A stretch of 64,000 nucleotides of DNA from Candidatus Pacearchaeota archaeon (GCA_041659265.1 JBAZYP010000009.1:12201-76200), one strand, 5' to 3'; shown: positions 1 through 64,000, counted from the stretch's first letter. Numbers and translations are program-made. The notes: generated by a model from the sequence alone, not told the origin.

Positions 1-1
1 T

Positions 2-226
2 AAATCAAAACCTGGAACAAATCTTACTTTTGATATAAATGAACTTTACAAGATATCTAAAAAGAACAAATATGAGGGTGGAATAATTAAGATAGATAAT
101 GTTGATAATAAGGTTACGGTTACTCTTGTTTCTGGAAAGGGATATTCTTATAGGTTATTTAGTGATAATGATGTTTTATGGGAATTAGATAAAACTGGAG
201 GCAAACTTCATTTGTTTGTAATTTAA
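2..226 (+). CDS. hypothetical protein, C-terminal fragment (gene starts left of window)
   Basis: Frame 2 is open from the window edge to TAA 224-226 (..LTFDINELYKISKKNKYEGG..KLHLFVI*). The stop abuts the ATG of the next gene, so it belongs to the same operon. Confidence 0.35.
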   Translation, partial: KSKPGTNLTFDINELYKISKKNKYEGGIIKIDNVDNKVTVTLVSGKGYSYRLFSDNDVLWELDKTGGKLHLFVI

Positions 227-691
227 ATGTCAGATAGTACTTATATTTCTCCTGGTCTATTTATAATCTTAGGAATAGTTAGTGTAGGAATTGTCCTAAG
301 TGTAATAATGTTTTTTAGTAATATTGCAGATGTTAGAATTGAAGAATCTAAATCCTTATTAGATCGTGTTGTTGATACCATATCTGATAATGGTTATTTG
401 AAATCTGAAATATTTGAAGAAAATTATAGTCTAATTGAAAATGCAAAATTAAATAATAATCTTTTTGCTGATGGATTTATTTATTTATCTTTAGAAATTT
501 ATAAAATGAATTCCAAAATAAAGGAGATAGATGTAGGAGATAGCGATTATAAAATTCAATGCAGATTAAAAGGAAAACATTATCCAAGATGTTATTATAA
601 GGAATTTATACTCGCAGATAAAAATAATCCTTTAGAAATCTATAAAATAAAGATATTAACTGGATCAAATAATTTGGGGAGTAGTGTATAA
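227..691 (+). CDS. small membrane-anchored protein, member of pilin-like cassette
   Basis: ATG abuts the previous stop. N-terminal hydrophobic helix PGLFIILGIVSVGIVLSVIMFF, then a ~120 aa soluble part. No family recognised. Confidence 0.45.
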   Translation: MSDSTYISPGLFIILGIVSVGIVLSVIMFFSNIADVRIEESKSLLDRVVDTISDNGYLKSEIFEENYSLIENAKLNNNLFADGFIYLSLEIYKMNSKIKEIDVGDSDYKIQCRLKGKHYPRCYYKEFILADKNNPLEIYKIKILTGSNNLGSSV

Positions 692-1243
692 ATGTTAAAT
701 AAAAAATCTCAAATAGGTCAAACTCTTACTTTAATTCCTGCAATATTTATAATTTTTTTTATAATGCTTTTATATCTGTTATTTTTTGGATTATTACTTA
801 CTAAAAAATCTGATTATAATGAACAAAATGTTGATATAATTCATGTTCCAATAGATCCTGTTGTTACAAACGTATTTTATTCTTTTTTAAATAGTCATAT
901 AGAATATTTGGGCGAAAATAGAAGCATATATGATTCAATAATTTATTCTATTAATAATCCTAATGAAAAAAATGATAAAGAGCTTATATTTTTAATAAAT
1001 AAAAGGTTAGATTTTTATTGCAATAGATATAGGCTTTTAATTCCTCAGGGTTTTATAGATGAAAAAGGACTCAGAATTCCTACTTATATCGAGAGTCTTG
1101 ATAATTTTGCAGATACAGAGGAGAATCTTGGAAGGTGGACAAGAAGTATAAGTTATAATTTAAAATATAATGAAGAACCAATTGAAATTAAATTTAGAAT
1201 ATTAAAAAGCTGTTTAGGTGAAGGAGAAATTAAAGTTGAATAA
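692..1243 (+). CDS. pilin-like protein (short basic N-terminus + long hydrophobic helix)
   Basis: MLNKKSQIGQTLTLIPAIFIIFFIMLLYLLFFGLLL.. resembles a class III (prepilin) signal. The start abuts the stop of the previous gene. Confidence 0.45.
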   Translation: MLNKKSQIGQTLTLIPAIFIIFFIMLLYLLFFGLLLTKKSDYNEQNVDIIHVPIDPVVTNVFYSFLNSHIEYLGENRSIYDSIIYSINNPNEKNDKELIFLINKRLDFYCNRYRLLIPQGFIDEKGLRIPTYIESLDNFADTEENLGRWTRSISYNLKYNEEPIEIKFRILKSCLGEGEIKVE

Positions 1244-1244
1244 A

Positions 1245-1706
1245 ATGAATAAAAAATCAATGTCAATTTCTATAGTTTTACTTGTAATAATGACATTAGT
1301 ACTTGTTGGAGTTAGTTTAACTTATTTTATTATTAAAGAGAATAATAATCAACAATTACTTCAGGTTTCTAGTAGTATTGATTATCTTTCTATTGAGGAA
1401 AGCCATTTAGATATTACCTTGGATAAGTTATTTTTAGAATCTGTTGTTGGAATCAAAACTCTAGATAGCAAACAGATTTTTATTGATAGATTAAATGAAA
1501 ATATTCCTAAATACCAGGATTATTATTTTTTGAAAAATCTAAATTCAATAAAAGAACAGGTTAAAGAAGAAAATATTGAAATAAATACTGAAGGAATTAA
1601 TTGGAAAGTTGAATTTATTATAGAATCAGTTAAAAATAATCCAAAAAACACGTTAAATGCAAATTATTTATATTCGAGGAAGTTTGAAAAGGTTTTTAAA
1701 GTTTAA
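1245..1706 (+). CDS. pilin-like protein
   Basis: Track ORF 1218-1706 trimmed to ATG 1245 (MNKKSMSISIVLLVIMTLVLVGVSL..), 1 nt after the previous stop. Same KK + hydrophobic-helix N-terminus. Confidence 0.45.
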   Translation: MNKKSMSISIVLLVIMTLVLVGVSLTYFIIKENNNQQLLQVSSSIDYLSIEESHLDITLDKLFLESVVGIKTLDSKQIFIDRLNENIPKYQDYYFLKNLNSIKEQVKEENIEINTEGINWKVEFIIESVKNNPKNTLNANYLYSRKFEKVFKV

Positions 1707-1755
1707 TAGGTTTTTAAAATTAAATAGTTTTTATTATGAAAGGAGGTTTATTAAA

Positions 1756-2100
1756 ATGAATAAAAAAGGTGAGGGAGTTAGCATGACTGGAGTTCTAGTT
1801 GCTGTTGTTCTATTAGTAGTTTTAATGGCTATAGTTGTATATGGCTTTACTGTAGGATGGGGCGATTTATGGAACAAAGTTACTGGATTTGGTGGTGGAA
1901 AAGTTAATGTTCAATCTGTAATAGATGCATGCAAGGTATCTTGTTCAACAAATCAAGTTTATGAATATTGCACTAAAACAAGATCTATAACATTTGCTGA
2001 AGCTGGTGAAGCTGAAAAAGGTTTAACATGTAAGACTCTTGAAGCAAGAAGCGCTGGTGCATTAAGTTGTGATACAATAACTTGTCCTGCTCCGGCATAA
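1756..2100 (+). CDS. Cys-rich pilin-like protein, candidate major subunit
   Basis: Track ORF 1657-2100 trimmed to ATG 1756, which has GGAGG (1742-1746) upstream. MNKKGEGVSMTGVLVAVVLLVVLMAIVVYGF.. is followed by a C-terminal domain with 6 Cys. Oligo-T runs follow the gene. Confidence 0.5.
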   Translation: MNKKGEGVSMTGVLVAVVLLVVLMAIVVYGFTVGWGDLWNKVTGFGGGKVNVQSVIDACKVSCSTNQVYEYCTKTRSITFAEAGEAEKGLTCKTLEARSAGALSCDTITCPAPA

Positions 2101-2145
2101 TAATATTTTTATTTTTATTTTTTATATATTTTTATTTTTATTAAT
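2101..2145 (+). terminator. oligo-T tract after pilin cassette (archaeal-type terminator candidate)
   Basis: Several T5-T6 runs lie right after TAA 2098-2100, followed by a ~300 bp gap before the next gene. Confidence 0.3.
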
Positions 2146-2408
2146 TAGGAGTTAGAAAAGATTTAAAAATTCTTTTTTGTTTTTAATATTGGAGATTATA
2201 TAAAAAGGGATTAAAAATCTCTTAAGATTTTTAGGATATGCCTAATACTTGAAAAAAAACAATGGATTACGGATATAATGATAGAAGAAAAACAAAGAAT
2301 GACAAGAGAGCTAAATCTAGATATAATAAGTATAAGAAAGGCGGAAGTCTACGAGTTCAAAATAAAGATCGAGATAAAAACTGTTGATATCTAAAAAGAG
2401 GTTTATAT

Positions 2409-3257
2409 ATGGGATTTAATCCTGAATTATTGTTTTTAATTGTACTCGCTTTAATATGGATAATTGGAGCCATATTACAAGATTTAAAACGAAGAGAAGT
2501 AGATAATATCTGGAATTTTTCTTTAATTGCTTTTGCATTATCTTATAGGTTTTTTGTATCTATATTTCAAGAAAATCCCTGGTTTTTTTTTAATGGAATA
2601 ATTGGTTTTTTTGTATTTTTGATCTTAGGAAATGTATTTTATTATTCTAGACTTTTTGCAGGAGGAGATGCAAAACTTTTGATTTCTCTTGGAACTATTT
2701 TACCATTAAGTTATGATTGGATTATAAATGCAAAGATATTTTTGATATTTATAATTGGTTTTCTTGTTTGCGGGTCTATATATGCCTTAAGTTGGTCTTT
2801 AGTTTTAGTAATTTTAAATTTTAAGAGATTTTTTAAGGAATTTGTTAAACAATCTAAAAATTATAAAAGATTTTATTTAATATCTATATTTTTTGCTAGC
2901 ATCTGGATAATTTTAACTTTAATTTTTCTAGATAAAATATTTTTATTTATAGGATTAATTATAGTTTTATTTCCAATTTTATTTGTATTTGCAAAATCTG
3001 TTGAAGAAAGCTGCATGATAATACCCACTAGCCCTTTGAAAGTAACTGAAGGGGACTGGTTATATGAAGATATACTAGTTGGAGATAAAAGAATTAAAGC
3101 AAGTTGGGAAGGAATTTCAAACAAGGAATTAAAATTAATACAAACCAAATATAAGAAAAAAATACTAATAAAACAAGGGATTCCATTTACCCCTAGTTTT
3201 TTATTTGGATTTTTAATAATACTTTTTCTTTTATTTAAAAATAATTTTTATATCTAA
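2409..3257 (+). CDS. prepilin/preflagellin peptidase, A24 family (PibD/FlaK/EppA-like)
   Basis: Polytopic membrane protein with the two aspartyl motifs of A24 peptidases (..ILQDLKRREVDNIWN.. and ..FAGGDAKLLISLG..). It sits directly after the pilin-like genes. Confidence 0.8.
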   Translation: MGFNPELLFLIVLALIWIIGAILQDLKRREVDNIWNFSLIAFALSYRFFVSIFQENPWFFFNGIIGFFVFLILGNVFYYSRLFAGGDAKLLISLGTILPLSYDWIINAKIFLIFIIGFLVCGSIYALSWSLVLVILNFKRFFKEFVKQSKNYKRFYLISIFFASIWIILTLIFLDKIFLFIGLIIVLFPILFVFAKSVEESCMIIPTSPLKVTEGDWLYEDILVGDKRIKASWEGISNKELKLIQTKYKKKILIKQGIPFTPSFLFGFLIILFLLFKNNFYI

Positions 3258-3293
3258 CAAATAATTTAAATAACCTCAAAAGCTTATATAATC

Positions 3294-3569
3294 ATGAAAA
3301 AAAAGAGGAGTTTAAACAAGAATCATAATACAAAAGAAATAAATTTTAATAGTACTCTTTATGCACTTAAAATTTCTTCATTAGTTTTATTATTTAGCGT
3401 ATTTTTATTAATTATTACATTGTTTAATCTAGGATTTTCTTTAGATCAGATTTTAAGAACTTTATTTAGAAAACCTAGTGGCAATGATTTTTTAGCAATA
3501 TTTGCAGGTTCTATACTTTTTATTGTTGTACCTTTTGTTTTAGGCGTAAAAGCAAATAATAAATTTTAA
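3294..3569 (+). CDS. small membrane protein
   Basis: 91 aa with two hydrophobic helices. No family recognised. Confidence 0.35.
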   Translation: MKKKRSLNKNHNTKEINFNSTLYALKISSLVLLFSVFLLIITLFNLGFSLDQILRTLFRKPSGNDFLAIFAGSILFIVVPFVLGVKANNKF

Positions 3570-3587
3570 GAATTTTTAGATTAATTT

Positions 3588-4250
3588 TTAAGGTATTCTA
3601 AAATCTTTTATCTTTGGTAATTTTGATATATCTTCTTTATTTGGGATATATTCTATTTCTTTTTCTTTTTCTTGTGTTTTTCTTTTTTTCCTTAGTTTTA
3701 CTTCAAGTTTATCTTGTAAAAGTTTTAATTCATTATCTTCTAATTTAATTTTTTTTAATGGTTCTTTGTAAATGGGTATTATGTTTATCATTGCATGACC
3801 CATAAGATTGGAGGTTTCTATTTTGATATCTTCTGGTTTAAATTTTTTCTTAATTCTATTTGCTATCTTTTGAGATAGGGACATTGCATTTTTTGGTATT
3901 TTTTCTGTTGGTATGTGTTTTAAAGGTAAAACTATTGAATGACCTCTTGACAAGGGGTTTATTTCTAGAATCGCAATAGATTTTTTATTTTCATCTATTT
4001 TATAGGAAGGAACTTCGTTATTTATTATTGAACAAAAGATACATTTTGGAGGACTAGAAGATTTTTCTTTATCTGCAGATTCTTTTTCATTCATCTGAAT
4101 ATTATTTTTTTTAAGAAATTCTTCTAGTTGTTCTTCATTTAAACCTTCTATATATTTTTTTATTTGATCCTTGTTCTCATTAGGAAGGCTTTCTACTTGA
4201 ATTAATAATTGCTTTTTTATATCTTCAGCTTCTTCTTTTGAAAATACCAT
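3588..4250 (-). CDS. HIT-superfamily protein with degenerate histidine triad and K/E-rich N-terminal extension
   Basis: ..CIFCSIINNEVPSYKIDENKKSIAILEINPLSRGHSIVLPLKH.. is a typical HIT N-terminal half. The triad position reads GHAMINIIP instead of HxHxHxx. Confidence 0.7.
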   Translation of the reverse strand: MVFSKEEAEDIKKQLLIQVESLPNENKDQIKKYIEGLNEEQLEEFLKKNNIQMNEKESADKEKSSSPPKCIFCSIINNEVPSYKIDENKKSIAILEINPLSRGHSIVLPLKHIPTEKIPKNAMSLSQKIANRIKKKFKPEDIKIETSNLMGHAMINIIPIYKEPLKKIKLEDNELKLLQDKLEVKLRKKRKTQEKEKEIEYIPNKEDISKLPKIKDFRIP

Positions 4251-4308
4251 TGGCTATATAAGAATAAAAGGGTTTAAAATATTATGGTAGTATCTAATAA
4301 AGTTAATT

Positions 4309-4827
4309 TTATTTTTTATATTTTCTTAAAATAAAATCTGGAGTGTAATTATTTTTTAAATAAAAATTCTGTATATTTTTGGGCAGTAATCTGAATTGAT
4401 CGATTAAACCTCTGCAATTTTTTGAACCACATTTGCATTTACATGTCCATAATCCTCCTCCGGATTTTTTTATTTTTTCTTCATTATCATCCATTGTCGT
4501 AGAATAATCATAGGTAATCTCATCTCCCCTATTTATATCTCTTAATGCTTTTAATTTAGATTTTTTTGAGAGATATGCATTTGGATTACATGAATGATTA
4601 AATGTTCTTGATAGTTCATCTAAATCCAGATATTTTTCATTATCTACACCTAAGGGGTCTGCACCATCTTCAAGATTTTCATCAGTTCTTCTTATCATTT
4701 CATTTAAATCCATTAATTCTCCCCTTAAGAAACAAATTGTTTTTCCTTTTTTAATTGAAATTCTAGCATAAACTCCTTTTCCAGAAATACCTGATTTTTT
4801 AATTATTAAATCTGATTTTTTCACCAT
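4309..4827 (-). CDS. SET-domain protein-lysine methyltransferase
   Basis: GKGVYA, FNHSCNPNA and GDEITYDY motifs, plus a Cys-rich post-SET segment WTCKCKCGSKNCRG. Confidence 0.85.
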   Translation of the reverse strand: MVKKSDLIIKKSGISGKGVYARISIKKGKTICFLRGELMDLNEMIRRTDENLEDGADPLGVDNEKYLDLDELSRTFNHSCNPNAYLSKKSKLKALRDINRGDEITYDYSTTMDDNEEKIKKSGGGLWTCKCKCGSKNCRGLIDQFRLLPKNIQNFYLKNNYTPDFILRKYKK

Positions 4828-4957
4828 AAAATAAAGAAAAGAATAATCTATATAAAAATCTAACTTAAAAATTTATTTTAAAAAAATAAGAATATTAACT
4901 AATTATCCAATTGCTCTACCTCGCAATTGTGTAATCACAATGAAGAATATTAGCTAA

Positions 4958-5230
4958 TTATCCTATCGCTCGTCTAAAATCTATAACTTCAGCAGAACTT
5001 ACATTTTTGAATTCTTGGATGGCATCAATTGTAGGATCTATTGAGATTTCTTCTTCCCAAGAAATCATTGCAATAACTGCAATAAGGCCAAAAGCAATTG
5101 GTTCTCTTTCAAACTTTATACTTTTACTTCCTTGTTTTTCTAGAAGTTCTCTAGTTTTTGTTTCTATATTATCTAAATCTGCTTGAGGTGAGTCAGGCAT
5201 AATTTTAATTTTAATTAATGCAAGTGCCAT
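4958..5230 (-). CDS. ef1b: translation elongation factor aEF-1 beta
   Basis: 90 aa. ..IKIKIMPDSPQADLDNIE..EREPIAFGLIAV..SWEEE.. fits archaeal EF-1beta in length and motif pattern. Confidence 0.8.
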   Translation of the reverse strand: MALALIKIKIMPDSPQADLDNIETKTRELLEKQGSKSIKFEREPIAFGLIAVIAMISWEEEISIDPTIDAIQEFKNVSSAEVIDFRRAIG

Positions 5231-5442
5231 AGCTTAGAAAGGATTATTTTTGTTTATAAAGGTTTCTAATTGCAAATTTTGTTAAGAATTAGTAGATTTT
5301 ATCATTTAATCAATTTTAGAAACAAAATATCTTATTTTAGATATAGAACAATTGCTTAAACTTCCATGTTAAATCTATAGTTTTAAACCACAATCATTAT
5401 AAAGGATATTTTTTTAAAGAGGTTAGGAAAAAGGAGAGATAT

Positions 5443-6375
5443 ATGGACACTAATTATCAATCAGTAATAGATTTTATTTCTGAAAAATCTGGGATTTCTA
5501 AAGAAGAGATTGAAAAGAAGATTGAAGCAAAGCAATCTAAATTAGCAGGGCTTATTTCTAAAGTTGGAGCAGCACAAATTGTTGCAGCTGAACTAAATGT
5601 AAGTTTTGATAAACAGAGTATTAAAATTTCTCAAATTGTTCCTGGAATAAAAAAGATAAATATTACTGGAAAAATTATAACTCTTTTTCCAATAAGGGAA
5701 TATAATAAAAATGGCAGAGCAGGCAGAATTGGCAGTTTTATCTTAGCAGATGAAACAAGCAATGTAAGGGTGGTTTTATGGGATGAAAACCATATTGAAC
5801 TAATCAGCAAGGGAGATATAGCCACTAATAAAGTAATTGATATTGAAAATGCAACATTAAGAAATGGGGAAATTCATTTGACTTCTTTTTCTGAAATAAA
5901 AATTTCCAATAAATCTCTTGATAGTGTAATTGTTGATAAACCTAAGGTGAACAAGAAAATAGCACATTTTAATCCTAATGATAATGTTTTAACAAGAGCA
6001 TTTATTGTTCAATTTTTTGAACCACGTTTTTTTGAAATATGCCCTGCATGCAAAAAAAAGGTCAGTGAAACTAAAGAATGCCTTACACATGGTAAAGTTG
6101 TATCTGAAAGAAGGGCTTTATTAAATTTTGTTATTGATGACGGGACTGAATCTATAAGATCAGTTGTATTTTCTGATCAGATATCTAAAATTATGCCTGG
6201 AATAGATATTTCTGATTCTCAAGCATTTTCATTAAAAAAATCAGATTTACTAGGGAAAGAACTTATAATTCATGGACAGGTAAGAAGAAATACTGTTTAT
6301 AATAATAATGAATTTGTTGTAACTGATTTTGAAGAGATTGATTTAAACAAACTTATTCAAGAACTTGAAAATTAG
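5443..6375 (+). CDS. rpa: replication protein A-like ssDNA-binding protein (OB folds + zinc ribbon)
   Basis: OB-fold pattern ..GRIGSFILADETSNVRVVLWDENH.. and a CPACKKKV..C..H zinc ribbon inside the second OB fold. Confidence 0.75.
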   Translation: MDTNYQSVIDFISEKSGISKEEIEKKIEAKQSKLAGLISKVGAAQIVAAELNVSFDKQSIKISQIVPGIKKINITGKIITLFPIREYNKNGRAGRIGSFILADETSNVRVVLWDENHIELISKGDIATNKVIDIENATLRNGEIHLTSFSEIKISNKSLDSVIVDKPKVNKKIAHFNPNDNVLTRAFIVQFFEPRFFEICPACKKKVSETKECLTHGKVVSERRALLNFVIDDGTESIRSVVFSDQISKIMPGIDISDSQAFSLKKSDLLGKELIIHGQVRRNTVYNNNEFVVTDFEEIDLNKLIQELEN

Positions 6376-6384
6376 ATTAATAAA

Positions 6385-6534
6385 TCAGTATTCTAGTTTT
6401 TGATACAATCCTTTTCTTGCCCACTCTTTCATAGAGTTTCTATTGAATCCTTTTAGATATCCTAGAACGAACATTTCTTTAGGATCTAAAATCTCATTCA
6501 AAATTTCTATTTCTTCAATTTCTTGTTTATTCAT
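6385..6534 (-). CDS. small hypothetical protein (49 aa), absent from ORF track
   Basis: ATG at 6534 is preceded by GGAGGAAAAA. Product MNKQEIEEIEILNEILDPKEMFVLGYLKGFNRNSMKEWARKGLYQKLEY*. Convergent with rpa. Confidence 0.35.
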   Translation of the reverse strand: MNKQEIEEIEILNEILDPKEMFVLGYLKGFNRNSMKEWARKGLYQKLEY

Positions 6535-6570
6535 TTTTTCCTCCTTGTTATTTAATATAAAGCGATTAAG

Positions 6571-7423
6571 GTGCTTTATTGTAAATCAGTTAAGATATTA
6601 GCTTATAAAGCAATTAGGAAGGAATTATTCAGAAGAACGATTCATAAGACTTATAAATGGATTTTAATGCCTAATATTATGGTTATTAGCCTATCTATTG
6701 GAGATTTTTATGGAATTGATTCTTTTGTTGAATTATTAATTGTAGTAGTCGCATTGATAATTTTTTTTTTATAGCAGAAAAGTATACAAAATAATTAATA
6801 ATAAAAATTATAAATATTTTTCATTCGCATTTTTATCAATCGCAATAGCTTATATTTTTAAGATATTGTCCAATTTAACAATAAAACATGTACTTATAAT
6901 AGAAAAAGCTAATCTCATATTTACTTTTACTTCTCAGATGAGATATATGGAAGCTATTAATTTTTTTAGTTATATGTTTTATAAAACTTTTAGTGTTATT
7001 GGATTTTTGATATTATTTTTAATTTTAACTAAGACTGATAAAAAGGAAAAGGTTTTTATGTTTTTTTATATGAGTCTTATTGTTGTATTTTTTAGTGTAT
7101 ATTATAATTTTATTTTTCATATGACTCTTATACTTATCCTTGTATTTTTAACTGAACATTATTATAGAAACTATTGCAAATTCAAATCTTTTAATAGCCG
7201 ACTTGTATTTTTTGCATTTTCGATAATTTTAATATCACAAATAATTTTTGTTCTTTCAGTTATCTTTTCAAAGTTTTATAGTGTGTTTTACTTATTTGGT
7301 GAAATACTTTTACTTATAGGATTTTTTTGTCTTTTAATAAATCAGATCAAATTAAAAAATGAAACAAAAACGAACAAGATTAGAAGTCGTAAGAGATCTT
7401 TTAGAAGTGCTTCAAAAAAATAG
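6571..7423 (+). pseudogene. polytopic membrane protein interrupted by a frameshift inside a T10 run
   Basis: ORF 6571-6774 (frame 1) stops just after T10 at 6761-6770. Frame 2 is open from 6761 and continues as ORF 6866-7423. Removing one T fuses them with no stops. Confidence 0.4.
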
Positions 7424-7628
7424 ACAAGTGAAAATAACTCACTTAATCTATAAAGCAAATCTTTCTAACAATAGTATCAAACCTTATTTAGAAGATCTTT
7501 TGAAAAATAAATTAATGGAGCAATATAGCGAAGAAGATAATCGATATTTTAGATTAACAAAAAAGGGACAGGAATTTTTACAAGAATTCAATAAGATAAA
7601 GATTTTCTCAGAGAGTTATGGATTATAA
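7359..7628 (+). CDS. small winged-helix DNA-binding protein
   Basis: 89 aa. ..RLEVVRDLLEVLQKNRQVKITHLIYKANLSNNSIKPYLEDLLKNKLMEQ..RYFRLTKKGQEFL.. shows an HTH + wing pattern. It overlaps the end of the upstream membrane ORF. Confidence 0.6.
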   Translation: MKQKRTRLEVVRDLLEVLQKNRQVKITHLIYKANLSNNSIKPYLEDLLKNKLMEQYSEEDNRYFRLTKKGQEFLQEFNKIKIFSESYGL

Positions 7629-7631
7629 AAC

Positions 7632-7768
7632 ATTCGCTATAAGCGAGATAAGAATGATTCGCAATCTAAAATTAATTTAGATTGCTCATTTAATAAGATT
7701 TTAAGAAATTCTAAATGGTATTAAGAAATTAATTTATAATAGATTCTATCGCATAAGCGAGATAATCT
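7632..7768. repeat. two copies of a small hairpin element sharing ATAAGCGAGATAA, plus a 10-bp-stem hairpin
   Basis: The 13-mer occurs at 7639-7651 and 7753-7765. Each copy lies inside a 5-bp inverted repeat (CATTC..GAATG; AGATT..AATCT) with an inner TCGC-loop-GCGA. A perfect hairpin GCAATCTAAA-attaa-TTTAGATTGC lies at 7661-7685. Confidence 0.6.
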
Positions 7769-7992
7769 TATGTTTATTGTTTTTTTTCATAATATATAAC
7801 CCAGAGGGGTAATCCTTATAAAGAAATTCATTTTTTAGTTAAGATGGTTGTGGAAAAGAGATTGATGAAAGTGAATCTAAGAAAAAGAAGTCTAAGAAAA
7901 AAGAAGAGGTAAAGGAAACTAAACTTTCTGATCTTCCTGGAATAGGTCCTGCTGCACAGGAAAAACTTGAAGCTGCAGGAATCTTTGATGTT

Positions 7993-8862
7993 ATGGGTAT
8001 TGCAGTTCTTGGACCTAAAGAATTATCTGAACTCGCTGGATTAGGCGAAGCTGTTGCAAGAAAGGTTATTCAAGCTGCAAGAAAGGTTATGGACCTTGGA
8101 TTTCAAGATGGATTAGAATTCGCTGAAAAAAGAGAAGAAGTATTTTTTATTACTACTGGAAGCAAGGAATTAGACAATCTTCTTGGGGGAAAGGGTGTTG
8201 AAACAAAAGCTATTACTGAAGCATTTGGGAGTTATGGAAGTGGAAAGACTCAATTAGGGTTGTCTTTAGCTGTTAATGTTCAGATGCCTTTAGAAAAAGG
8301 TGGGGCTGAAGGAAAGGCAGTTTATATTGACACTGAAGGAACTTTTAGGCCTGAAAGAATAAGACAAATTGCTGAATCAAAGGGAGCTAACCCTGAAAAT
8401 GTTTTAAAAAATATTCTTGTTGCAAGAGCATTTAATTCAGATCATCAGATTTTATTAATAGATAAAGTTGGTGAATTAATTAAAGGTGGAGAGCCTATAA
8501 GGATTGTTATTGTAGATTCTTTAACTGCTCATTTTAGGGCTGAATTTGCTGGAAGAGGGCAACTTGCAGATAGGCAGCAGAAATTAAATAAATATCTTCA
8601 CAATCTAATGAAAATTGCAGAACAATTTAATTTGGCAGTTTATGTAACAAATCAGGTCATGGCTAATCCTGCTATGATGTTTGGAGATCCTACGACAGCA
8701 ATAGGTGGAAATATTGTAGGTCATGCATCGACTTTTAGAATGTATATAAGAAAGGGAAAGAAAACTTCAAGAGTAGCTAAATTAATAGATAGTCCTAATC
8801 TTCCTGATAATGAGTGTATATTTTTTGTTGGTGCAAAGGGTGTTTGTGACGACGAAGAATAA
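7993..8862 (+). CDS. radA: DNA repair and recombination protein RadA
   Basis: GSYGSGKTQ (Walker A), IVIVDSL (Walker B), IDTEGTFRPERI and VYVTNQV. The conserved HhH segment (LSDLPGIGPAAQEKLEAAGIFDV) continues upstream to 7843 in frame, but with no in-frame start codon (see finding). Confidence 0.95.
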   Translation: MGIAVLGPKELSELAGLGEAVARKVIQAARKVMDLGFQDGLEFAEKREEVFFITTGSKELDNLLGGKGVETKAITEAFGSYGSGKTQLGLSLAVNVQMPLEKGGAEGKAVYIDTEGTFRPERIRQIAESKGANPENVLKNILVARAFNSDHQILLIDKVGELIKGGEPIRIVIVDSLTAHFRAEFAGRGQLADRQQKLNKYLHNLMKIAEQFNLAVYVTNQVMANPAMMFGDPTTAIGGNIVGHASTFRMYIRKGKKTSRVAKLIDSPNLPDNECIFFVGAKGVCDDEE

Positions 8863-8939
8863 AATTTAAAGGAATTCTAGTCTTTTTCAAATAGAATAAT
8901 GTTTATATATCATATTTAATATATAATATATATAAAAAA

Positions 8940-11312
8940 GTGAAAAAGGGGATGAAAAAGAAAAATCTTTTGTCTTTAGTAGTATTTCTAGTTTTAAACA
9001 TATTAGTTATTACTTCTGTATCTGCAGTAGTTAATCCGCCAATTGTTGAATCTGTTTCTCCAAATGATGGAATGATTACAAAAAATCCTTTATTTATTTG
9101 CAATGTTACTAGTAATTCTGCTGCATTATCTTTAATTTCAATTAGTATCTGGGATAGTGAAGGACAATTAGTAAATCATTCAATTGTAAACTTTCTAACT
9201 CCAGTATTATCTAATGTTTCAACATGGGCATATAGTTTTAGCAGATCTGGAAATTATACTTGGAATTGTTATTCTGAAGATAGTTTAGGGAATGGAGCTT
9301 GGAGTATTCAAGGAAATAAGACTTTGATATATGACATAACTAATCCATCATTAAAAATTAATTCTCCTTTTAATAACCAGAAATTTGCAACTAAATCCCT
9401 TTCACTTGAATTTTCATCAACAGATTCTACAAAATTTAATCACTCGATTGCGGGTGTTTATAATTCCTTAAATAATATTGAAAATTCGAACATAAGTTAT
9501 TTATCTGGGGATCAAACAATTCCCTTTGATATAAATCAAGATGGAAATTATTCTTTAAGGGTTAATAGTTATGACTTCATTGGAAACTCTAATAGCAGTT
9601 TTGTTAATATTATTGTTGATACAACGAAACCGGAGATAACAAAAAAATCTCCTATCAATGGGAGCACTTATTATACAAATCAATCGATTATAATTTATTT
9701 TGATGCTATTGATTTAACTTCTGTAAAAAAGTGGTGGAGTGATGGCAGTTCTAATTATAGTTTAGATATAGCGAATAATATCAGTTATACTTCGGCTGGA
9801 AATTATAATATAATCATTTATGCAAATGATAGTCTTGGAAATCTAGCAAGTGAAACCGTTTCCTTTTTTGTTATTGACATGCCTCAAAATAAATATCTTG
9901 AAAAAGAAAGTTCAAGTTATGTTGTTTCTGGGAATATTGAAGAAATAGTTTATTCTTACCAAAGCCAATTGCAAAATGTTAATGTTCCTTCAACATTATC
10001 TAGCAAGAATATTCTTATTGATTTTTCACAAATTTTAAATAATGGTGAACTAACTCTTTCGCAGAATTCATTGACACTAACTAGGGAAGATAGTTCGTTA
10101 AATCATGTTTTGATTTTTAATTCTGGAACAAGAATAATTTCTAATATATTGAATTGGGATGGCAAATTAAATTTGCCTTTTATTAGTTCTGAATCGGTTA
10201 GTGTACCTAATTCTGGAAGTTTAGAAATTTTACTTAATATGGGTGCAAGTTCTGAATTAAATTTATCTATTCCTGCAAAAATAATTCTTGCTGGAAAGGC
10301 TGGAAAAAAAGCAGCATGGAAAAAAGGGAGCAGTTCATCTTTAACTGAGATTAGTGTTTTATGTGATAGTATTACTCTTCCTACAAATATTAATTCAAAT
10401 TACCCTAGAGAATGTTATACTAATATTGGAACTGATTTAGTCATATTTACTTATCATCTTTCAGATTTTGCTGCATTCAATCCTACTTCTGTTCCAGTTA
10501 ATCCTAGTTCAGATGAAGAGGAAGTAAGTTCAACATCTTCTCCAGCAGGATCTGCTGGGGGCAACATGGGTTTTGTTTTACATTATCCTAATTATACTGA
10601 AATAAGGGAAGGATTTTCAAGAAGTTTAAAAGCAGGTGATCGTTTTAGGGTAAATATTAGTGGAGAAAATCATTTTGTTATTGTAGATAAGGTTGATACT
10701 AATTTTGTTGTAGTTAATATGTCTCCGAAATTTCAACAAACAGTAATAACCCTTAATGAATTTAAAAAATTTGATATTAATTTGGATGAAACTTTGGATT
10801 TTTCATTAAAGTTGAATTCTGTAATTTCTAATCGGGCTGGTTTAACAATAAAACATTTAGACGAGAAAGTTAATATTCCAACAAAAGAAAAAGAAGATAG
10901 TAGTCAAAAGAATAGTGCTGGAGAATATGCAACAAATGTTCCTACTGCTAGAGTAATAGATTCATCTTCATTATCAAAAAGCACAGGAGCATATGGATTA
11001 AATAGTGAAATAACTAAGAAGAAAACTGGATTATCCTTCTTTTTGTGGGCATTTATTACAAGCATGCTTTTAGTTGCAGGTTTTGCAACAACTAGTCATT
11101 ATGTACAGGTTAGAAAAAAGAAGATTGCTAGTGGTGAATCAAAAAAGTTTTCTTTTTCTTGGTCTAATTTATTTAAACGAGATAAATCTATAACTCCAAT
11201 TAATAATCTTCCTAGAAAAAATTATTTTTCTTTTTATTTTCCTTTTTTTAAACATAAAGAAAAACAAGAATCTTTGAATAATTGGGAACTTGCAAATGTT
11301 GTAAAAAGTTAA
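8940..11312 (+). CDS. large secreted surface protein with Ig-like repeats and C-terminal TM anchor
   Basis: Signal peptide (..LVLNILVITSVSA), repeats opening with D(I/T)T(N/K)P, many N-x-S/T sequons, and TM GLSFFLWAFITSMLLVAGFA plus a basic tail. ATG 8952 is an alternative start. Confidence 0.65.
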   Translation: MKKGMKKKNLLSLVVFLVLNILVITSVSAVVNPPIVESVSPNDGMITKNPLFICNVTSNSAALSLISISIWDSEGQLVNHSIVNFLTPVLSNVSTWAYSFSRSGNYTWNCYSEDSLGNGAWSIQGNKTLIYDITNPSLKINSPFNNQKFATKSLSLEFSSTDSTKFNHSIAGVYNSLNNIENSNISYLSGDQTIPFDINQDGNYSLRVNSYDFIGNSNSSFVNIIVDTTKPEITKKSPINGSTYYTNQSIIIYFDAIDLTSVKKWWSDGSSNYSLDIANNISYTSAGNYNIIIYANDSLGNLASETVSFFVIDMPQNKYLEKESSSYVVSGNIEEIVYSYQSQLQNVNVPSTLSSKNILIDFSQILNNGELTLSQNSLTLTREDSSLNHVLIFNSGTRIISNILNWDGKLNLPFISSESVSVPNSGSLEILLNMGASSELNLSIPAKIILAGKAGKKAAWKKGSSSSLTEISVLCDSITLPTNINSNYPRECYTNIGTDLVIFTYHLSDFAAFNPTSVPVNPSSDEEEVSSTSSPAGSAGGNMGFVLHYPNYTEIREGFSRSLKAGDRFRVNISGENHFVIVDKVDTNFVVVNMSPKFQQTVITLNEFKKFDINLDETLDFSLKLNSVISNRAGLTIKHLDEKVNIPTKEKEDSSQKNSAGEYATNVPTARVIDSSSLSKSTGAYGLNSEITKKKTGLSFFLWAFITSMLLVAGFATTSHYVQVRKKKIASGESKKFSFSWSNLFKRDKSITPINNLPRKNYFSFYFPFFKHKEKQESLNNWELANVVKS

Positions 11313-11496
11313 TATTTTTATTAATTTTATAATTCTAAAGAACAAATAGATTCATGTTAATCATTAATCAATTATAATAAATTCTATTGGGTCTTTATTT
11401 AAGAATATCAATAATCTTTCTAATAATAATCTATATATAGGGTTACTTATTAAAAAAATAAGGTAAAAAAAGAGTTATCAACTTAAGATATATAAG

Positions 11497-12717
11497 ATGA
11501 AAAATCCTGATTGGTTATTAGCTGATTTGCATATTCATTCAAAATATTCTAGAGCTTGCAGCAAGGATTTAGATATCCCTAATCTTGTTAAATGGGCGAA
11601 AGTTAAAGGGATTGATATTTTAGGCACAGGCGATTTTACGCATCCTAAATGGCTTGAAGAAATAAAAAAATTAAAGGAAGAAGAAGGAATTTATTATTAT
11701 AATTTAGATGAGGAAAATCGTTTTCCTTTTATTTTAAGTTCTGAAATTTCCCTTGTATATTCAAAAAATGGAAGGGGTAGAAGAATTCATTTATTATATT
11801 TTGCTCCTAACATAGAAGCTGTAAACAAAATTAATTCTTGGTTAGATAGCAAGGGGAGGAGAGATTATGATGGTAGACCTATCTTTAAGATAAGTTGCAG
11901 AGATTTTGTAGATGAGATGAATAAAATAGATGATAGAATAGAAGTAATTCCGGCTCATATTTGGACTCCTTGGTTTGGTGTTTTTGGTAGTAAAGGAGGT
12001 TTTGATAGTTTACTTGATGCATTTGAGGATAAACTTTCCCTTATACATGCAATTGAAACTGGAATTTCATCTGATCCTGAGATGAATTGGAAAATAAAAG
12101 ATTTAGATAATATCTCTATATTAAGTTTTTCAGATGCACATAGTTTTTGGCCCTGGAGACTTGGAAGAGAGGCAACTATTTTTAAAAAACCGATTGGCAA
12201 GTTAAGTTATCTTGAGATAATTAAACAAATTAGAGATAAAACTTTTATAGGCACTATAGAAACTGATCCTTCTTATGGAAAATATCATCTTGATGGTCAT
12301 ATTAAATGTGATTTTTCTTCAATTCCGGAAGTAACTAAGAAATTAAATGGAATTTGCCCTAAATGCAAAAAACCATTAACAATAGGAGTAGATTATAGAG
12401 TTAATGAACTTTCAAAACAAGGAAAATCAAAACTTAAAAATAAAAAAATTTATTATAAAATTTTACCTTTGCATGAAATTATCTCATTAGCATTAGGTAC
12501 TGGAATAAATAGCAAAGCTTGTTGGAAGATATATAATGATTTAATAATTAATTTTAATAATGAAATTGATATTTTATTGAATATTGAAAAAGATAAATTA
12601 AAAGAATTTTTAAAAAATGATTTTTTAGTTGAATTAATTTTAAGAAACCGGGAAGGAAAGATAAAAGTTAAACCTGGATATGATGGAATATATGGTGAAG
12701 CGTTAATTTCTATTTAA
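11497..12717 (+). CDS. PHP-domain nuclease, endonuclease Q-like
   Basis: LADLHIHSKYSRACS, GTGDFTHP and IPAHIWTPWF (PHP motifs), then the zinc ribbon CPKCKKPLTIGVDYRV. The domain order is as I recall for archaeal EndoQ. Confidence 0.65.
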   Translation: MKNPDWLLADLHIHSKYSRACSKDLDIPNLVKWAKVKGIDILGTGDFTHPKWLEEIKKLKEEEGIYYYNLDEENRFPFILSSEISLVYSKNGRGRRIHLLYFAPNIEAVNKINSWLDSKGRRDYDGRPIFKISCRDFVDEMNKIDDRIEVIPAHIWTPWFGVFGSKGGFDSLLDAFEDKLSLIHAIETGISSDPEMNWKIKDLDNISILSFSDAHSFWPWRLGREATIFKKPIGKLSYLEIIKQIRDKTFIGTIETDPSYGKYHLDGHIKCDFSSIPEVTKKLNGICPKCKKPLTIGVDYRVNELSKQGKSKLKNKKIYYKILPLHEIISLALGTGINSKACWKIYNDLIINFNNEIDILLNIEKDKLKEFLKNDFLVELILRNREGKIKVKPGYDGIYGEALISI

Positions 12718-12737
12718 GAAAAATAAAAGATTTTATT

Positions 12738-13466
12738 TTAGGCTTTTTCAATTAAAAAATCACAATGTTCTTTTTTAGCTAATTTTTCGACCTTTTCCAT
12801 TGTCTGATTCATTTCATTATTTAATCTTTTAAAGTCTTTTCCTTCTATTCGTATGGAATATTTTCCTGCAGCTAGATAAGTGATGCTGCATAAGGAACCA
12901 TTGCAAGACTCCTGCAGGATATTTTTTACAGTAGTCATTCCAGATGATGATTTGTTTGATAATTTAAAAATTTGCCTTATTTCTTTTGGTTTTTCTTTTT
13001 TAGTTTCAAATATTTTTAATATTTTTTCTGATTGTTCTTGATTGAAATAAACATCTAATTTCTTTGGATTTTCAATAGATTCTTCAAAAAAATCCAGAAG
13101 TGCTTCATTTTCTGATATTTTTTCTATTATTTTTTCTGATTCTTCTTTTCCTAGAATTGTTCTTAAAATAGCTTTGTAACTTTTTTCTTTTTCTACTTTT
13201 TCAAGAAGTTCTTTTCTTTCATTTGGTTTAACTCTTCTTAATGAAAGTTGAATTTTATTATCTTTGATACTAAGAATTTTACATACTATTTTTTTATTTG
13301 GAATAACATATTCTCTTAAATTTCTTATTCTACCTGGAGCTATTTCTGAAGTTGTTATTGTTCCATCATCATTATAGTCATCAAGTCTAACAAATACGGT
13401 TGTACCTAGAATCTTATCTACTGTACAAAGTACTAATTGGCCTTCTTCAAGTTGTTCATTTACCAT
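12738..13466 (-). CDS. translation initiation factor aIF-2 alpha subunit
   Basis: N-terminal S1/OB domain (EGQLVLCTVDKILGTTVFVRLDDY..), ~240 aa. It lies directly downstream of rps27e, as in the conserved archaeal S27e-aIF2alpha arrangement. Confidence 0.7.
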   Translation of the reverse strand: MVNEQLEEGQLVLCTVDKILGTTVFVRLDDYNDDGTITTSEIAPGRIRNLREYVIPNKKIVCKILSIKDNKIQLSLRRVKPNERKELLEKVEKEKSYKAILRTILGKEESEKIIEKISENEALLDFFEESIENPKKLDVYFNQEQSEKILKIFETKKEKPKEIRQIFKLSNKSSSGMTTVKNILQESCNGSLCSITYLAAGKYSIRIEGKDFKRLNNEMNQTMEKVEKLAKKEHCDFLIEKA

Positions 13467-13506
13467 AAAGAGAATAGAGAATATAAGCGGTTATAAAGTT
13501 TTTGTA

Positions 13507-13677
13507 TTAATTCAGAACTTCAACTACACGAGCTTTAATTTCTGCTTTTCCGCCTTTTGGTTCTGCAATTATAGCATCACAAATAAGGCATTTAACCTTT
13601 GTTGTTGCTCCTTCGAATATTATTTGTTCGTTCTTACAGGATTGGCATCTTACTTTGATAAATTTATATCTTCCCAT
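13507..13677 (-). CDS. rps27e: ribosomal protein eS27 (S27e), absent from ORF track
   Basis: 56 aa, MGRYKFIKVRCQSCKNEQIIFEGATTKVKCLICDAIIAEPKGGKAEIKARVVEVLN*, with a CxxC..CxxC zinc ribbon typical of S27e. Confidence 0.85.
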   Translation of the reverse strand: MGRYKFIKVRCQSCKNEQIIFEGATTKVKCLICDAIIAEPKGGKAEIKARVVEVLN

Positions 13678-13791
13678 GAGAAGTTATGTTTTAGAGGGTT
13701 TAAAAAGATTTTGTTTAGGTATTTTTAGGATAATTACAAAAAATTCCTAAAAATAGTCTATTTTATAAAACTTAGATTCATTAAATAGTCT

Positions 13792-14655
13792 ATGAAAAAA
13801 GATGTGAATGTAAGAGCTCAAATGAGTTTATTTATTATTATTGGAATAATTCTTTTTATTTTAATCGGTTTAATTTATGGATATTATGGATATAAATTAA
13901 AAAAAGATGCTGAATTAAATAAGGAATATTTTAATAATGAAGAGATAAAATTAGAGGTAGAAAATATTTATTCAAATATTCTTTTATGCATAGATATTTC
14001 TGGAAGAGAAAGTTTAAGGATGTTGGGTTTACAAGGAGGATATATTAAAAAACCCATTAGAGCAATCGAATATGATGGCTTTTTTATTCCTTATCATTAT
14101 TATGAAGGAGAATCTTATCCTCTTGGAATTGAGGAAGTTAAACCTGAATTAGAGCTATTTATGAATCAAGAAGTGGAACGTTGTTTTAATACGTTAAATT
14201 TTTCTAATTATGAACTTAAACATGATTTACCAAAAACCCAAGTAGCAATAAATAATGATGAAATTGTTTTTAATGTTGATAGTAAATTTACAATAAAACG
14301 TGATGGAAGATTTATATCATTTAATACAAATGAATATCCTATTCAACAAAAATCTGCATTAAAAGGTATATTAGAAATAGATCAATATATATTAGATTCT
14401 CATAAATTAGATCCTAAAAAATATTGCATTAGCTGTATTGATAAGATGGCTAAAGAAAAGGATATTTATGTAAAATATTCTGTATTTTCAAATAATACAG
14501 TTTTATTTATTATTGGGGAAAATAGGACTGGAACAGAACCTTATTTATTCAATTTTTTTAATAAATATACTGGAAAGGAAACAAGTGATGATTTTAAATT
14601 AACCGGAGATAGTGCTGAAAAAATTCCGGTTTATCAGGGGGGAATAAAATCATGA
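13792..14655 (+). CDS. anchored/secreted hypothetical protein with class III-like signal
   Basis: MKKDVNVRAQMSLFIIIGIILFILIGLIYGYY has a basic n-region, an RA|QM junction and a long hydrophobic helix. The stop overlaps the next start (ATGA). Confidence 0.5.
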   Translation: MKKDVNVRAQMSLFIIIGIILFILIGLIYGYYGYKLKKDAELNKEYFNNEEIKLEVENIYSNILLCIDISGRESLRMLGLQGGYIKKPIRAIEYDGFFIPYHYYEGESYPLGIEEVKPELELFMNQEVERCFNTLNFSNYELKHDLPKTQVAINNDEIVFNVDSKFTIKRDGRFISFNTNEYPIQQKSALKGILEIDQYILDSHKLDPKKYCISCIDKMAKEKDIYVKYSVFSNNTVLFIIGENRTGTEPYLFNFFNKYTGKETSDDFKLTGDSAEKIPVYQGGIKS

Positions 14656-16409
14656 AACTCTCTAGAAATAAAAATTTAATTATTTGTAATTTATTTATTT
14701 TATTTTTAATATTAATATTTCAAATCTCTGCTGCAGATATAACTCCTGAAATAAAAACCGATTTAGAAAATTTTAGAAGTCAACTTGAAATTGGAAATTT
14801 TAAAGATTTATTTACTAAACTAGATAAGACTGATCCTCAGCATCTTTCTGTAATTTTTAGTGGTATGGATAATAAGAATTTAGTACATGTTTGGAATAAT
14901 ATGGAAGTAAAACAATCAAATGGGAATTTGGATATTGAAAAAACTAATAAGTATAGACAAATGCTTTTAGATGGTTTAAAGGATAAAAAAGAAGATATTA
15001 ATTTATTTATTTCAGAACTTATTAAAAAAAATTCTAATATTATAGATTTTGAATTTAGTGGAGTTGAAAATTCTGCAGGAGTTAATATTAATGGAGATTT
15101 TATTGATTTTAAAGATTCAAATGGAAATATTCATAAACTGTCTTTAAAGGATCTGACTGGATTTAAAAAAATTTATTTTTCTGACATGAAAGAGGGTGGA
15201 AATGGATATGCAATGCATTATGTTTATTCAATGGGAAGAAAAAGCGGGGCAGTTTTATCAAGAGGTTATCTTAAGGGAAATGAAAAAAATGGATTTGATA
15301 TATTAGAAAATGAAGGATCAATAATAAAAAATGTTGGTCATATTAGTTTTGGAGATAACCCTCAAGAGGCAATTTATTTTCGTGGAATTCCTAAGGAAGT
15401 GGATGGAGAAAAATTTAGTTTAGGAGATTATATATTTAATAAACCTGGAAGAGATGGAGATATTAATTTTAAAGACTCATTAGGAAATCTTGAATCTAGT
15501 AAACGGGATTTGTTAAATGGACAAGGAGATAGAGTTGGTTTTCAGAATGAAGAAGGATTGAGGGGAGTAAAAAAAATAGATACAAATGGAGATAATATTC
15601 CTGATAAAATAATTGATATAACTCATCAAAATGGGGTTGGAGTAAAATATGGGGATAAAGTAATTGGAGCTAATTCTAAAAATGTTCTTGAGATTAAAGA
15701 TAGGGGAGAAGATATTGAAGCTGGTTTTTCAAAAAATATAATTAATGCAGAAATAACTAATCAAAATGGCAAGGTTTTTTATAAGGATGAATCTGGAAAT
15801 GAAGTAAATGCTGGAAAAGGGTATTCTTTAAAAATTGTTAATGGAAAAACAAATACTGGAGTTTTTGTTGATAGACAAGATAGTGGTGCTGGAACAGAGG
15901 GAGGCAGAGTTGATGGCTCAGGAGAAACTACAATTACACATACACAAGAGCTGGTTAATCAAGAAATTCAAGATGAAAAAGATAGATTAACATCTGAAAA
16001 TAATAATCAAAATAATCAAAATATTGATCCGTCTGCTTTAGCTGTTCATAATTATCTTAATAAGTATAGGGGCAAAGAACTAGTTTGGGATGAAAAAATT
16101 GCTGAAGTAGCAAGAAAATATAGTGTGCATTTGTCTACAGGGGTTCCTTTTAATCATGATCAGGCAGGAGGATTTAACTCAAGACTTTCTCAAATTGGTG
16201 GAAATGGGGGAGAAAATATTGCATATTTTTCAACTTCTGAAGAATTAAACCCTGAAGAAATTGGAAGAAGACTTAGTGTACAGTGGATAAATAGTAGAGG
16301 GCATAGGAATAATATATTAGGCAATTGGAAAAGAACAGGAGTTGGAATATATTCTTTTCAAAGAGGCGGGATGTATTATCATTATGGAACTCAAATCTTT
16401 GCAAATTAA
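14652..16409 (+). CDS. secreted protein with C-terminal CAP/SCP/PR-1-like domain
   Basis: Signal peptide ..ILIFQISAAD. The C-terminus ..HNYLNKYRGKELVWDEKIAEVARKYS..NHDQ..GENIAY..VQWINSRGHRNNILGNWKRTGVGIY.. follows the CAP (YkwD-like) pattern. Confidence 0.75.
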   Translation: MKLSRNKNLIICNLFILFLILIFQISAADITPEIKTDLENFRSQLEIGNFKDLFTKLDKTDPQHLSVIFSGMDNKNLVHVWNNMEVKQSNGNLDIEKTNKYRQMLLDGLKDKKEDINLFISELIKKNSNIIDFEFSGVENSAGVNINGDFIDFKDSNGNIHKLSLKDLTGFKKIYFSDMKEGGNGYAMHYVYSMGRKSGAVLSRGYLKGNEKNGFDILENEGSIIKNVGHISFGDNPQEAIYFRGIPKEVDGEKFSLGDYIFNKPGRDGDINFKDSLGNLESSKRDLLNGQGDRVGFQNEEGLRGVKKIDTNGDNIPDKIIDITHQNGVGVKYGDKVIGANSKNVLEIKDRGEDIEAGFSKNIINAEITNQNGKVFYKDESGNEVNAGKGYSLKIVNGKTNTGVFVDRQDSGAGTEGGRVDGSGETTITHTQELVNQEIQDEKDRLTSENNNQNNQNIDPSALAVHNYLNKYRGKELVWDEKIAEVARKYSVHLSTGVPFNHDQAGGFNSRLSQIGGNGGENIAYFSTSEELNPEEIGRRLSVQWINSRGHRNNILGNWKRTGVGIYSFQRGGMYYHYGTQIFAN

Positions 16410-16423
16410 AAAGAATAAAAAAA

Positions 16424-17752
16424 TCAAACTTTAATTAGTTCGTATTCTAATTTTTTCTTAACTAACTCAATAAATTTTTCTTCTTGATCTTTTTTAATCG
16501 TGCAACCTGCTGATTGTTTATGGCCTCCAAATTCTGCACCAAGGTCTTCTGCAATTGATTCTAAAAAATCTTTAAGATTTCTTCTTGATTTGTTATCTCT
16601 ACCTGCAATTCTAGTTGAAACTTTTATTTTATCTTCATTATATGCCATTGCAATAATTATTGTACCTTCTTTATAGATAGGTGAAAATGAAAGAATGCTT
16701 GCTATTGTTCCTATTATTGTATCTTTAATATTATCTTTTGCATTAATAATAATATATTCTCTTCCTTGAATTTTTTCATTATTTTCTATATATTTAAGAC
16801 CTGAAATAATATGTTGACGATATTTGAAATATATTCTTTCAGCTTTTTTTCTATATTCTGAATTTCCTAAACATAACATTAATGCAATTTCAGGCTTTCC
16901 CATTCTAGAACATGCATTTATTATTGCTGAAAGTTCTCTAGCATCTTCTAATTTATTATAGAATTTTACCAGATATAAGTTTCCAATAAATCTTGAACTT
17001 TCTTTAGCAGATAGTCTTAAAGCTACTGCTGTAACAAGTCTTTTCATTTCTTCTTCTTCTAATTCAATTAATGATCTAAATCCTTTTTCTCCTTTTTCAA
17101 TACCTGCTTCTTTAAGCAGTTCATAGGTTCCTTTTGCATCTCCTGTAACTCCTGGTATAAATGGTCTTGAACAGAATTCTAATGCCTTATCTAGGGGTCT
17201 AGTTGAAGGATAGATTAGTAAACCCTTTCTTATTTTAACTTCAGACTCTTTGATTAATTTACTTCTTGTTTTTGAAATTTCTTTTTCTAAATTATCTCCT
17301 ATCATTCCAATTATTGATAATTGAGACAAATCTTTATTGTCTTGTGAAAATTCTCTAGAAATTAGAAAAGATAATTCAGAAATGCATAATTCTTCAAATT
17401 CCTTAAAAAGATGAGGATTTAAAATATGCAGATTTTTGGATTCAAAAGGAATTAATTCATGATTATCTATAATAAATATTTCTTGGTTTAATGATGAAAT
17501 GTCTTCTAGATTGTTTGAACCCATTCCTAAAAGGATAATTAATTGCTCTTTTGGAAATGAATCTATTTCTTGCTTATTAAGTTGTTTTAAAATTTTAATT
17601 GAAAATTTTTTATTTAATCTTTCAAGGGTTTTAGAAAAAATTGCAGCAGAAATTATTCCATCTGTATCAAAATTACTTATTATGCAGATGTTTTTTTTAT
17701 TTGAAGCTTCTATAAATTCTTTAGAAAATCCTTTTATAGCTTCTTCTATCAT
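16424..17752 (-). CDS. DHH/DHHA1 phosphoesterase, RecJ/GAN-like
   Basis: ISNFDTDGIISAAIF (motif I), IIDNHE at the DHH position, and GGHKQSAGCTI (DHHA1). It is adjacent to rps15, a common archaeal RecJ-homologue neighbourhood. Confidence 0.75.
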   Translation of the reverse strand: MIEEAIKGFSKEFIEASNKKNICIISNFDTDGIISAAIFSKTLERLNKKFSIKILKQLNKQEIDSFPKEQLIILLGMGSNNLEDISSLNQEIFIIDNHELIPFESKNLHILNPHLFKEFEELCISELSFLISREFSQDNKDLSQLSIIGMIGDNLEKEISKTRSKLIKESEVKIRKGLLIYPSTRPLDKALEFCSRPFIPGVTGDAKGTYELLKEAGIEKGEKGFRSLIELEEEEMKRLVTAVALRLSAKESSRFIGNLYLVKFYNKLEDARELSAIINACSRMGKPEIALMLCLGNSEYRKKAERIYFKYRQHIISGLKYIENNEKIQGREYIIINAKDNIKDTIIGTIASILSFSPIYKEGTIIIAMAYNEDKIKVSTRIAGRDNKSRRNLKDFLESIAEDLGAEFGGHKQSAGCTIKKDQEEKFIELVKKKLEYELIKV

Positions 17753-17781
17753 TTTACCTCTTTTTATAACTAAAAGTAACT

Positions 17782-18150
17782 TTATTTATTAGAATTTTTT
17801 CTTGAATCGTAGTATTCTCTTTTTTTAAGTTGCGCTTTAGTGATTATTAAAGAACGTTCAGCTTTTTTGTCACCTTTATTTCTACTATAGTGTTTTATTA
17901 TTTTATCTAAATGTGTCTTAAGATTCTTAGTTGTTGGTTCTTCAAATTTACCTTTTTCTTCTAAGATCTTTTTTATTTTAATATTATATAGTTTTACTTT
18001 TGGAATACCGTATTGATCCCTTAATACCAAGCCTATTTTTTCAGAAGTTAAACCTTTATTGGCTAGTTTTACTATAATTGCTTCTACTTCTTCTTTAGTA
18101 TATTTTAACCATACTGGTTTTTCAGTTGTTATTTTTTTTGCTTTAGGCAT
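17782..18150 (-). CDS. rps15: ribosomal protein uS15 (S15P/S13e)
   Basis: ..KPVWLKYTKEEVEAIIVKLANKGLTSEKIGLVLRDQYGIPKVK.. matches the archaeal S15 pattern. Confidence 0.9.
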   Translation of the reverse strand: MPKAKKITTEKPVWLKYTKEEVEAIIVKLANKGLTSEKIGLVLRDQYGIPKVKLYNIKIKKILEEKGKFEEPTTKNLKTHLDKIIKHYSRNKGDKKAERSLIITKAQLKKREYYDSRKNSNK

Positions 18151-18403
18151 GATATTTTTATTCTATAGTGCTTTTTAAAGTTTGTGATTATTGGAAATCT
18201 ATCAACGGAAGGGTAAAAATGCCTTATTTTAATTATAATTCAAATTTCCTTGACAAATTTGATTATTAATAGCCCCATCTGTGAACGTATTTGCACTTTG
18301 TTGATTAAAGCATATTTCTTAAAGGGCAAATACTCGTCGAACCTAACAGGTTCAATTCCTGAAGAATAAAATAAACCCAAAATTATTAAATTTTGGTTTA
18401 TAA

Positions 18404-18476
18404 TAGCCCCACCAGGATTCGAACCTGGGTCCCAGGCTCCAAAGGCCCGTATCCTTGACCACTGGACGATGGGGCT
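18404..18476 (-). tRNA. tRNA-Gln (anticodon UUG)
   Basis: 73-nt cloverleaf folded by hand: acceptor AGCCCCA/TGGGGCT, D arm GTCC..GGAT, anticodon arm CGGGC-CTTTGGA-GCCTG, T arm CCAGG-TTCGAAT-CCTGG. No encoded CCA. Confidence 0.9.
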
Positions 18477-18653
18477 ATTTTTAGGTCAGAGAATAGAGTT
18501 TTATATGGTTTATAAGCTTTATTTTTTACAGAGAATTAGTTAAATCCTTTGGGATTTGACTAATTAAAGTTCGTTATTAATTGATATGATCTATAGAATC
18601 AATCAAGATCTTGCAAAGGCAAAGTATAAAAATTAAAGTGATTTAAATATAAT

Positions 18654-18884
18654 ATGGTAAAAAAAGGGATTGAGTGTAAAACTATTGTAAAAGGATATTG
18701 GATGAGTGTAATAGGGGTTTTAACAGTATCTTGTTTTATATTTTCATTATTGTTGTTATCACCAGGGTTTACTGGTTATGTTGTATCTGATTTGGAAAAT
18801 AGTAATTATTTTTATTCAGGATTAGTTTTATTTATATTAGGGATACTTGGTTCAGTTACATATGTTAGATTAAGAAATATCTGA
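18654..18884 (+). CDS. small membrane protein with FTGYVV motif
   Basis: 76 aa with two hydrophobic helices. ..LLLLSPGFTGYVVSDLEN.. follows the first helix. Confidence 0.4.
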   Translation: MVKKGIECKTIVKGYWMSVIGVLTVSCFIFSLLLLSPGFTGYVVSDLENSNYFYSGLVLFILGILGSVTYVRLRNI

Positions 18885-18924
18885 AAGTTAGAAATATTTA
18901 AAAGTTAATAATCTTAAAAAATTT

Positions 18925-19578
18925 ATGGTACATTTAGGATTAGGAGATTCTTATAGTTTATTTAGTCAGGCTATTAATCAAACAGAATTTTATTTAAATG
19001 ATATTTATGATCAATTTGGGAGATTAATGATAGATTCATTTGGAATAAATGATTCATCAAAAATTGATTTAAGATTAGGTTGTTTTTGGTTAGATGGATT
19101 TTACTCTCCAAATGGTCTTGGTGTTAATATGGATTATCTGGAAGAGAAAGTTAATTGTTGTGAGGATTGTTTTAATGAATGGCTGGATACAAGAGGATTT
19201 GTACTTGCTCATGAGATAGCACATCATTATCATTATTTAGTTAATCCCGATTTATTTCATGAAGATATACGAGATTTAAGGGATGTTGATTTTTATTCAG
19301 ATTTTTTAGCAGAATTAAGTGCGATGCATTTTTTTAATAAAATCGGTAAATTGAATAGTAGTATTTTAACATATTCTCAAATTGTAGATTATTCCTATTC
19401 ATCTTTTATGTATTTTAAGGATAATAAACTTGATTTAGATAAACAGATTTTTAATTTATCTAGATTTAATGAAAATGAAGCAAAATCATTTTTAAGAGAT
19501 TATGATCTTTCAAAGAAAATATTATGTTATATGGATAGAGATATTTTTTTAGGTATGTGTGTTCATGAAGAAATTTAA
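18925..19578 (+). CDS. hypothetical protein with HExxH motif (metallopeptidase-like)
   Basis: ..FVLAHEIAHHYHYL.. with no signal peptide. The stop overlaps the bud32 stop (TTAA). Confidence 0.4.
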   Translation: MVHLGLGDSYSLFSQAINQTEFYLNDIYDQFGRLMIDSFGINDSSKIDLRLGCFWLDGFYSPNGLGVNMDYLEEKVNCCEDCFNEWLDTRGFVLAHEIAHHYHYLVNPDLFHEDIRDLRDVDFYSDFLAELSAMHFFNKIGKLNSSILTYSQIVDYSYSSFMYFKDNKLDLDKQIFNLSRFNENEAKSFLRDYDLSKKILCYMDRDIFLGMCVHEEI

Positions 19579-20171
19579 TGTTTATCTTTATATCTGCCTC
19601 TTGATTCAATTGTTTTAATTCTCTTGATAATTTCAACTTTGTCTTTTGATGAGTATGAATCTAGTAGAATATTAAAAAATTCTTTATTAATTGTGAAATG
19701 TTTTGCATCTAAAGCTTGTTTTAATAAATGAAGGTCAACTGCTTTATCTTCAATTTTTTTTGAATGATAAGCTAAACCGAAATCAATAAGATAGACTAGA
19801 TTATTTTTTTCTATCATGTTACTTGTTGTTAAATCTCCATGGATAATATCTTTATCATGCATTTTTCCTATTGAATTTCCAAGTGATTTTGCAATCCTAA
19901 GATAATCTAATTTTTCTAGAGATTCTGAAAGTTTTTTTCCTTCAAGATATTCCATAATTATTTCATCTTCATTATTAGTCTTAATTATTTTTGGAACAGG
20001 AATGATTCCATTAAGTTTTTCTATAATTTTTGCTTCTGAACGAGTACGAGACTTTATTAATTTATTATCTATTTCATTAATACGATAAGATTTTTTTATT
20101 CTATTTTTTATTACTTGATTGTTATTTAATGTAATAAAAGCTTCTGCACCTTGAGAAATTTTCTTAATCAT
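19575..20171 (-). CDS. bud32: KEOPS subunit Bud32 (Kae1-associated kinase)
   Basis: ISQGAEAFI, KSRTRSEAKIIEKL, IIHGDLTTSNMI and YLIDFGLA. A ~200 aa RIO-like atypical kinase. Confidence 0.85.
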   Translation of the reverse strand: MIKKISQGAEAFITLNNNQVIKNRIKKSYRINEIDNKLIKSRTRSEAKIIEKLNGIIPVPKIIKTNNEDEIIMEYLEGKKLSESLEKLDYLRIAKSLGNSIGKMHDKDIIHGDLTTSNMIEKNNLVYLIDFGLAYHSKKIEDKAVDLHLLKQALDAKHFTINKEFFNILLDSYSSKDKVEIIKRIKTIESRGRYKDKH

Positions 20172-20542
20172 TTTATTAAAGAAGTATCTCCATTAAGTTC
20201 AATAACTCCTATGGCATTTAGTTCATCAGATGAATTAATTGGATTTTTGAATAACATGAAAATCTTTTTTTTCTGATTAAACGCCATACCAATTTCCATT
20301 ATAGAATTAAAACCAATATAATTTTCTATATTATTCTTCTTGTAGTTTGCAATAAGTATTGCATCAGACCACTTTAAGTTTTCATTAAAATCTAACATTG
20401 AATCTAGTTTGAAATTATTAGAGTTCTTATAATTGTTATCAGGTAATGGAATTTTAACAAGATGTCCTTGTTTTTCTAATTCTTTTTTTAGTTGCAGAAA
20501 ATTCTCATGAAAAGCCATCGAACCAATTATAGTTATCTTCAT
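20168..20542 (-). CDS. nucleoside 2-deoxyribosyltransferase-like small Rossmann protein
   Basis: 124 aa. MKITIIGSM.., ..SDAILIANY.. and ..MEIGMAF..KKIFMLF.. follow the pattern of NDT-like proteins. 4-nt overlap with bud32. Confidence 0.4.
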   Translation of the reverse strand: MKITIIGSMAFHENFLQLKKELEKQGHLVKIPLPDNNYKNSNNFKLDSMLDFNENLKWSDAILIANYKKNNIENYIGFNSIMEIGMAFNQKKKIFMLFKNPINSSDELNAIGVIELNGDTSLIK

Positions 20543-20550
20543 TTTAAAAT

Positions 20551-21927
20551 TTAAAACTTCATTCTTTTACCGAATTTTTTTGCTAGTTTTTGCATTTGCT
20601 TTTGAGATAAACCCTCTTTAGGATCTAGATTTGCTAAATCTCCTGAACCTGAAACCATGTCTTTTAATAATTTGTATTGCTTTATTAGTTGTCTAACATC
20701 TGTTGTTGTAGCTCCTGAACCTTTAGCTATACGACCTAGACGAGAAGTTTGTTTTTCTATAACTTCTGGATTTTCTATTTCTTCTTTTGTCATGGAATCT
20801 ATGATATGCTCCCATTTTTTTAGTTTTTCTTCTTGAATTCCTAACATATTATCTGGAATTTTTGCTTTACCTAAACCTGGAACCATTTCCATAATTTTTG
20901 AAAAACTTCCAATATTTTTCATTCCCTTTAATTGTTCTTGAAAATCACGTAAATCAAAATTACCTGATTCTAATTTATTTTTAATACGTTTTTGAGATTT
21001 TTCATCAAGAGCAGATTGAACTTTTTCCAAAAGTCCTTCTAAATCACCTAACCCTAATAATCTTGAAATAAATGCTTGTGGATTAAAGGTTTCAAAATCT
21101 GAAGGATTTTCTCCTGTACCAATAAAAAATACTGGAGCTTTAGTTTCATTACATGCTGTTAAAGCTCCTCCTGCTTTAGCAGTTGAATCCATTCTTGTAA
21201 TAATAACTCCATGTATGTTACAAGCTTTTTGAAATTCAGATGCTTGAACTTTAGCTGCTTGACCAATATCAGCTTGAATTACTAACAGAGTATAAGTTGG
21301 TTTAATTTCTTTACCTAATGTAGTAATTTCATCGACAAGTTCTTTATCTAGATTATGTCTGCCTGCTGTATCAATTATAACTAGGTCATAATCATCAAGT
21401 TCTTTAGAAAATTTTTTATATATTTTAAGAGCATTTTTTTCAGTCTTATCTGTTAATACTGGAATTTTTATTTTATTACCAAGTTGTTCTAATTGTTCTC
21501 TTGCTGCAGGCCTATGAACATCTAAACCCATCATAGCAACTTTAAAGCCCCTTTTAGAATAATAAGCTGCTAGTTTTGAGGAGGTAGTTGTTTTTCCTGC
21601 TCCATATAATCCTAAAAGCATTATTTTTGTGGTTTTTCCTTTTTCAATTTTTATTTCATATTTTTCTTTACCTAATAGATTTAAGATTTCATCATGTAAA
21701 ATTTTGGTTAAATGTTCTTTTCTTTCTATACCCTTGATTTTTTCGTTTTCTGCTTCTTTTTTAATTCTTTCACCAAGTTCTTTAACAAGGTAAACATTAA
21801 CATCTGCTTGAATTAATGCTCTTTGGAGATCTTTAACAAGGGTTTCTATTGTTTTTTTATCTAAAAACATAGCTCCAGCTATCTTGTCAAATCCTTTTTT
21901 AAAAGCTGAACCTAGTCCTTCTAACAT
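20551..21927 (-). CDS. srp54: signal recognition particle protein SRP54
   Basis: GLYGAGKTTT, DTAGRH and ITRMDSTAKAGGA G-domain motifs, plus a Met-rich M domain. Confidence 0.95.
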   Translation of the reverse strand: MLEGLGSAFKKGFDKIAGAMFLDKKTIETLVKDLQRALIQADVNVYLVKELGERIKKEAENEKIKGIERKEHLTKILHDEILNLLGKEKYEIKIEKGKTTKIMLLGLYGAGKTTTSSKLAAYYSKRGFKVAMMGLDVHRPAAREQLEQLGNKIKIPVLTDKTEKNALKIYKKFSKELDDYDLVIIDTAGRHNLDKELVDEITTLGKEIKPTYTLLVIQADIGQAAKVQASEFQKACNIHGVIITRMDSTAKAGGALTACNETKAPVFFIGTGENPSDFETFNPQAFISRLLGLGDLEGLLEKVQSALDEKSQKRIKNKLESGNFDLRDFQEQLKGMKNIGSFSKIMEMVPGLGKAKIPDNMLGIQEEKLKKWEHIIDSMTKEEIENPEVIEKQTSRLGRIAKGSGATTTDVRQLIKQYKLLKDMVSGSGDLANLDPKEGLSQKQMQKLAKKFGKRMKF

Positions 21928-22057
21928 GGTTTATTTAATGTTTTTTGGGTTTATAGGAGTTTTGGTAGCCGAAAATACCCTTAAATTATTATCAAATTAT
22001 TTATCTAAATTATATTTAAATCAATTCTATCTATCAACAATATATTTATAAAACAGG

Positions 22058-25000
22058 ATGTATATCAATAATTGTATTAAAAAGGGTGATATGATGAAGT
22101 TTAATAAAAATTTGAAGGTATTTTATATATTTTTAGTAGCAATTTTAATTATTCAAATTGTTTTAGCAGAAGAAATATTATTGACTGGATCAACGAATCC
22201 TGTTCTTGAAAATTCAAAAGTAGCTTATGTTTATAGAACGCCCTCTCAAATTGAACCAAATGTTGTTGAAGTGTTTAATTCATTAAATTTTTCTATTGAT
22301 TATATAATGGATTCAAGTTTTCCTATGGATTTATCTAAGTATAGGCTGATTTATATCGGGGATGAATATTTCACAAAAGATATACCAATAGATAAAACTA
22401 ATGTTATTGTAGCTAATCCTAATATTGGAAGTAAAGATGGTTTAACAAAAAATGGCGGAGTAAGTAAATTAACATCAACTAAACCTTTAAGAGTGGAAAT
22501 AAATGGAAAATATGTTCAAGTTTATGAATTAACTAAAGATAAAAAAGATATGTTTATTCCATATTATTTTTTGAATAATTTAATGAAATCTCCTACATTA
22601 AAGAAATATGCTGGAGCAGATACAATAAGTTCTGGTGAGAATTATGGAGATGTTATTGCTTATGCAAAACCTGGAGATGTTTTATTAAATGGAAAAATTT
22701 TACAAGGAAGATTATGTTTTTTTGGTATAAATCAAGCTGATTTTTGGACTAGTGAATCAAGACAATTATTTTTAGATTGTACTGGATATACTGCAACTGA
22801 ATGCAGAAAAGATTCTGATTGCGGGGCTTCTCAAACAAGTCAATCTTATTGCAAAGATGGAGATATTTACAAAGATATAAAGACTTATCAATGTTTAAAA
22901 CCAGGGAGTGTTCATTCTAAATGTGTTAGCAAATCAGTTTCAACAATTATTCAAAATTGTTTGAAAGGTTGCAAGACTGGAAGTTGTTTACCTGATTGCA
23001 CTAAAGATGCTGATTGCGGAAAAAATAAATTATGCCAAGCTAATAGTTGTGTTCAAATCGCATGTACAATAGACGCTGATTGTGGTAAAGATAAATTTGC
23101 TAATCAATTATTTTGTAAAGATGGAAATGTTTTTGATAAATATATTACTTATGATTGTATAAATCCTGGAACATTAACAAGCAAGTGTTCATCAACAACA
23201 AGCGATAAGCTTTTTGAAAAATGCTTTAAGGGATGTTCTAATGGGGATTGTGCTTCACAATGTACTAAGAATAGTGAATGTGGAATAGATGAATTTGTTG
23301 GAGAATCAATATGCAAGGATGGAAGTGTATTCCAGAATAAAAGAACATATATATGCAATTCTCCAGGAACAGCTGAATCAAAATGTTCAAATAGTATTGT
23401 TCTTCAAAAGAAAATAACTTGTTCTAATCAAGAAACTTGTTCAAAGGGCATTTGTGTTGATTTGGTTTGTTCTAATAATTTAGATTGTGATGATAAAAAT
23501 TCTACTACAGAAGATTTTTGCATTAATGCTGGAAAAGCAAACTCTGCTTGTGTTCATACTATAACTAATTATAAAAATATCAGCCAGATAAAATTTATTT
23601 TATTATATGCTTATGCTGGTTATAATTCTGTTACATTAAATTTTTCTGCTGTTTCAAAAGATAATACTTTAATAAATGGGTATTTATTAAGCAAGGACCA
23701 TAATAATTGGGTTAGACTTCCTGGAAGTTCAACTGGTTATGTATTTAGGGGTCTTAATCCATTAACAGATTATGTATTTTATGTTAAAGCTATTGATAGT
23801 TCAAATATAAGTTCAGATGAAATTAGTATTTATATGAAGACGCTTGCTAATCCTTATCAAAATAATACTAATAATGGCACGAATAACAATGGAACTAACA
23901 ATAATGGAACTAACAATCAAAATAATATTCCAACAATCTCATCATTAAAAGCAGTTGCTGGAACAAATTATGTAACTTTATTATATTCTGCTAATTCAGC
24001 AAATGGTTCAACAATAAAAAAATATCTTGTAAAAAAGAATAATGAAAATTGGATTGAAACAACAAAGAAAAATTATACTTATTCTTCTTTAGCATCTGAT
24101 ACTAGTTATACTTTTTATGTAAAAACTATGGATAGTTTAAATAGAACTTCTAAAGAATTAGCTATAACTATTAAGACAGCAAAAATTAGTGGAAATAATG
24201 GTACAAACAATAATAACACAAATAACAATGGAACTAACAATAATGGAACTAATAATTCTAATAATCTTCCAAGTGTTTCATCAGTTAGTGCAATTGTTAA
24301 ACCAACTAATGTAACTTTAATTTATTCTGCAACATCTAAACCCGGTTCAACAATAAAAAAGTATCTTGTAAAAAAGAATAATGAAAATTGGATTGAAACA
24401 ACAAAACTTAATTATACTTTTAGTTCATTAATTCCTGAAACAAATTATATCTTTTATATTAAAGTTGTAGATAGTTTAGATAGGGTATCAAAAGAATCAA
24501 ATATTAGTGTTAAAACCTTAAAATTAATGAATGATGGAGGCAATAATGGAACAAATTCTACAGGAAATAATACTAATAATCAAAATAATCAACCAAGTGT
24601 ATCTTCTTTAACAGCAATTGTAGGATATGATAATGTAACTTTAATTTATTCTGCAACATCTAAACCAGGTTCAACAATAACTAGTTATTATTTAAGAAGA
24701 AATAGTGGTGGATGGATGATAACAAATAAACCTAATTATACTTTTACTGGTTTAATGCCTGATACAAATTATGTATTTTTTATTAAAGTAAATGATAGTT
24801 TAAATAGAGTCTCAAAGGAAATTAATATTTCTGTAAAAACTGCAAAAAAGATAGAAACCGGGGGTTCTGATGGTGGATCTAATGGCGGTTCAGGAGGATC
24901 TGGAGGTTCTGGTGGCGGATCTGGAGGATCAGGCGGATCATCATCAATTTTAACTGGAAGTGGAAGTGGATTTTATCCAGGTCAACATTGTTTAACTATA

Positions 25001-25360
25001 TGGAATTGTAATGATTGGAGTAAATGCAGGGATAAAACTCAAACAAGAGAATGTATTTATCCTGCTAATTTTTGTGAACCTTATGACCCTAAACCAACTG
25101 AATCTAGAGTATGTATACCTGAAGAACCGATTCCAGACCAACAATTAGAAGAATTTAATTCAGAAGTAAATAAAGATACCCCTATTGTAAATGAGGTAAA
25201 AGAAAGTCCTTATTCTCCAATTACAGGAGCATTTATTGCAGCAACACTAGGAAAACATCCTTGGATATCATTATTAATTTTGGTTTTTGTTGGAATTGGA
25301 ATATATTATTATTATTCTGTAAGAACTAAGCCACTATTAAAAGCATTTTCTAAAAAGTAG
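22058..25360 (+). CDS. giant modular surface protein (3 Cys-rich modules, 4 FN3-like repeats, G/S linker, CxxxWxC module, C-terminal TM)
   Basis: Signal peptide ..LIIQIVLAEE. Three ~70-aa C..D.DCG..C.DG..Y.C..PG..S.C modules (22.8-23.5 kb), FN3-like units split by NNGTNN linkers, and a GGSGGSGG linker. These are followed by CLTIWNCNDWSKCRDKTQTREC and SPITGAFI + TM + basic tail. The likely start is M12/M13 (22091). Confidence 0.7.
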   Translation: MYINNCIKKGDMMKFNKNLKVFYIFLVAILIIQIVLAEEILLTGSTNPVLENSKVAYVYRTPSQIEPNVVEVFNSLNFSIDYIMDSSFPMDLSKYRLIYIGDEYFTKDIPIDKTNVIVANPNIGSKDGLTKNGGVSKLTSTKPLRVEINGKYVQVYELTKDKKDMFIPYYFLNNLMKSPTLKKYAGADTISSGENYGDVIAYAKPGDVLLNGKILQGRLCFFGINQADFWTSESRQLFLDCTGYTATECRKDSDCGASQTSQSYCKDGDIYKDIKTYQCLKPGSVHSKCVSKSVSTIIQNCLKGCKTGSCLPDCTKDADCGKNKLCQANSCVQIACTIDADCGKDKFANQLFCKDGNVFDKYITYDCINPGTLTSKCSSTTSDKLFEKCFKGCSNGDCASQCTKNSECGIDEFVGESICKDGSVFQNKRTYICNSPGTAESKCSNSIVLQKKITCSNQETCSKGICVDLVCSNNLDCDDKNSTTEDFCINAGKANSACVHTITNYKNISQIKFILLYAYAGYNSVTLNFSAVSKDNTLINGYLLSKDHNNWVRLPGSSTGYVFRGLNPLTDYVFYVKAIDSSNISSDEISIYMKTLANPYQNNTNNGTNNNGTNNNGTNNQNNIPTISSLKAVAGTNYVTLLYSANSANGSTIKKYLVKKNNENWIETTKKNYTYSSLASDTSYTFYVKTMDSLNRTSKELAITIKTAKISGNNGTNNNNTNNNGTNNNGTNNSNNLPSVSSVSAIVKPTNVTLIYSATSKPGSTIKKYLVKKNNENWIETTKLNYTFSSLIPETNYIFYIKVVDSLDRVSKESNISVKTLKLMNDGGNNGTNSTGNNTNNQNNQPSVSSLTAIVGYDNVTLIYSATSKPGSTITSYYLRRNSGGWMITNKPNYTFTGLMPDTNYVFFIKVNDSLNRVSKEINISVKTAKKIETGGSDGGSNGGSGGSGGSGGGSGGSGGSSSILTGSGSGFYPGQHCLTIWNCNDWSKCRDKTQTRECIYPANFCEPYDPKPTESRVCIPEEPIPDQQLEEFNSEVNKDTPIVNEVKESPYSPITGAFIAATLGKHPWISLLILVFVGIGIYYYYSVRTKPLLKAFSKK
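23926..24850 (+). repeat. tandem ~330-340 bp coding repeats (FN3-like units 2-4)
   Basis: Units start near 23926, 24266 and 24590. Segments 24005-24067 and 24344-24406 differ at a single base. Confidence 0.8.
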
Positions 25361-25391
25361 ATAAAAAATTTTATTATAAATAAAAATAATA

Positions 25392-26795
25392 TTATAATCC
25401 TAGGTTATTTATGAATTCGTTTTTATTAAATAATTTAATATCTTCATAATTTTGTCCAACTCCTAGATAAAAAATTGGTTTTTTTGTTATATGACTTACA
25501 GATAGGATTGTTCCACCTTTTTCATCAATATCTGCTTTACTTAATATACTTCCATCGATTCCAATCATTTCATTAAAGGTTCTAGCTTGTTCTGTAGCAT
25601 CATTTCCTGCAATAGATTCTGCAACAAATATCTTTAAATCAGGTTTAGTTACTCTGCATATTTTTTCCATTTCTGCTAATAAGTTTGTTTTTGTATGCAT
25701 TCTTCCTGCTGTATCTATTAAAACTACGTTAATTTTATGTTTTTTTGCATAACTTATAGCATCAAAACCTACTGCAGAAGGATCTGCATTATAATCATGT
25801 TTTATTAAAGGAACATCAAGTCTTTTTGCATGTTCGGAAATTTGTTCAATTGAAGCAGCTCTAAACGTATCTCCTGCAGCTAGAACCACGCTTAAATTAT
25901 TTTTTTTAAGAAGAGAAGTTAATTTTGCTATTGATGTTGTTTTTCCTGTTCCATTAATTCCAAAAAAAAGAATTACAAATGGAGATTCTTTTTTGTTTTT
26001 AATTATTTTTAATGGGTCTATTGGTTCAATTATTAATTCTTCTAAAGAAGATTTTAATTCTTTTTTAATAACCTCTTCTAAATCTTCTTTTTTAATTTCT
26101 TTACCTATCAGTCTTTTTGATAAAAGTTTTTTTAAATCTTCAACAACTTCCAGGGCTACATTATTTTCTAATAATAACATTTCCAAATCATCAAATAATG
26201 AATCAAAATCTTCTTCATTTATTTTATAAGTGAATGCGGATTTAATCCTTGTTAGGAAAGAGGTTTTTTCAATGGGTTTTTCTTCAATAACAATTTCTTC
26301 TTTTTCTTCTGAAATTTCTTTTTCTTCAATAATTGGGTCTGCAACTTCTTCTTCATCTTTTTTTCCTAATAGTCTTGAAAAAAATCCTTTTTTCTTTTTT
26401 TCAGATTTATCAATTAGTTCTGTTTTAACAACATCCTCCTCAATTTCTTCAATTATTTTTTCTTTTTCAACAACTTCTTCTGGAATTCCTTCAACTATAT
26501 CTTCTTCAATTTCTATAGCTTTACCTATTTCCTTAGTGATTTTTGGGATTTCTATAATTTTTTTATCTTTAGTCTTTTTAATAGGTATTTCCTTCTTTTT
26601 TTCAATAATATCTTTTTTAGAGTCTTTTTTTCCCTTTACAACTTTTTCTACTTTATTTGGTTTAGTAGATTTAGAAATCTTTTCTTCCTTTTTCTTTTTA
26701 GGTTTCTCAACTTTTTCAACAGGTTCTTCAACTTTTAATTTGTCTTTTGTACCACTAACCCAGTCTTTAAGCTTATTTTTTAGGAATCCAAACAT
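25392..26795 (-). CDS. ftsY: SRP receptor FtsY
   Basis: GINGTGKTTS, DTAGRMH and SKADIDEKGG NG-domain motifs, with a K/E-rich N-terminal region. The start is moved to ATG 26795 (MFGFLKNKLKDW..), because the longer track ORF would overlap the divergent gene. Confidence 0.95.
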   Translation of the reverse strand: MFGFLKNKLKDWVSGTKDKLKVEEPVEKVEKPKKKKEEKISKSTKPNKVEKVVKGKKDSKKDIIEKKKEIPIKKTKDKKIIEIPKITKEIGKAIEIEEDIVEGIPEEVVEKEKIIEEIEEDVVKTELIDKSEKKKKGFFSRLLGKKDEEEVADPIIEEKEISEEKEEIVIEEKPIEKTSFLTRIKSAFTYKINEEDFDSLFDDLEMLLLENNVALEVVEDLKKLLSKRLIGKEIKKEDLEEVIKKELKSSLEELIIEPIDPLKIIKNKKESPFVILFFGINGTGKTTSIAKLTSLLKKNNLSVVLAAGDTFRAASIEQISEHAKRLDVPLIKHDYNADPSAVGFDAISYAKKHKINVVLIDTAGRMHTKTNLLAEMEKICRVTKPDLKIFVAESIAGNDATEQARTFNEMIGIDGSILSKADIDEKGGTILSVSHITKKPIFYLGVGQNYEDIKLFNKNEFINNLGL

Positions 26796-26861
26796 TATAA
26801 TAATAAAAAATAAGGGTTTATAATCATTAAGGTTTATATATAAAATAGGTTTTATATTAAA

Positions 26862-27440
26862 ATGGGTGATTATCATATCTATCTTTTTAGGCATGGGCAG
26901 ACTTTTTACAATAAAAACAAAGTTTTTACTGGATGGAAAGATTCTAAATTGACTCCTGAAGGAATAAAACAAGCTAAAAATCTCGGAGAATTATTAAGGA
27001 ATAAAAAAATTGATATTGCTTATAAAAGCCCTTTATCTAGATCAAAAGATACCTTAAAAGAGGTTATTAAGTTTCATCCTGAATGCAAGAATATTTTTAC
27101 TGATAAAAGGATAATCGAAAGAAGTTATGGAAGCCTTGCAGGTAAAACTCATAATGAAGTACTTATAAAATTAGGTCAAGAACAATTTGATAAATGGCAT
27201 AGGGGGTTTAATGATAGGCCTCCTAAGGGTGAGTCTTTTAAAGATGTTGAAAAAAGGGTTAAACCATTTATTAATGATTTAATAAAGAAGATAAAGAAGG
27301 AAAAAGTTAATGTTGCAATATCGGCTCATGGTAATTCAATAAGATTATTTAGGAAAATAATGGAGAAAGCTTCTATTAAAGAATGTGTAACTTGGAAAAT
27401 TCCTTATGATGAATATTTTCATTATGTAATTAAATCCTAA
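26862..27440 (+). CDS. histidine phosphatase family protein (dPGM-like)
   Basis: YLFRHGQTFYN..FTGWKDSKLTPEGIKQA, SPLSRSKDT and SAHGNSIR. Confidence 0.85.
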   Translation: MGDYHIYLFRHGQTFYNKNKVFTGWKDSKLTPEGIKQAKNLGELLRNKKIDIAYKSPLSRSKDTLKEVIKFHPECKNIFTDKRIIERSYGSLAGKTHNEVLIKLGQEQFDKWHRGFNDRPPKGESFKDVEKRVKPFINDLIKKIKKEKVNVAISAHGNSIRLFRKIMEKASIKECVTWKIPYDEYFHYVIKS

Positions 27441-27538
27441 CTTTATAACTTGTTTAAATCATAATAAAGATTATAAAGTCAAATCTATTTTGTAGTTTAC
27501 CCTTAAAAGAGCTTAAATATATCTAAAAAGGAGATTTT

Positions 27539-28105
27539 ATGATAACTTATAATGAACTATATGATGCACTAAGAAAAGAGAGATATAGTGAACCGCTACA
27601 ACAATTAACTAAAAATTTTGTTAAGGAATTTGCTATTTATCTAAAAGAAAAGAAAGAAATTTTGGATACAAAGGATGATGATTTTTCTGATTCTATAATG
27701 AAAACCAAGAAACAGGTTGAAAATTCTGTTGCAATATTTAGGGAACTTATCTTAAGAAGAAAAAAGAAAATACTTGAATTAGCGTTTGTTGCTGCTGAAA
27801 CTGGAATATCAAAAAGAGATTTTGAAAATATGCTTAGTTTTGAAAAAGAATCTTTTGAAGGGATAATGAAATTATTAGAAAAAAGTGATAAGAAGATTTC
27901 TGAAATGCTTAAAGGTGTTAGTCAAGATAGTGAAGATAAGCCTAAAAATAAGATGATTGTTTTTATTACAGATACAGAGGAGTTTTTAGATCTTGAAGGA
28001 AATAAATTAGGTCCTTTTAAAAAAGGGGATGTTGCTAATATTTCTGAAGAAATAGCTAATATATTAATAATTGATAAAAAAGCAGAAGCTATCTCTGAAG
28101 AGTAA
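27539..28105 (+). CDS. GINS subunit, Gins51-like
   Basis: 188 aa. N-terminal ..YNELYDALRKERYSEPLQQLTKNFVKEF.. and C-terminal ..FLDLEGNKLGPFKKGDVANISEEIANILIIDKKAEAI.. fit the archaeal Gins51 A- and B-domain patterns. Confidence 0.6.
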   Translation: MITYNELYDALRKERYSEPLQQLTKNFVKEFAIYLKEKKEILDTKDDDFSDSIMKTKKQVENSVAIFRELILRRKKKILELAFVAAETGISKRDFENMLSFEKESFEGIMKLLEKSDKKISEMLKGVSQDSEDKPKNKMIVFITDTEEFLDLEGNKLGPFKKGDVANISEEIANILIIDKKAEAISEE

Positions 28106-28186
28106 GTAAAGATTAAAACAAATATAAAAAATTAGCATATAATCATAAAAACAAATATTTTTTAACTCAAGAATCTTATCTATAAT

Positions 28187-29200
28187 ATGGAAATTTTCAA
28201 TAGTCTTATTAGTCCTGAGGAATTAATTAAAGAAATCCCAACTAGTATTGCTGTTATAGAAAATGTTAAGAAATCCAGGCAAGAAATTAAAGATATACTT
28301 GATGGAAAGGATAAGAGGAAGATATTTGTTATTGGCCCTTGTTCAATACATAATTTTAATGAAGCATTAAAATATGCTGAAAAATTGAAAAATTTACAGG
28401 AAAAAGTTAAAGATAGGGTATTATTATTAATGAGAGTTTATCTTGAAAAACCAAGAACTAGTTCTGGATGGAAGGGTTTTATTAATGATCCTGATTTAAA
28501 TGAAAGTTATAATATTGAAAAAGGATTAAAATTATCAAGAGAATTATTAATTAAAATTATTGAATTAGGGGTTCCTTGTGCAACTGAATTTTTAGAAATA
28601 TTAGTTTATCCTTATATACAAGATTTAATTTCATGGGGTGCAATTGGTGCACGAACTACTGAATCTCCTGTACATAGACAAATTGTATCTGGGATGGATA
28701 TTCCTATAGGATTTAAAAATTTAACTTCAGGGGATATTGATAGTGCAATAAATGCAATTATTTTTTCAAGCAATCCTAATCATTTTATTGGTATTGATAT
28801 AAATGGAAAAGTTTCTAAAATTTCTACAAGTGGAAATAAATATTGCAATTTAGTTTTAAGAGGTGGAATAACTGGGCCTAATTATGAGGATGAATTTGTT
28901 GAAGAAAGCCAGAAGAGATTAAAAGAAAAGGCAATTTCTGAAAAAATCTTTATTGATTGCAATCATGGAAATTCTTTAAAAGATTATTCTAGGCAGCCTG
29001 ATGTTTTTAGAGAGGTTGTAGCTCAGATGATAAAAAATACTAATCTTATTGGAGTCATGTTAGAATCTAATATAAATGAAGGTAAACAAATTATTCCTGA
29101 AGATTTAAAACAATTAAAGGAAGGAGTTTCAGTTACTGATGGTTGCATTAGTTTTGAAGTAACAGAAAAACTAATTTTAGAAGCCTATTCTATACTTTAA
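28187..29200 (+). CDS. aroG: 3-deoxy-7-phosphoheptulonate (DAHP) synthase, class I alpha (AroG/F/H type)
   Basis: VIGPCSIH, RVYLEKPRTSSGWKGFINDP, WGAIGARTTESPVHRQ, PIGFKN and IDCNHGNS, colinear with E. coli AroG as I recall it. Confidence 0.9.
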   Translation: MEIFNSLISPEELIKEIPTSIAVIENVKKSRQEIKDILDGKDKRKIFVIGPCSIHNFNEALKYAEKLKNLQEKVKDRVLLLMRVYLEKPRTSSGWKGFINDPDLNESYNIEKGLKLSRELLIKIIELGVPCATEFLEILVYPYIQDLISWGAIGARTTESPVHRQIVSGMDIPIGFKNLTSGDIDSAINAIIFSSNPNHFIGIDINGKVSKISTSGNKYCNLVLRGGITGPNYEDEFVEESQKRLKEKAISEKIFIDCNHGNSLKDYSRQPDVFREVVAQMIKNTNLIGVMLESNINEGKQIIPEDLKQLKEGVSVTDGCISFEVTEKLILEAYSIL

Positions 29201-29286
29201 AGTTAAATTTGCTGCTTGCAAATTTAAGTTATAATTTTTTATTAATAATTTGCAATTTTAAAATTGAAATAAATTTAATTTTAAAT

Positions 29287-29505
29287 CTAGTCATCTAAAA
29301 TCGAATTATAGAAGTCTTTTGTGAACCATATCCAAACACCAGTTATAACAATACCCGCAGACCAGAATAATATTACAAGGTTAAGCAATGTAGAAGATGA
29401 TCCTTCACCAACGACATTTCCAGTTATTCCTTCTGAAGAGGCTATAAGCAAGACGAATAAACCAAATGTCATCATAATAGCTGAAAGGGTTTTTTGCATG
29501 ATCAT
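29287..29505 (-). CDS. small membrane protein with ITGNVVG motif
   Basis: 72 aa. ..FVLLIASSEGITGNVVGEGSS.. lies between two hydrophobic helices. It is preferred over the antisense track ORF 29321-29518. Confidence 0.45.
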   Translation of the reverse strand: MIMQKTLSAIMMTFGLFVLLIASSEGITGNVVGEGSSSTLLNLVILFWSAGIVITGVWIWFTKDFYNSILDD

Positions 29506-29684
29506 AGTAGATATATAAAATAATGTTGATATTTAAAGGTTATTTTTGTATATAATTGTTTGGAAATGATTGAAGAGAATGGTTTTAAATAAATAATTTT
29601 AAAAAATTAAGAAAAAATAAAATATTACAGAATATTTTTATTATACTAAGATAGATTTAAATATTTTTTATTTCTTTTAATTTT

Positions 29685-29981
29685 ATGGAATTAAAATGGT
29701 ATCAGTGGGTAGGTTTTTTAATATTTTTTACATATACCTATTTAATTTTAACGGTAACAACATCTACGCCTAGAGAGAATTATATCATTAATTATATTAT
29801 GATTGTTATAGGTTTTTTAATCGTTTTAGTTGGTTGGTTTGAAACCAGAAAAAATAAGGAAAAAAATAATAAAAGAAGTAAATGGAAAATTTTTCTCTAT
29901 TCCTCCCTTTATATTCTTATGTTTTTATTTCTTATGATAGATCTTCTAGATTTTTTAATATTTCTTTCATGGTTTTTTTAG
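29685..29981 (+). CDS. small polytopic membrane protein
   Basis: 98 aa with three hydrophobic helices. No family recognised. Confidence 0.35.
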   Translation: MELKWYQWVGFLIFFTYTYLILTVTTSTPRENYIINYIMIVIGFLIVLVGWFETRKNKEKNNKRSKWKIFLYSSLYILMFLFLMIDLLDFLIFLSWFF

Positions 29982-30103
29982 GTAATTTAATATTTAACAA
30001 TATTAGATCTAAACCTCTAGGCCGGTAAAATCTATAATATATGTTAGATAACTTCTATTATTATGTAATTGAGTTTAAAAAATGGATTTAGTATATCTTT
30101 ATT

Positions 30104-31105
30104 ATGAAACCTCAAAAAAAGGTTAGAAATTGGTTTTTATTTGGGGTGATGTTAATTGTAGTTCTTAATTTTGTTGATGCTATTGATGTAGGAAATGGTG
30201 TTGGAGTAAATATACAGCCGGTTAAACTTGCTCCAAAAGTGTGGTTATGTGAGAATCGTTCATTTAATAATTATGTAGTTGAAAATGAAGTAATAAAATG
30301 GAAAATACTTATTTTTGACAAATATGACATTAATAGGCTTGGTAATGTTATTGGTTTAGTTATTAATGAAGATAACAAGAATATAGAATTAAATTGTATT
30401 CCTGATGCAAATTCAAATTCATTAGGAATTCTAGATCCTTCATGTAATGCAAAATTTAGCGACTTCATAATTAATGAATTTGGAAAAGATTCTATGATAT
30501 ATTATACTTGTAGTCTTACTGCTGAAAATTATAATAAAATGAATGGAAAATATATTTTATCTTTTGAAGCAACTAATGCAGTAGGAATTTCTGAAAGAAA
30601 TTTAGGTGTAGAATATTTGTTTATAACTCCAATACCTTCTATACATATTAATTTTAATTCAACAAATAATGATATCGATGTAAAAACAGATTTAGATTAT
30701 TATATAAGGGATTATTCTGAAAAATGCTTGGATAAATATTGTAATAAGAAAATTAAAAAGTATTTTATTTCAAATGATAAACAAGATGCGTATTTAGAGT
30801 TAAAATATATAAAATCAAGAAATAATGGACAAATAGAAATTATTAATTTATCTTATAATGGGGTTAAACAACCTATAAAACGGAATTCATTCAAAATTAT
30901 GAATTCTACAAGAGGTATTAGTGAAAGACTTATTGTTGATAAAATATCATTAAATCTTGATTATAATAAGAGAAAAGATGAAACAATGGTTAAATCTTAT
31001 GGGGCAAGAAAAGTCCTAACAACAAAAGGAAATGGATTATCTTTAATTCAGTTAAATATTATTAATGGAAATTTTAATTATTCTATAATTAGGGATACTC
31101 TCTAA
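30104..31105 (+). CDS. secreted hypothetical protein
   Basis: Signal peptide ..LIVVLNFVDAID. The gene is flanked by 13-nt direct repeats related to the 3' end of tRNA-Thr. Confidence 0.5.
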   Translation: MKPQKKVRNWFLFGVMLIVVLNFVDAIDVGNGVGVNIQPVKLAPKVWLCENRSFNNYVVENEVIKWKILIFDKYDINRLGNVIGLVINEDNKNIELNCIPDANSNSLGILDPSCNAKFSDFIINEFGKDSMIYYTCSLTAENYNKMNGKYILSFEATNAVGISERNLGVEYLFITPIPSIHINFNSTNNDIDVKTDLDYYIRDYSEKCLDKYCNKKIKKYFISNDKQDAYLELKYIKSRNNGQIEIINLSYNGVKQPIKRNSFKIMNSTRGISERLIVDKISLNLDYNKRKDETMVKSYGARKVLTTKGNGLSLIQLNIINGNFNYSIIRDTL

Positions 31106-31281
31106 AAATAGGTTTTTCAACAAAAAAAGACAGCCTCCAGGCCGGTCCTAAAAATTTTATTTTATAAAATTTTTGTCTGATTCAAAAACCATAGAAGTTT
31201 TTGAACAAGTCGAACCGAGCACTTTGGTTAGAATCTGGCTAATGAAGAATTAATATAATATCGCAATAGCGATATTATTTA

Positions 31282-31354
31282 AGCCTCCAGCCGGAGTCGA
31301 ACCGACGACCTACTGATTACAAGTCAGCCGCTCTACCAACTGAGCTATGGAGGC
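31282..31354 (-). tRNA. tRNA-Thr (anticodon UGU)
   Basis: 73-nt cloverleaf folded by hand: acceptor GCCTCCA/TGGAGGC, D arm GCTC-AGTTGGTA-GAGC, anticodon arm GCTGA-CTTGTAA-TCAGT, T arm GTCGG-TTCGACT-CCGGC. No encoded CCA. Confidence 0.9.
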
Positions 31355-31422
31355 ATTATGGTAAGGGTCAATATATCATGATAAATGAGGTTTAAAAGGA
31401 TTTTGGAAAGAATTTTTATCCT

Positions 31423-31914
31423 TTATAATACATGGTCGTCATCCGTTCGTTTGTAATCATGGATTTCATCTATTGAAAACCATAGTTTTGTTTCATAGCT
31501 AGCGTCTTTTTCATCTGAAGAAGCATGGATGATATTTTTTACAGCTATTTCTTTTGTATCTGCATGACTATAACTTATATGAGAATAATCTCCTCTAATT
31601 GTACCTGGAAGTGCTGCTTTAGATTCAGTTGCACCGCATAGTTTTCTTACATTTTCTATTGCATCAACACCTTCAACAATCATAGCTACAATAGGACCTG
31701 AAGTAATAAAATCTAAAAGCCTTGTTCTAACATGTTCTCCTCTTCTTTTAGCTATATCATCTGTATAATGATTTTGAGCAAGATCTTTAGATATATGCGT
31801 CAATTTAAGCGCAACAATTTTTAATCCTCTTTGTTCAAATCTTCTAATAACTTCTCCAACTAGACCTCTAGCTACTCCATCTGGTTTAACCAATACTAAA
31901 GTTTGTTGAATCAT
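31423..31914 (-). CDS. ndk: nucleoside diphosphate kinase
   Basis: TLVLVKPDGVARGLVGEVIRRFEQRGLKIVALK, GTIRGDY and NIIHASS. Confidence 0.95.
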   Translation of the reverse strand: MIQQTLVLVKPDGVARGLVGEVIRRFEQRGLKIVALKLTHISKDLAQNHYTDDIAKRRGEHVRTRLLDFITSGPIVAMIVEGVDAIENVRKLCGATESKAALPGTIRGDYSHISYSHADTKEIAVKNIIHASSDEKDASYETKLWFSIDEIHDYKRTDDDHVL

Positions 31915-32109
31915 TTTTTTTAATAATATCTAGGATTTATAAACTTAATTATGATGAGGCTTTGTTTATGGTTTATAAAATATTATTTTTTATTAATAAT
32001 TTTAAACTTATTTTTACTTGTTTCTCCTCACTTAAGGGGGAGAAAAAGTATAAAATAAGTAGTTTAAATTATAACCTTTGATTATTCTTAAGGAGAATAA
32101 TAATCATAT

Positions 32110-35100
32110 TTAATCCTTAAATAATTTATTTTTTACCTTTAATCTTTCTTTTTTAGGTAATTTTACATATGTCTTTTTTATGTTTTCATAAAAACGAGTT
32201 GCATCATCAGTTCTCTTATCTTTTTTAGCAAGTTCATATTCTTTTATTAATGCGTTTATATCTTTCTTATCGATATAAATTCTTATATTTTTAATATCTT
32301 TATACAAATGTTTTCTACAGCCCTTAGGAACTAATGGATATATTTCTTTAATTTTATGATATTTTTCTCTAGCTGTTTCAATATCTTCTCTTTTTATTGC
32401 TTTTTTTGCTTCTTTAACATATTTGAATATTCTTGAACCATCTTCTTCTTTTTTCCACATATATATTCTGTATCTTTTTATAGAGATAAAGATAAGATAA
32501 ATGATAAATAATCCCAAGATTATTAACATCAAATATGTTAGCCAGTTGTCAAATTTAAGATCACTTAATAAAAAGAATCCTGTAATTTTAACTTCTTTTA
32601 TATAAATTTCTTTAAAGAGTATTGTGTCTGTTTTTTCAAATTCCTTTGGTTCTATTTCTTTTTCTATATAATAGACTAGTTCATTATTTTCATTTAAGTC
32701 TTTTTTACTAATTAATACACTATTTCCTTGTTTTTCAATTGGTAAAGATAAAAATACAGTATTATTAATGTCTGATATTAGTTCACCAGGGATTATTTCC
32801 ATTATTTCTTCAAACGAATCATTTTGAATATTAATTTTTTTAGATATTAGGGTAATCTTTTTTGTTTTTTCTTTATATTCTATTTCAACTTGGTAAACTT
32901 TAGTTGATACAGAAAGATATTTTTGGAATTCTAAATTTGTTTCTACTAGATTTTTTATAATATCTTTATCTATTTCATTTCCTTTTGAAGAAAGATAGTT
33001 GTTTAAAACCGATTCTAAATCATTAGTAATACTATTTTTAACAAATTCCTGCTGTTTTATTATTCTAACATCTAATGGTAATTTATTTTTAATATCGCTG
33101 ATCTCATTATTTATCTCTTGTATCTTTTTTTCTTTTTGAACTTGATCTGAAACATATTTAAGATTATTTCCAAGGTCTTGATCTATTTGTCTTAATCTTT
33201 TATTAAAATAACCTAGATCATTTTCCAAACCTAATAATAGAAGGACATTTTTTTGATCCATTGAATAGGTTTCTTTTTTATCCATAAAATCCTGAAGACT
33301 AGATAATAAACTATCTACTTCTTCTTTTTGAGAGTAAGAATAACTAGTATTTTTTTCATTTTCTTCATCTTCATTGTCATCTTCATTTAATTGATTTGAG
33401 GTTAATAAGTTGTTATTTAAATCAATAGTAAAATCTCTTTTATTTTCATTGTGATTACTTGAGTTATCATAACATTCAATATACCAAGAAAATTCTCCAT
33501 TATGGAATTCTTGCATTGGAATTTCGTAAATTTTATTATTTTCAGGATTAATTTCAGTTTTTGAATATATAAGAACTCCAAACATGCCTGAATTATTATA
33601 AAGTTCAAAAGTGCAATTTGCTAATTTTATATTATCTGATGCCTTATATGAAAATGTTAATGTTGAAGATTTTATTATTGCTTCGTTTTCTGGTCCGATT
33701 AAAGTAATTTCTGGATCAGTTGAATCAATGTTGTTTGTAACTTGAATTGGTCCTTTTTGAATTGAAAACACTCTTCCATCTATAGTTATATTACTTTTTA
33801 TATAAAAAGTTCCTGGAAGTGCATATTTGTGTGAACTTGTTATATTAATATTATTTTCATTAATTGAAAAATAGGAAATATCTAACGCGCCTTCTCCAAA
33901 ATAATTTATTATAGAGCTTATTTTTTCAACAGGAGAATCAATTCTAATATCTAATGTTAAATTTTCATTAGAATTTAATTCAAGTTTATTAGGCGTTATA
34001 TCTATTTTTGCAACTGAGAAATTCTTTGATATTGAATAGGGTTGTTCATAGTAATACGATGTAAGATTAACGGTATATACTCCTGGTGAAGAAATTTCTG
34101 AACCTGATATATTGTATTCCATTGGATAAGGCCCATTTAGATTATTTAAAATAACTTCATTTCCATTTGGTTTTTTTAATATTAATCTAGTTTGAGTTGG
34201 TTTTGAATCAAATCTAAGTCTTATATTTTCTCCTGGAAGATATACTTTATTTTCAATATCTAAAGAGAATGTATCATTAATAATGAAATAACCTGAAATT
34301 GATTTTTCTTTATCATTATCTTTGCATATAAGATCCCATTTATGATTTCCATTAATTAGATTTGTTGGCCAGATCAAGGATAAATTTAGTGCAGGATTAA
34401 AATCAGTTAGATTTTGATGAGAATTTAAATTATCAATTATTAATTTGCATTTTAATCTAGATAGATTAAAATATCCAATATTAAAATTAAAATTAATTGG
34501 ATTAGCTACTAGTGAATTATTAATTGGAAATGTTGAAACTAGGGTAAGATTTTCAGAAAAATCTATTGGATTAAAACTTATTTTAATTCTATATTCTTGT
34601 TCTGATAGATGCGGTACAATCCAAGAGATCCTATCAAACAATTCATCATTATTTGTGTCATAATAAGTAATATTATCAAGTAATTTAGCTTCAACTTTAG
34701 AATAAACTTCTATTTTAGTAAATTCATTTATTTTAGTTGGTATAATATCTGTATAAAGTCTTATTGGATTGTCTATTTCAACTGAACTATTTAAAATAAC
34801 AATTTTTTCAGTTTCATTATGCTTTATTTCTTTTTTTTGAATTTGATTATCACAATTTATTTCTTCAGGCATAAGTCCTTCATAATTCATCAAATCAGAA
34901 TCATCTTCAATATGGCATTCTAAATATCTTTTTTCAATAGGATTATCTTCTTTATTTTCAGTATTTTCTTGTTCAAGAGCTAAAGAAATCGCTTCAACTG
35001 TTTTTAACATTTGAATAGTATCTGAATATTTTGGATTAGATTCATTTAAATCTGATTTAGATAATTCTTCCTGAGTAATATTTTCTTTTTGATTTTCAAT

Positions 35101-35679
35101 ATTTGTTGAAGAATTACTTTGAGATGAAGTTGTTTGTTCAATAATTTTAACTTCTCCAGAGGAACTTGTACCAATATTTCCTTCACTTGAACCGCCATTG
35201 AAAGTTATTGATGCTTCTTTAACTGGTTCTTCATTAGTATTATTTGAAGAATTTTCTTGTTCTTTATAATCTTCATTAGTTTCATTATTAGATGTTATTT
35301 TTCTTTCAGAATTATTTTCTTGTGAATCTTTAATTGGTGAATCCATTTTTGATTCAACCTCAACAAGATCAAATTCAGATTCTATTTTTTCATTAGAATC
35401 ATTTTTATTAATTGTAGAAACTTGTTCTTCAGATTTGTTTACTAAAATAGAACTATCCTGAATTATTGATGGAGTTTGTTTATTTTCTGTTGAAGAAGTT
35501 GATTCTGTTGATACAGATATTTCTAATTGTTGAGTTTGTTTAATTTCATTAGTATTTTCAATATTAGTTTTATCTAAATCAATAGTAGTATTATCCTGGC
35601 TTAAAACTATGATATTTGAAACTGAGATTAAGATTAAAGTAATTAATAATAAAGATATATTTTTGTTAAGAAATTTCAT
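32110..35679 (-). CDS. giant surface protein (signal peptide, acidic S/T/N/E-rich region, WIVPHLS domain, Ig-like domains, TM, helical cytoplasmic tail)
   Basis: Start set to ATG 35679 (MKFLNKNISLLLITLILISVSNIIVLSQD). Contains ..YYDTNNDELFDRISWIVPHLSEQEY.. and DSTDPEITLIGP Ig-like units, then KITGFFLL + TM LTYLMLIILGLFIIYLIFISI and a ~125-aa K/E-rich tail. Confidence 0.7.
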   Translation of the reverse strand: MKFLNKNISLLLITLILISVSNIIVLSQDNTTIDLDKTNIENTNEIKQTQQLEISVSTESTSSTENKQTPSIIQDSSILVNKSEEQVSTINKNDSNEKIESEFDLVEVESKMDSPIKDSQENNSERKITSNNETNEDYKEQENSSNNTNEEPVKEASITFNGGSSEGNIGTSSSGEVKIIEQTTSSQSNSSTNIENQKENITQEELSKSDLNESNPKYSDTIQMLKTVEAISLALEQENTENKEDNPIEKRYLECHIEDDSDLMNYEGLMPEEINCDNQIQKKEIKHNETEKIVILNSSVEIDNPIRLYTDIIPTKINEFTKIEVYSKVEAKLLDNITYYDTNNDELFDRISWIVPHLSEQEYRIKISFNPIDFSENLTLVSTFPINNSLVANPINFNFNIGYFNLSRLKCKLIIDNLNSHQNLTDFNPALNLSLIWPTNLINGNHKWDLICKDNDKEKSISGYFIINDTFSLDIENKVYLPGENIRLRFDSKPTQTRLILKKPNGNEVILNNLNGPYPMEYNISGSEISSPGVYTVNLTSYYYEQPYSISKNFSVAKIDITPNKLELNSNENLTLDIRIDSPVEKISSIINYFGEGALDISYFSINENNINITSSHKYALPGTFYIKSNITIDGRVFSIQKGPIQVTNNIDSTDPEITLIGPENEAIIKSSTLTFSYKASDNIKLANCTFELYNNSGMFGVLIYSKTEINPENNKIYEIPMQEFHNGEFSWYIECYDNSSNHNENKRDFTIDLNNNLLTSNQLNEDDNEDEENEKNTSYSYSQKEEVDSLLSSLQDFMDKKETYSMDQKNVLLLLGLENDLGYFNKRLRQIDQDLGNNLKYVSDQVQKEKKIQEINNEISDIKNKLPLDVRIIKQQEFVKNSITNDLESVLNNYLSSKGNEIDKDIIKNLVETNLEFQKYLSVSTKVYQVEIEYKEKTKKITLISKKINIQNDSFEEIMEIIPGELISDINNTVFLSLPIEKQGNSVLISKKDLNENNELVYYIEKEIEPKEFEKTDTILFKEIYIKEVKITGFFLLSDLKFDNWLTYLMLIILGLFIIYLIFISIKRYRIYMWKKEEDGSRIFKYVKEAKKAIKREDIETAREKYHKIKEIYPLVPKGCRKHLYKDIKNIRIYIDKKDINALIKEYELAKKDKRTDDATRFYENIKKTYVKLPKKERLKVKNKLFKD

Positions 35680-35680
35680 T

Positions 35681-35929
35681 TTATTTATCACCTTTTTTTT
35701 CTAGTTTATTTATCTTTAAGAATCCTTCATTATATAACCATAATGTTAAAATTTTTCCAACTACATCTTGCTCATTACTTCCCATAATGCCTACTAATTT
35801 TTGCAGAATATCTCTTTGATTGTCAGTAATCGTACCTTTAACAACGACGGTTTTTGCTCTATTTTTTTCATCAGGTCTCTTTTGAGACTCTTTTAAGCCC
35901 TCTTTTAGCATAAAATAGATACTTTTCAA
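35681..35929 (-). CDS. small DNA-binding protein, ribbon-helix-helix-like
   Basis: 82 aa. ..KTVVVKGTITDNQRDILQKLVGIMGSNEQDVVGKILTLWL.. fits a strand-helix-helix fold. Its TAA (35681-35683) is 1 nt from the ATG of the giant gene. Confidence 0.35.
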   Translation of the reverse strand: MKSIYFMLKEGLKESQKRPDEKNRAKTVVVKGTITDNQRDILQKLVGIMGSNEQDVVGKILTLWLYNEGFLKINKLEKKGDK

Positions 35930-36016
35930 GTCTTTATAAACCTTTTCATTAAGGTTTTTTAATAGTATATTTTTTCTTTCAAAAAGGTATATAAATTATA
36001 ATTGAGGTATTATATA

Positions 36017-37936
36017 ATGAATAGAATAAAGGGGCGGTATTATTTGGTGATAGGTTTATTTTACTTATTTTTTCTATTAAATTCAGTAATAATTGCTCAA
36101 GATGTAGAAACTGGGATGAATGTTACAGTTAGTCCTCCTATTCTTATTCAACTAATACCTAATTTTACATGGGAAACTAATCAAAATCTTACTAATGCCT
36201 TTTGTTTAGATGATTATTTTAAAGACCCTTCTGGATTTAGTTTAAATTATACATTTACCAGTGTTCCTAATATTCTTGTTGTGATTAATTCTACAACAAA
36301 TAATGTTTCTTTTTATCCTGATTTTGGATTTATGGGTATTAGGAATATAACTTTTTATGCTACCAATGATATGGGAACTACTCCAAGTAATCCTGTTACA
36401 TTATTTGTAAATTTAGATGACGAGGCACCTAAATGGAAGAATCCTGGAAAAAATAAAGTAAATGTTTATCAAAATGATTATGTAAATTTTACAACAACTT
36501 GGACTGACAATTATCAATTGCAGGGTTATACATTTTATTTAAGGCAACAAGGTGCTTGGGTTAGCACTCCTGGAAGTTTTAGTGGAATTGAAAATATTTC
36601 GAGAGCTAGTGCCCAGATAGTAAGTATTCCTGGAAATTTTATTTATTGGTATTTTTGCGCAAATGATACCTCTGCAAATTCAAATTGTACTGATTTATAT
36701 TCTTTTAATGTATCTGTGCCCCCTGTTGTTGATAATCCTCCATCTGTATCTCCCCCTTCATCAGGAGCAACTTCACCACCTCCTGCAACAACCACTCCAC
36801 CTGCAACTGGTGCTGCAGTAGTTCAATCTGAAGCAAAAAAGAAAATAAAGGATTTTTTAGTCGAACCCAGTTTTTTTAAGATTTCTATGAAACAAGCATC
36901 TGTTGATACTAGAATATTAAAAATAACTAATATAGGTAATACTGAAATTTTCATAAATTTGAGTCTTCTTGGTGTAGAAGATTTTGTCGTATTAAGTGAA
37001 AATTCATTTAATTTAACTAATGGCGAGGTTAAGAAAATTACAGTTGATTTCATAACAAAAAATAATACTGTTCCTGATCAATATTTTGGAAGAATAATAG
37101 TTTCTTCTTCTCAAATTCAAGAAGTTCCGGTTATTATTGATGTTAATCCTATTAATCAAAAATTTTCAGTTGATGTAAATATTTCTGAAAAATATAAGGT
37201 AGTTAAACCTGGTGAGATGGTACAAGCGAATATCATCATTAAGAACATAAAGGATATTACTCCTACAAATGTTAAATTACATATTGCTATAAAAGATTTT
37301 TCAGGAACAATTTATGATTCTTATGAGGAAGATATTCTTTTTGATGATACTTTAAATCTAATAAGAAATATCACTGTACCTTCAAATACAATTGTAGGGG
37401 AATATTTATTTTATGCTAGAATTTATGATGAAAATAATATTGCTATTGATTCAGATAGTTTTCAGGTTGGAACAAGATATTTATTAGCAGTTTATTTTAA
37501 AAAATATTTTTTATTTATTCTATTATTATTTTTATTTATTTTAACTATCTTTTTGATACTTAGATATAAAAAGGAAAGAGAGAAGGAACGAACTTTAACT
37601 CTTTATTTAATGCTTACAGAATTAAAGAATTTAATAAAAGATGGCAAGTTTGATAAAGCTGTACAATTATATATTAGAATAAAAACTATTTATGGCGAAC
37701 CTGTATCAAGAGCCAGTATTAAAGACAAAGAAAAATTAAAAGAAGAAATTGAAAAACTTTCTAATAAATTAAAGGGAGAATTGGAGACAGCAAAAGAAGC
37801 TAATTCAGATAAAGAAAAAAGCGATACAAAAAAATCTGAGGATATAAAAGAAGTCAATAAAGAAGAAACTATTGTAAAAAATGAAGAAAAAAAAGAAAGT
37901 GAAAATGAGGTAAAAAATGAAGAAAAAACCAAGTAA
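36017..37936 (+). CDS. surface protein: Ig-like N-domains, Pro-rich linker, two-domain juxtamembrane module, TM, helical tail
   Basis: Start set to ATG 36017 (signal ..FFLLNSVIIAQD). Has a PPSVSPPSSGATSPPPATTTPPATG linker, a module with DQYFGRIIVSS..VPVIIDV and VKPGEMV..VGEYLFY, TM FLFILLLFLFILTIFLIL, and a tail ..FDKAVQLYIRIKTIYGEP... Confidence 0.65.
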   Translation: MNRIKGRYYLVIGLFYLFFLLNSVIIAQDVETGMNVTVSPPILIQLIPNFTWETNQNLTNAFCLDDYFKDPSGFSLNYTFTSVPNILVVINSTTNNVSFYPDFGFMGIRNITFYATNDMGTTPSNPVTLFVNLDDEAPKWKNPGKNKVNVYQNDYVNFTTTWTDNYQLQGYTFYLRQQGAWVSTPGSFSGIENISRASAQIVSIPGNFIYWYFCANDTSANSNCTDLYSFNVSVPPVVDNPPSVSPPSSGATSPPPATTTPPATGAAVVQSEAKKKIKDFLVEPSFFKISMKQASVDTRILKITNIGNTEIFINLSLLGVEDFVVLSENSFNLTNGEVKKITVDFITKNNTVPDQYFGRIIVSSSQIQEVPVIIDVNPINQKFSVDVNISEKYKVVKPGEMVQANIIIKNIKDITPTNVKLHIAIKDFSGTIYDSYEEDILFDDTLNLIRNITVPSNTIVGEYLFYARIYDENNIAIDSDSFQVGTRYLLAVYFKKYFLFILLLFLFILTIFLILRYKKEREKERTLTLYLMLTELKNLIKDGKFDKAVQLYIRIKTIYGEPVSRASIKDKEKLKEEIEKLSNKLKGELETAKEANSDKEKSDTKKSEDIKEVNKEETIVKNEEKKESENEVKNEEKTK

Positions 37937-40409
37937 AACTTTAAAGAATTCTTTTTATCTGTTTTTTATTTTTTTATTAATATTTGGAATAATTTCTAAT
38001 GCAAATGTAAATGTACATGCAATTGATTCAGCATATGGGCCTAAAATTGAAAAAGAACTTTATACTATTTCAAGAAATAAAGTAGATAGGCTTGTTTATA
38101 AGGGAGATATATTTAGAGATTTTATTGATATTACTTATTCTGGAAGTTCTGGCTCTGAAGTTACTTTTGCGGTTAGCGATGAATTAACAGAAATTATTGA
38201 ATTTGAAACAGCAGGAGTTATTCTAAATTCCAATAATTATTCTAGAGCAAATTTTTTATTAAAGGGAAAGGAAATTGGTAATTATTCTGGATTTATTAAA
38301 TTAAAGGGAGGTATTATTGAAGATATTCCTGTAAATGTAACTGTAATTGAACCTAAAATAGATCCCCCATTAATAATAAGTCTTGAATTATCCGAGTCTA
38401 AGTTTGTTCTTAATAGGCCTTTTGAATTTAAGTTAAATATAAATAAATTAAAACCGGATTTTATAAACAACGTTTCAATTGCATATAGAATTAGGGACAG
38501 TAATAATAAAACTTTTTTTTTGGGTTCTGAACAATTAGATATTCAAACTTCTTTTCAAATTGTCAAGAAATTTAAAATACCTGATGAAATTGATGAAGGG
38601 CAATTTATTTTAGAATGTGAAACTCAATATGAGGATAAAAGGATAATTACTTCTTCAATATTCCTATTAAGAAGACCTTTTATGAAGATACTTATTTTTG
38701 GTTTTTTCCCAATGTGGTTGCTTATAACTATTTTAGGTTTGTTATTTTTTAGTGCTCTTGTTTTTTATCTTATAAGAATGAATTTAGCTAAAAGAAGAAA
38801 ATATCAGATGAAACTTGATTTAAAAACTATTCCTATAAAAGAACCTGGTTTTTTATTTTTAGGTAAAATTGCAGAGAAGAGCAATAAGGCTTATCTTGAT
38901 CCTTATAGGTTAACTACTCATAGTATTGTAGCAGGTGCTACTGGTGGAGGAAAATCAATTGCAGCTCAAGTAATTGTTGAAGAGGCCTTAATAAATAATA
39001 TTGCGGTTATTGTTATGGATCCAACTGCACAATGGTCCGGAATGCTAAGAAAATGTACTGATAAAAAGATGATGTCTTATTATCCTAATTTTGGTTTAAA
39101 AGAAACAGACTCAAGAGCATTCAAGGGTAATGTAAGACAAATAAAGAATGCTCGAGAAATAGTTCATGTTGAAAAATATATGAATCCGGGTCAAATACAG
39201 ATATTATCTCTTAATAAATTGGATCCAAAGGATATGGATTTTTTTATTGCTAATTTTATTAGGCAGATATTTAAGTCAGATCCTAAAGAATCTCCAAATC
39301 TTAAATTATTACTAGTTTTTGATGAGGTTCATAGACTTTTATCAAAATTCGGAGGTACTGGGGAAGGGTTTTTGCAAGTTGAAAGGGCATGCAGAGAGTT
39401 TAGAAAATGGGGTTTAGGAGTAATGTTAATCTCTCAGGTCTTAAATGATTTTGTTGGAGAAATTAAAGCAAATATTTCTACAGAAATTCAGATGAGAACT
39501 AGAGATGAAGGAGATTTAAAAAGAATTCAGACTAAATATGGTGATGAATTCTTACGTTCTTTAGTGAAAGCTTCTGTAGGGGTTGGTATGTTTGTAAATC
39601 CTGCTTATAATCATGCTAGACCTTATTTTGTAAACTTTAGGCCTATATTACATAATACTAGAAGATTGCCTGATGAAGAATTGGAACGTTATAATAAATA
39701 TAATGATATTTTGGAAGATTTAGAATTTCAGACAGATCAACTAGAGAAAGAAAAATTAGATGTTTTTGATCTTAAAATGGAATTAAAACTTGTTAAAGAT
39801 AAAATTATGACAGGAAATTTTTCGGTTGTAGAAATTTATTTAGAGGGATTAACTCCAAGAATTGCAAAAGAATGGGAAAAACTCGGGAAACAACCAAAGA
39901 AACTTGAAGTAGAACTTATTTCTGAAGATGAAATAAAAAAATCAATCGAAGAAGCAAAAAACGCAAGAAAAAAATATGAGCTTGAAGAAGCTAAGAAAAA
40001 AGCTAAAGATGAAAAAGAAGTAGTTAAAGCCCCGGAAAAAGAAAATCTTGATTTGAAAGAAGTTAATCCAATAACTTTTGATAATGGAATTATGGTTTCA
40101 AGTTTAAAAGAACTTAAAAGTGTTTTACCTACTATGGATATAAGTATTTTTAAAATTCATGTAAATGATCAAAAAAATGAGATTGCTGATTGGATAGAGA
40201 AAAATATATCTCCGGAGTTAGGGGTTAGATTAAAAGATGCTAAATTAAAATCACAAATGATTAAAGTTATGGATGATTTTGCTAAAGGAATTGTAGAAGA
40301 GAAGAAAGAAGAGAAGAAAGAAGAGAAGAAAGAAGAGAAGAAAGAAGAGAAAATAGTAGATAATAAATCTCCAGTAAATACAACCCCTGTAAATACGCCT
40401 CCAAAATAA
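37917..40409 (+). CDS. membrane-anchored FtsK/HerA-superfamily P-loop ATPase with extracellular N-terminal module (copy 1)
   Basis: Signal ..LIFGIISNANVNVHA, a ~230-aa ectodomain, TM ILIFGFFPMWLLITILGLLFFSALVFYLI and RRKY. Cytoplasmic part: IVAGATGGGKS (Walker A, 38941-38967), VIVMDPTAQW, LLLVFDEVHRL (Walker B, ~39306-39338) and GLGVMLISQ. 20-nt overlap with the upstream gene. Confidence 0.8.
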   Translation: MKKKPSKTLKNSFYLFFIFLLIFGIISNANVNVHAIDSAYGPKIEKELYTISRNKVDRLVYKGDIFRDFIDITYSGSSGSEVTFAVSDELTEIIEFETAGVILNSNNYSRANFLLKGKEIGNYSGFIKLKGGIIEDIPVNVTVIEPKIDPPLIISLELSESKFVLNRPFEFKLNINKLKPDFINNVSIAYRIRDSNNKTFFLGSEQLDIQTSFQIVKKFKIPDEIDEGQFILECETQYEDKRIITSSIFLLRRPFMKILIFGFFPMWLLITILGLLFFSALVFYLIRMNLAKRRKYQMKLDLKTIPIKEPGFLFLGKIAEKSNKAYLDPYRLTTHSIVAGATGGGKSIAAQVIVEEALINNIAVIVMDPTAQWSGMLRKCTDKKMMSYYPNFGLKETDSRAFKGNVRQIKNAREIVHVEKYMNPGQIQILSLNKLDPKDMDFFIANFIRQIFKSDPKESPNLKLLLVFDEVHRLLSKFGGTGEGFLQVERACREFRKWGLGVMLISQVLNDFVGEIKANISTEIQMRTRDEGDLKRIQTKYGDEFLRSLVKASVGVGMFVNPAYNHARPYFVNFRPILHNTRRLPDEELERYNKYNDILEDLEFQTDQLEKEKLDVFDLKMELKLVKDKIMTGNFSVVEIYLEGLTPRIAKEWEKLGKQPKKLEVELISEDEIKKSIEEAKNARKKYELEEAKKKAKDEKEVVKAPEKENLDLKEVNPITFDNGIMVSSLKELKSVLPTMDISIFKIHVNDQKNEIADWIEKNISPELGVRLKDAKLKSQMIKVMDDFAKGIVEEKKEEKKEEKKEEKKEEKIVDNKSPVNTTPVNTPPK
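40296..40352 (+). repeat. 12-bp tandem repeat GAAGAGAAGAAA x ~4.75 encoding (EEKK)n
   Basis: Read directly from the sequence, inside the C-terminal tail of ATPase copy 1. Confidence 0.85.
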
Positions 40410-40487
40410 GAAAATAACTAATATTAATTAAATAATTAAACTATTTAATAATTAAATAATTAAATAAACTAAATTAAAAAAATTAAA

Positions 40488-41408
40488 ATGAATCTAATCA
40501 TAATTTTTATTATTCTAGGAGTTATCTTATTTTTTTTAATAATTTTTTTTGTTTTTGTTTATTTTTTAAACAAGAAAAAAGAAAGTAGATTGTTTGATGA
40601 TGAATCTAGCGGTTATTTTAGGAAATTTTTTAGAAGATTAAATCCATTTATTTTTTCTGATCAAGAGTTTAATGAAAATATGGAGGGTATTGGTGGAAAT
40701 AATGAAAATTTAAAAGAAAATCTTAAAAAGATAATGTTATCTAGTAATAAAATCACTAAAGATTCTCTTATTAATAAAACAAAAAATAAAAAAATTGATG
40801 AACTTAATAAAGAAAGTCAACCTAATCCTCCTATCTTAAATAATAAACCTATTGATAATAATTTACCTACTAATACTCCTGAAATTCCGAATAAACCTTT
40901 GGCTGTTACAAATGTTAATTTAAATGTAAAAGCAGGTGATAAAACTGTTGCACCCATAAATCCAGTTATACCGGCTCCTAAAAATCCTATAAAATCAAAA
41001 CTTCCTTCAAAACTTCCTTACGAAGGTCCAAAAACAGTTAATTTTGAAACTATTGTTGAAGCTGTAAAAGATGAAGAATTATTGATAATCTTAAAGGCTC
41101 TAAAGGAGAAGTATAATAAATTTCTTGAAAAAAGAACATTAAATAAAAACTTTAATTCTTATGAGGAGCTTCTTGATTTTTTAAAAAATGAGATAAAACT
41201 TTTTTTAAAAGATACTTATGAAGCATTAAAATCTGAGATTTCTACATTAAGAAGATCTGGAAAAGATACTAATGAGCAATCTATAAGGTTAATGTCTGTA
41301 CCTTTAAAGATAAAAATATATGAATCTAATCCCTCAATAAAAAATTTTAATAATGTTTTAGAAATTATTGGACATATTGAAGAAGGCATTAATAATCTTA
41401 AAAAATAA
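40488..41408 (+). CDS. N-terminally anchored protein with Pro-rich spacer and helical C-domain
   Basis: N-terminal TM IIIFIILGVILFFLIIFFVFVYFL, a P/N-rich stretch (..QPNPPILNNKPIDNNLPTNTPEIPNKP..) and a helical C-terminus. No family recognised. Confidence 0.45.
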   Translation: MNLIIIFIILGVILFFLIIFFVFVYFLNKKKESRLFDDESSGYFRKFFRRLNPFIFSDQEFNENMEGIGGNNENLKENLKKIMLSSNKITKDSLINKTKNKKIDELNKESQPNPPILNNKPIDNNLPTNTPEIPNKPLAVTNVNLNVKAGDKTVAPINPVIPAPKNPIKSKLPSKLPYEGPKTVNFETIVEAVKDEELLIILKALKEKYNKFLEKRTLNKNFNSYEELLDFLKNEIKLFLKDTYEALKSEISTLRRSGKDTNEQSIRLMSVPLKIKIYESNPSIKNFNNVLEIIGHIEEGINNLKK

Positions 41409-41439
41409 TTAGACTAAATAATTTGTTAATACTTAAGAT

Positions 41440-43134
41440 TTAATCTTCATCATCTTCCCTACGTTTAATAATAAATATGATTATAATCAGGATAATAATC
41501 AATATAATTAATATTATTATGATGTAGGTTATTAAAGTAAGATTTTCTATTCTTAAATCCATTTTATCTATAGTTAAAACATAGACAAGATTATCCTCTT
41601 TTTCACCTGAATAAACTGTAAGTTTTATAAATGGATTTTTTAATAAATCTTCTTCATTTAATTCTTCATGAATTAGAATGTCTTGTGATTTTTTACTTTT
41701 TATTAGAACAGATCCTTCTATACCTAATGTCCTTTTAGTATAACCCATTATTACATCTTTTAGCTCAAAATCTATCCAACAATCTATTTCATAGGGGTTA
41801 TTAATTCTTAATTTAAAATATTTTTTTTGTTTATTATATTTTAAGAATTTTATATCTTCTTTTGAAAGTTTGCATCTATCTAATACTTCTACTATTGTTA
41901 CATTTACTCTTGCAGTTAGAACTTTATCTAAAGAACTTGAAATTTCTCCTAATAGGGCATAAACATCTGCTTCTAATGTATCACCAACAGTAGCATTAAC
42001 AATATAACTTATTGTTTTATAATCTCCTGGAGCTATAAAAATAGGGTCTATATCTCCTACACGGATTCTATCTGTACCGGAGATTAATGTAATTGTTCCT
42101 TTTATAAATGCAGGGACATTAGAATCACTTTTATAGGTAACTTCTAATTGTTTTGTTGCTTTATTATATTTAATAGATTTAATAGAAATTTGAACATTTG
42201 GAGTTGGTAGTGGAAAGATATCTAACCCTTCAATAGCTGAAATTCCTTTTGTTTCTGCTCTTGCACCCCTAGCAAATTTAACCATAACACTAACTCCTGT
42301 ACTTCTCTTGATATTTGTTGCTGCCCCCACCAATTCATTTCCTACAAGAACACCAACTTCTATACCTGAATTTTTAAGATAATCTTTTATTTGATCTGGA
42401 ACATTTTCTCTTCCTGTGAAAAGCACTGGTTGAATTCCATTCATTAATTCTCTTTCTATAAATTCTCCATTTGTTAAAGCTACTTGCTTTGTTGGTTTAA
42501 TAGCTAAATATCTTTTAACTATTTCAATATTATCTTTAAATTTATCTTCGTTATCTATTACTTCTGGATTGTATTTATTTAACATATCCCTAACTTCTCT
42601 ATCAATATAACCGTAGATTATTATTTTTTTTATTGTTCTTTTAGAAAGAATATTCTCTATTTCCATACTATTTTGTCTATTTGCAAGAAATACCCAAGAT
42701 CTAGTTGTTACTGCATAGGGAGCTACAGCCATAGCGTTAAATCCATAGGAATCTCCAACAACAATAAAATTTTCAATATCAACTAAATCATTAATTAGTT
42801 CTAAATTGGCACTATCTACACTTAATTCATCAGCACCAGCAAAACTTTTAGAAGTTATAACATCTGGATAATTAAATACATAAGGTTTTGATTTAGATGT
42901 GATTACCCTTATACTGTTTTTTTTATCAATATTATTTAATAATAATTGACCGTGATTTGTACTTACAAGAAAATCACTACCTATTTTTTTAAGATTAGCA
43001 TAATGTATTGTTGAATATACATCCTGCCAATTTTCGGAATTTGATATCACATGGGTAATTTCTTGAGAACTAATAAAATTTATAGCTAATAAGGAAAATA
43101 ATACGCTTAAAAAAATTATACCACTCTTTTTCAT
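41440..43134 (-). CDS. surface protein: three alpha/beta repeats resembling cell-wall-binding repeat 2 (CWB2), Ig-like domains, C-terminal TM
   Basis: Signal ..LLAINFISSQE. Repeats such as ..FIVVGDSYGFNAMAVAPYAVTTRSWVFLANRQN..IKKIIIYGYI.. and TM ITYIIIILIILIIILIIIIFII plus an acidic tail. Confidence 0.45.
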   Translation of the reverse strand: MKKSGIIFLSVLFSLLAINFISSQEITHVISNSENWQDVYSTIHYANLKKIGSDFLVSTNHGQLLLNNIDKKNSIRVITSKSKPYVFNYPDVITSKSFAGADELSVDSANLELINDLVDIENFIVVGDSYGFNAMAVAPYAVTTRSWVFLANRQNSMEIENILSKRTIKKIIIYGYIDREVRDMLNKYNPEVIDNEDKFKDNIEIVKRYLAIKPTKQVALTNGEFIERELMNGIQPVLFTGRENVPDQIKDYLKNSGIEVGVLVGNELVGAATNIKRSTGVSVMVKFARGARAETKGISAIEGLDIFPLPTPNVQISIKSIKYNKATKQLEVTYKSDSNVPAFIKGTITLISGTDRIRVGDIDPIFIAPGDYKTISYIVNATVGDTLEADVYALLGEISSSLDKVLTARVNVTIVEVLDRCKLSKEDIKFLKYNKQKKYFKLRINNPYEIDCWIDFELKDVIMGYTKRTLGIEGSVLIKSKKSQDILIHEELNEEDLLKNPFIKLTVYSGEKEDNLVYVLTIDKMDLRIENLTLITYIIIILIILIIILIIIIFIIKRREDDED

Positions 43135-43281
43135 TAATGATACTCTTAAAGTTAAATATATAAAATTTTCTATATTATTTATTCTATTTTAAGTATAGAA
43201 TTTTATGATATTAATAGAGGTATCAAATTTAAGAGTGGAAAATATCTGAAACTTTATATACTTTGTTTTTTAATTTATAAT

Positions 43282-44091
43282 ATGTTTAATATCCTTTTTA
43301 ATCCTAAAAAAGCACAGAGACATCCAATAGAAATGATGTTTATTGGAATGTTTTATTCTTCTATTTCTATTTTATTAAGCGCATGGCTTTTTCCAGATCA
43401 TACTTCTCTAGTTATGGTATTTTTTACAGTTCTTTCTTGTTTATATGTTGTTCAGGGTGCAATAAAGCATGAAGAATCTATAGAAAGATCTTATAAAACT
43501 GAATTTTGGATATTAAAACATCATTCAAAACTTTTAGTTTTTTTATTATTTCTTTTTTTGGGATTTGTTTTTTCATTTGCTTTTTGGAGTTTCTTTTTAC
43601 CGGGTGATAATTCTAATAATGTTTTCGGGCTTCAAAAAGCGGTTGTTGAAGGTATAAAAACTAGTTCTATAAAGGGAGATTTTACAAATTCTAATCAGGT
43701 TATTTTTGCTATTTTAGCAAATAATTTGAAGGTTAGTATTCTTTCTTTAGTTTTAGCATTTTTTTATGGTGCTGGAGCAATATTTGTTTTAGTATGGAAT
43801 GCTAGTGTAATGGGTTTAGTTATTGGTAATTTAGCAAAAGTTAAATTTGGAATATTAGGGCTTCCTATAGCATTTACAAAATATTTTGTTCACGGGATTC
43901 CTGAAATGCTTGCATATTTAGTTGTTGCAATAGCTGGAGGGATAATTTATACTGCGGTTTGGAAAGGGGATTTTTTGAAATATGGCAGATCAAAAAAGAT
44001 TTTTCTTGATGTAATTGTTTTAATATTTATCTCCTTATTATTATTAGTATTTGCAGCATTAATTGAAGTATACATTTCTCCTTATATCTAA
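43282..44091 (+). CDS. SpoIIM/DUF95-family integral membrane protein
   Basis: ..ILANNLKVSILSLVLAFFYGAGAIFVLVWNASVMG.. and ..FVHGIPEMLAYLVVAIAGG.. are the hallmark segments as I recall the family. Confidence 0.65.
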   Translation: MFNILFNPKKAQRHPIEMMFIGMFYSSISILLSAWLFPDHTSLVMVFFTVLSCLYVVQGAIKHEESIERSYKTEFWILKHHSKLLVFLLFLFLGFVFSFAFWSFFLPGDNSNNVFGLQKAVVEGIKTSSIKGDFTNSNQVIFAILANNLKVSILSLVLAFFYGAGAIFVLVWNASVMGLVIGNLAKVKFGILGLPIAFTKYFVHGIPEMLAYLVVAIAGGIIYTAVWKGDFLKYGRSKKIFLDVIVLIFISLLLLVFAALIEVYISPYI

Positions 44092-44374
44092 TTTGATAGA
44101 TTTGATTTATATTAATAATTTATATCTATGAAATTCATGATTAAGATTAGGTTCGTATAAATTATTATTAAAAATTATTAAAAAGATGAGAGGAAAAAAA
44201 TCCTTGTTATAAATTGGAGTTAATATTTTAGGCTTTGTTACGGAGTTCTTTAAACTCCGAATAAGAACGCAACTATTAAAGGCTAATAAGACAAAAGTTT
44301 CTTAAAAAATAATCATTTCGGACAGAGCGATATTTTAGATAAATTTATAAATAAAGATTTATTTATTTGGATAT

Positions 44375-44404
44375 AAAAAGTACATAAAAAGTACTTTAAA
44401 AGTA
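44375..44404 (+). promoter_or_regulatory. three direct AAAAGTA(C) repeats at 11-bp spacing next to a TATA-like box, just upstream of the AbrB-like gene
   Basis: AAAAAGTAC at 44375-44383 and 44386-44394, and AAAAGTA at 44398-44404. ATATAAAA lies at 44371-44378 and the ATG at 44409. Confidence 0.35.
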
Positions 44405-44408
44405 TCAA

Positions 44409-44585
44409 ATGACGGAAATCTTATTTAAAGGATCTAAAATTCAGACTGGAGAAAGAATAAAAATTCCTAAACCTATAGTAGATACTCTAAACCTTTATTC
44501 TGGCCAAGGGATTATAATTATTTTTGATGCTGAAAAAAAAGAAATAATTATTAGAGAAGAAAAGAATAAAAAAGATAAAAAATGA
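44409..44585 (+). CDS. AbrB/SpoVT-type (swapped-hairpin) DNA-binding protein, 58 aa, absent from ORF track
   Basis: MTEILFKGSKIQTGERIKIPKPIVDTLNLYSGQGIIIIFDAEKKEIIIREEKNKKDKK*. It shows the ..RIKIPKPIVDTLNL..G..I.. pattern. Its TGA overlaps the ATG of the next gene (ATGA at 44582-44585). Confidence 0.55.
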   Translation: MTEILFKGSKIQTGERIKIPKPIVDTLNLYSGQGIIIIFDAEKKEIIIREEKNKKDKK

Positions 44586-46465
44586 ACATAATTAAACATC
44601 TAAATAAATTTAGTATTGTCCTATTAGCCTTTATTTTAGCATTGCAGCTAGTTTCAGCTTCTCATTATATAACTGGTTATGTTCATGATTCTTTAGATTC
44701 ATTAGAAAGTGCAAATGATAAACAAGTTATTTTATGGAATCCAATTATAGGTATGCAAGAGAATATTAGTGATATTATTGGAATAAATGGAAATTCTGAA
44801 TCTTCAAATACTTTTATGTTTGATTGTGAATTATTGAATAATTCTTGTAAAATTGGAGATATTTTTAAGGTTAAAACTTTAAATGATGGAGATAATTATT
44901 TTAGTGAAGAAGAATCAGTAATTATTAGTGGTGCAGGTTATGATATAACTCCGGATTTAATTTTAAATAGTCCTCCTAATATAACTTTAAATTTTCCATT
45001 AGAGCAAGGAAATGAAAGTAGAACGGTTCGTTTTAATTGTTCTATTTTTGATTTAGATTCTAACCTTCATAATGTTAGTTTGTATGGTAATTGGACCGGG
45101 ACTTGGCATTTAAATGAGACTATAGAAACTCTGGGTGGGGCGACTTCAGTTTTATTTGAAAAAAATCTAAGCGAGGGAGAATATTCTTGGAACTGTTTAA
45201 GCTATGATAATTTATCTATATCTGGATTTAATTATAAAAATAATACATTTAGAGTAGATACAACTAGCCCTGTAATATCCCAGATTTCTGTTAATTCCAC
45301 TTATGGGTGTGGAAATTCTTATATTAATGTAAATTGCTCTGCAATTGATAGTTATGTGGGCATTGATAGTGTAATAATTCAAGCATTAAAACCTAGTGGA
45401 AGTGCTTTTTATCCTGCAAATATTTTAATACCGGGAGTATATTCTACAGAGATATTATTAGATGAAGGAGGTAATTGGAGTTTTATTTGTATTGCAAATG
45501 ATAGTTCATCAAATATTGCAAATCTTTCTTCCAATATAATAAGAGTTTATTCTTTAACTGAAAATGAGATATATGTTAATTATTCTAAAATCTATTTTGG
45601 TAATGAAAAACCAATTGAAACTGAAGAAGTAATTATTAATGCAACAATTGAGAATAGGGGATGCTCTAATTTAAATAATTTTTTAGTAGGATTTTTTAAT
45701 GGTGAACCTACTTTAGGCAATCAAATAGGAAATAATTTAACTATTTCCATACCCGGTTTTTCAAGTCAGATTGTTAATATAAGCTGGAGTGCATTAATTG
45801 GATTAACAAATATATTTATTTTTGCAGATTTAAATGATTCCATAATTGAAATAAATAATAATAACAATATTGCTAATAAGACAATAATTGTTGGTTCTTG
45901 GCAGACTTTTTATGGAAATGTGACTCTTGATAAAATTCTTGCAGATAGTTTGTTCTTTAATTTTAGTTCATGGTATAATGAATCTGAACCAATGGGAAAT
46001 ATATTTGTAGCAGATAAAGAGTCTAATATTAATTGGGCGGCATTATATCCTATTGGAAGAAATATTAGTGGAGATTTAAAGAATGATGATTTTTCTAATA
46101 TAGATAATATTTTTAATACTGCTGAATTTAATGATTCAGTAGAAAAACTTTATTCTACTTTTGGAAATTCTAAATTTAGTGATAGTTTTTTTATTCATCA
46201 TCGTAATTTAACAAATGTTCCTATTTTAAATTCAACTAATTCATCTAATTTTATTACTGGAATTCTTTGGGATTCTGCTAAAGATAGTGGTAATGGGGAG
46301 TTTGATGTTATAGATAAAGAAGATATTGTATTTGTAACAAAAATAAATAAGGCTAGTCCTGGTGGTTATGGCATATATGATTATGAAATAACCATCCCAG
46401 TTAGATTAAGAGAGTTCAATAGTCTTGATAGTAGTGAAATCTATTTTTATTATGAACTTGAATAA
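44582..46465 (+). CDS. secreted protein: HYITGYV N-domain, Ig-like repeats, C-terminal WQxFYGN..YFYYELE domain
   Basis: Signal ..ILALQLVSAS. The N-domain is paralogous to 60248-61513, and the C-terminal ~190 aa are paralogous to 53939-54724 and 55609-56391. Confidence 0.65.
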   Translation: MNIIKHLNKFSIVLLAFILALQLVSASHYITGYVHDSLDSLESANDKQVILWNPIIGMQENISDIIGINGNSESSNTFMFDCELLNNSCKIGDIFKVKTLNDGDNYFSEEESVIISGAGYDITPDLILNSPPNITLNFPLEQGNESRTVRFNCSIFDLDSNLHNVSLYGNWTGTWHLNETIETLGGATSVLFEKNLSEGEYSWNCLSYDNLSISGFNYKNNTFRVDTTSPVISQISVNSTYGCGNSYINVNCSAIDSYVGIDSVIIQALKPSGSAFYPANILIPGVYSTEILLDEGGNWSFICIANDSSSNIANLSSNIIRVYSLTENEIYVNYSKIYFGNEKPIETEEVIINATIENRGCSNLNNFLVGFFNGEPTLGNQIGNNLTISIPGFSSQIVNISWSALIGLTNIFIFADLNDSIIEINNNNNIANKTIIVGSWQTFYGNVTLDKILADSLFFNFSSWYNESEPMGNIFVADKESNINWAALYPIGRNISGDLKNDDFSNIDNIFNTAEFNDSVEKLYSTFGNSKFSDSFFIHHRNLTNVPILNSTNSSNFITGILWDSAKDSGNGEFDVIDKEDIVFVTKINKASPGGYGIYDYEITIPVRLREFNSLDSSEIYFYYELE

Positions 46466-46473
46466 TTATAAAA

Positions 46474-47142
46474 TTATTCTTTTTTTCCTTGAAGTAATTT
46501 TTCAGCTATAAGTTCGTCTGGCCTTTTTTCTACAACCACTTCTTCTTTTTTTCTTTTTAAAATTTTTTTAAAAATCTTTGAAACAATAGTGAAAATATTT
46601 AGTATTATTTTTTTAATAAACCTTAAAATCCCCATAATAATTTTTATAATCAATTTTATTAAGGATAGAATAAACTTTTTAATCATGTTAATGATATTTT
46701 TTATAATTCTTTTTATTTCATTATAGGTTAGTTTAAAGAATAATCTGGTTTTTAAAATGCCGCGTATAAGAAAATTGGGCATTAATTTATGAAAAATTTT
46801 TCTAAAATTTATTTTAAATTTAAATCTGAACATTTCCCATTTTAAACTAATTTTTTCCTTAATAGAAAGTTCCAGATTTAATCGCTTAACGGTAAAATGT
46901 TCTTCTTTATTTTTTTCTTTTTTTATTGCTTTTTTTTTCTCATTTATATAAAGTCTTTTTTGTTCATCAATAAATTTTTTATATTTTAATTCATATGCAA
47001 TACGTGCTTTGTTAAGTTTTTCTTTGTAATCCTTTTCTCTTGAAATTTTGATTGGATATTTTTTAAAATCTTCAAGATACTCTCTATCTATTCTTTCTAT
47101 TTCATGTTTATAAAATTCTTCAATATCATCCGCGTTTTCCAT
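46474..47142 (-). CDS. hypothetical basic protein with amphipathic/hydrophobic C-terminal half
   Basis: 222 aa, K/I-rich (..IINMIKKFILSLIKLIIKIIMGILRFIKKIILNIF..). No family recognised. Confidence 0.4.
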   Translation of the reverse strand: MENADDIEEFYKHEIERIDREYLEDFKKYPIKISREKDYKEKLNKARIAYELKYKKFIDEQKRLYINEKKKAIKKEKNKEEHFTVKRLNLELSIKEKISLKWEMFRFKFKINFRKIFHKLMPNFLIRGILKTRLFFKLTYNEIKRIIKNIINMIKKFILSLIKLIIKIIMGILRFIKKIILNIFTIVSKIFKKILKRKKEEVVVEKRPDELIAEKLLQGKKE

Positions 47143-47144
47143 TT

Positions 47145-47456
47145 TTATTTACAATAACAATCACATTTATGGCAGGAATTCTCTTGAAAACTAAATTCAA
47201 CTCTAAAAAATTTCATCTTTCGAATATTGCACTCATTATAGCATCTAATTTTGCATTTATCTTCATTTTCAATTTGATGAAGAATAGTATTCATTATTAG
47301 AGAACATTCATCTTTTAATTCAATTAGGGAAGGTTCTTTATTTATATTTTTTATCTTATCATAAAATCCAAATTCTGATAAAATCAATGAGGTTAAAATT
47401 ACCAAGAGAACAATTGTTATTATAATAAGCTTCTTACTAATCTTCTTCTTTTTCAT
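47145..47456 (-). CDS. small N-terminally anchored Cys-rich protein
   Basis: Start trimmed to ATG 47456 (MKKKKISKKLIIITIVLLVILTSLILS..). The ectodomain has 8 Cys and ends ..SCHKCDCYCK. Confidence 0.4.
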   Translation of the reverse strand: MKKKKISKKLIIITIVLLVILTSLILSEFGFYDKIKNINKEPSLIELKDECSLIMNTILHQIENEDKCKIRCYNECNIRKMKFFRVEFSFQENSCHKCDCYCK

Positions 47457-48168
47457 TTTCCTTGCTTTTTCTTTTACAAATCTCAACAAAATCAGCAAGC
47501 ATCATTTTTAATTCTTTTTCTTGTTCTTTAATCTCTTCTTCTTTTTCAACCATATTAAAATATATATTTTGCCATTCTTTTTCTAAATCTTTGAGATTTT
47601 TTGTTTTTTCAGAAATTCTCTCCTGAAAATTTTTGCTTAACATTTTTATTACCGTATTATTCTTCTTTCCTTCCCAATGTTTTTTCATATCCTTAACAAT
47701 ATCTCTTGAAACAAATTTTTTCTTATACCAATCTTCTAATTCTTCTATATTTGTAATTTCTTTATCAATATTTTCTTTTAGTTCAGAAAAATAACTTTCT
47801 TCAGAATCAAATTCCATTGCAGGTTCATTTTTGTTTAAAGAAAATTCTTTATGTTGAAAATGTGGTTTATGATGTTTTGGTTTTATTTTAGGATGAAGAT
47901 TCGTATTTTCAATAATAACTTCAGTTGTTTTAACTGGTTCAATTACTTCATCAGAGTTATTAGATTCAATTGGAGTAATAATTGGTTTAAAACCTATTTC
48001 TTCTCTTGATTCTTCTTGAGATTCTATAAGCGGATTAAACTCATCTTCATTTAAAGAAGTTTTTTTTAGGGGTTTTTCAGGTTCAATTTTTTCTTGCATT
48101 TCGTCTGTCACTAATTCTGGAAGTTCATCAGGTGCTGATTTGCTCTTAAAAATACCAAAAAGTCCCAT
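47437..48168 (-). CDS. hypothetical acidic protein with MGLFGIFKSK N-terminus
   Basis: 243 aa with no TM. Amphipathic N-terminus, acidic middle and helical C-terminus. Confidence 0.45.
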   Translation of the reverse strand: MGLFGIFKSKSAPDELPELVTDEMQEKIEPEKPLKKTSLNEDEFNPLIESQEESREEIGFKPIITPIESNNSDEVIEPVKTTEVIIENTNLHPKIKPKHHKPHFQHKEFSLNKNEPAMEFDSEESYFSELKENIDKEITNIEELEDWYKKKFVSRDIVKDMKKHWEGKKNNTVIKMLSKNFQERISEKTKNLKDLEKEWQNIYFNMVEKEEEIKEQEKELKMMLADFVEICKRKSKENEKEED

Positions 48169-48280
48169 TTTATTTAACCCCTTTAATAAATAGAAAAAGA
48201 CGAAAATTCTTTAAATACTTTTCGGTATCTTGTCTTCGAATTTTAATAAAGTTTATTAATTGTTTTTGGGACTTATATAT

Positions 48281-51200
48281 ATGCATTTTAATAAAAATTC
48301 AAAAGAGGCATTAGATATTGCTAAAAAAGAGATTAGAAAAGCAAAAATAGAAAAATTTGTTTTTTTGTTTTTTTTGTTTTTAACATTAATCTCTTGTTCT
48401 TTTTTAGTAGTTTTTTTATCATCTAAATTAATGATGACTGGATATGCATCTTATATAGAAGGAAGGGCTGGATATATCACTGAATTAAATATAACTCAAA
48501 CATTTATACCTGATTATTGGAGTGGGGTATATGGATTATCTTTAAGGGTTCCAGGTTATTTTAGTCAGATAATAAGAGAAGTTCCTAATTCTGAGATAGT
48601 TGAAGCTCCTTCTTATTTTGATTGTATACAAACAGATGCATTAGGTGGTCCTGAAATTTATGCAACTACCGCATCTTCAATAGATTTTAATTCATTAAGG
48701 CCTGCTACACTTGCAGAATTAGATTCCTATGTCGGATGCAGCGGATCTTTCCAATGTCCGAGTAATACTTTTACCAGTATTAATAGCTATGTCGTTGGAA
48801 CAAATAATATTACAGATGTTCCATCTACTTATACTTATAGATTTGATGGAAATCAAGGAACTTTTGATGTTGGAGCTTTAAATGATTCAGTTAATTTAGT
48901 ATTTGTTAGTCATTTAGCAGCAATTCAAAAGGGTTATAGTTCTACAAAGACAGTAAATTTTCAGATGCTTCTTCCAACATTACCCAACACTACTGTTGAT
49001 TATTATTTTTTTAATGATCCTAATGATGAATGTCCTGCTGGTGGAATTGGGAATAATATTAACGCTTCTGTTTATGGATATTCATTTGATATTTATAATA
49101 ATACTCTTCCTAATGTTACAGTTACTGTTGCAGGGTATAGTGCTGTAACTGACTCTAATGGATTTTATAATTTTTCATTTACAGTTAGTCCTGGAGTTTA
49201 TAATCTTATTGCCCAATTAGCTGGATATGATCCTTATTTTGACAATGTATCTGTAACTTTTTCTGAAAATGTTTTTGAAAGAAATATTACTATGGTAATC
49301 ATTACTCCTGGAATGAATGATACTATTTCCCCTATTGTTGATGGTTTTGTTTGGGATGAATCTTTAATCCCCATATCTGGTGCTAATGTATCTATGTCTG
49401 GAACTTCAAATGTTACCGACTCTAATGGATATTATTCAATATCACCTATAATTTTTCCAGGATTAAGTCCGATTATAGCTATAAATGAGGGCTATAATAA
49501 TTATTTTTATTTTTTAAGTTTTGATGATAACACTACTTATATAAATCATAATATTACCATGACTGTTGCTTCAACTAATTATCAATTTCCAACTGGCCCC
49601 TATACATCTGGCCCTTATACAACTGGCCCTTATCCTCAACAATTTCAACCTCAAATCATTCAAGCTAAGAAGAATGGAGAAGACTTTTGGATAAGCACTA
49701 AAGAAATAAGAAAGGAAGTAAGACAAAATACTTTTGTTGATGAAAAAATAGGTCTTTTTAATTTTAAAACTTCTACAATGAATATGTTATTTTCTTTATC
49801 TCCCAATCTTCAGGATTTTGTTAAAATAGATAAAACATCTGTTGTATTAAATCCTAATTCTTTTGCAGATGTAACTGTTACAATCTATGGAACGAAACCC
49901 CTTGGAGTTTATAATGGGTCTATAACTGTTTCTGGTGATGTGCAACAGACTATTCCTGTTCATATTACTGTTGTTGAAAAAAGATCTTTAGTTGAAGCTT
50001 TATTAATGCAAATAGATGTTTTTAATAAAATAGTAAGGCCTGGAGATACTGTAAAATATAAATTAAGTCTGCAAAATCTTTTAAGAGAACAAGGATATAA
50101 AGTATTTTTAAAAATTTATTTGACAGAATCTAATGGTACTACAATTTATGCTACTGATAATGATGAAGTGGAAATATTAAATTCTTTAACTTTGTTAAAA
50201 GAACTTAAATTGCCAGATAATATAACTGAAGGAGATTATTTATTAAATGTTGATGCAACGTATTTAAATCTTTTTTCAAGTGTAACTGCACCAGTAAAAA
50301 TAACTAAACCAATTTATTTATATTCCTTTTTAGGAATGCCTTTATGGTTATGGTTTTCATTGATTTCTTTCTTTAGTTTTATTTTATTAAATTTTTTAAT
50401 TTATAAATATTATAAAGAAAAGAAGAAGAGATACAAGATATTTTTAGATTACAATACTTTACCAAAACCTGGAACGGGTGTTGTAAGGCTAGGAAATATT
50501 GCTGAAACAAAAGTTCCAGCTTATTATGAACTTGAAAGATTAACAACTCACTGTATTGTTGCTGGGGCTACAGGAATGGGAAAATCAATTTCAGCTCAAG
50601 TTATAATTGAAGAAGCTTTAATGAATAATATCGCAGTAATTGTTATGGATCCAACTGCACAATGGTCTGGAATGTTAAGAAAATGTACTGATAAAAAAAT
50701 GATGTCTTTTTATCCTAAATTTGGATTAAAAGAAACTGATGCAAGAGCCTTTAAGGGAAATGTAAAACAGATAAGAGATGCTAAAGAGATAATTGATATA
50801 ACCAAATACATGACCCCTGGCCAAATACAGATTTTTTCAATGAATAAATTAGATCCAAAGGATATTGATATTTTTGTTGCTAATTTTATTAGACAGATTT
50901 TTAGATCAGATCCTAAAGAATCTCCAACTTTAAAAGTATTACTTGTTTTTGATGAGGTTCATAGACTTTTATCAAAATTCGGAGGAAGTGGAGAAGGATT
51001 CTTGCAAGTAGAAAGATCTTGTAGAGAGTTTAGAAAATGGGGATTAGGAGTAATGTTGATATCTCAAGTCTTAAATGATTTTGTTGGTGAAATTAAAGCA
51101 AATATTAATACAGAAGTTCAAGCAAGAACTCTTGAAGAGTCAGATCTTGATAGAATAAAAACTAAGTATGGGGAAGAATATCTTAAATCATTAGTAAGGG

Positions 51201-52012
51201 CTGAAGTTGGTGTTGCAATGTTTCAAAATGCTGAATATAATAGAGGTAGACCTTATTTTTTGAATTTTAGGCCTATATTACATAATACCAGAAGACTTCC
51301 TGATGAGGAACTTGAAAAGTATAATAAATATAATTTCCAGGTTGAAGATTTAGAATATCAAATCGAACAGCTTGAAAAAGAAAAATTAGATGTTTTTGAT
51401 CTAAAAATGGAATTAAAACTTGTTAAAGATAAGATTATGACTGGAAATTTTTCGGTTGTAGAAATTTATCTTGAAGGATTGGTTCCTAGAGTTGCTAAAG
51501 AATGGGAAAAACTTGGAAAACAACCAAAGAAATTGCAAACTCAATTATTATCTGAAGAAGAAATAAAAAAAGCTATGGAACAAGAGAAAAAAGAAAAAGA
51601 AGCATTAGCTGCAAAAGAAGAAAAGAAAGTTGAAGCAAAACCAATCGAGAAGCCTGTTGAAACTCAGGCAGTTAAACAAACTAATCCTGCTACAAATAAA
51701 ACTTCTGTTAATATTGTTAAACCTAATACTTCTATTCTACAACAAACTACAAAACCAGCAAGTTTAGTTAAACCAAATAATCCTTCTACTCAAAAAGTTA
51801 CAACCGTTATACCAACTAACGCTACAACTAAACCAGTAGTATTAGCTAAACCCGTTATTCCTTCTGCACCAGCAACAAAACCCGCAGTAGTAGTTAAACC
51901 AGCAACTCCTGTTGTTCAAACATCTAAACCAACGGTTATAACTAAACCTGCGGTGCAGTCTGTTCAAACCACTAAACTTGCTGAAACAAAAAAAGAAGAA
52001 GTAAAAAAATAA
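48281..52012 (+). CDS. membrane-anchored FtsK/HerA-superfamily P-loop ATPase with large extracellular N-terminal region (copy 2)
   Basis: Start set to ATG 48281. Signal anchor FVFLFFLFLTLISCSFLVVFL, two carboxypeptidase-regulatory-like units (..VTDSNGFYNFSF..), a (TGPY)x3 repeat, the juxtamembrane module and a TM. Cytoplasmic part: IVAGATGMGKS (50561-50587), VIVMDPTAQW, LLVFDEVHRL (~50941-50965) and a K/P/T/V-rich tail. Confidence 0.8.
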   Translation: MHFNKNSKEALDIAKKEIRKAKIEKFVFLFFLFLTLISCSFLVVFLSSKLMMTGYASYIEGRAGYITELNITQTFIPDYWSGVYGLSLRVPGYFSQIIREVPNSEIVEAPSYFDCIQTDALGGPEIYATTASSIDFNSLRPATLAELDSYVGCSGSFQCPSNTFTSINSYVVGTNNITDVPSTYTYRFDGNQGTFDVGALNDSVNLVFVSHLAAIQKGYSSTKTVNFQMLLPTLPNTTVDYYFFNDPNDECPAGGIGNNINASVYGYSFDIYNNTLPNVTVTVAGYSAVTDSNGFYNFSFTVSPGVYNLIAQLAGYDPYFDNVSVTFSENVFERNITMVIITPGMNDTISPIVDGFVWDESLIPISGANVSMSGTSNVTDSNGYYSISPIIFPGLSPIIAINEGYNNYFYFLSFDDNTTYINHNITMTVASTNYQFPTGPYTSGPYTTGPYPQQFQPQIIQAKKNGEDFWISTKEIRKEVRQNTFVDEKIGLFNFKTSTMNMLFSLSPNLQDFVKIDKTSVVLNPNSFADVTVTIYGTKPLGVYNGSITVSGDVQQTIPVHITVVEKRSLVEALLMQIDVFNKIVRPGDTVKYKLSLQNLLREQGYKVFLKIYLTESNGTTIYATDNDEVEILNSLTLLKELKLPDNITEGDYLLNVDATYLNLFSSVTAPVKITKPIYLYSFLGMPLWLWFSLISFFSFILLNFLIYKYYKEKKKRYKIFLDYNTLPKPGTGVVRLGNIAETKVPAYYELERLTTHCIVAGATGMGKSISAQVIIEEALMNNIAVIVMDPTAQWSGMLRKCTDKKMMSFYPKFGLKETDARAFKGNVKQIRDAKEIIDITKYMTPGQIQIFSMNKLDPKDIDIFVANFIRQIFRSDPKESPTLKVLLVFDEVHRLLSKFGGSGEGFLQVERSCREFRKWGLGVMLISQVLNDFVGEIKANINTEVQARTLEESDLDRIKTKYGEEYLKSLVRAEVGVAMFQNAEYNRGRPYFLNFRPILHNTRRLPDEELEKYNKYNFQVEDLEYQIEQLEKEKLDVFDLKMELKLVKDKIMTGNFSVVEIYLEGLVPRVAKEWEKLGKQPKKLQTQLLSEEEIKKAMEQEKKEKEALAAKEEKKVEAKPIEKPVETQAVKQTNPATNKTSVNIVKPNTSILQQTTKPASLVKPNNPSTQKVTTVIPTNATTKPVVLAKPVIPSAPATKPAVVVKPATPVVQTSKPTVITKPAVQSVQTTKLAETKKEEVKK

Positions 52013-52077
52013 TTTAACTAATTTAATAATATCTTAAAATACTAACTATTATAAATGAAAAATGCTTTTATTAATTG

Positions 52078-52419
52078 ATGATAATAAGAACTGAGTATGG
52101 TCAACTTAATAAAATAGCTAAGGAAATAGTTGAAAAAAGAATATTAAAGAAATTAGAAAAGATATGTGACAAGAAAGAAAGACTGGAAATGCTCAAGTAC
52201 ACACTAAAATCAACAATAGACTTAAAATATATAGAAATATTAAGAAAAATAAAAAAACTGGAAAAACAAAAAAAAGATATTTTTTTTATAGAGGTAAAAT
52301 CAGAGTTATTGGCTTCAAAAATAAGGATTTTTAATGCTACCTTTAATAAAAAAGATTTTTATAATGTTTTAACTATGTTTAATGATATAGAAAAAGAGAT
52401 GAACGATGTTTGGGTTTAA
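52078..52419 (+). CDS. small helical hypothetical protein
   Basis: ~113 aa, K/E/I-rich, with no TM. It overlaps the next gene by 14 nt. Confidence 0.35.
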   Translation: MIIRTEYGQLNKIAKEIVEKRILKKLEKICDKKERLEMLKYTLKSTIDLKYIEILRKIKKLEKQKKDIFFIEVKSELLASKIRIFNATFNKKDFYNVLTMFNDIEKEMNDVWV

Positions 52420-53263
52420 GAAAAAAGATAATGCAAATGCAGATACTCAGAATGCTGTAGCTGCTGCTGAAAAAGAAGAAGCAGAAGCTGCAAAACAAGA
52501 GGCTGCTGAAAAAAAAGTTACTGCTGTAAGTGAAAGTGCGTCTTCTGATGTAGTTAGACTTGCTTCTGAAATTGATAGATTAAAAGCGAGTGTTGAAAGT
52601 TTTAATGAAGTGAGAAAATCTTTTACTGAAAGATTTTCAAGAACTAGTGAACAGATTGGTGAACTAAGGGCAATGATTCTAGAAAGAGATAAATCTATCC
52701 AGGAGATAGAACTTAAATCAATAAAAGCTTATGATCTTGTTGAATCAGTTCATCCTGAAAAAATCATGACTGAAGTACAAAAACAAGATGCAAAATCTGA
52801 GGCATTAAAAGCAAATCTTGAAGGAAATGAGGCTATTATGGGTAGAATCATGGAAGAATTAAAAGAAACAAAAAGGAAAATAGAATTTTTTAGGGGAATA
52901 GAAGAAATTGTGAAATTAAGTGAAGAAATAAAGCAAGAATTAATTGAAATAAAGAAAATAGAATCAAGAATAAGCATTAATACTGATAAAGTAGATACTA
53001 TTTATTCAGAAGTTAGGAAGAAATTCCAAGATATTGATACTTTTAATTCAGAGTTACAGGAAATGAAGGTTTTGCAAGAACAGTCATCAAAGGATGTTAA
53101 TTTCCTTAAAGATAAAGTTTCTAATATGGTTGAAAAAGAAGAATTAAACAATCTTGTAAATAAGGTTCAGAGGTATATTGATACTTTAAAGGAATTAGAG
53201 AAGAATTCTTCATTAACAAAAGATATTGCTACACTAAAAACTATTCTTGATAGTCTTAAATAA
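52406..53263 (+). CDS. coiled-coil protein with MFGFKKK N-terminus
   Basis: 285 aa with an Ala/Glu-rich start, then long heptad-like helical segments. No TM. Confidence 0.45.
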   Translation: MFGFKKKDNANADTQNAVAAAEKEEAEAAKQEAAEKKVTAVSESASSDVVRLASEIDRLKASVESFNEVRKSFTERFSRTSEQIGELRAMILERDKSIQEIELKSIKAYDLVESVHPEKIMTEVQKQDAKSEALKANLEGNEAIMGRIMEELKETKRKIEFFRGIEEIVKLSEEIKQELIEIKKIESRISINTDKVDTIYSEVRKKFQDIDTFNSELQEMKVLQEQSSKDVNFLKDKVSNMVEKEELNNLVNKVQRYIDTLKELEKNSSLTKDIATLKTILDSLK

Positions 53264-53456
53264 TTTTATATTTTTTTATAATAATTTGTTATAAATAAGT
53301 GTACGAATTTTTAAATTTTATTTTTTCCTTTATTTTTAATTATTTTATTTTTATTCTATATATTTTTATAATTTATATTATATTTTATGTACATATTGTT
53401 TTAAATTATCCGTTATAAATAATAAGATTTAAAAACAAGGAAATATTATATTATTC

Positions 53457-53669
53457 ATGGTTATAAGTGAAAGTGAACTAAAAAATATCCTTAAAACAAG
53501 AACGAATATAGAGAAATCTACAACTATTAGCAGTGATGGAAAAAATCTTCTTACAAGAATACCTAAGGAAATTGCAGATTTTTTAGAAATTGAAAAGGGA
53601 TATAAGATAAAATGGAATATAACCAGAAATAAAAAAATAAAAATGGAGATAGTTGCAAATGAAATCTAA
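53457..53669 (+). CDS. AbrB/SpoVT-type DNA-binding protein
   Basis: 70 aa. ..GKNLLTRIPKEIADFLEIEKGYKIKWNI.. matches the swapped-hairpin pattern. 17-nt overlap with the next gene. Confidence 0.5.
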   Translation: MVISESELKNILKTRTNIEKSTTISSDGKNLLTRIPKEIADFLEIEKGYKIKWNITRNKKIKMEIVANEI

Positions 53670-53961
53670 ATTTAATAAAATAAGATTAGATGGAATTGAT
53701 AAAGATATTTTAAGAATTCTTTATTCTAGAAGACCTTTAGTAACATTAAAAATAGCCAAATATGCAAAACTTTCTAGTCCTACTGTTTCTGCTAGATTAT
53801 CTAATCTTGAAAAATTAGGGATAGTAAAAAAAGCCAGAATAAATAAAATAAGAAAGTTTGAAAGAACTTTTGGGGATAATCTTATCAAGATAAAATCAGC
53901 AAGTAGGATTTATTGGGACCTTGATTTAGAAGATAAAAATGGGGGCAATAAAAATGAATAA
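53653..53961 (+). CDS. winged-helix regulator (Lrp/AsnC-type HTH)
   Basis: ..DGIDKDILRILYSRRPLVTLKIAKYAKLSSPTVSARLSNLEKLGIVKK... It overlaps the start of the next gene. Confidence 0.6.
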   Translation: MQMKSKFNKIRLDGIDKDILRILYSRRPLVTLKIAKYAKLSSPTVSARLSNLEKLGIVKKARINKIRKFERTFGDNLIKIKSASRIYWDLDLEDKNGGNKNE

Positions 53962-54724
53962 TAAATTTATTATTATCATAATATTTTCTTTAATATCTCT
54001 ATTCTTTTTGGAAAGTATAATTGCAATATCTCCAAGTGGTGGAGAGATAATTGGAATAAAAAATGAAACTGCTCCTTCTGGATCTCCAACTTCTGCGCAA
54101 GCTGTTGCTGGAAATGTAACCGAACTTAATATATTCGGATTTTCAACCACTCAAACTTGGCAAGGCTATTTTGGAAATATTAGTGGAACAATCCAACTCG
54201 CAGATGGATCAGGTAGAGCTATGTATAATTGGAGCGCAACTAACCCTGAAGGGGAGGTATTTGCATCATTAAATGATAGTCTTATTTGGACAAATTTAGC
54301 ATGCTTTAATTTTTCTTCAGATGGAAGTTTTACTGATGATAGTCTTCAATCTGGAAATACTAGTTTATATGGGATGAATCTTACCCAATTAGAATCTGAT
54401 TTTGGAATAGAACCGAATGATGTTGATGGGGTTAATGAAACATTTATTTTTCAAGATCATCCTTTATTTTATGTGAATAATTTAATGTTTAGCCAGGGAG
54501 AATGCAGAAATACTAGAATTTATAATAGTACTGGACAAGGGGCTTTTGATGAGGTATTATTGTATTCTCCAGATAATCGTGCAGTAGTATTTGCTTCAAT
54601 ATTAAGAGATAATGCAATAGGTTTTGATGGAAGAGAATATGATTTTGAGATGCTTGTTTTAGAAGATGGTCATGGGGAAGATGTATCCACTTCAACTTAT
54701 TATTTTTACTTAGAGCTTGAGTAA
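53939..54724 (+). CDS. secreted WQGYFGN...YYFYLELE family protein (copy a)
   Basis: Signal ..FSLISLFFLESIIAIS (ATG 53954 is an alternative start), ~10 N-x-S/T sequons, and a C-terminus ..STYYFYLELE*. Confidence 0.65.
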   Translation: MGAIKMNNKFIIIIIFSLISLFFLESIIAISPSGGEIIGIKNETAPSGSPTSAQAVAGNVTELNIFGFSTTQTWQGYFGNISGTIQLADGSGRAMYNWSATNPEGEVFASLNDSLIWTNLACFNFSSDGSFTDDSLQSGNTSLYGMNLTQLESDFGIEPNDVDGVNETFIFQDHPLFYVNNLMFSQGECRNTRIYNSTGQGAFDEVLLYSPDNRAVVFASILRDNAIGFDGREYDFEMLVLEDGHGEDVSTSTYYFYLELE

Positions 54725-54992
54725 ATTTAATTTTTATATCTAAATTTTAATTTTTTTTATTTGAATTGCAAGTTTTTTTTATTTTTAGGTTTTTTAACCC
54801 TTAAAAAAGCAATTTATATCTATTTTAGTAATTAATTAAATAGTATATTAAATTTAAAAGAATTATAATTTTATTTTAATTATAATTTTAATGAGTTATT
54901 TACTTTTAAAGCTTTAATTAATTAATTAAACATAATATTTAAATAGTCTTGATATTTATTTACTTAAAAGAGGTATAATAAAGAAATAAGTC

Positions 54993-55604
54993 ATGGATTT
55001 TGACCTGTTCTTGACTTCCCCTAGGTGGGAAATCTTGCAAATAATAGCCGAAAGGCCTTCGTCTCCTGTAGAGATTGCTGAAAAACTTAAGACAACGGTA
55101 TCTTATGTCAGTCAGCAACTTAAATTGCTTGATGCTGCTAATCTGCTTTCCAAAGAGAAGACTGGTGCTGCTGAAAAAGGCAAACCAAGAACACTTTTTA
55201 GCCTTTCTAATGAATTATTTTATTTAACTGTTTTAACAAAGCAATTTTCTAAAAAGAAACTTTTTAAATTAGATGAACACCATAAAAATATTTTAAAAAT
55301 TTGGTTAATTGAAGATAATACTATTCATCATTTAATAGAAAAGTTATATTGGAAACTTCAAGAGGAAATTTCCGATATAGAAGGAATTTTCATTGATAAT
55401 ATCAATTTTAAGCCAAAAATTATTATTCTCTCTGAATCAAAAAAAGTAAAATTAAAGATAGATTCTTATATTGAAGATGAAGGAAAAAGGCTAGATCTTA
55501 ATATTATTTCTTCAAATACCTTTAAAAAATATTTTTCTGAAAAACTAATTTCATTACATGATCCAACTAAATTATTGGAAAAGTTGAAAGGAGGTTTGAT
55601 TTGA
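54993..55604 (+). CDS. ArsR-like winged-helix regulator with C-terminal extension
   Basis: ..SPRWEILQIIAERPSSPVEIAEKLKTTVSYVSQQLKLLDAANLLSKEK... It ends 4 nt before the next start. Confidence 0.6.
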   Translation: MDFDLFLTSPRWEILQIIAERPSSPVEIAEKLKTTVSYVSQQLKLLDAANLLSKEKTGAAEKGKPRTLFSLSNELFYLTVLTKQFSKKKLFKLDEHHKNILKIWLIEDNTIHHLIEKLYWKLQEEISDIEGIFIDNINFKPKIIILSESKKVKLKIDSYIEDEGKRLDLNIISSNTFKKYFSEKLISLHDPTKLLEKLKGGLI

Positions 55605-55608
55605 ATAG

Positions 55609-56391
55609 ATGGTTAACAAATTTTTAGTGAGTTCTAGACTAAGATTATTTTTGGTCTTAATTTCATGTGTTTTGTCTGTAAATATGATTTTGGCAGTTCC
55701 TTCAGGAAGTCAGATTACTGGTTTAACCAATTCATCTGCTGCTACTATTGCACCTGATTGGGATAATGCAATTGCAGGAAATGTTAGTGAATTAACTTTA
55801 TATGGTGATTCTGTAACTCAATCTTGGCAAGGTTATTTTGGAAATGTAACAGGAGCAATAAGACTAGCTGATGGATCTGGAAATGTAATGTATAATTGGA
55901 GTTTAACTAATCCTAGTGGAGAAATATATTCTTCATTTAATGATTCCATAATCTGGACAAATATACAATGTTTTAATTATACTGCTGCAGGAACTTTTGC
56001 AGATGATTCAGGACAAGCTGGTGCTACAAGCAGATTTGGTATGAATTTAACACAATTAGAAGGTTTATTTAATATAACTTCAACAGATGTTGACGGAGTA
56101 GATGAAACTTTTAGTTTAAACAGTCATGTTGCATTCTATACTAATAGCAAGCAATTTTCAGCAGGAGAATGTAACAATTCCAAAATATTCACTCAAAATG
56201 GAACTGGATATTTTGATGAAGTATTGTTGTATTCACCAGATACACAAGTAGTTGTATTTACATCAATATTAAAGAGCGATGCTTTAGGTTTTGATGGGGC
56301 TAAACATGATTTTGAGATGTTAGTCTTAGAGGATGGAAGAGATGGTAATAGTGCATTAACGCCATATTACTTTTATTTAGAACTTCAATAA
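55609..56391 (+). CDS. secreted WQGYFGN...YYFYLELQ family protein (copy b)
   Basis: Colinear with 53939-54724 over its full length (more than half the residues identical by eye). C-terminus ..TPYYFYLELQ*. Confidence 0.65.
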   Translation: MVNKFLVSSRLRLFLVLISCVLSVNMILAVPSGSQITGLTNSSAATIAPDWDNAIAGNVSELTLYGDSVTQSWQGYFGNVTGAIRLADGSGNVMYNWSLTNPSGEIYSSFNDSIIWTNIQCFNYTAAGTFADDSGQAGATSRFGMNLTQLEGLFNITSTDVDGVDETFSLNSHVAFYTNSKQFSAGECNNSKIFTQNGTGYFDEVLLYSPDTQVVVFTSILKSDALGFDGAKHDFEMLVLEDGRDGNSALTPYYFYLELQ

Positions 56392-56462
56392 TTTATTTTT
56401 TTTATTTTTTTTATTAAGTTTATTTTTTTAGATGCAAGAAAAAAAGAAAGGGAGAAAAAGAA

Positions 56463-57716
56463 ATGATAATTGAAAATAGAATTAGAAAAGATAAAAAGAA
56501 ATGTAAATTTTTTTTTAAATCTAAATATATAAATATTATATTTATAATATTAGTCATACTTACAAATAATATTTTAATTACAGCAACTATAATCGGAATA
56601 AGTCCGGCTTCTGTAGGTATGACAAAAGTATTACGTGGAGGATATGCAGAAAGAAATATTGTTGTTTCTACAGATAGTGTTGAACCAATTTTAATCAAAT
56701 TAACTCAAAGAGGAGATACTAATGGTTGGATAAATTATTCAGATGATAATTTTAGCATATCTAAAGATTCTCCTTATGTACTTAAGATGATTATTCTTCC
56801 TCCCCTGGATCAGAGTAATGGAAATTATTCTGGTTTTTTGACTTTTTCTTCAAGCCCATTTGGAAAGGGAAGAGAAGGCCAGGCAGTAGGAGTAATACGA
56901 TCTACATTAGATTTGGCTCTTGATTTTGAAATAATTGATACAGAAATTATGGATTGCTCTGCTAAAAATTTTATAGTCGAATCTGCAGAAAAAGGAGATG
57001 ATATTATCTTTAATCTTGTAGTAATAAATAATGGAAATATTCGATTTAAACCTAATTTGAATATAAAAATATGGGATATAGATCAGATTGAAATAAAAAA
57101 AGAAGAAAATATTTTAGGTCAAGAAATATTACCTACGACTGCTGATAATTATAGCGCAAGGGTTAAATCTGATGAGCTTGAAGTTGGTCAATATTTTGCT
57201 GAAATATCTATAGATGAGTGTTACTCTTCACAGCTTTTAACATTTGATATATTAACTCCTGGTGCATTAAAGGCTGATGGGTCTTTACTTGGAATAATAC
57301 TTTCAAGACAAGGTTATGTTGGAGAGAGGGTTCCTATACGAGTTAGTTTTAAAAATACTGGACAAAAAGATGTTTCAGCACAATTTGATGGAAAAATCGT
57401 TCTTGATGGCAAGACTATCCAAAAATTAGATAGTCAAAAAATAGGAGTATCAATTTCACAGACAAAAGATTTTAATTTTGAATTTCAACCTGAAAAACCT
57501 GGAAAATATATAATTAGCGGAAAAGTTTATTATAGTGGTAAGAAGACTTTTGAATCTAGTGCTAGTATAGATATAATTGATAAAACTTCCAAGAAATCTA
57601 ATTTATTCATTTATCTAATTTATTTAGCATTAATATTTTTTATTGTAGTTTTATTTTATAAGATAAATAAAGAAAGAAGAATCTATAATCATAATTTAAA
57701 GAGGTTAAGAAGATGA
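56463..57716 (+). CDS. membrane protein made of the two-domain juxtamembrane module plus C-terminal TM
   Basis: GNYSGFLTFSS, a CARDB-like second domain (..AEKGDDIIFNLVVINNGN.., ..LEVGQYFAEISI..), a third Ig-like unit, TM LFIYLIYLALIFFIVVLFY and a short basic tail. ATGA overlap with the next gene. Confidence 0.6.
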   Translation: MIIENRIRKDKKKCKFFFKSKYINIIFIILVILTNNILITATIIGISPASVGMTKVLRGGYAERNIVVSTDSVEPILIKLTQRGDTNGWINYSDDNFSISKDSPYVLKMIILPPLDQSNGNYSGFLTFSSSPFGKGREGQAVGVIRSTLDLALDFEIIDTEIMDCSAKNFIVESAEKGDDIIFNLVVINNGNIRFKPNLNIKIWDIDQIEIKKEENILGQEILPTTADNYSARVKSDELEVGQYFAEISIDECYSSQLLTFDILTPGALKADGSLLGIILSRQGYVGERVPIRVSFKNTGQKDVSAQFDGKIVLDGKTIQKLDSQKIGVSISQTKDFNFEFQPEKPGKYIISGKVYYSGKKTFESSASIDIIDKTSKKSNLFIYLIYLALIFFIVVLFYKINKERRIYNHNLKRLRR

Positions 57717-59932
57717 AAAAATTAATTTTAATTTTGTTATTAGTATTTTTAACAATAAATTTTGTTTTTTCACAATCACAAACCGTTGTTCTTGATTATA
57801 ACTATAATAATATCACTAGATTTGAAAAATCAATCAATTATCCTGATTTTCTTTTGAAAGTTATAACTGAAAATAATTCTATATGTAAATATAGTGTTAA
57901 TCGCGACATTAATTATATTGATATGGAAGGAAGTTTTGAAACTAATACCGAGAAGATTCATGAAAAAAGTTTTGTATCCTTGTCAGAAGGAGTTACAAGG
58001 TATTTCATAAAATGTATATTTTTATATAATAACTCTTTTGAACCTTCTCAAAATGAATTATTATTAAGGGTCAATTCTTATGTAACAGGAAAAATAACTT
58101 TATCTAGGGAGTCTCCATTAAAATCTGGTCAAGTAGAAGTTAGTTTAACTACCTCTAAAATAATTTCACAAACTCCTATTTTAAGTTATTCATTTGATGG
58201 AATTACTTATAATGATCTTCCTTTGGTTGGATCTCAAAAGAATTGGAAAGGTTATTTAATGATTCCAAAAAATGCTGGAGAAACATTATTATCTTTTAAA
58301 TTCAGTGCAAGTGATCTTGAAGGAAGGCAAGGTCAAGAGATTACTTCTGGCAAGGTTTTTGTTATTGATACTATTAAACCTAAGATGGTTTCATATATTG
58401 ATGCTGAAAGTGAAGAAGGAAGAATAAAGTTAGAATGGTATTATGATGAAGATTTTAAGGAATTTAGAATTTTTAGGTCAAATTCTCCGAATTCTGATTA
58501 TACTAATTTTTATAAGATAATTGACGGTACTTCTTTTTATGACACTCTTGTAGATAAGGGAAAAACTTATTATTACAGGGTTTCGCCTGTTGACGAGGCT
58601 GGAAATGAGGGAGAATTATCTAAAGAAGTATTAGCAACTGCACTACTTCCAAATAATTTACAAACAAATCTTAATGGGGCTATTGGATTAAATCCTGAAT
58701 TATTAGGATTTGTAGATAATTTTATTGTTGAAATAGATTCAGTAATTTCTGATTTAGAGAGTATTAAAGAAAATGTTTTAACTAAACCAGAAAAAGATAA
58801 GTCTTTATTTAATGAATTGCAATTGGATAAAGATCTTGAAACTTCCAAGTTGGAATTATCTAATTTAAGAAAAGATATTGAAAGATTTAAATCTCAAGAT
58901 CTTAAATTAGATGAACTTAATAAGAAAATAGATTCGTCTAGGCTAAAATTAAATGTTATAAAAAGAAAGATTCCTGAAAGTTTTGCTGTTATAAATGAAA
59001 ATGAAGAAGAGAATACATTTGATGAAAAAGAAACTAATGAAATTTTACTTGAATTATATCCTACTTTTTCACAAAAGGAAATCGAAAGGAGTTTAAAAGC
59101 TACAAAAGATATTATTAAAGAATCAGGATATCAGGTAAAAAGTTATTATTATATTCTTAATATTATTTATCTTGATGGAACTAAAAAAGAGATTTCTTTA
59201 ATTAAAAGAGATATAACTTCCCAATTGACTAGAAAGGATAATTATACTTTTATTGAATATATTCCAAAGGATGTAGCTGAAAGCACTTCTGAAATTCAGA
59301 TAAAAACTCTTGGATACGGGATTGTAAAAGAGGATCCAATAATATCTTTTGGAACAGATACAAAACAAATAATTTATATTATAAATAAAAAATCCAATTT
59401 AGATCTTATTAAGAATACTAAATTTTATTTAATAAATATTCCAATAAACTCTGAGGAATCAAATTTAGGTTTTGATATAACTGGATATTTTTTATTAGAT
59501 TATGATAAAAAAAGCTACTTTGGAATAGTTATTGCAACATTATTCTTGTCTTCTTTAATAATTTACTTTTTTTATTTAAAATATAAGGGAAAGAATAATA
59601 ATCTTGATGAAGTATATAAAAAATTAGACTTATTGGATTATCTTCTTGAATTAAAGGATGAATATAAAGCTGAAATTTCCTATAGGGATATTAATAATGA
59701 TTATATAAAATTAAGTTCAAAAGAGAAAGAAAAGTTATATCCAAAAATAGAGAAATTGAGGGAAAGAATCTTAATTTTAAAATTAAAAAAAGGGATAATT
59801 GAATTAAATAAAAATAAAGATTTTGAAAAATTCAAAAACTTAGAAAAAATATTTAATAGTTTAAGCATTGAATCAAGAAAAGAAATTTCTCCTTATTTTT
59901 ATAAATTAAAAAAGAACTTTGAAAATATATGA
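57713..59932 (+). CDS. surface protein with FN3 domain, coiled-coil ectodomain, TM and helical cytoplasmic tail
   Basis: Signal ..LTINFVFSQS. FN3 unit ..RIKLEWYYDEDFKEFRIFRS..GKTYYYRVSPVDEAGNEG... Then DITGYFLL + TM FGIVIATLFLSSLIIYFFY and a tail with ..LSSKEKEKLYPKIEKL... Confidence 0.65.
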   Translation: MKKLILILLLVFLTINFVFSQSQTVVLDYNYNNITRFEKSINYPDFLLKVITENNSICKYSVNRDINYIDMEGSFETNTEKIHEKSFVSLSEGVTRYFIKCIFLYNNSFEPSQNELLLRVNSYVTGKITLSRESPLKSGQVEVSLTTSKIISQTPILSYSFDGITYNDLPLVGSQKNWKGYLMIPKNAGETLLSFKFSASDLEGRQGQEITSGKVFVIDTIKPKMVSYIDAESEEGRIKLEWYYDEDFKEFRIFRSNSPNSDYTNFYKIIDGTSFYDTLVDKGKTYYYRVSPVDEAGNEGELSKEVLATALLPNNLQTNLNGAIGLNPELLGFVDNFIVEIDSVISDLESIKENVLTKPEKDKSLFNELQLDKDLETSKLELSNLRKDIERFKSQDLKLDELNKKIDSSRLKLNVIKRKIPESFAVINENEEENTFDEKETNEILLELYPTFSQKEIERSLKATKDIIKESGYQVKSYYYILNIIYLDGTKKEISLIKRDITSQLTRKDNYTFIEYIPKDVAESTSEIQIKTLGYGIVKEDPIISFGTDTKQIIYIINKKSNLDLIKNTKFYLINIPINSEESNLGFDITGYFLLDYDKKSYFGIVIATLFLSSLIIYFFYLKYKGKNNNLDEVYKKLDLLDYLLELKDEYKAEISYRDINNDYIKLSSKEKEKLYPKIEKLRERILILKLKKGIIELNKNKDFEKFKNLEKIFNSLSIESRKEISPYFYKLKKNFENI

Positions 59933-60246
59933 TGAAATTAATAATATTTTCCTTTTTATTAGTATTTTTTTTAGGATTAATTAGTGTTTCATCCTCTGAT
60001 ATTATTAAAATGAATTTAAATGAGGGTAAAAATAATCTGCATATAACCTCTGAAAAAGAATTTTTTGTTAAAGATTTAATTTTATTAAATCCGGATATAG
60101 AAGTTATTTCTTATATTAATGGAAATAGGACAATAGGATATATTAATATTTTTGGAGGGATAGGAGAGAATTTTTTAATAAGGAATGATATAAATTATGA
60201 GATTATCAGTAAAAGTGATGCTGAAATTATTTTTCCTTTAAATTAA
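59929..60246 (+). CDS. small secreted protein
   Basis: 105 aa, signal ..FFLGLISVSSSD. ATGA overlap upstream, and 1-nt spacing to the next gene. Confidence 0.45.
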   Translation: MMKLIIFSFLLVFFLGLISVSSSDIIKMNLNEGKNNLHITSEKEFFVKDLILLNPDIEVISYINGNRTIGYINIFGGIGENFLIRNDINYEIISKSDAEIIFPLN

Positions 60247-60247
60247 G

Positions 60248-61513
60248 ATGAAAAAAAAATATTTTTTTCAAAAATTTAAAAATAATGAAATTAAAAGAAA
60301 TATTTTAATTAATAAATATTTTATTTCATTTATATTTAATATTTTTTTAATTTATTTTTTTATAACTTCTATAAGTGCGGCTCATTATATTGTTGGTTAT
60401 GTTAATAATTCAAGGGGAGGAATACAAGCAGATAATCATACTATTCTAATATGGAATCCCCTAGTTGGATTAGAGGATAATTTGACTGAAATTATTGGAA
60501 TTTCTGGAAGTTCTGGAGTTAGAAATGTTTATATGATTGATTGTGAAATGCTAAATAATTCTTGCAAGGTAGGAGATATAATTAATATTCAAGTCATAGA
60601 TAATGGCGATGGGTATTTTAGTAATCAAACTTATGTTAATATAACTGGTGCTGGATTTGATAGTGCACAAAATCTTTTTTTAATAACTCAAATGAATATT
60701 AGTTCAATAATTGTAGATGATTTTTTATCTAGTCCTTCTAATGAAATTGATTTACTTGCTGCAACAAATCAAACAGTAAATTGTGAGGCAATTATTGTTG
60801 GTTTAGATGGGGCCTCATTATTCAATATAAGTTCACAATTTTTTAATGATAATTTATCTTTTTATGGGGATAGCAATGATAATAATATCCATTATACCAA
60901 TAATAGTTGTTTTATTAATCAAAGTTATAATGGCAGTCATACAAAAAAGATTATTTGTTCATTTCCAGTTCAATATTATTCAAATAGTGGAAATTGGAGT
61001 TGCAGGATAAATATTATGAATAATTATTCAATTGAAACAAATAATTCAGATAACACTTTTATAAATACTTTGCTAGCTATAGGAGTAGATTCGCCTGTTG
61101 ATTATGGAGAATTTAATATTGGCAGTGTAACTGATGAAAAACAAATCGATATAATTAATTATGGCAATCAAGTCGCTAATTTAAGTTTAAAAGGATATGG
61201 CCAAATTGAAGGGGATGGATTTTCTATGATCTGCAATGGAAGTGGCAGCAATAATCTAAGCGTTTATCATGAAAAATATAACCTAACACAATCTAATTTT
61301 GGAGAAATTACTTTAAATCAAATGGAAAATATATACAAAAACTTAACAAGCGAAAGTGTAATTAATAGTTTTAATATTAAAATTAGAGAAAATGATTTGT
61401 TTAATGATGCAATAAATTCTTCTTATTGGAGAATGTATGTGCCCATTGGTGCTTTTAGTGGATCTTGTCAAGGAAATTTAATATTTGGAGCAGTAATTGC
61501 TCCAGGAGAATAA
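60248..61513 (+). CDS. secreted protein with HYIVGYV N-domain
   Basis: ..ITSISAAHYIVGYVNNS..ILIWNPLVGLEDNLTEIIGISGSSG..YMIDCEMLNNSCKVGDII..GAGFD.. is paralogous to the N-domain of 44582-46465. Confidence 0.6.
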   Translation: MKKKYFFQKFKNNEIKRNILINKYFISFIFNIFLIYFFITSISAAHYIVGYVNNSRGGIQADNHTILIWNPLVGLEDNLTEIIGISGSSGVRNVYMIDCEMLNNSCKVGDIINIQVIDNGDGYFSNQTYVNITGAGFDSAQNLFLITQMNISSIIVDDFLSSPSNEIDLLAATNQTVNCEAIIVGLDGASLFNISSQFFNDNLSFYGDSNDNNIHYTNNSCFINQSYNGSHTKKIICSFPVQYYSNSGNWSCRINIMNNYSIETNNSDNTFINTLLAIGVDSPVDYGEFNIGSVTDEKQIDIINYGNQVANLSLKGYGQIEGDGFSMICNGSGSNNLSVYHEKYNLTQSNFGEITLNQMENIYKNLTSESVINSFNIKIRENDLFNDAINSSYWRMYVPIGAFSGSCQGNLIFGAVIAPGE

Positions 61514-62598
61514 TGTTAGAAATAATTTATTTAATCAATAGCATTGTAACCTTAATTATATTTTTTATTTTATTAAAGGGCTATTTTATAGATAAAGCTA
61601 AAAAACATATACAAAGAGTTGTAAATGTCCTTTTTGGAATTTCATTAATTTATTTTATATTATTTTTGTATTCAAGTTTATGGTATTTTGAGATATTAGA
61701 ATATTCTTTAGAAGATTTTTTATTAATAAATACTTTGATGAACGTAATTCAAACATTACTTTTATTCAGGATAGTTTATTTATTAAATCAAAATAAAAAT
61801 CTCTTTTATTTATTATTTTTTTATGTTATTGGACTTTTATCAGTATTTTCTTCAATAATTAACTTTTATAATATTTTTTTAATAATTTCTTATCTATTAA
61901 CTTTAGCATTATTATTAGTATTAGGGGCCTCAATAGGAATTGTAAAAAAATCTTCAAATTATGGGATTGCATATTCTTGCATTTCTTTAATTTTATTATT
62001 ATTTTCTATGTATTTTCCAAATCTAATTTTTTTATTTTCAATATTTTCAAATATTTTGTTTTTATTATTTATTTATAATTTTATAAAAATTTTGGATAAA
62101 TGTCCTGTTGTTTATCATGACTCAAGGTATAAGAAGAAACATTATATATTTATTTTTTTAAGATATTTGACCTTTGTTATAACAATAACTAATTTGGTAT
62201 TTATAGGAACTCTAGCTGTTCATGAGTTTGGACATTTTTCAGTAGCTAAATTATATGGTTGTGAATATAGCAAGATAATCTATGAATCAGATATGCCTTA
62301 TACTGAAACTTTTTGCAAAATGGATTCAAAAAATAATCTATTATTTGGGGGGATATTTCTGCCATTTTTAATTGGATTTATATTATTTATAGTAGGGGGA
62401 TTAGTTATAAGGGATATATCTCTATTAATAATTGGATTTAATCTCATTGTTTCAACTAAAGATTTTATTGAATTGGGTCTAACTGAAAATATCATATTAA
62501 TCTCCATAATTGCAGGCGTTTTATTTTTAATAACCGGGATAGTAATGTTAGCTAAATCAAGAACAGAGGATTATATGCATATAGTCTTTGATTTATGA
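61513..62598 (+). CDS. polytopic membrane protein with M50 (site-2 protease)-like HExxH
   Basis: Start set to ATG 61513 (TAATG overlap with the previous stop). ~8 hydrophobic helices, with ..LAVHEFGHFSVAKLYGC.. inside a helix, as in M50/SpoIVFB-type proteases. Confidence 0.5.
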   Translation: MLEIIYLINSIVTLIIFFILLKGYFIDKAKKHIQRVVNVLFGISLIYFILFLYSSLWYFEILEYSLEDFLLINTLMNVIQTLLLFRIVYLLNQNKNLFYLLFFYVIGLLSVFSSIINFYNIFLIISYLLTLALLLVLGASIGIVKKSSNYGIAYSCISLILLLFSMYFPNLIFLFSIFSNILFLLFIYNFIKILDKCPVVYHDSRYKKKHYIFIFLRYLTFVITITNLVFIGTLAVHEFGHFSVAKLYGCEYSKIIYESDMPYTETFCKMDSKNNLLFGGIFLPFLIGFILFIVGGLVIRDISLLIIGFNLIVSTKDFIELGLTENIILISIIAGVLFLITGIVMLAKSRTEDYMHIVFDL

Positions 62599-62707
62599 AA
62601 AAAATAATGATTTTGAGGTATGTATTTTATTCAATATATATCTATTTAAATGGAGAATTTTCAAGATATTTATGAAAAAAGAATGGTAATATAAAAGGGT
62701 GTATAAA

Positions 62708-64000
62708 ATGAATAAAAAGAGCATGGCTAGAGCAGGTTTAATCTTAATAGTAATTCTCTTATTTTTCTTAATAATTTTTGTAATACCCAAAGTTAGTCCT
62801 GCCGCAATACAAGTAAAAGAGATTTATATTTTAGGTGAAAAATTTGAGCTTGATTTAACAAATAAGCCTTGGGCGAAAATAAAAGTATATACTCCTTCAA
62901 AACAGGTTTTAAATTCTCTTTCAAATCAGAAGAGATTTATATTCAGGCCTTGGGAAACAGGGGAATATAAGGTAGAAGTTGTTTATAATGGAAAAAAAGA
63001 AAATTATAATTTTAAGGTTGTAAGTAATTTAACAGAAAATGTTTCAGAAACTCTTTTTATAATTGATCCAACAAAAATTATTGATCTTAATGTTGAAAGT
63101 ACAAATTCCAGTTTTTTAAAAATAGGTAGGCCTATTGTTTTAATGGATGAAGCAAAGGTGATAACCGGAGTTGAAAAGAAAATAGAAATTCCAGAAAGCA
63201 GTAATATTTCTGTATATCATATGATAGGAAATGAGAAAAAAGTTTTTTTAGATTTTGAATTAAAGAATAATAATGATGGAACAAATTCTGTAATTATTGA
63301 TGGTATTGCTGGTAATTTTCAAGTAGAATATTCTTTAGCTGCTCCTGAAAAAGTTGAAAAAGTGATAAGTGAAGAAAAAAAAGAAGTTACTATCTATACT
63401 CCAAATGGTCTTGGATATCAAAATGTTACAGCATTTACATATCTAAAGGAGTTTTCAAAATCAAAAGAAAATCTTCAAATTTATTGGAAAGAAGAAGAGA
63501 GATATCTTGATTTTACTCCTTATGATAAAAATAATAATGGTTTTATTGATTATATAGAATGGATAGTTCCTCACTTATCTAATCAGACTTTTGAAATAAT
63601 TTATATTATAAAAGCTGAACATTTAAATTCTACAAGAGATTTTGTTGAAGAAATCTATCCTTTTGTTAAAGATAGAGATTATTTATTTAAAGAAATATTA
63701 ATAAATCATTATATTAGAGTTACTTTTGAAAAATTACTTGATTCAACTAAAGATATAACAATATATGCAAAAAGCAATAATTCTGGAAGAGTTGAAGTTT
63801 ATAATAAAGATAGCAATACTAAAATAGCAGATTTTGGAATAATAAATGAAGATAATAAATATCGGATTTTATTGAATAATTTAACTTTACCTTCAGATAC
63901 ATTTGATTTAAAGATAATAAATGGAAGTGTATTTTTTGATCAAATAATTGATCCTTCTGTTTCGATTAATGTTCCTGGTTCAATTGTTTATGGTCAAAGT
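62708..64000 (+). CDS. giant surface protein, N-terminal part (runs off the window), absent from ORF track
   Basis: ATG 62708 opens MNKKSMARAGLILIVILLFFLIIFVIPKVSPA... The frame stays open for 431 codons to the window end. It contains ..YDKNNNGFIDYIEWIVPHLSNQTFEI.., paralogous to 32110-35679. Confidence 0.6.
   Translation, partial: MNKKSMARAGLILIVILLFFLIIFVIPKVSPAAIQVKEIYILGEKFELDLTNKPWAKIKVYTPSKQVLNSLSNQKRFIFRPWETGEYKVEVVYNGKKENYNFKVVSNLTENVSETLFIIDPTKIIDLNVESTNSSFLKIGRPIVLMDEAKVITGVEKKIEIPESSNISVYHMIGNEKKVFLDFELKNNNDGTNSVIIDGIAGNFQVEYSLAAPEKVEKVISEEKKEVTIYTPNGLGYQNVTAFTYLKEFSKSKENLQIYWKEEERYLDFTPYDKNNNGFIDYIEWIVPHLSNQTFEIIYIIKAEHLNSTRDFVEEIYPFVKDRDYLFKEILINHYIRVTFEKLLDSTKDITIYAKSNNSGRVEVYNKDSNTKIADFGIINEDNKYRILLNNLTLPSDTFDLKIINGSVFFDQIIDPSVSINVPGSIVYGQS

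What the first reader, a model, noticed from the sequence alone, without database searches (positions are those of the whole stretch)
53939..56391. WQGYFGN...YYFYLELE-COOH secreted protein family: three copies with an invariant C-terminal strand (possible filament or donor-strand subunits)
53939-54724 and 55609-56391 are full-length paralogues. Shared blocks include TQ(T/S)WQGYFGN(I/V)(S/T)G.I.LADGSG..MYNWS.TNP.GE, LYSPD...VVF.SIL, and GFDG...DFEMLVLEDG. The last ~190 aa of 44582-46465 (about 45890-46465) carry the same domain (SWQTFYGNVT..LAD, FDVIDKEDIVFVTKI, GGYGIYDYEI). All three end at the very C-terminus with an aromatic beta-strand-like motif: YYFYLELE*, YYFYLELQ*, IYFYYELE*. They have Sec-type signals and about 10 N-x-S/T sequons each, though Asn-rich composition inflates that count. 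A strictly terminal, conserved aromatic strand is typical of subunits that polymerise by strand insertion or dock into a partner. That idea is inference only.
Basis: partly seen in the sequence, partly recalled or inferred. Interest (0 to 1): 0.65.

Follow-up and report, generated by a model that had tools for sequence, protein, structure and literature searches.

The report
New DPANN surface-assembly domain family
Three genes in this Pacearchaeota (DPANN archaeon) window carry a secreted, sugar-decorated protein domain with no known relatives. The same domain also forms the outer part of a neighbouring membrane motor protein, so it probably docks surface and adhesion proteins onto a so-far undescribed cell-surface machine.

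Summary
53939-54724 and 55609-56391 are paralogues (54% identity), and the C-terminus of 44582-46465 carries a divergent copy (hhalign 94.7%).

The family is large: 1149 clusters at 50% identity. It is restricted to Pacearchaeota/Woesearchaeota-type DPANN archaea. It has no Pfam, NCBIfam or PDB sequence match.

A confident AlphaFold2 model (pLDDT 94.9) has no Foldseek match in the PDB or BFVD.

The C-terminal Y-Y-F-Y-V-E-L strand is 84-98% conserved. 296 of 300 members stop exactly after it.

Seven N-glycosylation sequons and a Cys pair are conserved by position.

New finding: the extracellular N-terminal domain of the adjacent 1250-aa HerA/FtsK-type membrane ATPase (48260-52012) is homologous to the family (hhalign 98.7%, E 1.6e-16). 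There the "terminal" strand is internal.

The genes sit in a ~20 kb cluster whose order is kept across 78 genome loci. In related loci, giant adhesins (up to ~3200 aa) end in the domain.

Best reading: a homotypic docking or assembly module. It would tie anchorless secreted subunits and adhesins to an ATPase-centred surface apparatus.

C-terminal donor-strand insertion, as first proposed, is not supported. The monomer model is complete and confident. The N-terminal 45-residue arm is a better candidate for an exchanged element.

Function remains inferred.

The parts
53939..54724 (+). famA: free secreted subunit, 261 aa (public annotation starts at Met6 = nt 53954). Layout: signal peptide to ~aa 28, N-terminal arm aa 29-72 (PxG...AGNVTELNI), beta-rich core aa 73-261, ending YYFYLELE*.
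55609..56391 (+). famB: second free secreted subunit, 260 aa, 54% identical to famA. Sits downstream of the wHTH gene H203 in the conserved order FAM-H203-FAM.
45881..46465 (+). Divergent (A2-type) copy of the domain at the extreme C-terminus of the 627-aa anchorless surface protein 44582-46465. It follows a CARDB-like domain directly and lacks the N-terminal arm. Ends IYFYYELE*.
44582..45880 (+). N-terminal 'passenger' part of the 627-aa protein: signal peptide, a ~110-aa domain shared with 60248-61513, Ig-like repeats, and a CARDB-like domain (aa 340-432).
48446..49015 (+). FAM-like ectodomain (aa ~63-252) of the HerA-type membrane ATPase, directly after TM1. Has the arm motif AGYITELN and the YYFF strand, but the strand is internal here.
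   Evidence: hhalign 98.7%, E 1.6e-16; reciprocal HMM hits
48260..52012 (+). 1250-aa membrane HerA/FtsK-superfamily ATPase. Layout: TM1 (aa 28-61), ectodomain (FAM-like, CarboxypepD_reg and MG2-like domains), TM2 (aa 690-716), then a cytoplasmic DUF87/HerA P-loop domain (Walker A GATGMGKS, Walker B LLVFDEVH) and a low-complexity tail.
52075..53263 (+). Two cytoplasmic proteins conserved between the ATPase and famA: a 114-aa helical protein (52075-52419) and a 285-aa coiled-coil protein (52406-53263). Homologues detected in 29 and 41 of the 79 fetched loci.
53653..53961 (+). 102-aa winged-helix (HTH_24/ArsR/MarR-like) protein. Its ORF overlaps the famA ORF by 23 nt.
54993..55604 (+). 203-aa winged-helix protein (HVO_A0114/ArsR-like N-terminus) conserved between the two FAM genes (homologue in 40 of the 79 fetched loci).
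56463..60246 (+). Three further exported proteins of the cluster: 417 aa (CARDB-like, C-terminal TM), 739 aa (C-terminal TM plus cytoplasmic coiled coil), and 105 aa (signal peptide only).
60248..61513 (+). 421-aa anchorless secreted protein. Its N-terminal domain is 43% identical to that of 44582-46465. N421-like genes follow FAM genes in both locus types.
61465..62598 (+). 377-aa polytopic membrane protein with an HEFGH motif and a weak, below-cutoff Peptidase_M50B-like match. A homologue is detected in 32 of the 79 fetched loci, usually just downstream of the FAM genes.
46474..48168 (-). Divergently transcribed small genes conserved upstream of the ATPase: a K-rich membrane protein (222 aa), a Cys-rich single-TM protein (117 aa), and an acidic 243-aa protein.

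Best explanation
The ~230-residue 'FAM' domain is an extracellular, N-glycosylated protein-protein docking or assembly module specific to Pacearchaeota/Woesearchaeota-type DPANN archaea.

Proposed arrangement:
- One copy is held at the outer face of the membrane as the first ectodomain of a HerA/FtsK-type ATPase. That family works as hexamers.
- Sec-exported free subunits (famA, famB) have no membrane anchor.
- Adhesin-like proteins end in the domain (the 627-aa protein here; proteins of up to ~3200 aa in related loci).
- Free subunits and adhesins bind the membrane-held copy and each other through like-with-like contacts. The result is a glycosylated surface structure (stalk, ring stack, filament or lattice) that displays adhesins for host attachment and is coupled to the ATPase.

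The conserved C-terminal strand is a core or edge strand of a complete fold, not a donated strand. If any element is exchanged between subunits, the best candidate is the conserved 45-residue N-terminal arm (PxGA...AGNVTELNI).

Shown: homology, domain architectures, synteny, exported and unanchored topology, conserved sequons, absence of fold matches. Inferred: assembly, arm exchange, coupling to the ATPase.
For: 1. **Same domain in three topological roles.**
 - Free secreted subunits.
 - The extreme C-terminus of every multidomain secreted member seen, 343-3290 aa.
 - The ectodomain of the adjacent membrane ATPase: hhalign 98.7%, E 1.6e-16. The A4 HMM reciprocally hits about 50 free subunits at E 1e-11 to 1e-3. 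19 of 28 HerA-like ORFs in the fetched loci carry the domain.
 - Nine other cluster proteins score 10% or less in the same test, which serves as a negative control.
2. **Gene order kept across the 78 genome loci:** ATPase, 114-aa protein, coiled-coil protein, (wHTH), FAM, wHTH, FAM, then surface proteins and an M50B-like protein. A second locus type has giant adhesin, FAM, FAM3, N421-like protein.
3. **No anchor.** FAM, the 627-aa protein and N421 have a signal peptide but no anchor. The ATPase has two TM segments flanking the ectodomain.
4. **Conserved residues are structural.** They are Gly, Trp, Pro, Cys, aromatics and sequon Asn/Thr. No polar catalytic set survives across the clades.
5. 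**Several deep clades coexist:** canonical, FAM3, A2 and A4, as expected for a hetero-assembly.
6. **Arm distribution.** The arm is present in free subunits and in the ATPase ectodomain but absent from the A2-type adhesin domain. It has no regular secondary structure and the lowest confidence in the model: pLDDT 85-88, and below 50 with the shallow alignment.
7. **Context.** A groundwater study reports Pacearchaeota as strongly host-attached and states that type IV pilus components are missing from DPANN genomes.
Against: - No oligomer model, no experimental data and no expression data are available.
- The confident monomer model shows no need for a partner.
- Sequence conservation of 50-60% identity across the clade is higher than is usual for pilins or S-layer proteins. 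It could instead reflect ligand binding.
- 9 of 28 neighbouring HerA-like ATPases lack the FAM-like ectodomain, so the fusion is not obligatory.
- Gene adjacency does not prove physical interaction.
- The covariation analysis was too weak to place the arm or the C-terminal strand reliably.
- The AlphaFold database could not be searched, so a relative among predicted structures cannot be excluded.
Confidence: 0.5

Rival explanations
1. Lectin-like or ligand-binding domain. FAM binds a conserved glycan or other ligand on the host cell or on the archaeon's own envelope. Free copies act as soluble or peripheral binding proteins. The adhesin-borne copy anchors or targets the adhesin. The ATPase-borne copy senses the same ligand.
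For: - The conserved motifs are aromatic-rich (WQGYFGN, YNW, YYFY), as in many carbohydrate-binding sites.
- The domain sits at the end of modular surface proteins, as binding modules often do.
- High sequence conservation fits a fixed ligand.
- The monomer model is complete.
Against: - No Foldseek similarity to any lectin or carbohydrate-binding fold. Legume lectin hits have E of 1.9 or more and TM of about 0.11.
- It does not explain several co-resident deep paralogue clades in fixed gene order.
- It does not explain why every secreted member ends exactly after the last strand.
- Anchorless free copies would be lost from the cell unless they also bind a cell component.
Confidence: 0.18
2. 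S-layer-type two-dimensional lattice. The free FAM paralogues are the main envelope lattice of these archaea. The ATPase ectodomain and the adhesins insert into lattice positions through their own FAM domain.
For: - Secreted proteins with many conserved N-glycosylation sequons.
- Found in 296 stretches across the species-representative genomes scanned, with several copies per genome.
- No other anchor.
- Shares the domain-sharing logic of the best explanation.
Against: - A mature size of ~26 kDa is small for an archaeal S-layer protein, and S-layer proteins usually diverge fast. This point rests on my general knowledge and was not tested here.
- The tight operon with an ATPase, coiled-coil and wHTH proteins points to a discrete machine rather than a bulk wall.
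- No abundance data are available.
Confidence: 0.15
3. One reading: filament subunits with an incomplete fold, completed by insertion of the neighbour's C-terminal aromatic strand (donor-strand complementation through the C-terminus).
For: - The strand is nearly invariant and the chain ends 0-1 residues after it in 296 of 300 members.
- The operon resembles a pilus operon, with several small subunits plus an adhesin whose C-terminal domain is subunit-like.
- Archaeal chaperone-free donor-strand filaments exist: threads, cannulae, bundling pili.
Against: - The monomer model is complete, with the strand at pLDDT 92-96.
- No structural similarity to solved structures, which include the donor-strand subunits.
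- In the ATPase paralogue the same strand is internal and is followed by a conserved linker.
- The listed archaeal and TasA donor-strand systems donate an N-terminal strand, as far as I know.
- AlphaFold2 can model a swapped strand as intramolecular, so this model is weakened but not excluded.
Confidence: 0.08
4. Secreted enzyme (for example a hydrolase acting on the host envelope), with the ATPase adjacency unrelated to function.
For: - High sequence conservation.
- Some conserved acidic and His residues within the canonical clade: D163, H174, E205, D235, H245, E259.
Against: - These residues are not kept in the A2 and A4 clades or in the broader A3 alignment.
- No Pfam, NCBIfam or PDB enzyme match by sequence or fold.
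Confidence: 0.04

Closest known systems
Chaperone-usher pili (Fim/Pap type) of Gram-negative bacteria
   Same: - Sec-exported beta-rich subunits of 20-30 kDa.
- Several paralogous subunits in one operon.
- An adhesin whose C-terminal domain is a subunit-like domain.
- Here too, one adhesin-borne version of the domain (A2 type) lacks the N-terminal extension that free subunits have.
   Different: - No Ig-like pilin fold (Foldseek finds no hit).
- No Pfam family of any kind, chaperone or usher included, matched most cluster neighbours.
- The organism is an archaeon with no outer membrane.
- The predicted monomer fold is complete.
- The membrane partner is a HerA/FtsK-type ATPase that itself carries the domain.
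Archaeal chaperone-free donor-strand filaments: Sulfolobus threads, Pyrodictium cannulae (CanA), bundling pili (AbpA/TasA-like), Tat-dependent haloarchaeal pili
   Same: Archaeal secreted subunits that self-assemble outside the cell without a type IV pilus machine. At least the threads are glycosylated (papers listed).
   Different: - No sequence or structural similarity: PDB sequence search empty and Foldseek empty.
- As far as I know, none of these systems includes an associated membrane ATPase carrying the subunit fold.
- Whether FAM forms a filament at all is unknown.
Envelope machines built round FtsK/HerA/VirB4-class ATPases: type IV secretion and conjugation, the crenarchaeal Ced DNA-import system, type VII secretion (EssC/EccC)
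   Same: - A membrane-bound P-loop ATPase of the FtsK-HerA superfamily is encoded with small secreted or extracellular proteins.
- Weak, far-below-cutoff NCBIfam hits to CedD, TraD, TraC and VirB4 over the P-loop region.
- The best PDB sequence relatives are HerA helicases.
   Different: - No VirB2/CedA-type pilin, WXG100 or other marker component was detected by Pfam or NCBIfam.
- The extracellular partners use Sec signal peptides.
- The ATPase has a ~630-residue ectodomain whose first domain is homologous to the secreted partners. I know of no precedent for this.
C-terminal-only targeting or anchoring domains on modular surface proteins (T9SS C-terminal domain, dockerin)
   Same: A conserved domain always at the extreme C-terminus of otherwise unrelated, often giant, cargo or adhesin regions.
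   Different: - The domain is about 230 residues, which is much larger.
- It also exists as abundant stand-alone proteins and inside an ATPase.
- No similarity by sequence or fold.

Membership tests
Donor-strand (chaperone-usher type) pilins | Incomplete Ig-like fold that lacks its last strand | tested here: not met
   The AF2 monomer is complete: pLDDT 94.9, with the C-terminal strand at 92-96. Foldseek against the PDB finds no match at E <= 0.001 (best E 0.32, TM 0.18). Coordinates could not be inspected.
Donor-strand (chaperone-usher type) pilins | Dedicated periplasmic chaperone and outer-membrane usher in the operon | tested here: not met
   Pfam and NCBIfam scans of the cluster neighbours gave no such families.
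Archaeal donor-strand filaments (threads, cannulae, AbpA/TasA-like) | Sequence or fold similarity to the solved subunits (jelly-roll or TasA-like beta-sandwich) | tested here: not met
   A profile search of PDB sequences returned nothing at E <= 10. Foldseek against the PDB (entries to April 2026) gave no hit. Pfam gave no hit of any kind, including Peptidase_M73/camelysin.
Archaeal donor-strand filaments (threads, cannulae, AbpA/TasA-like) | N-terminal strand donated to the neighbouring subunit | tested here: inconclusive
   A conserved N-terminal arm exists and is missing from the adhesin-borne A2 domain. No multimer model could be run, and the covariation signal was weak.
Type IV pilins / archaellins | Class III signal peptide: a short charged leader cleaved before the hydrophobic helix, which stays in the mature protein | tested here: not met
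   The hydrophobic segment is followed by an A/V-x-A site and then the conserved x-x-P-x-G-A mature N-terminus. This layout is typical of signal peptidase I.
FtsK-HerA superfamily ATPases (the neighbour 48260-52012, not the finding itself) | P-loop domain with Walker A and B motifs and similarity to HerA/DUF87 | tested here: met
   Pfam DUF87 at E 1.9e-12, above its cutoff. PDB HerA relatives at E 4e-9 to 7e-7. GATGMGKS and LLVFDEVH are visible in the sequence. Hexamer formation was not tested.
Archaeal S-layer proteins | Forms the paracrystalline outer lattice and is among the most abundant proteins | not testable with these tools
   No expression, proteomic or imaging data are available for this organism.
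Outer-membrane beta-barrels / autotransporter translocators | Amphipathic transmembrane barrel ending in an aromatic residue, located in an outer membrane | tested here: not met
   The chain ends in E, Q or D. The model contains helices and long loops. Seven conserved sequons are spread along the chain. No Pfam barrel family matched.

The most novel reading that the evidence does not exclude
The cluster encodes a previously unrecognised class of archaeal envelope-spanning machine. A hexameric HerA/FtsK-type pump would use its own FAM ectodomains to nucleate a stack or filament of secreted FAM subunits, tipped by giant adhesins. Pacearchaeota and Woesearchaeota would use it to latch onto host cells and possibly to move DNA or other macromolecules. 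The interleaved winged-helix proteins would act as DNA-handling parts. If so, it would functionally replace the type IV pili reported as missing from DPANN genomes.
Probability: 0.15. Interest if true: 0.95.

Novelty: categorically new. Interest (0 to 1): 0.75.

Why it matters
Pacearchaeota and Woesearchaeota are abundant, uncultured archaea with very small genomes. They are thought to live attached to hosts, but how they attach is not known. One groundwater study finds Pacearchaeota unusually firmly host-attached and states that type IV pilus components are missing from DPANN genomes.

This family gives a concrete, testable candidate for the attachment apparatus:
- a large family (over 1000 clusters at 50% identity) of conserved extracellular proteins;
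- a fold with no match among solved or viral predicted structures;
- the same domain on free subunits, on giant adhesins and on a membrane ATPase.

If the ATPase-anchored assembly is real, it would be a new type of prokaryotic surface or transport machine. It would also offer handles such as antibodies, cryo-ET landmarks and heterologous expression for studying DPANN-host contact. At the least, it defines a new domain family, with its architectures and gene neighbourhood, that databases do not yet describe.

Tried and rejected
- **First AF2 run** (44 close homologues, signal peptide included): poor model, pLDDT 71.8, with meaningless Foldseek hits. I replaced it with a 111-sequence, more diverse alignment of the mature protein.
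- **Known-family searches, all empty for the domain:** Pfam on single sequences and on all 111 members, NCBIfam, PDB sequence profile, Foldseek against the PDB, and Foldseek against BFVD.
- **Provirus or mobile-element idea** (FtsK-like packaging ATPase plus capsid-like beta proteins): rejected. There are no relatives in phage records, plasmids or IMG/VR contigs. The cluster is syntenic in chromosomal contigs of many genomes.
- **Outer-membrane barrel or autotransporter idea:** rejected (see the membership test).
- **Enzyme idea:** rejected, because no polar catalytic residues are conserved across clades.
- **Search for further FAM-like domains** among nine other cluster proteins by hhalign: none.
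- **Mean-field DCA** on 377 sequences (Neff ~335): recovers local hairpins and hints that the arm lies near residues 75-78, 106/107, 220/221, 234 and 255. It is too weak, and the C-terminal strand too invariant, to decide between contacts within a subunit and contacts between subunits.
- **Third large-database protein search**, seeded with the ATPase ectodomain profile: returned only nine fragments and added nothing.
- **Literature searches:** found no description of this family or cluster.
- **Oligomer prediction:** not possible.
Full report
**Origin of the window.** GC content is 23-31% throughout. famA is identical to a hypothetical protein of a Candidatus Pacearchaeota archaeon MAG (P0001). 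The window is therefore a chromosomal piece of a DPANN archaeon.

**Check of the observation.** The three ORFs and all quoted motifs are present.
- famA (53939-54724) and famB (55609-56391) are 54% identical over their whole length, E 3e-105.
- The last ~190 residues of 44582-46465 are only 24% identical to famA, E 6e-5. Profile methods confirm the relationship: hhalign of the 44-sequence family alignment A1 against an 11-sequence alignment of that subfamily (A2) gives 94.7% probability, E 6.3e-8. The A2 HMM finds famA and famB at E ~1e-6.
- In 377 non-redundant members the terminal strand is nearly invariant: Y254 98%, Y255 90%, F256 90%, E259 97%, L260 84%. 296 of 300 proteins stop exactly at the last profile position.
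- Each paralogue has 10 sequons against 3.4-3.8 expected from composition, P <= 0.003. Seven sequon columns are conserved in 51-94% of members. Two cysteines (C122, C189) are conserved in 99-100%.
The sequon excess is real and conserved by position.

**Size and range of the family.**
- A word-indexed search found 785 relatives, all unnamed and all from Pacearchaeota, Nanoarchaeia or unclassified archaeal bins.
- An exhaustive HMM search of 1.84 billion cluster representatives found 1149 hits at E <= 0.001 and 308 at E <= 1e-30.
- A scan of one genome per GTDB species found 296 encoding stretches. The 78 loci kept are labelled Pacearchaeota, Woesearchaeota, Nanoarchaeota or unclassified archaeon, apart from one Patescibacteria-labelled contig and one Diapherotrites-labelled contig. 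These two are probably binning or labelling errors.
- There are no relatives in phage records, plasmids or IMG/VR viral contigs.
- There is no Pfam, NCBIfam or PDB sequence match, whether sequences are scanned singly, as a profile, or across all 111 members of a diverse alignment.

**Structure.**
- A first AlphaFold2 run on a shallow alignment was poor: pLDDT 71.8, below 50 for residues 28-80.
- A second run used the mature protein with 111 diverse homologues and is confident: pLDDT 94.9, pTM 0.89.
- The model has about eleven beta strands, two short helices and a 45-residue N-terminal arm. The arm has no regular secondary structure and the lowest, though still good, confidence (85-88). The C-terminal strand is at pLDDT 92-96.
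- Foldseek finds nothing in the PDB (best E 0.32, TM 0.18) or in BFVD (best E 0.23).
- Solved structures of pilins, TasA-like proteins and the archaeal donor-strand filaments should be in that PDB copy, so the domain is not a recognisable member of those families.
- I could not inspect coordinates or run multimers.

**Domain architectures.** In every multidomain secreted member seen, the domain is at the extreme C-terminus. These proteins range from 343 to 1724 aa among the representatives, and are 3216 aa (ATG-to-stop) to 3290 aa (stop-to-stop ORFs) in the genome loci. N-terminal to the domain lie Ig-like, CARDB, beta-helix-like and other adhesin-type regions. Two kinds of fusion exist:
- Canonical-type fusions keep the N-terminal arm (GAxV...AGNVTE).
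- The A2 type, which includes the window's 627-aa protein and the giant adhesins of the second locus type, follows a CARDB domain directly and starts at the WQxFYGN strand, with no arm.

**The main new result.**
- A profile of the family also hits the N-terminal ectodomain of the HerA-like membrane ATPase encoded just upstream.
- hhalign of the family alignment A3 against 15 such ectodomains (A4) gives 98.7% probability, E 1.6e-16, over 172 columns. The match covers the arm (AGYITELN), the WxGxYG strand, EVYAS, the NFQML strand and the YYFF strand.
- The reverse HMM hits about 50 free subunits at E 1e-11 to 1e-3, nearly full length.
- As a negative control, nine other proteins of the cluster score 10% or less against the family.
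- In the ATPase the "terminal" strand is internal and is followed by a conserved DPxDxCPxGG segment.
- Hydropathy places the domain outside the cell, between TM1 (aa 28-61) and TM2 (aa 690-716). The DUF87/HerA P-loop domain lies in the cytoplasm.
- All 19 long (1118-1275 aa) HerA-like ORFs in the fetched loci carry the domain. Nine short forms (about 700-844 aa) do not.
- The window also holds a short paralogue, 37917-40409. It is 55% identical to residues 504-1160 of the long one. The FAM-like part is therefore an N-terminal addition to one of two paralogous ATPases.

**Gene neighbourhood.** Across the 78 genome loci, plus one locus fetched by exact protein look-up, two arrangements recur.
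- Type 1: (adhesin with A2 domain), (TM-anchored surface protein), two or three small divergent genes, ATPase, 114-aa protein, 285-aa coiled-coil protein, (small wHTH), FAM, wHTH, FAM, (CARDB-type TM proteins), N421-like secreted protein, M50B-like polytopic membrane protein. The window is a full example, spanning about 41.4-62.6 kb.
- Type 2: giant adhesin ending in CARDB-FAM(A2), canonical FAM, a distinct FAM3 paralogue, N421-like protein. FAM3 is 29-30% identical to the other classes and 52% identical within its own class.
- Both types can lie next to each other on one contig (L021 and L067).
- FAM, the 627-aa protein and N421 have signal peptides but no anchor. Several neighbours are TM-anchored.

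**Interpretation.** The conserved positions are glycines, aromatics, prolines, the Cys pair and sequon Asn/Thr. No polar catalytic set survives across the canonical, A2 and A4 clades. An enzyme is therefore unlikely.

One fold appears in three forms: membrane-held on an ATPase, as unanchored free subunits in several deep paralogue clades, and as the C-terminal module of adhesins. All are encoded together in a fixed order. This is most simply explained by like-with-like docking or co-assembly at the cell surface. That step is an inference, not an observation.

Whether the product is a short stalk, stacked rings on a hexameric ATPase, a filament or a lattice cannot be decided here.

It is not excluded, because AlphaFold2 can fold a swapped strand back in cis.

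The N-terminal arm is the better candidate for an exchanged element. It is conserved. A variable Pro/Ser/Asp-rich linker separates its two conserved parts (PxGA...V and AGNVTELNI). It is present in free subunits and in the ATPase, and it is missing from the A2 adhesin module, which would then be acceptor-only, like the tip adhesin of a chaperone-usher pilus. Weak covariation puts arm residues near residues 75-78, 106/107, 220/221, 234 and 255, next to the C-terminal strand. This is tentative.

The rule that secreted members end 0-1 residues after the strand remains unexplained. It suggests that the free C-terminus is buried or lies in an interface in those forms.

**Comparison with known systems.**
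- In its logic the cluster resembles pilus operons, with several small subunits plus an adhesin carrying a subunit-like C-terminal domain. It also resembles the archaeal chaperone-free filaments listed.
- It resembles type IV secretion, Ced and type VII systems only in having a membrane FtsK/HerA-class ATPase next to extracellular proteins. The NCBIfam hits to CedD, TraD and VirB4 are weak, confined to the P-loop region and far below their cutoffs.
- It fails the tested membership features of all of these families (see the membership test).
- I know of no system in which the ATPase itself carries an ectodomain homologous to its secreted partners. Five literature searches, and a reading of the archaeal dark-matter paper they turned up, found no description of this family or cluster.

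**Relevance.** One groundwater study reports Pacearchaeota as enriched in the large-cell size fraction, which implies firm host attachment. It also states that type IV pilus components are missing from DPANN genomes. A conserved adhesin-displaying apparatus would fill that gap.

**Verdict.**
- The family, its predicted fold and its link to a HerA-type membrane ATPase appear to be undescribed.
- Confidence that it is a surface docking or assembly module tied to the ATPase apparatus is about 0.5. Lectin-like binding (about 0.18) and an S-layer-type lattice (about 0.15) are the main rivals.

Noticed in passing
window 37917-40409 (+), with 36002-37936 (+) and 32110-35691 (-): A second membrane HerA-like ATPase (830 aa). 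It is 55% identical over 666 aa to residues 504-1160 of the 1250-aa one, but has a signal peptide and no FAM-like domain. Large surface proteins flank it, each with a C-terminal TM segment and a Lys/Glu-rich cytoplasmic tail. The window therefore holds two paralogous ATPase-centred surface modules.
   Followed up: partly
window 44582-~44990 and 60248-~60700: A ~110-residue N-terminal domain (SA(S/A)HYI(T/V)GYV...CE(L/M)LNNSCK(I/V)GD) is shared by the 627-aa FAM-ending protein and the 421-aa secreted protein: 43% identity, E 7e-36. It has no Pfam match. N421-like genes follow FAM genes in both locus types.
   Followed up: partly
window 61465-62598 (+): A polytopic membrane protein with an HEFGH motif and a weak, below-cutoff Peptidase_M50B-like match (E 5.7e-4). 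A homologue is detected in 32 of the 79 fetched loci, usually just downstream of the FAM genes. It may process a component of the cluster, but no substrate is identified.
   Followed up: partly
L056 10876-11622 (and the equivalent gene in about 23 other loci): A distinct FAM3 paralogue clade. It always lies directly downstream of a canonical FAM gene, is 29-30% identical to the other classes and 52% identical within its own class. The window has no FAM3 copy.
   Followed up: partly
window 53939-53961: The 102-aa winged-helix ORF overlaps the famA ORF by 23 nt, which suggests co-transcription. The public annotation starts famA at Met6 (nt 53954), which reduces the overlap to 8 nt.
   Followed up: no
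window 46474-48168 (-): Three small genes transcribed divergently from the ATPase. The acidic 243-aa protein and the Cys-rich single-TM 117-aa protein (ending CHKCDCYCK) have homologues upstream of the ATPase in 17 and 14 of the 79 fetched loci. The Lys-rich 222-aa membrane protein is seen in only 3. No family match for any of them.
   Followed up: no
L074 (JAHYJW010000009.1) and L021/L067 (MWBV01000001.1): The contig carrying the FAM cluster in L074 is labelled 'Patescibacteria group bacterium'. The contig in L021/L067 is labelled 'Candidatus Diapherotrites'. The gene content matches the Pacearchaeota/Woesearchaeota loci, so mis-binning or mislabelling is likely.
   Followed up: no
window 43282-44091 (+): A SpoIIM-like (PF01944, E 8.6e-15) polytopic membrane protein lies between the surface-protein genes. 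It is seen near FAM genes in a few other loci.
   Followed up: no
window 20551-21927 (-), 25392-26972 (-), 22058-25360 (+), 14652-16409 (+): SRP54 and an FtsY-like SRP receptor flank an 1100-aa fn3-containing protein. A 585-aa protein with a C-terminal CAP (cysteine-rich secretory protein) domain lies further upstream. The window is generally rich in export and surface genes.
   Followed up: no
window 18403-18477 (-) and 31282-31354 (-): tRNA-Gln(TTG) and tRNA-Thr(TGT) genes, found by ARAGORN.
   Followed up: no
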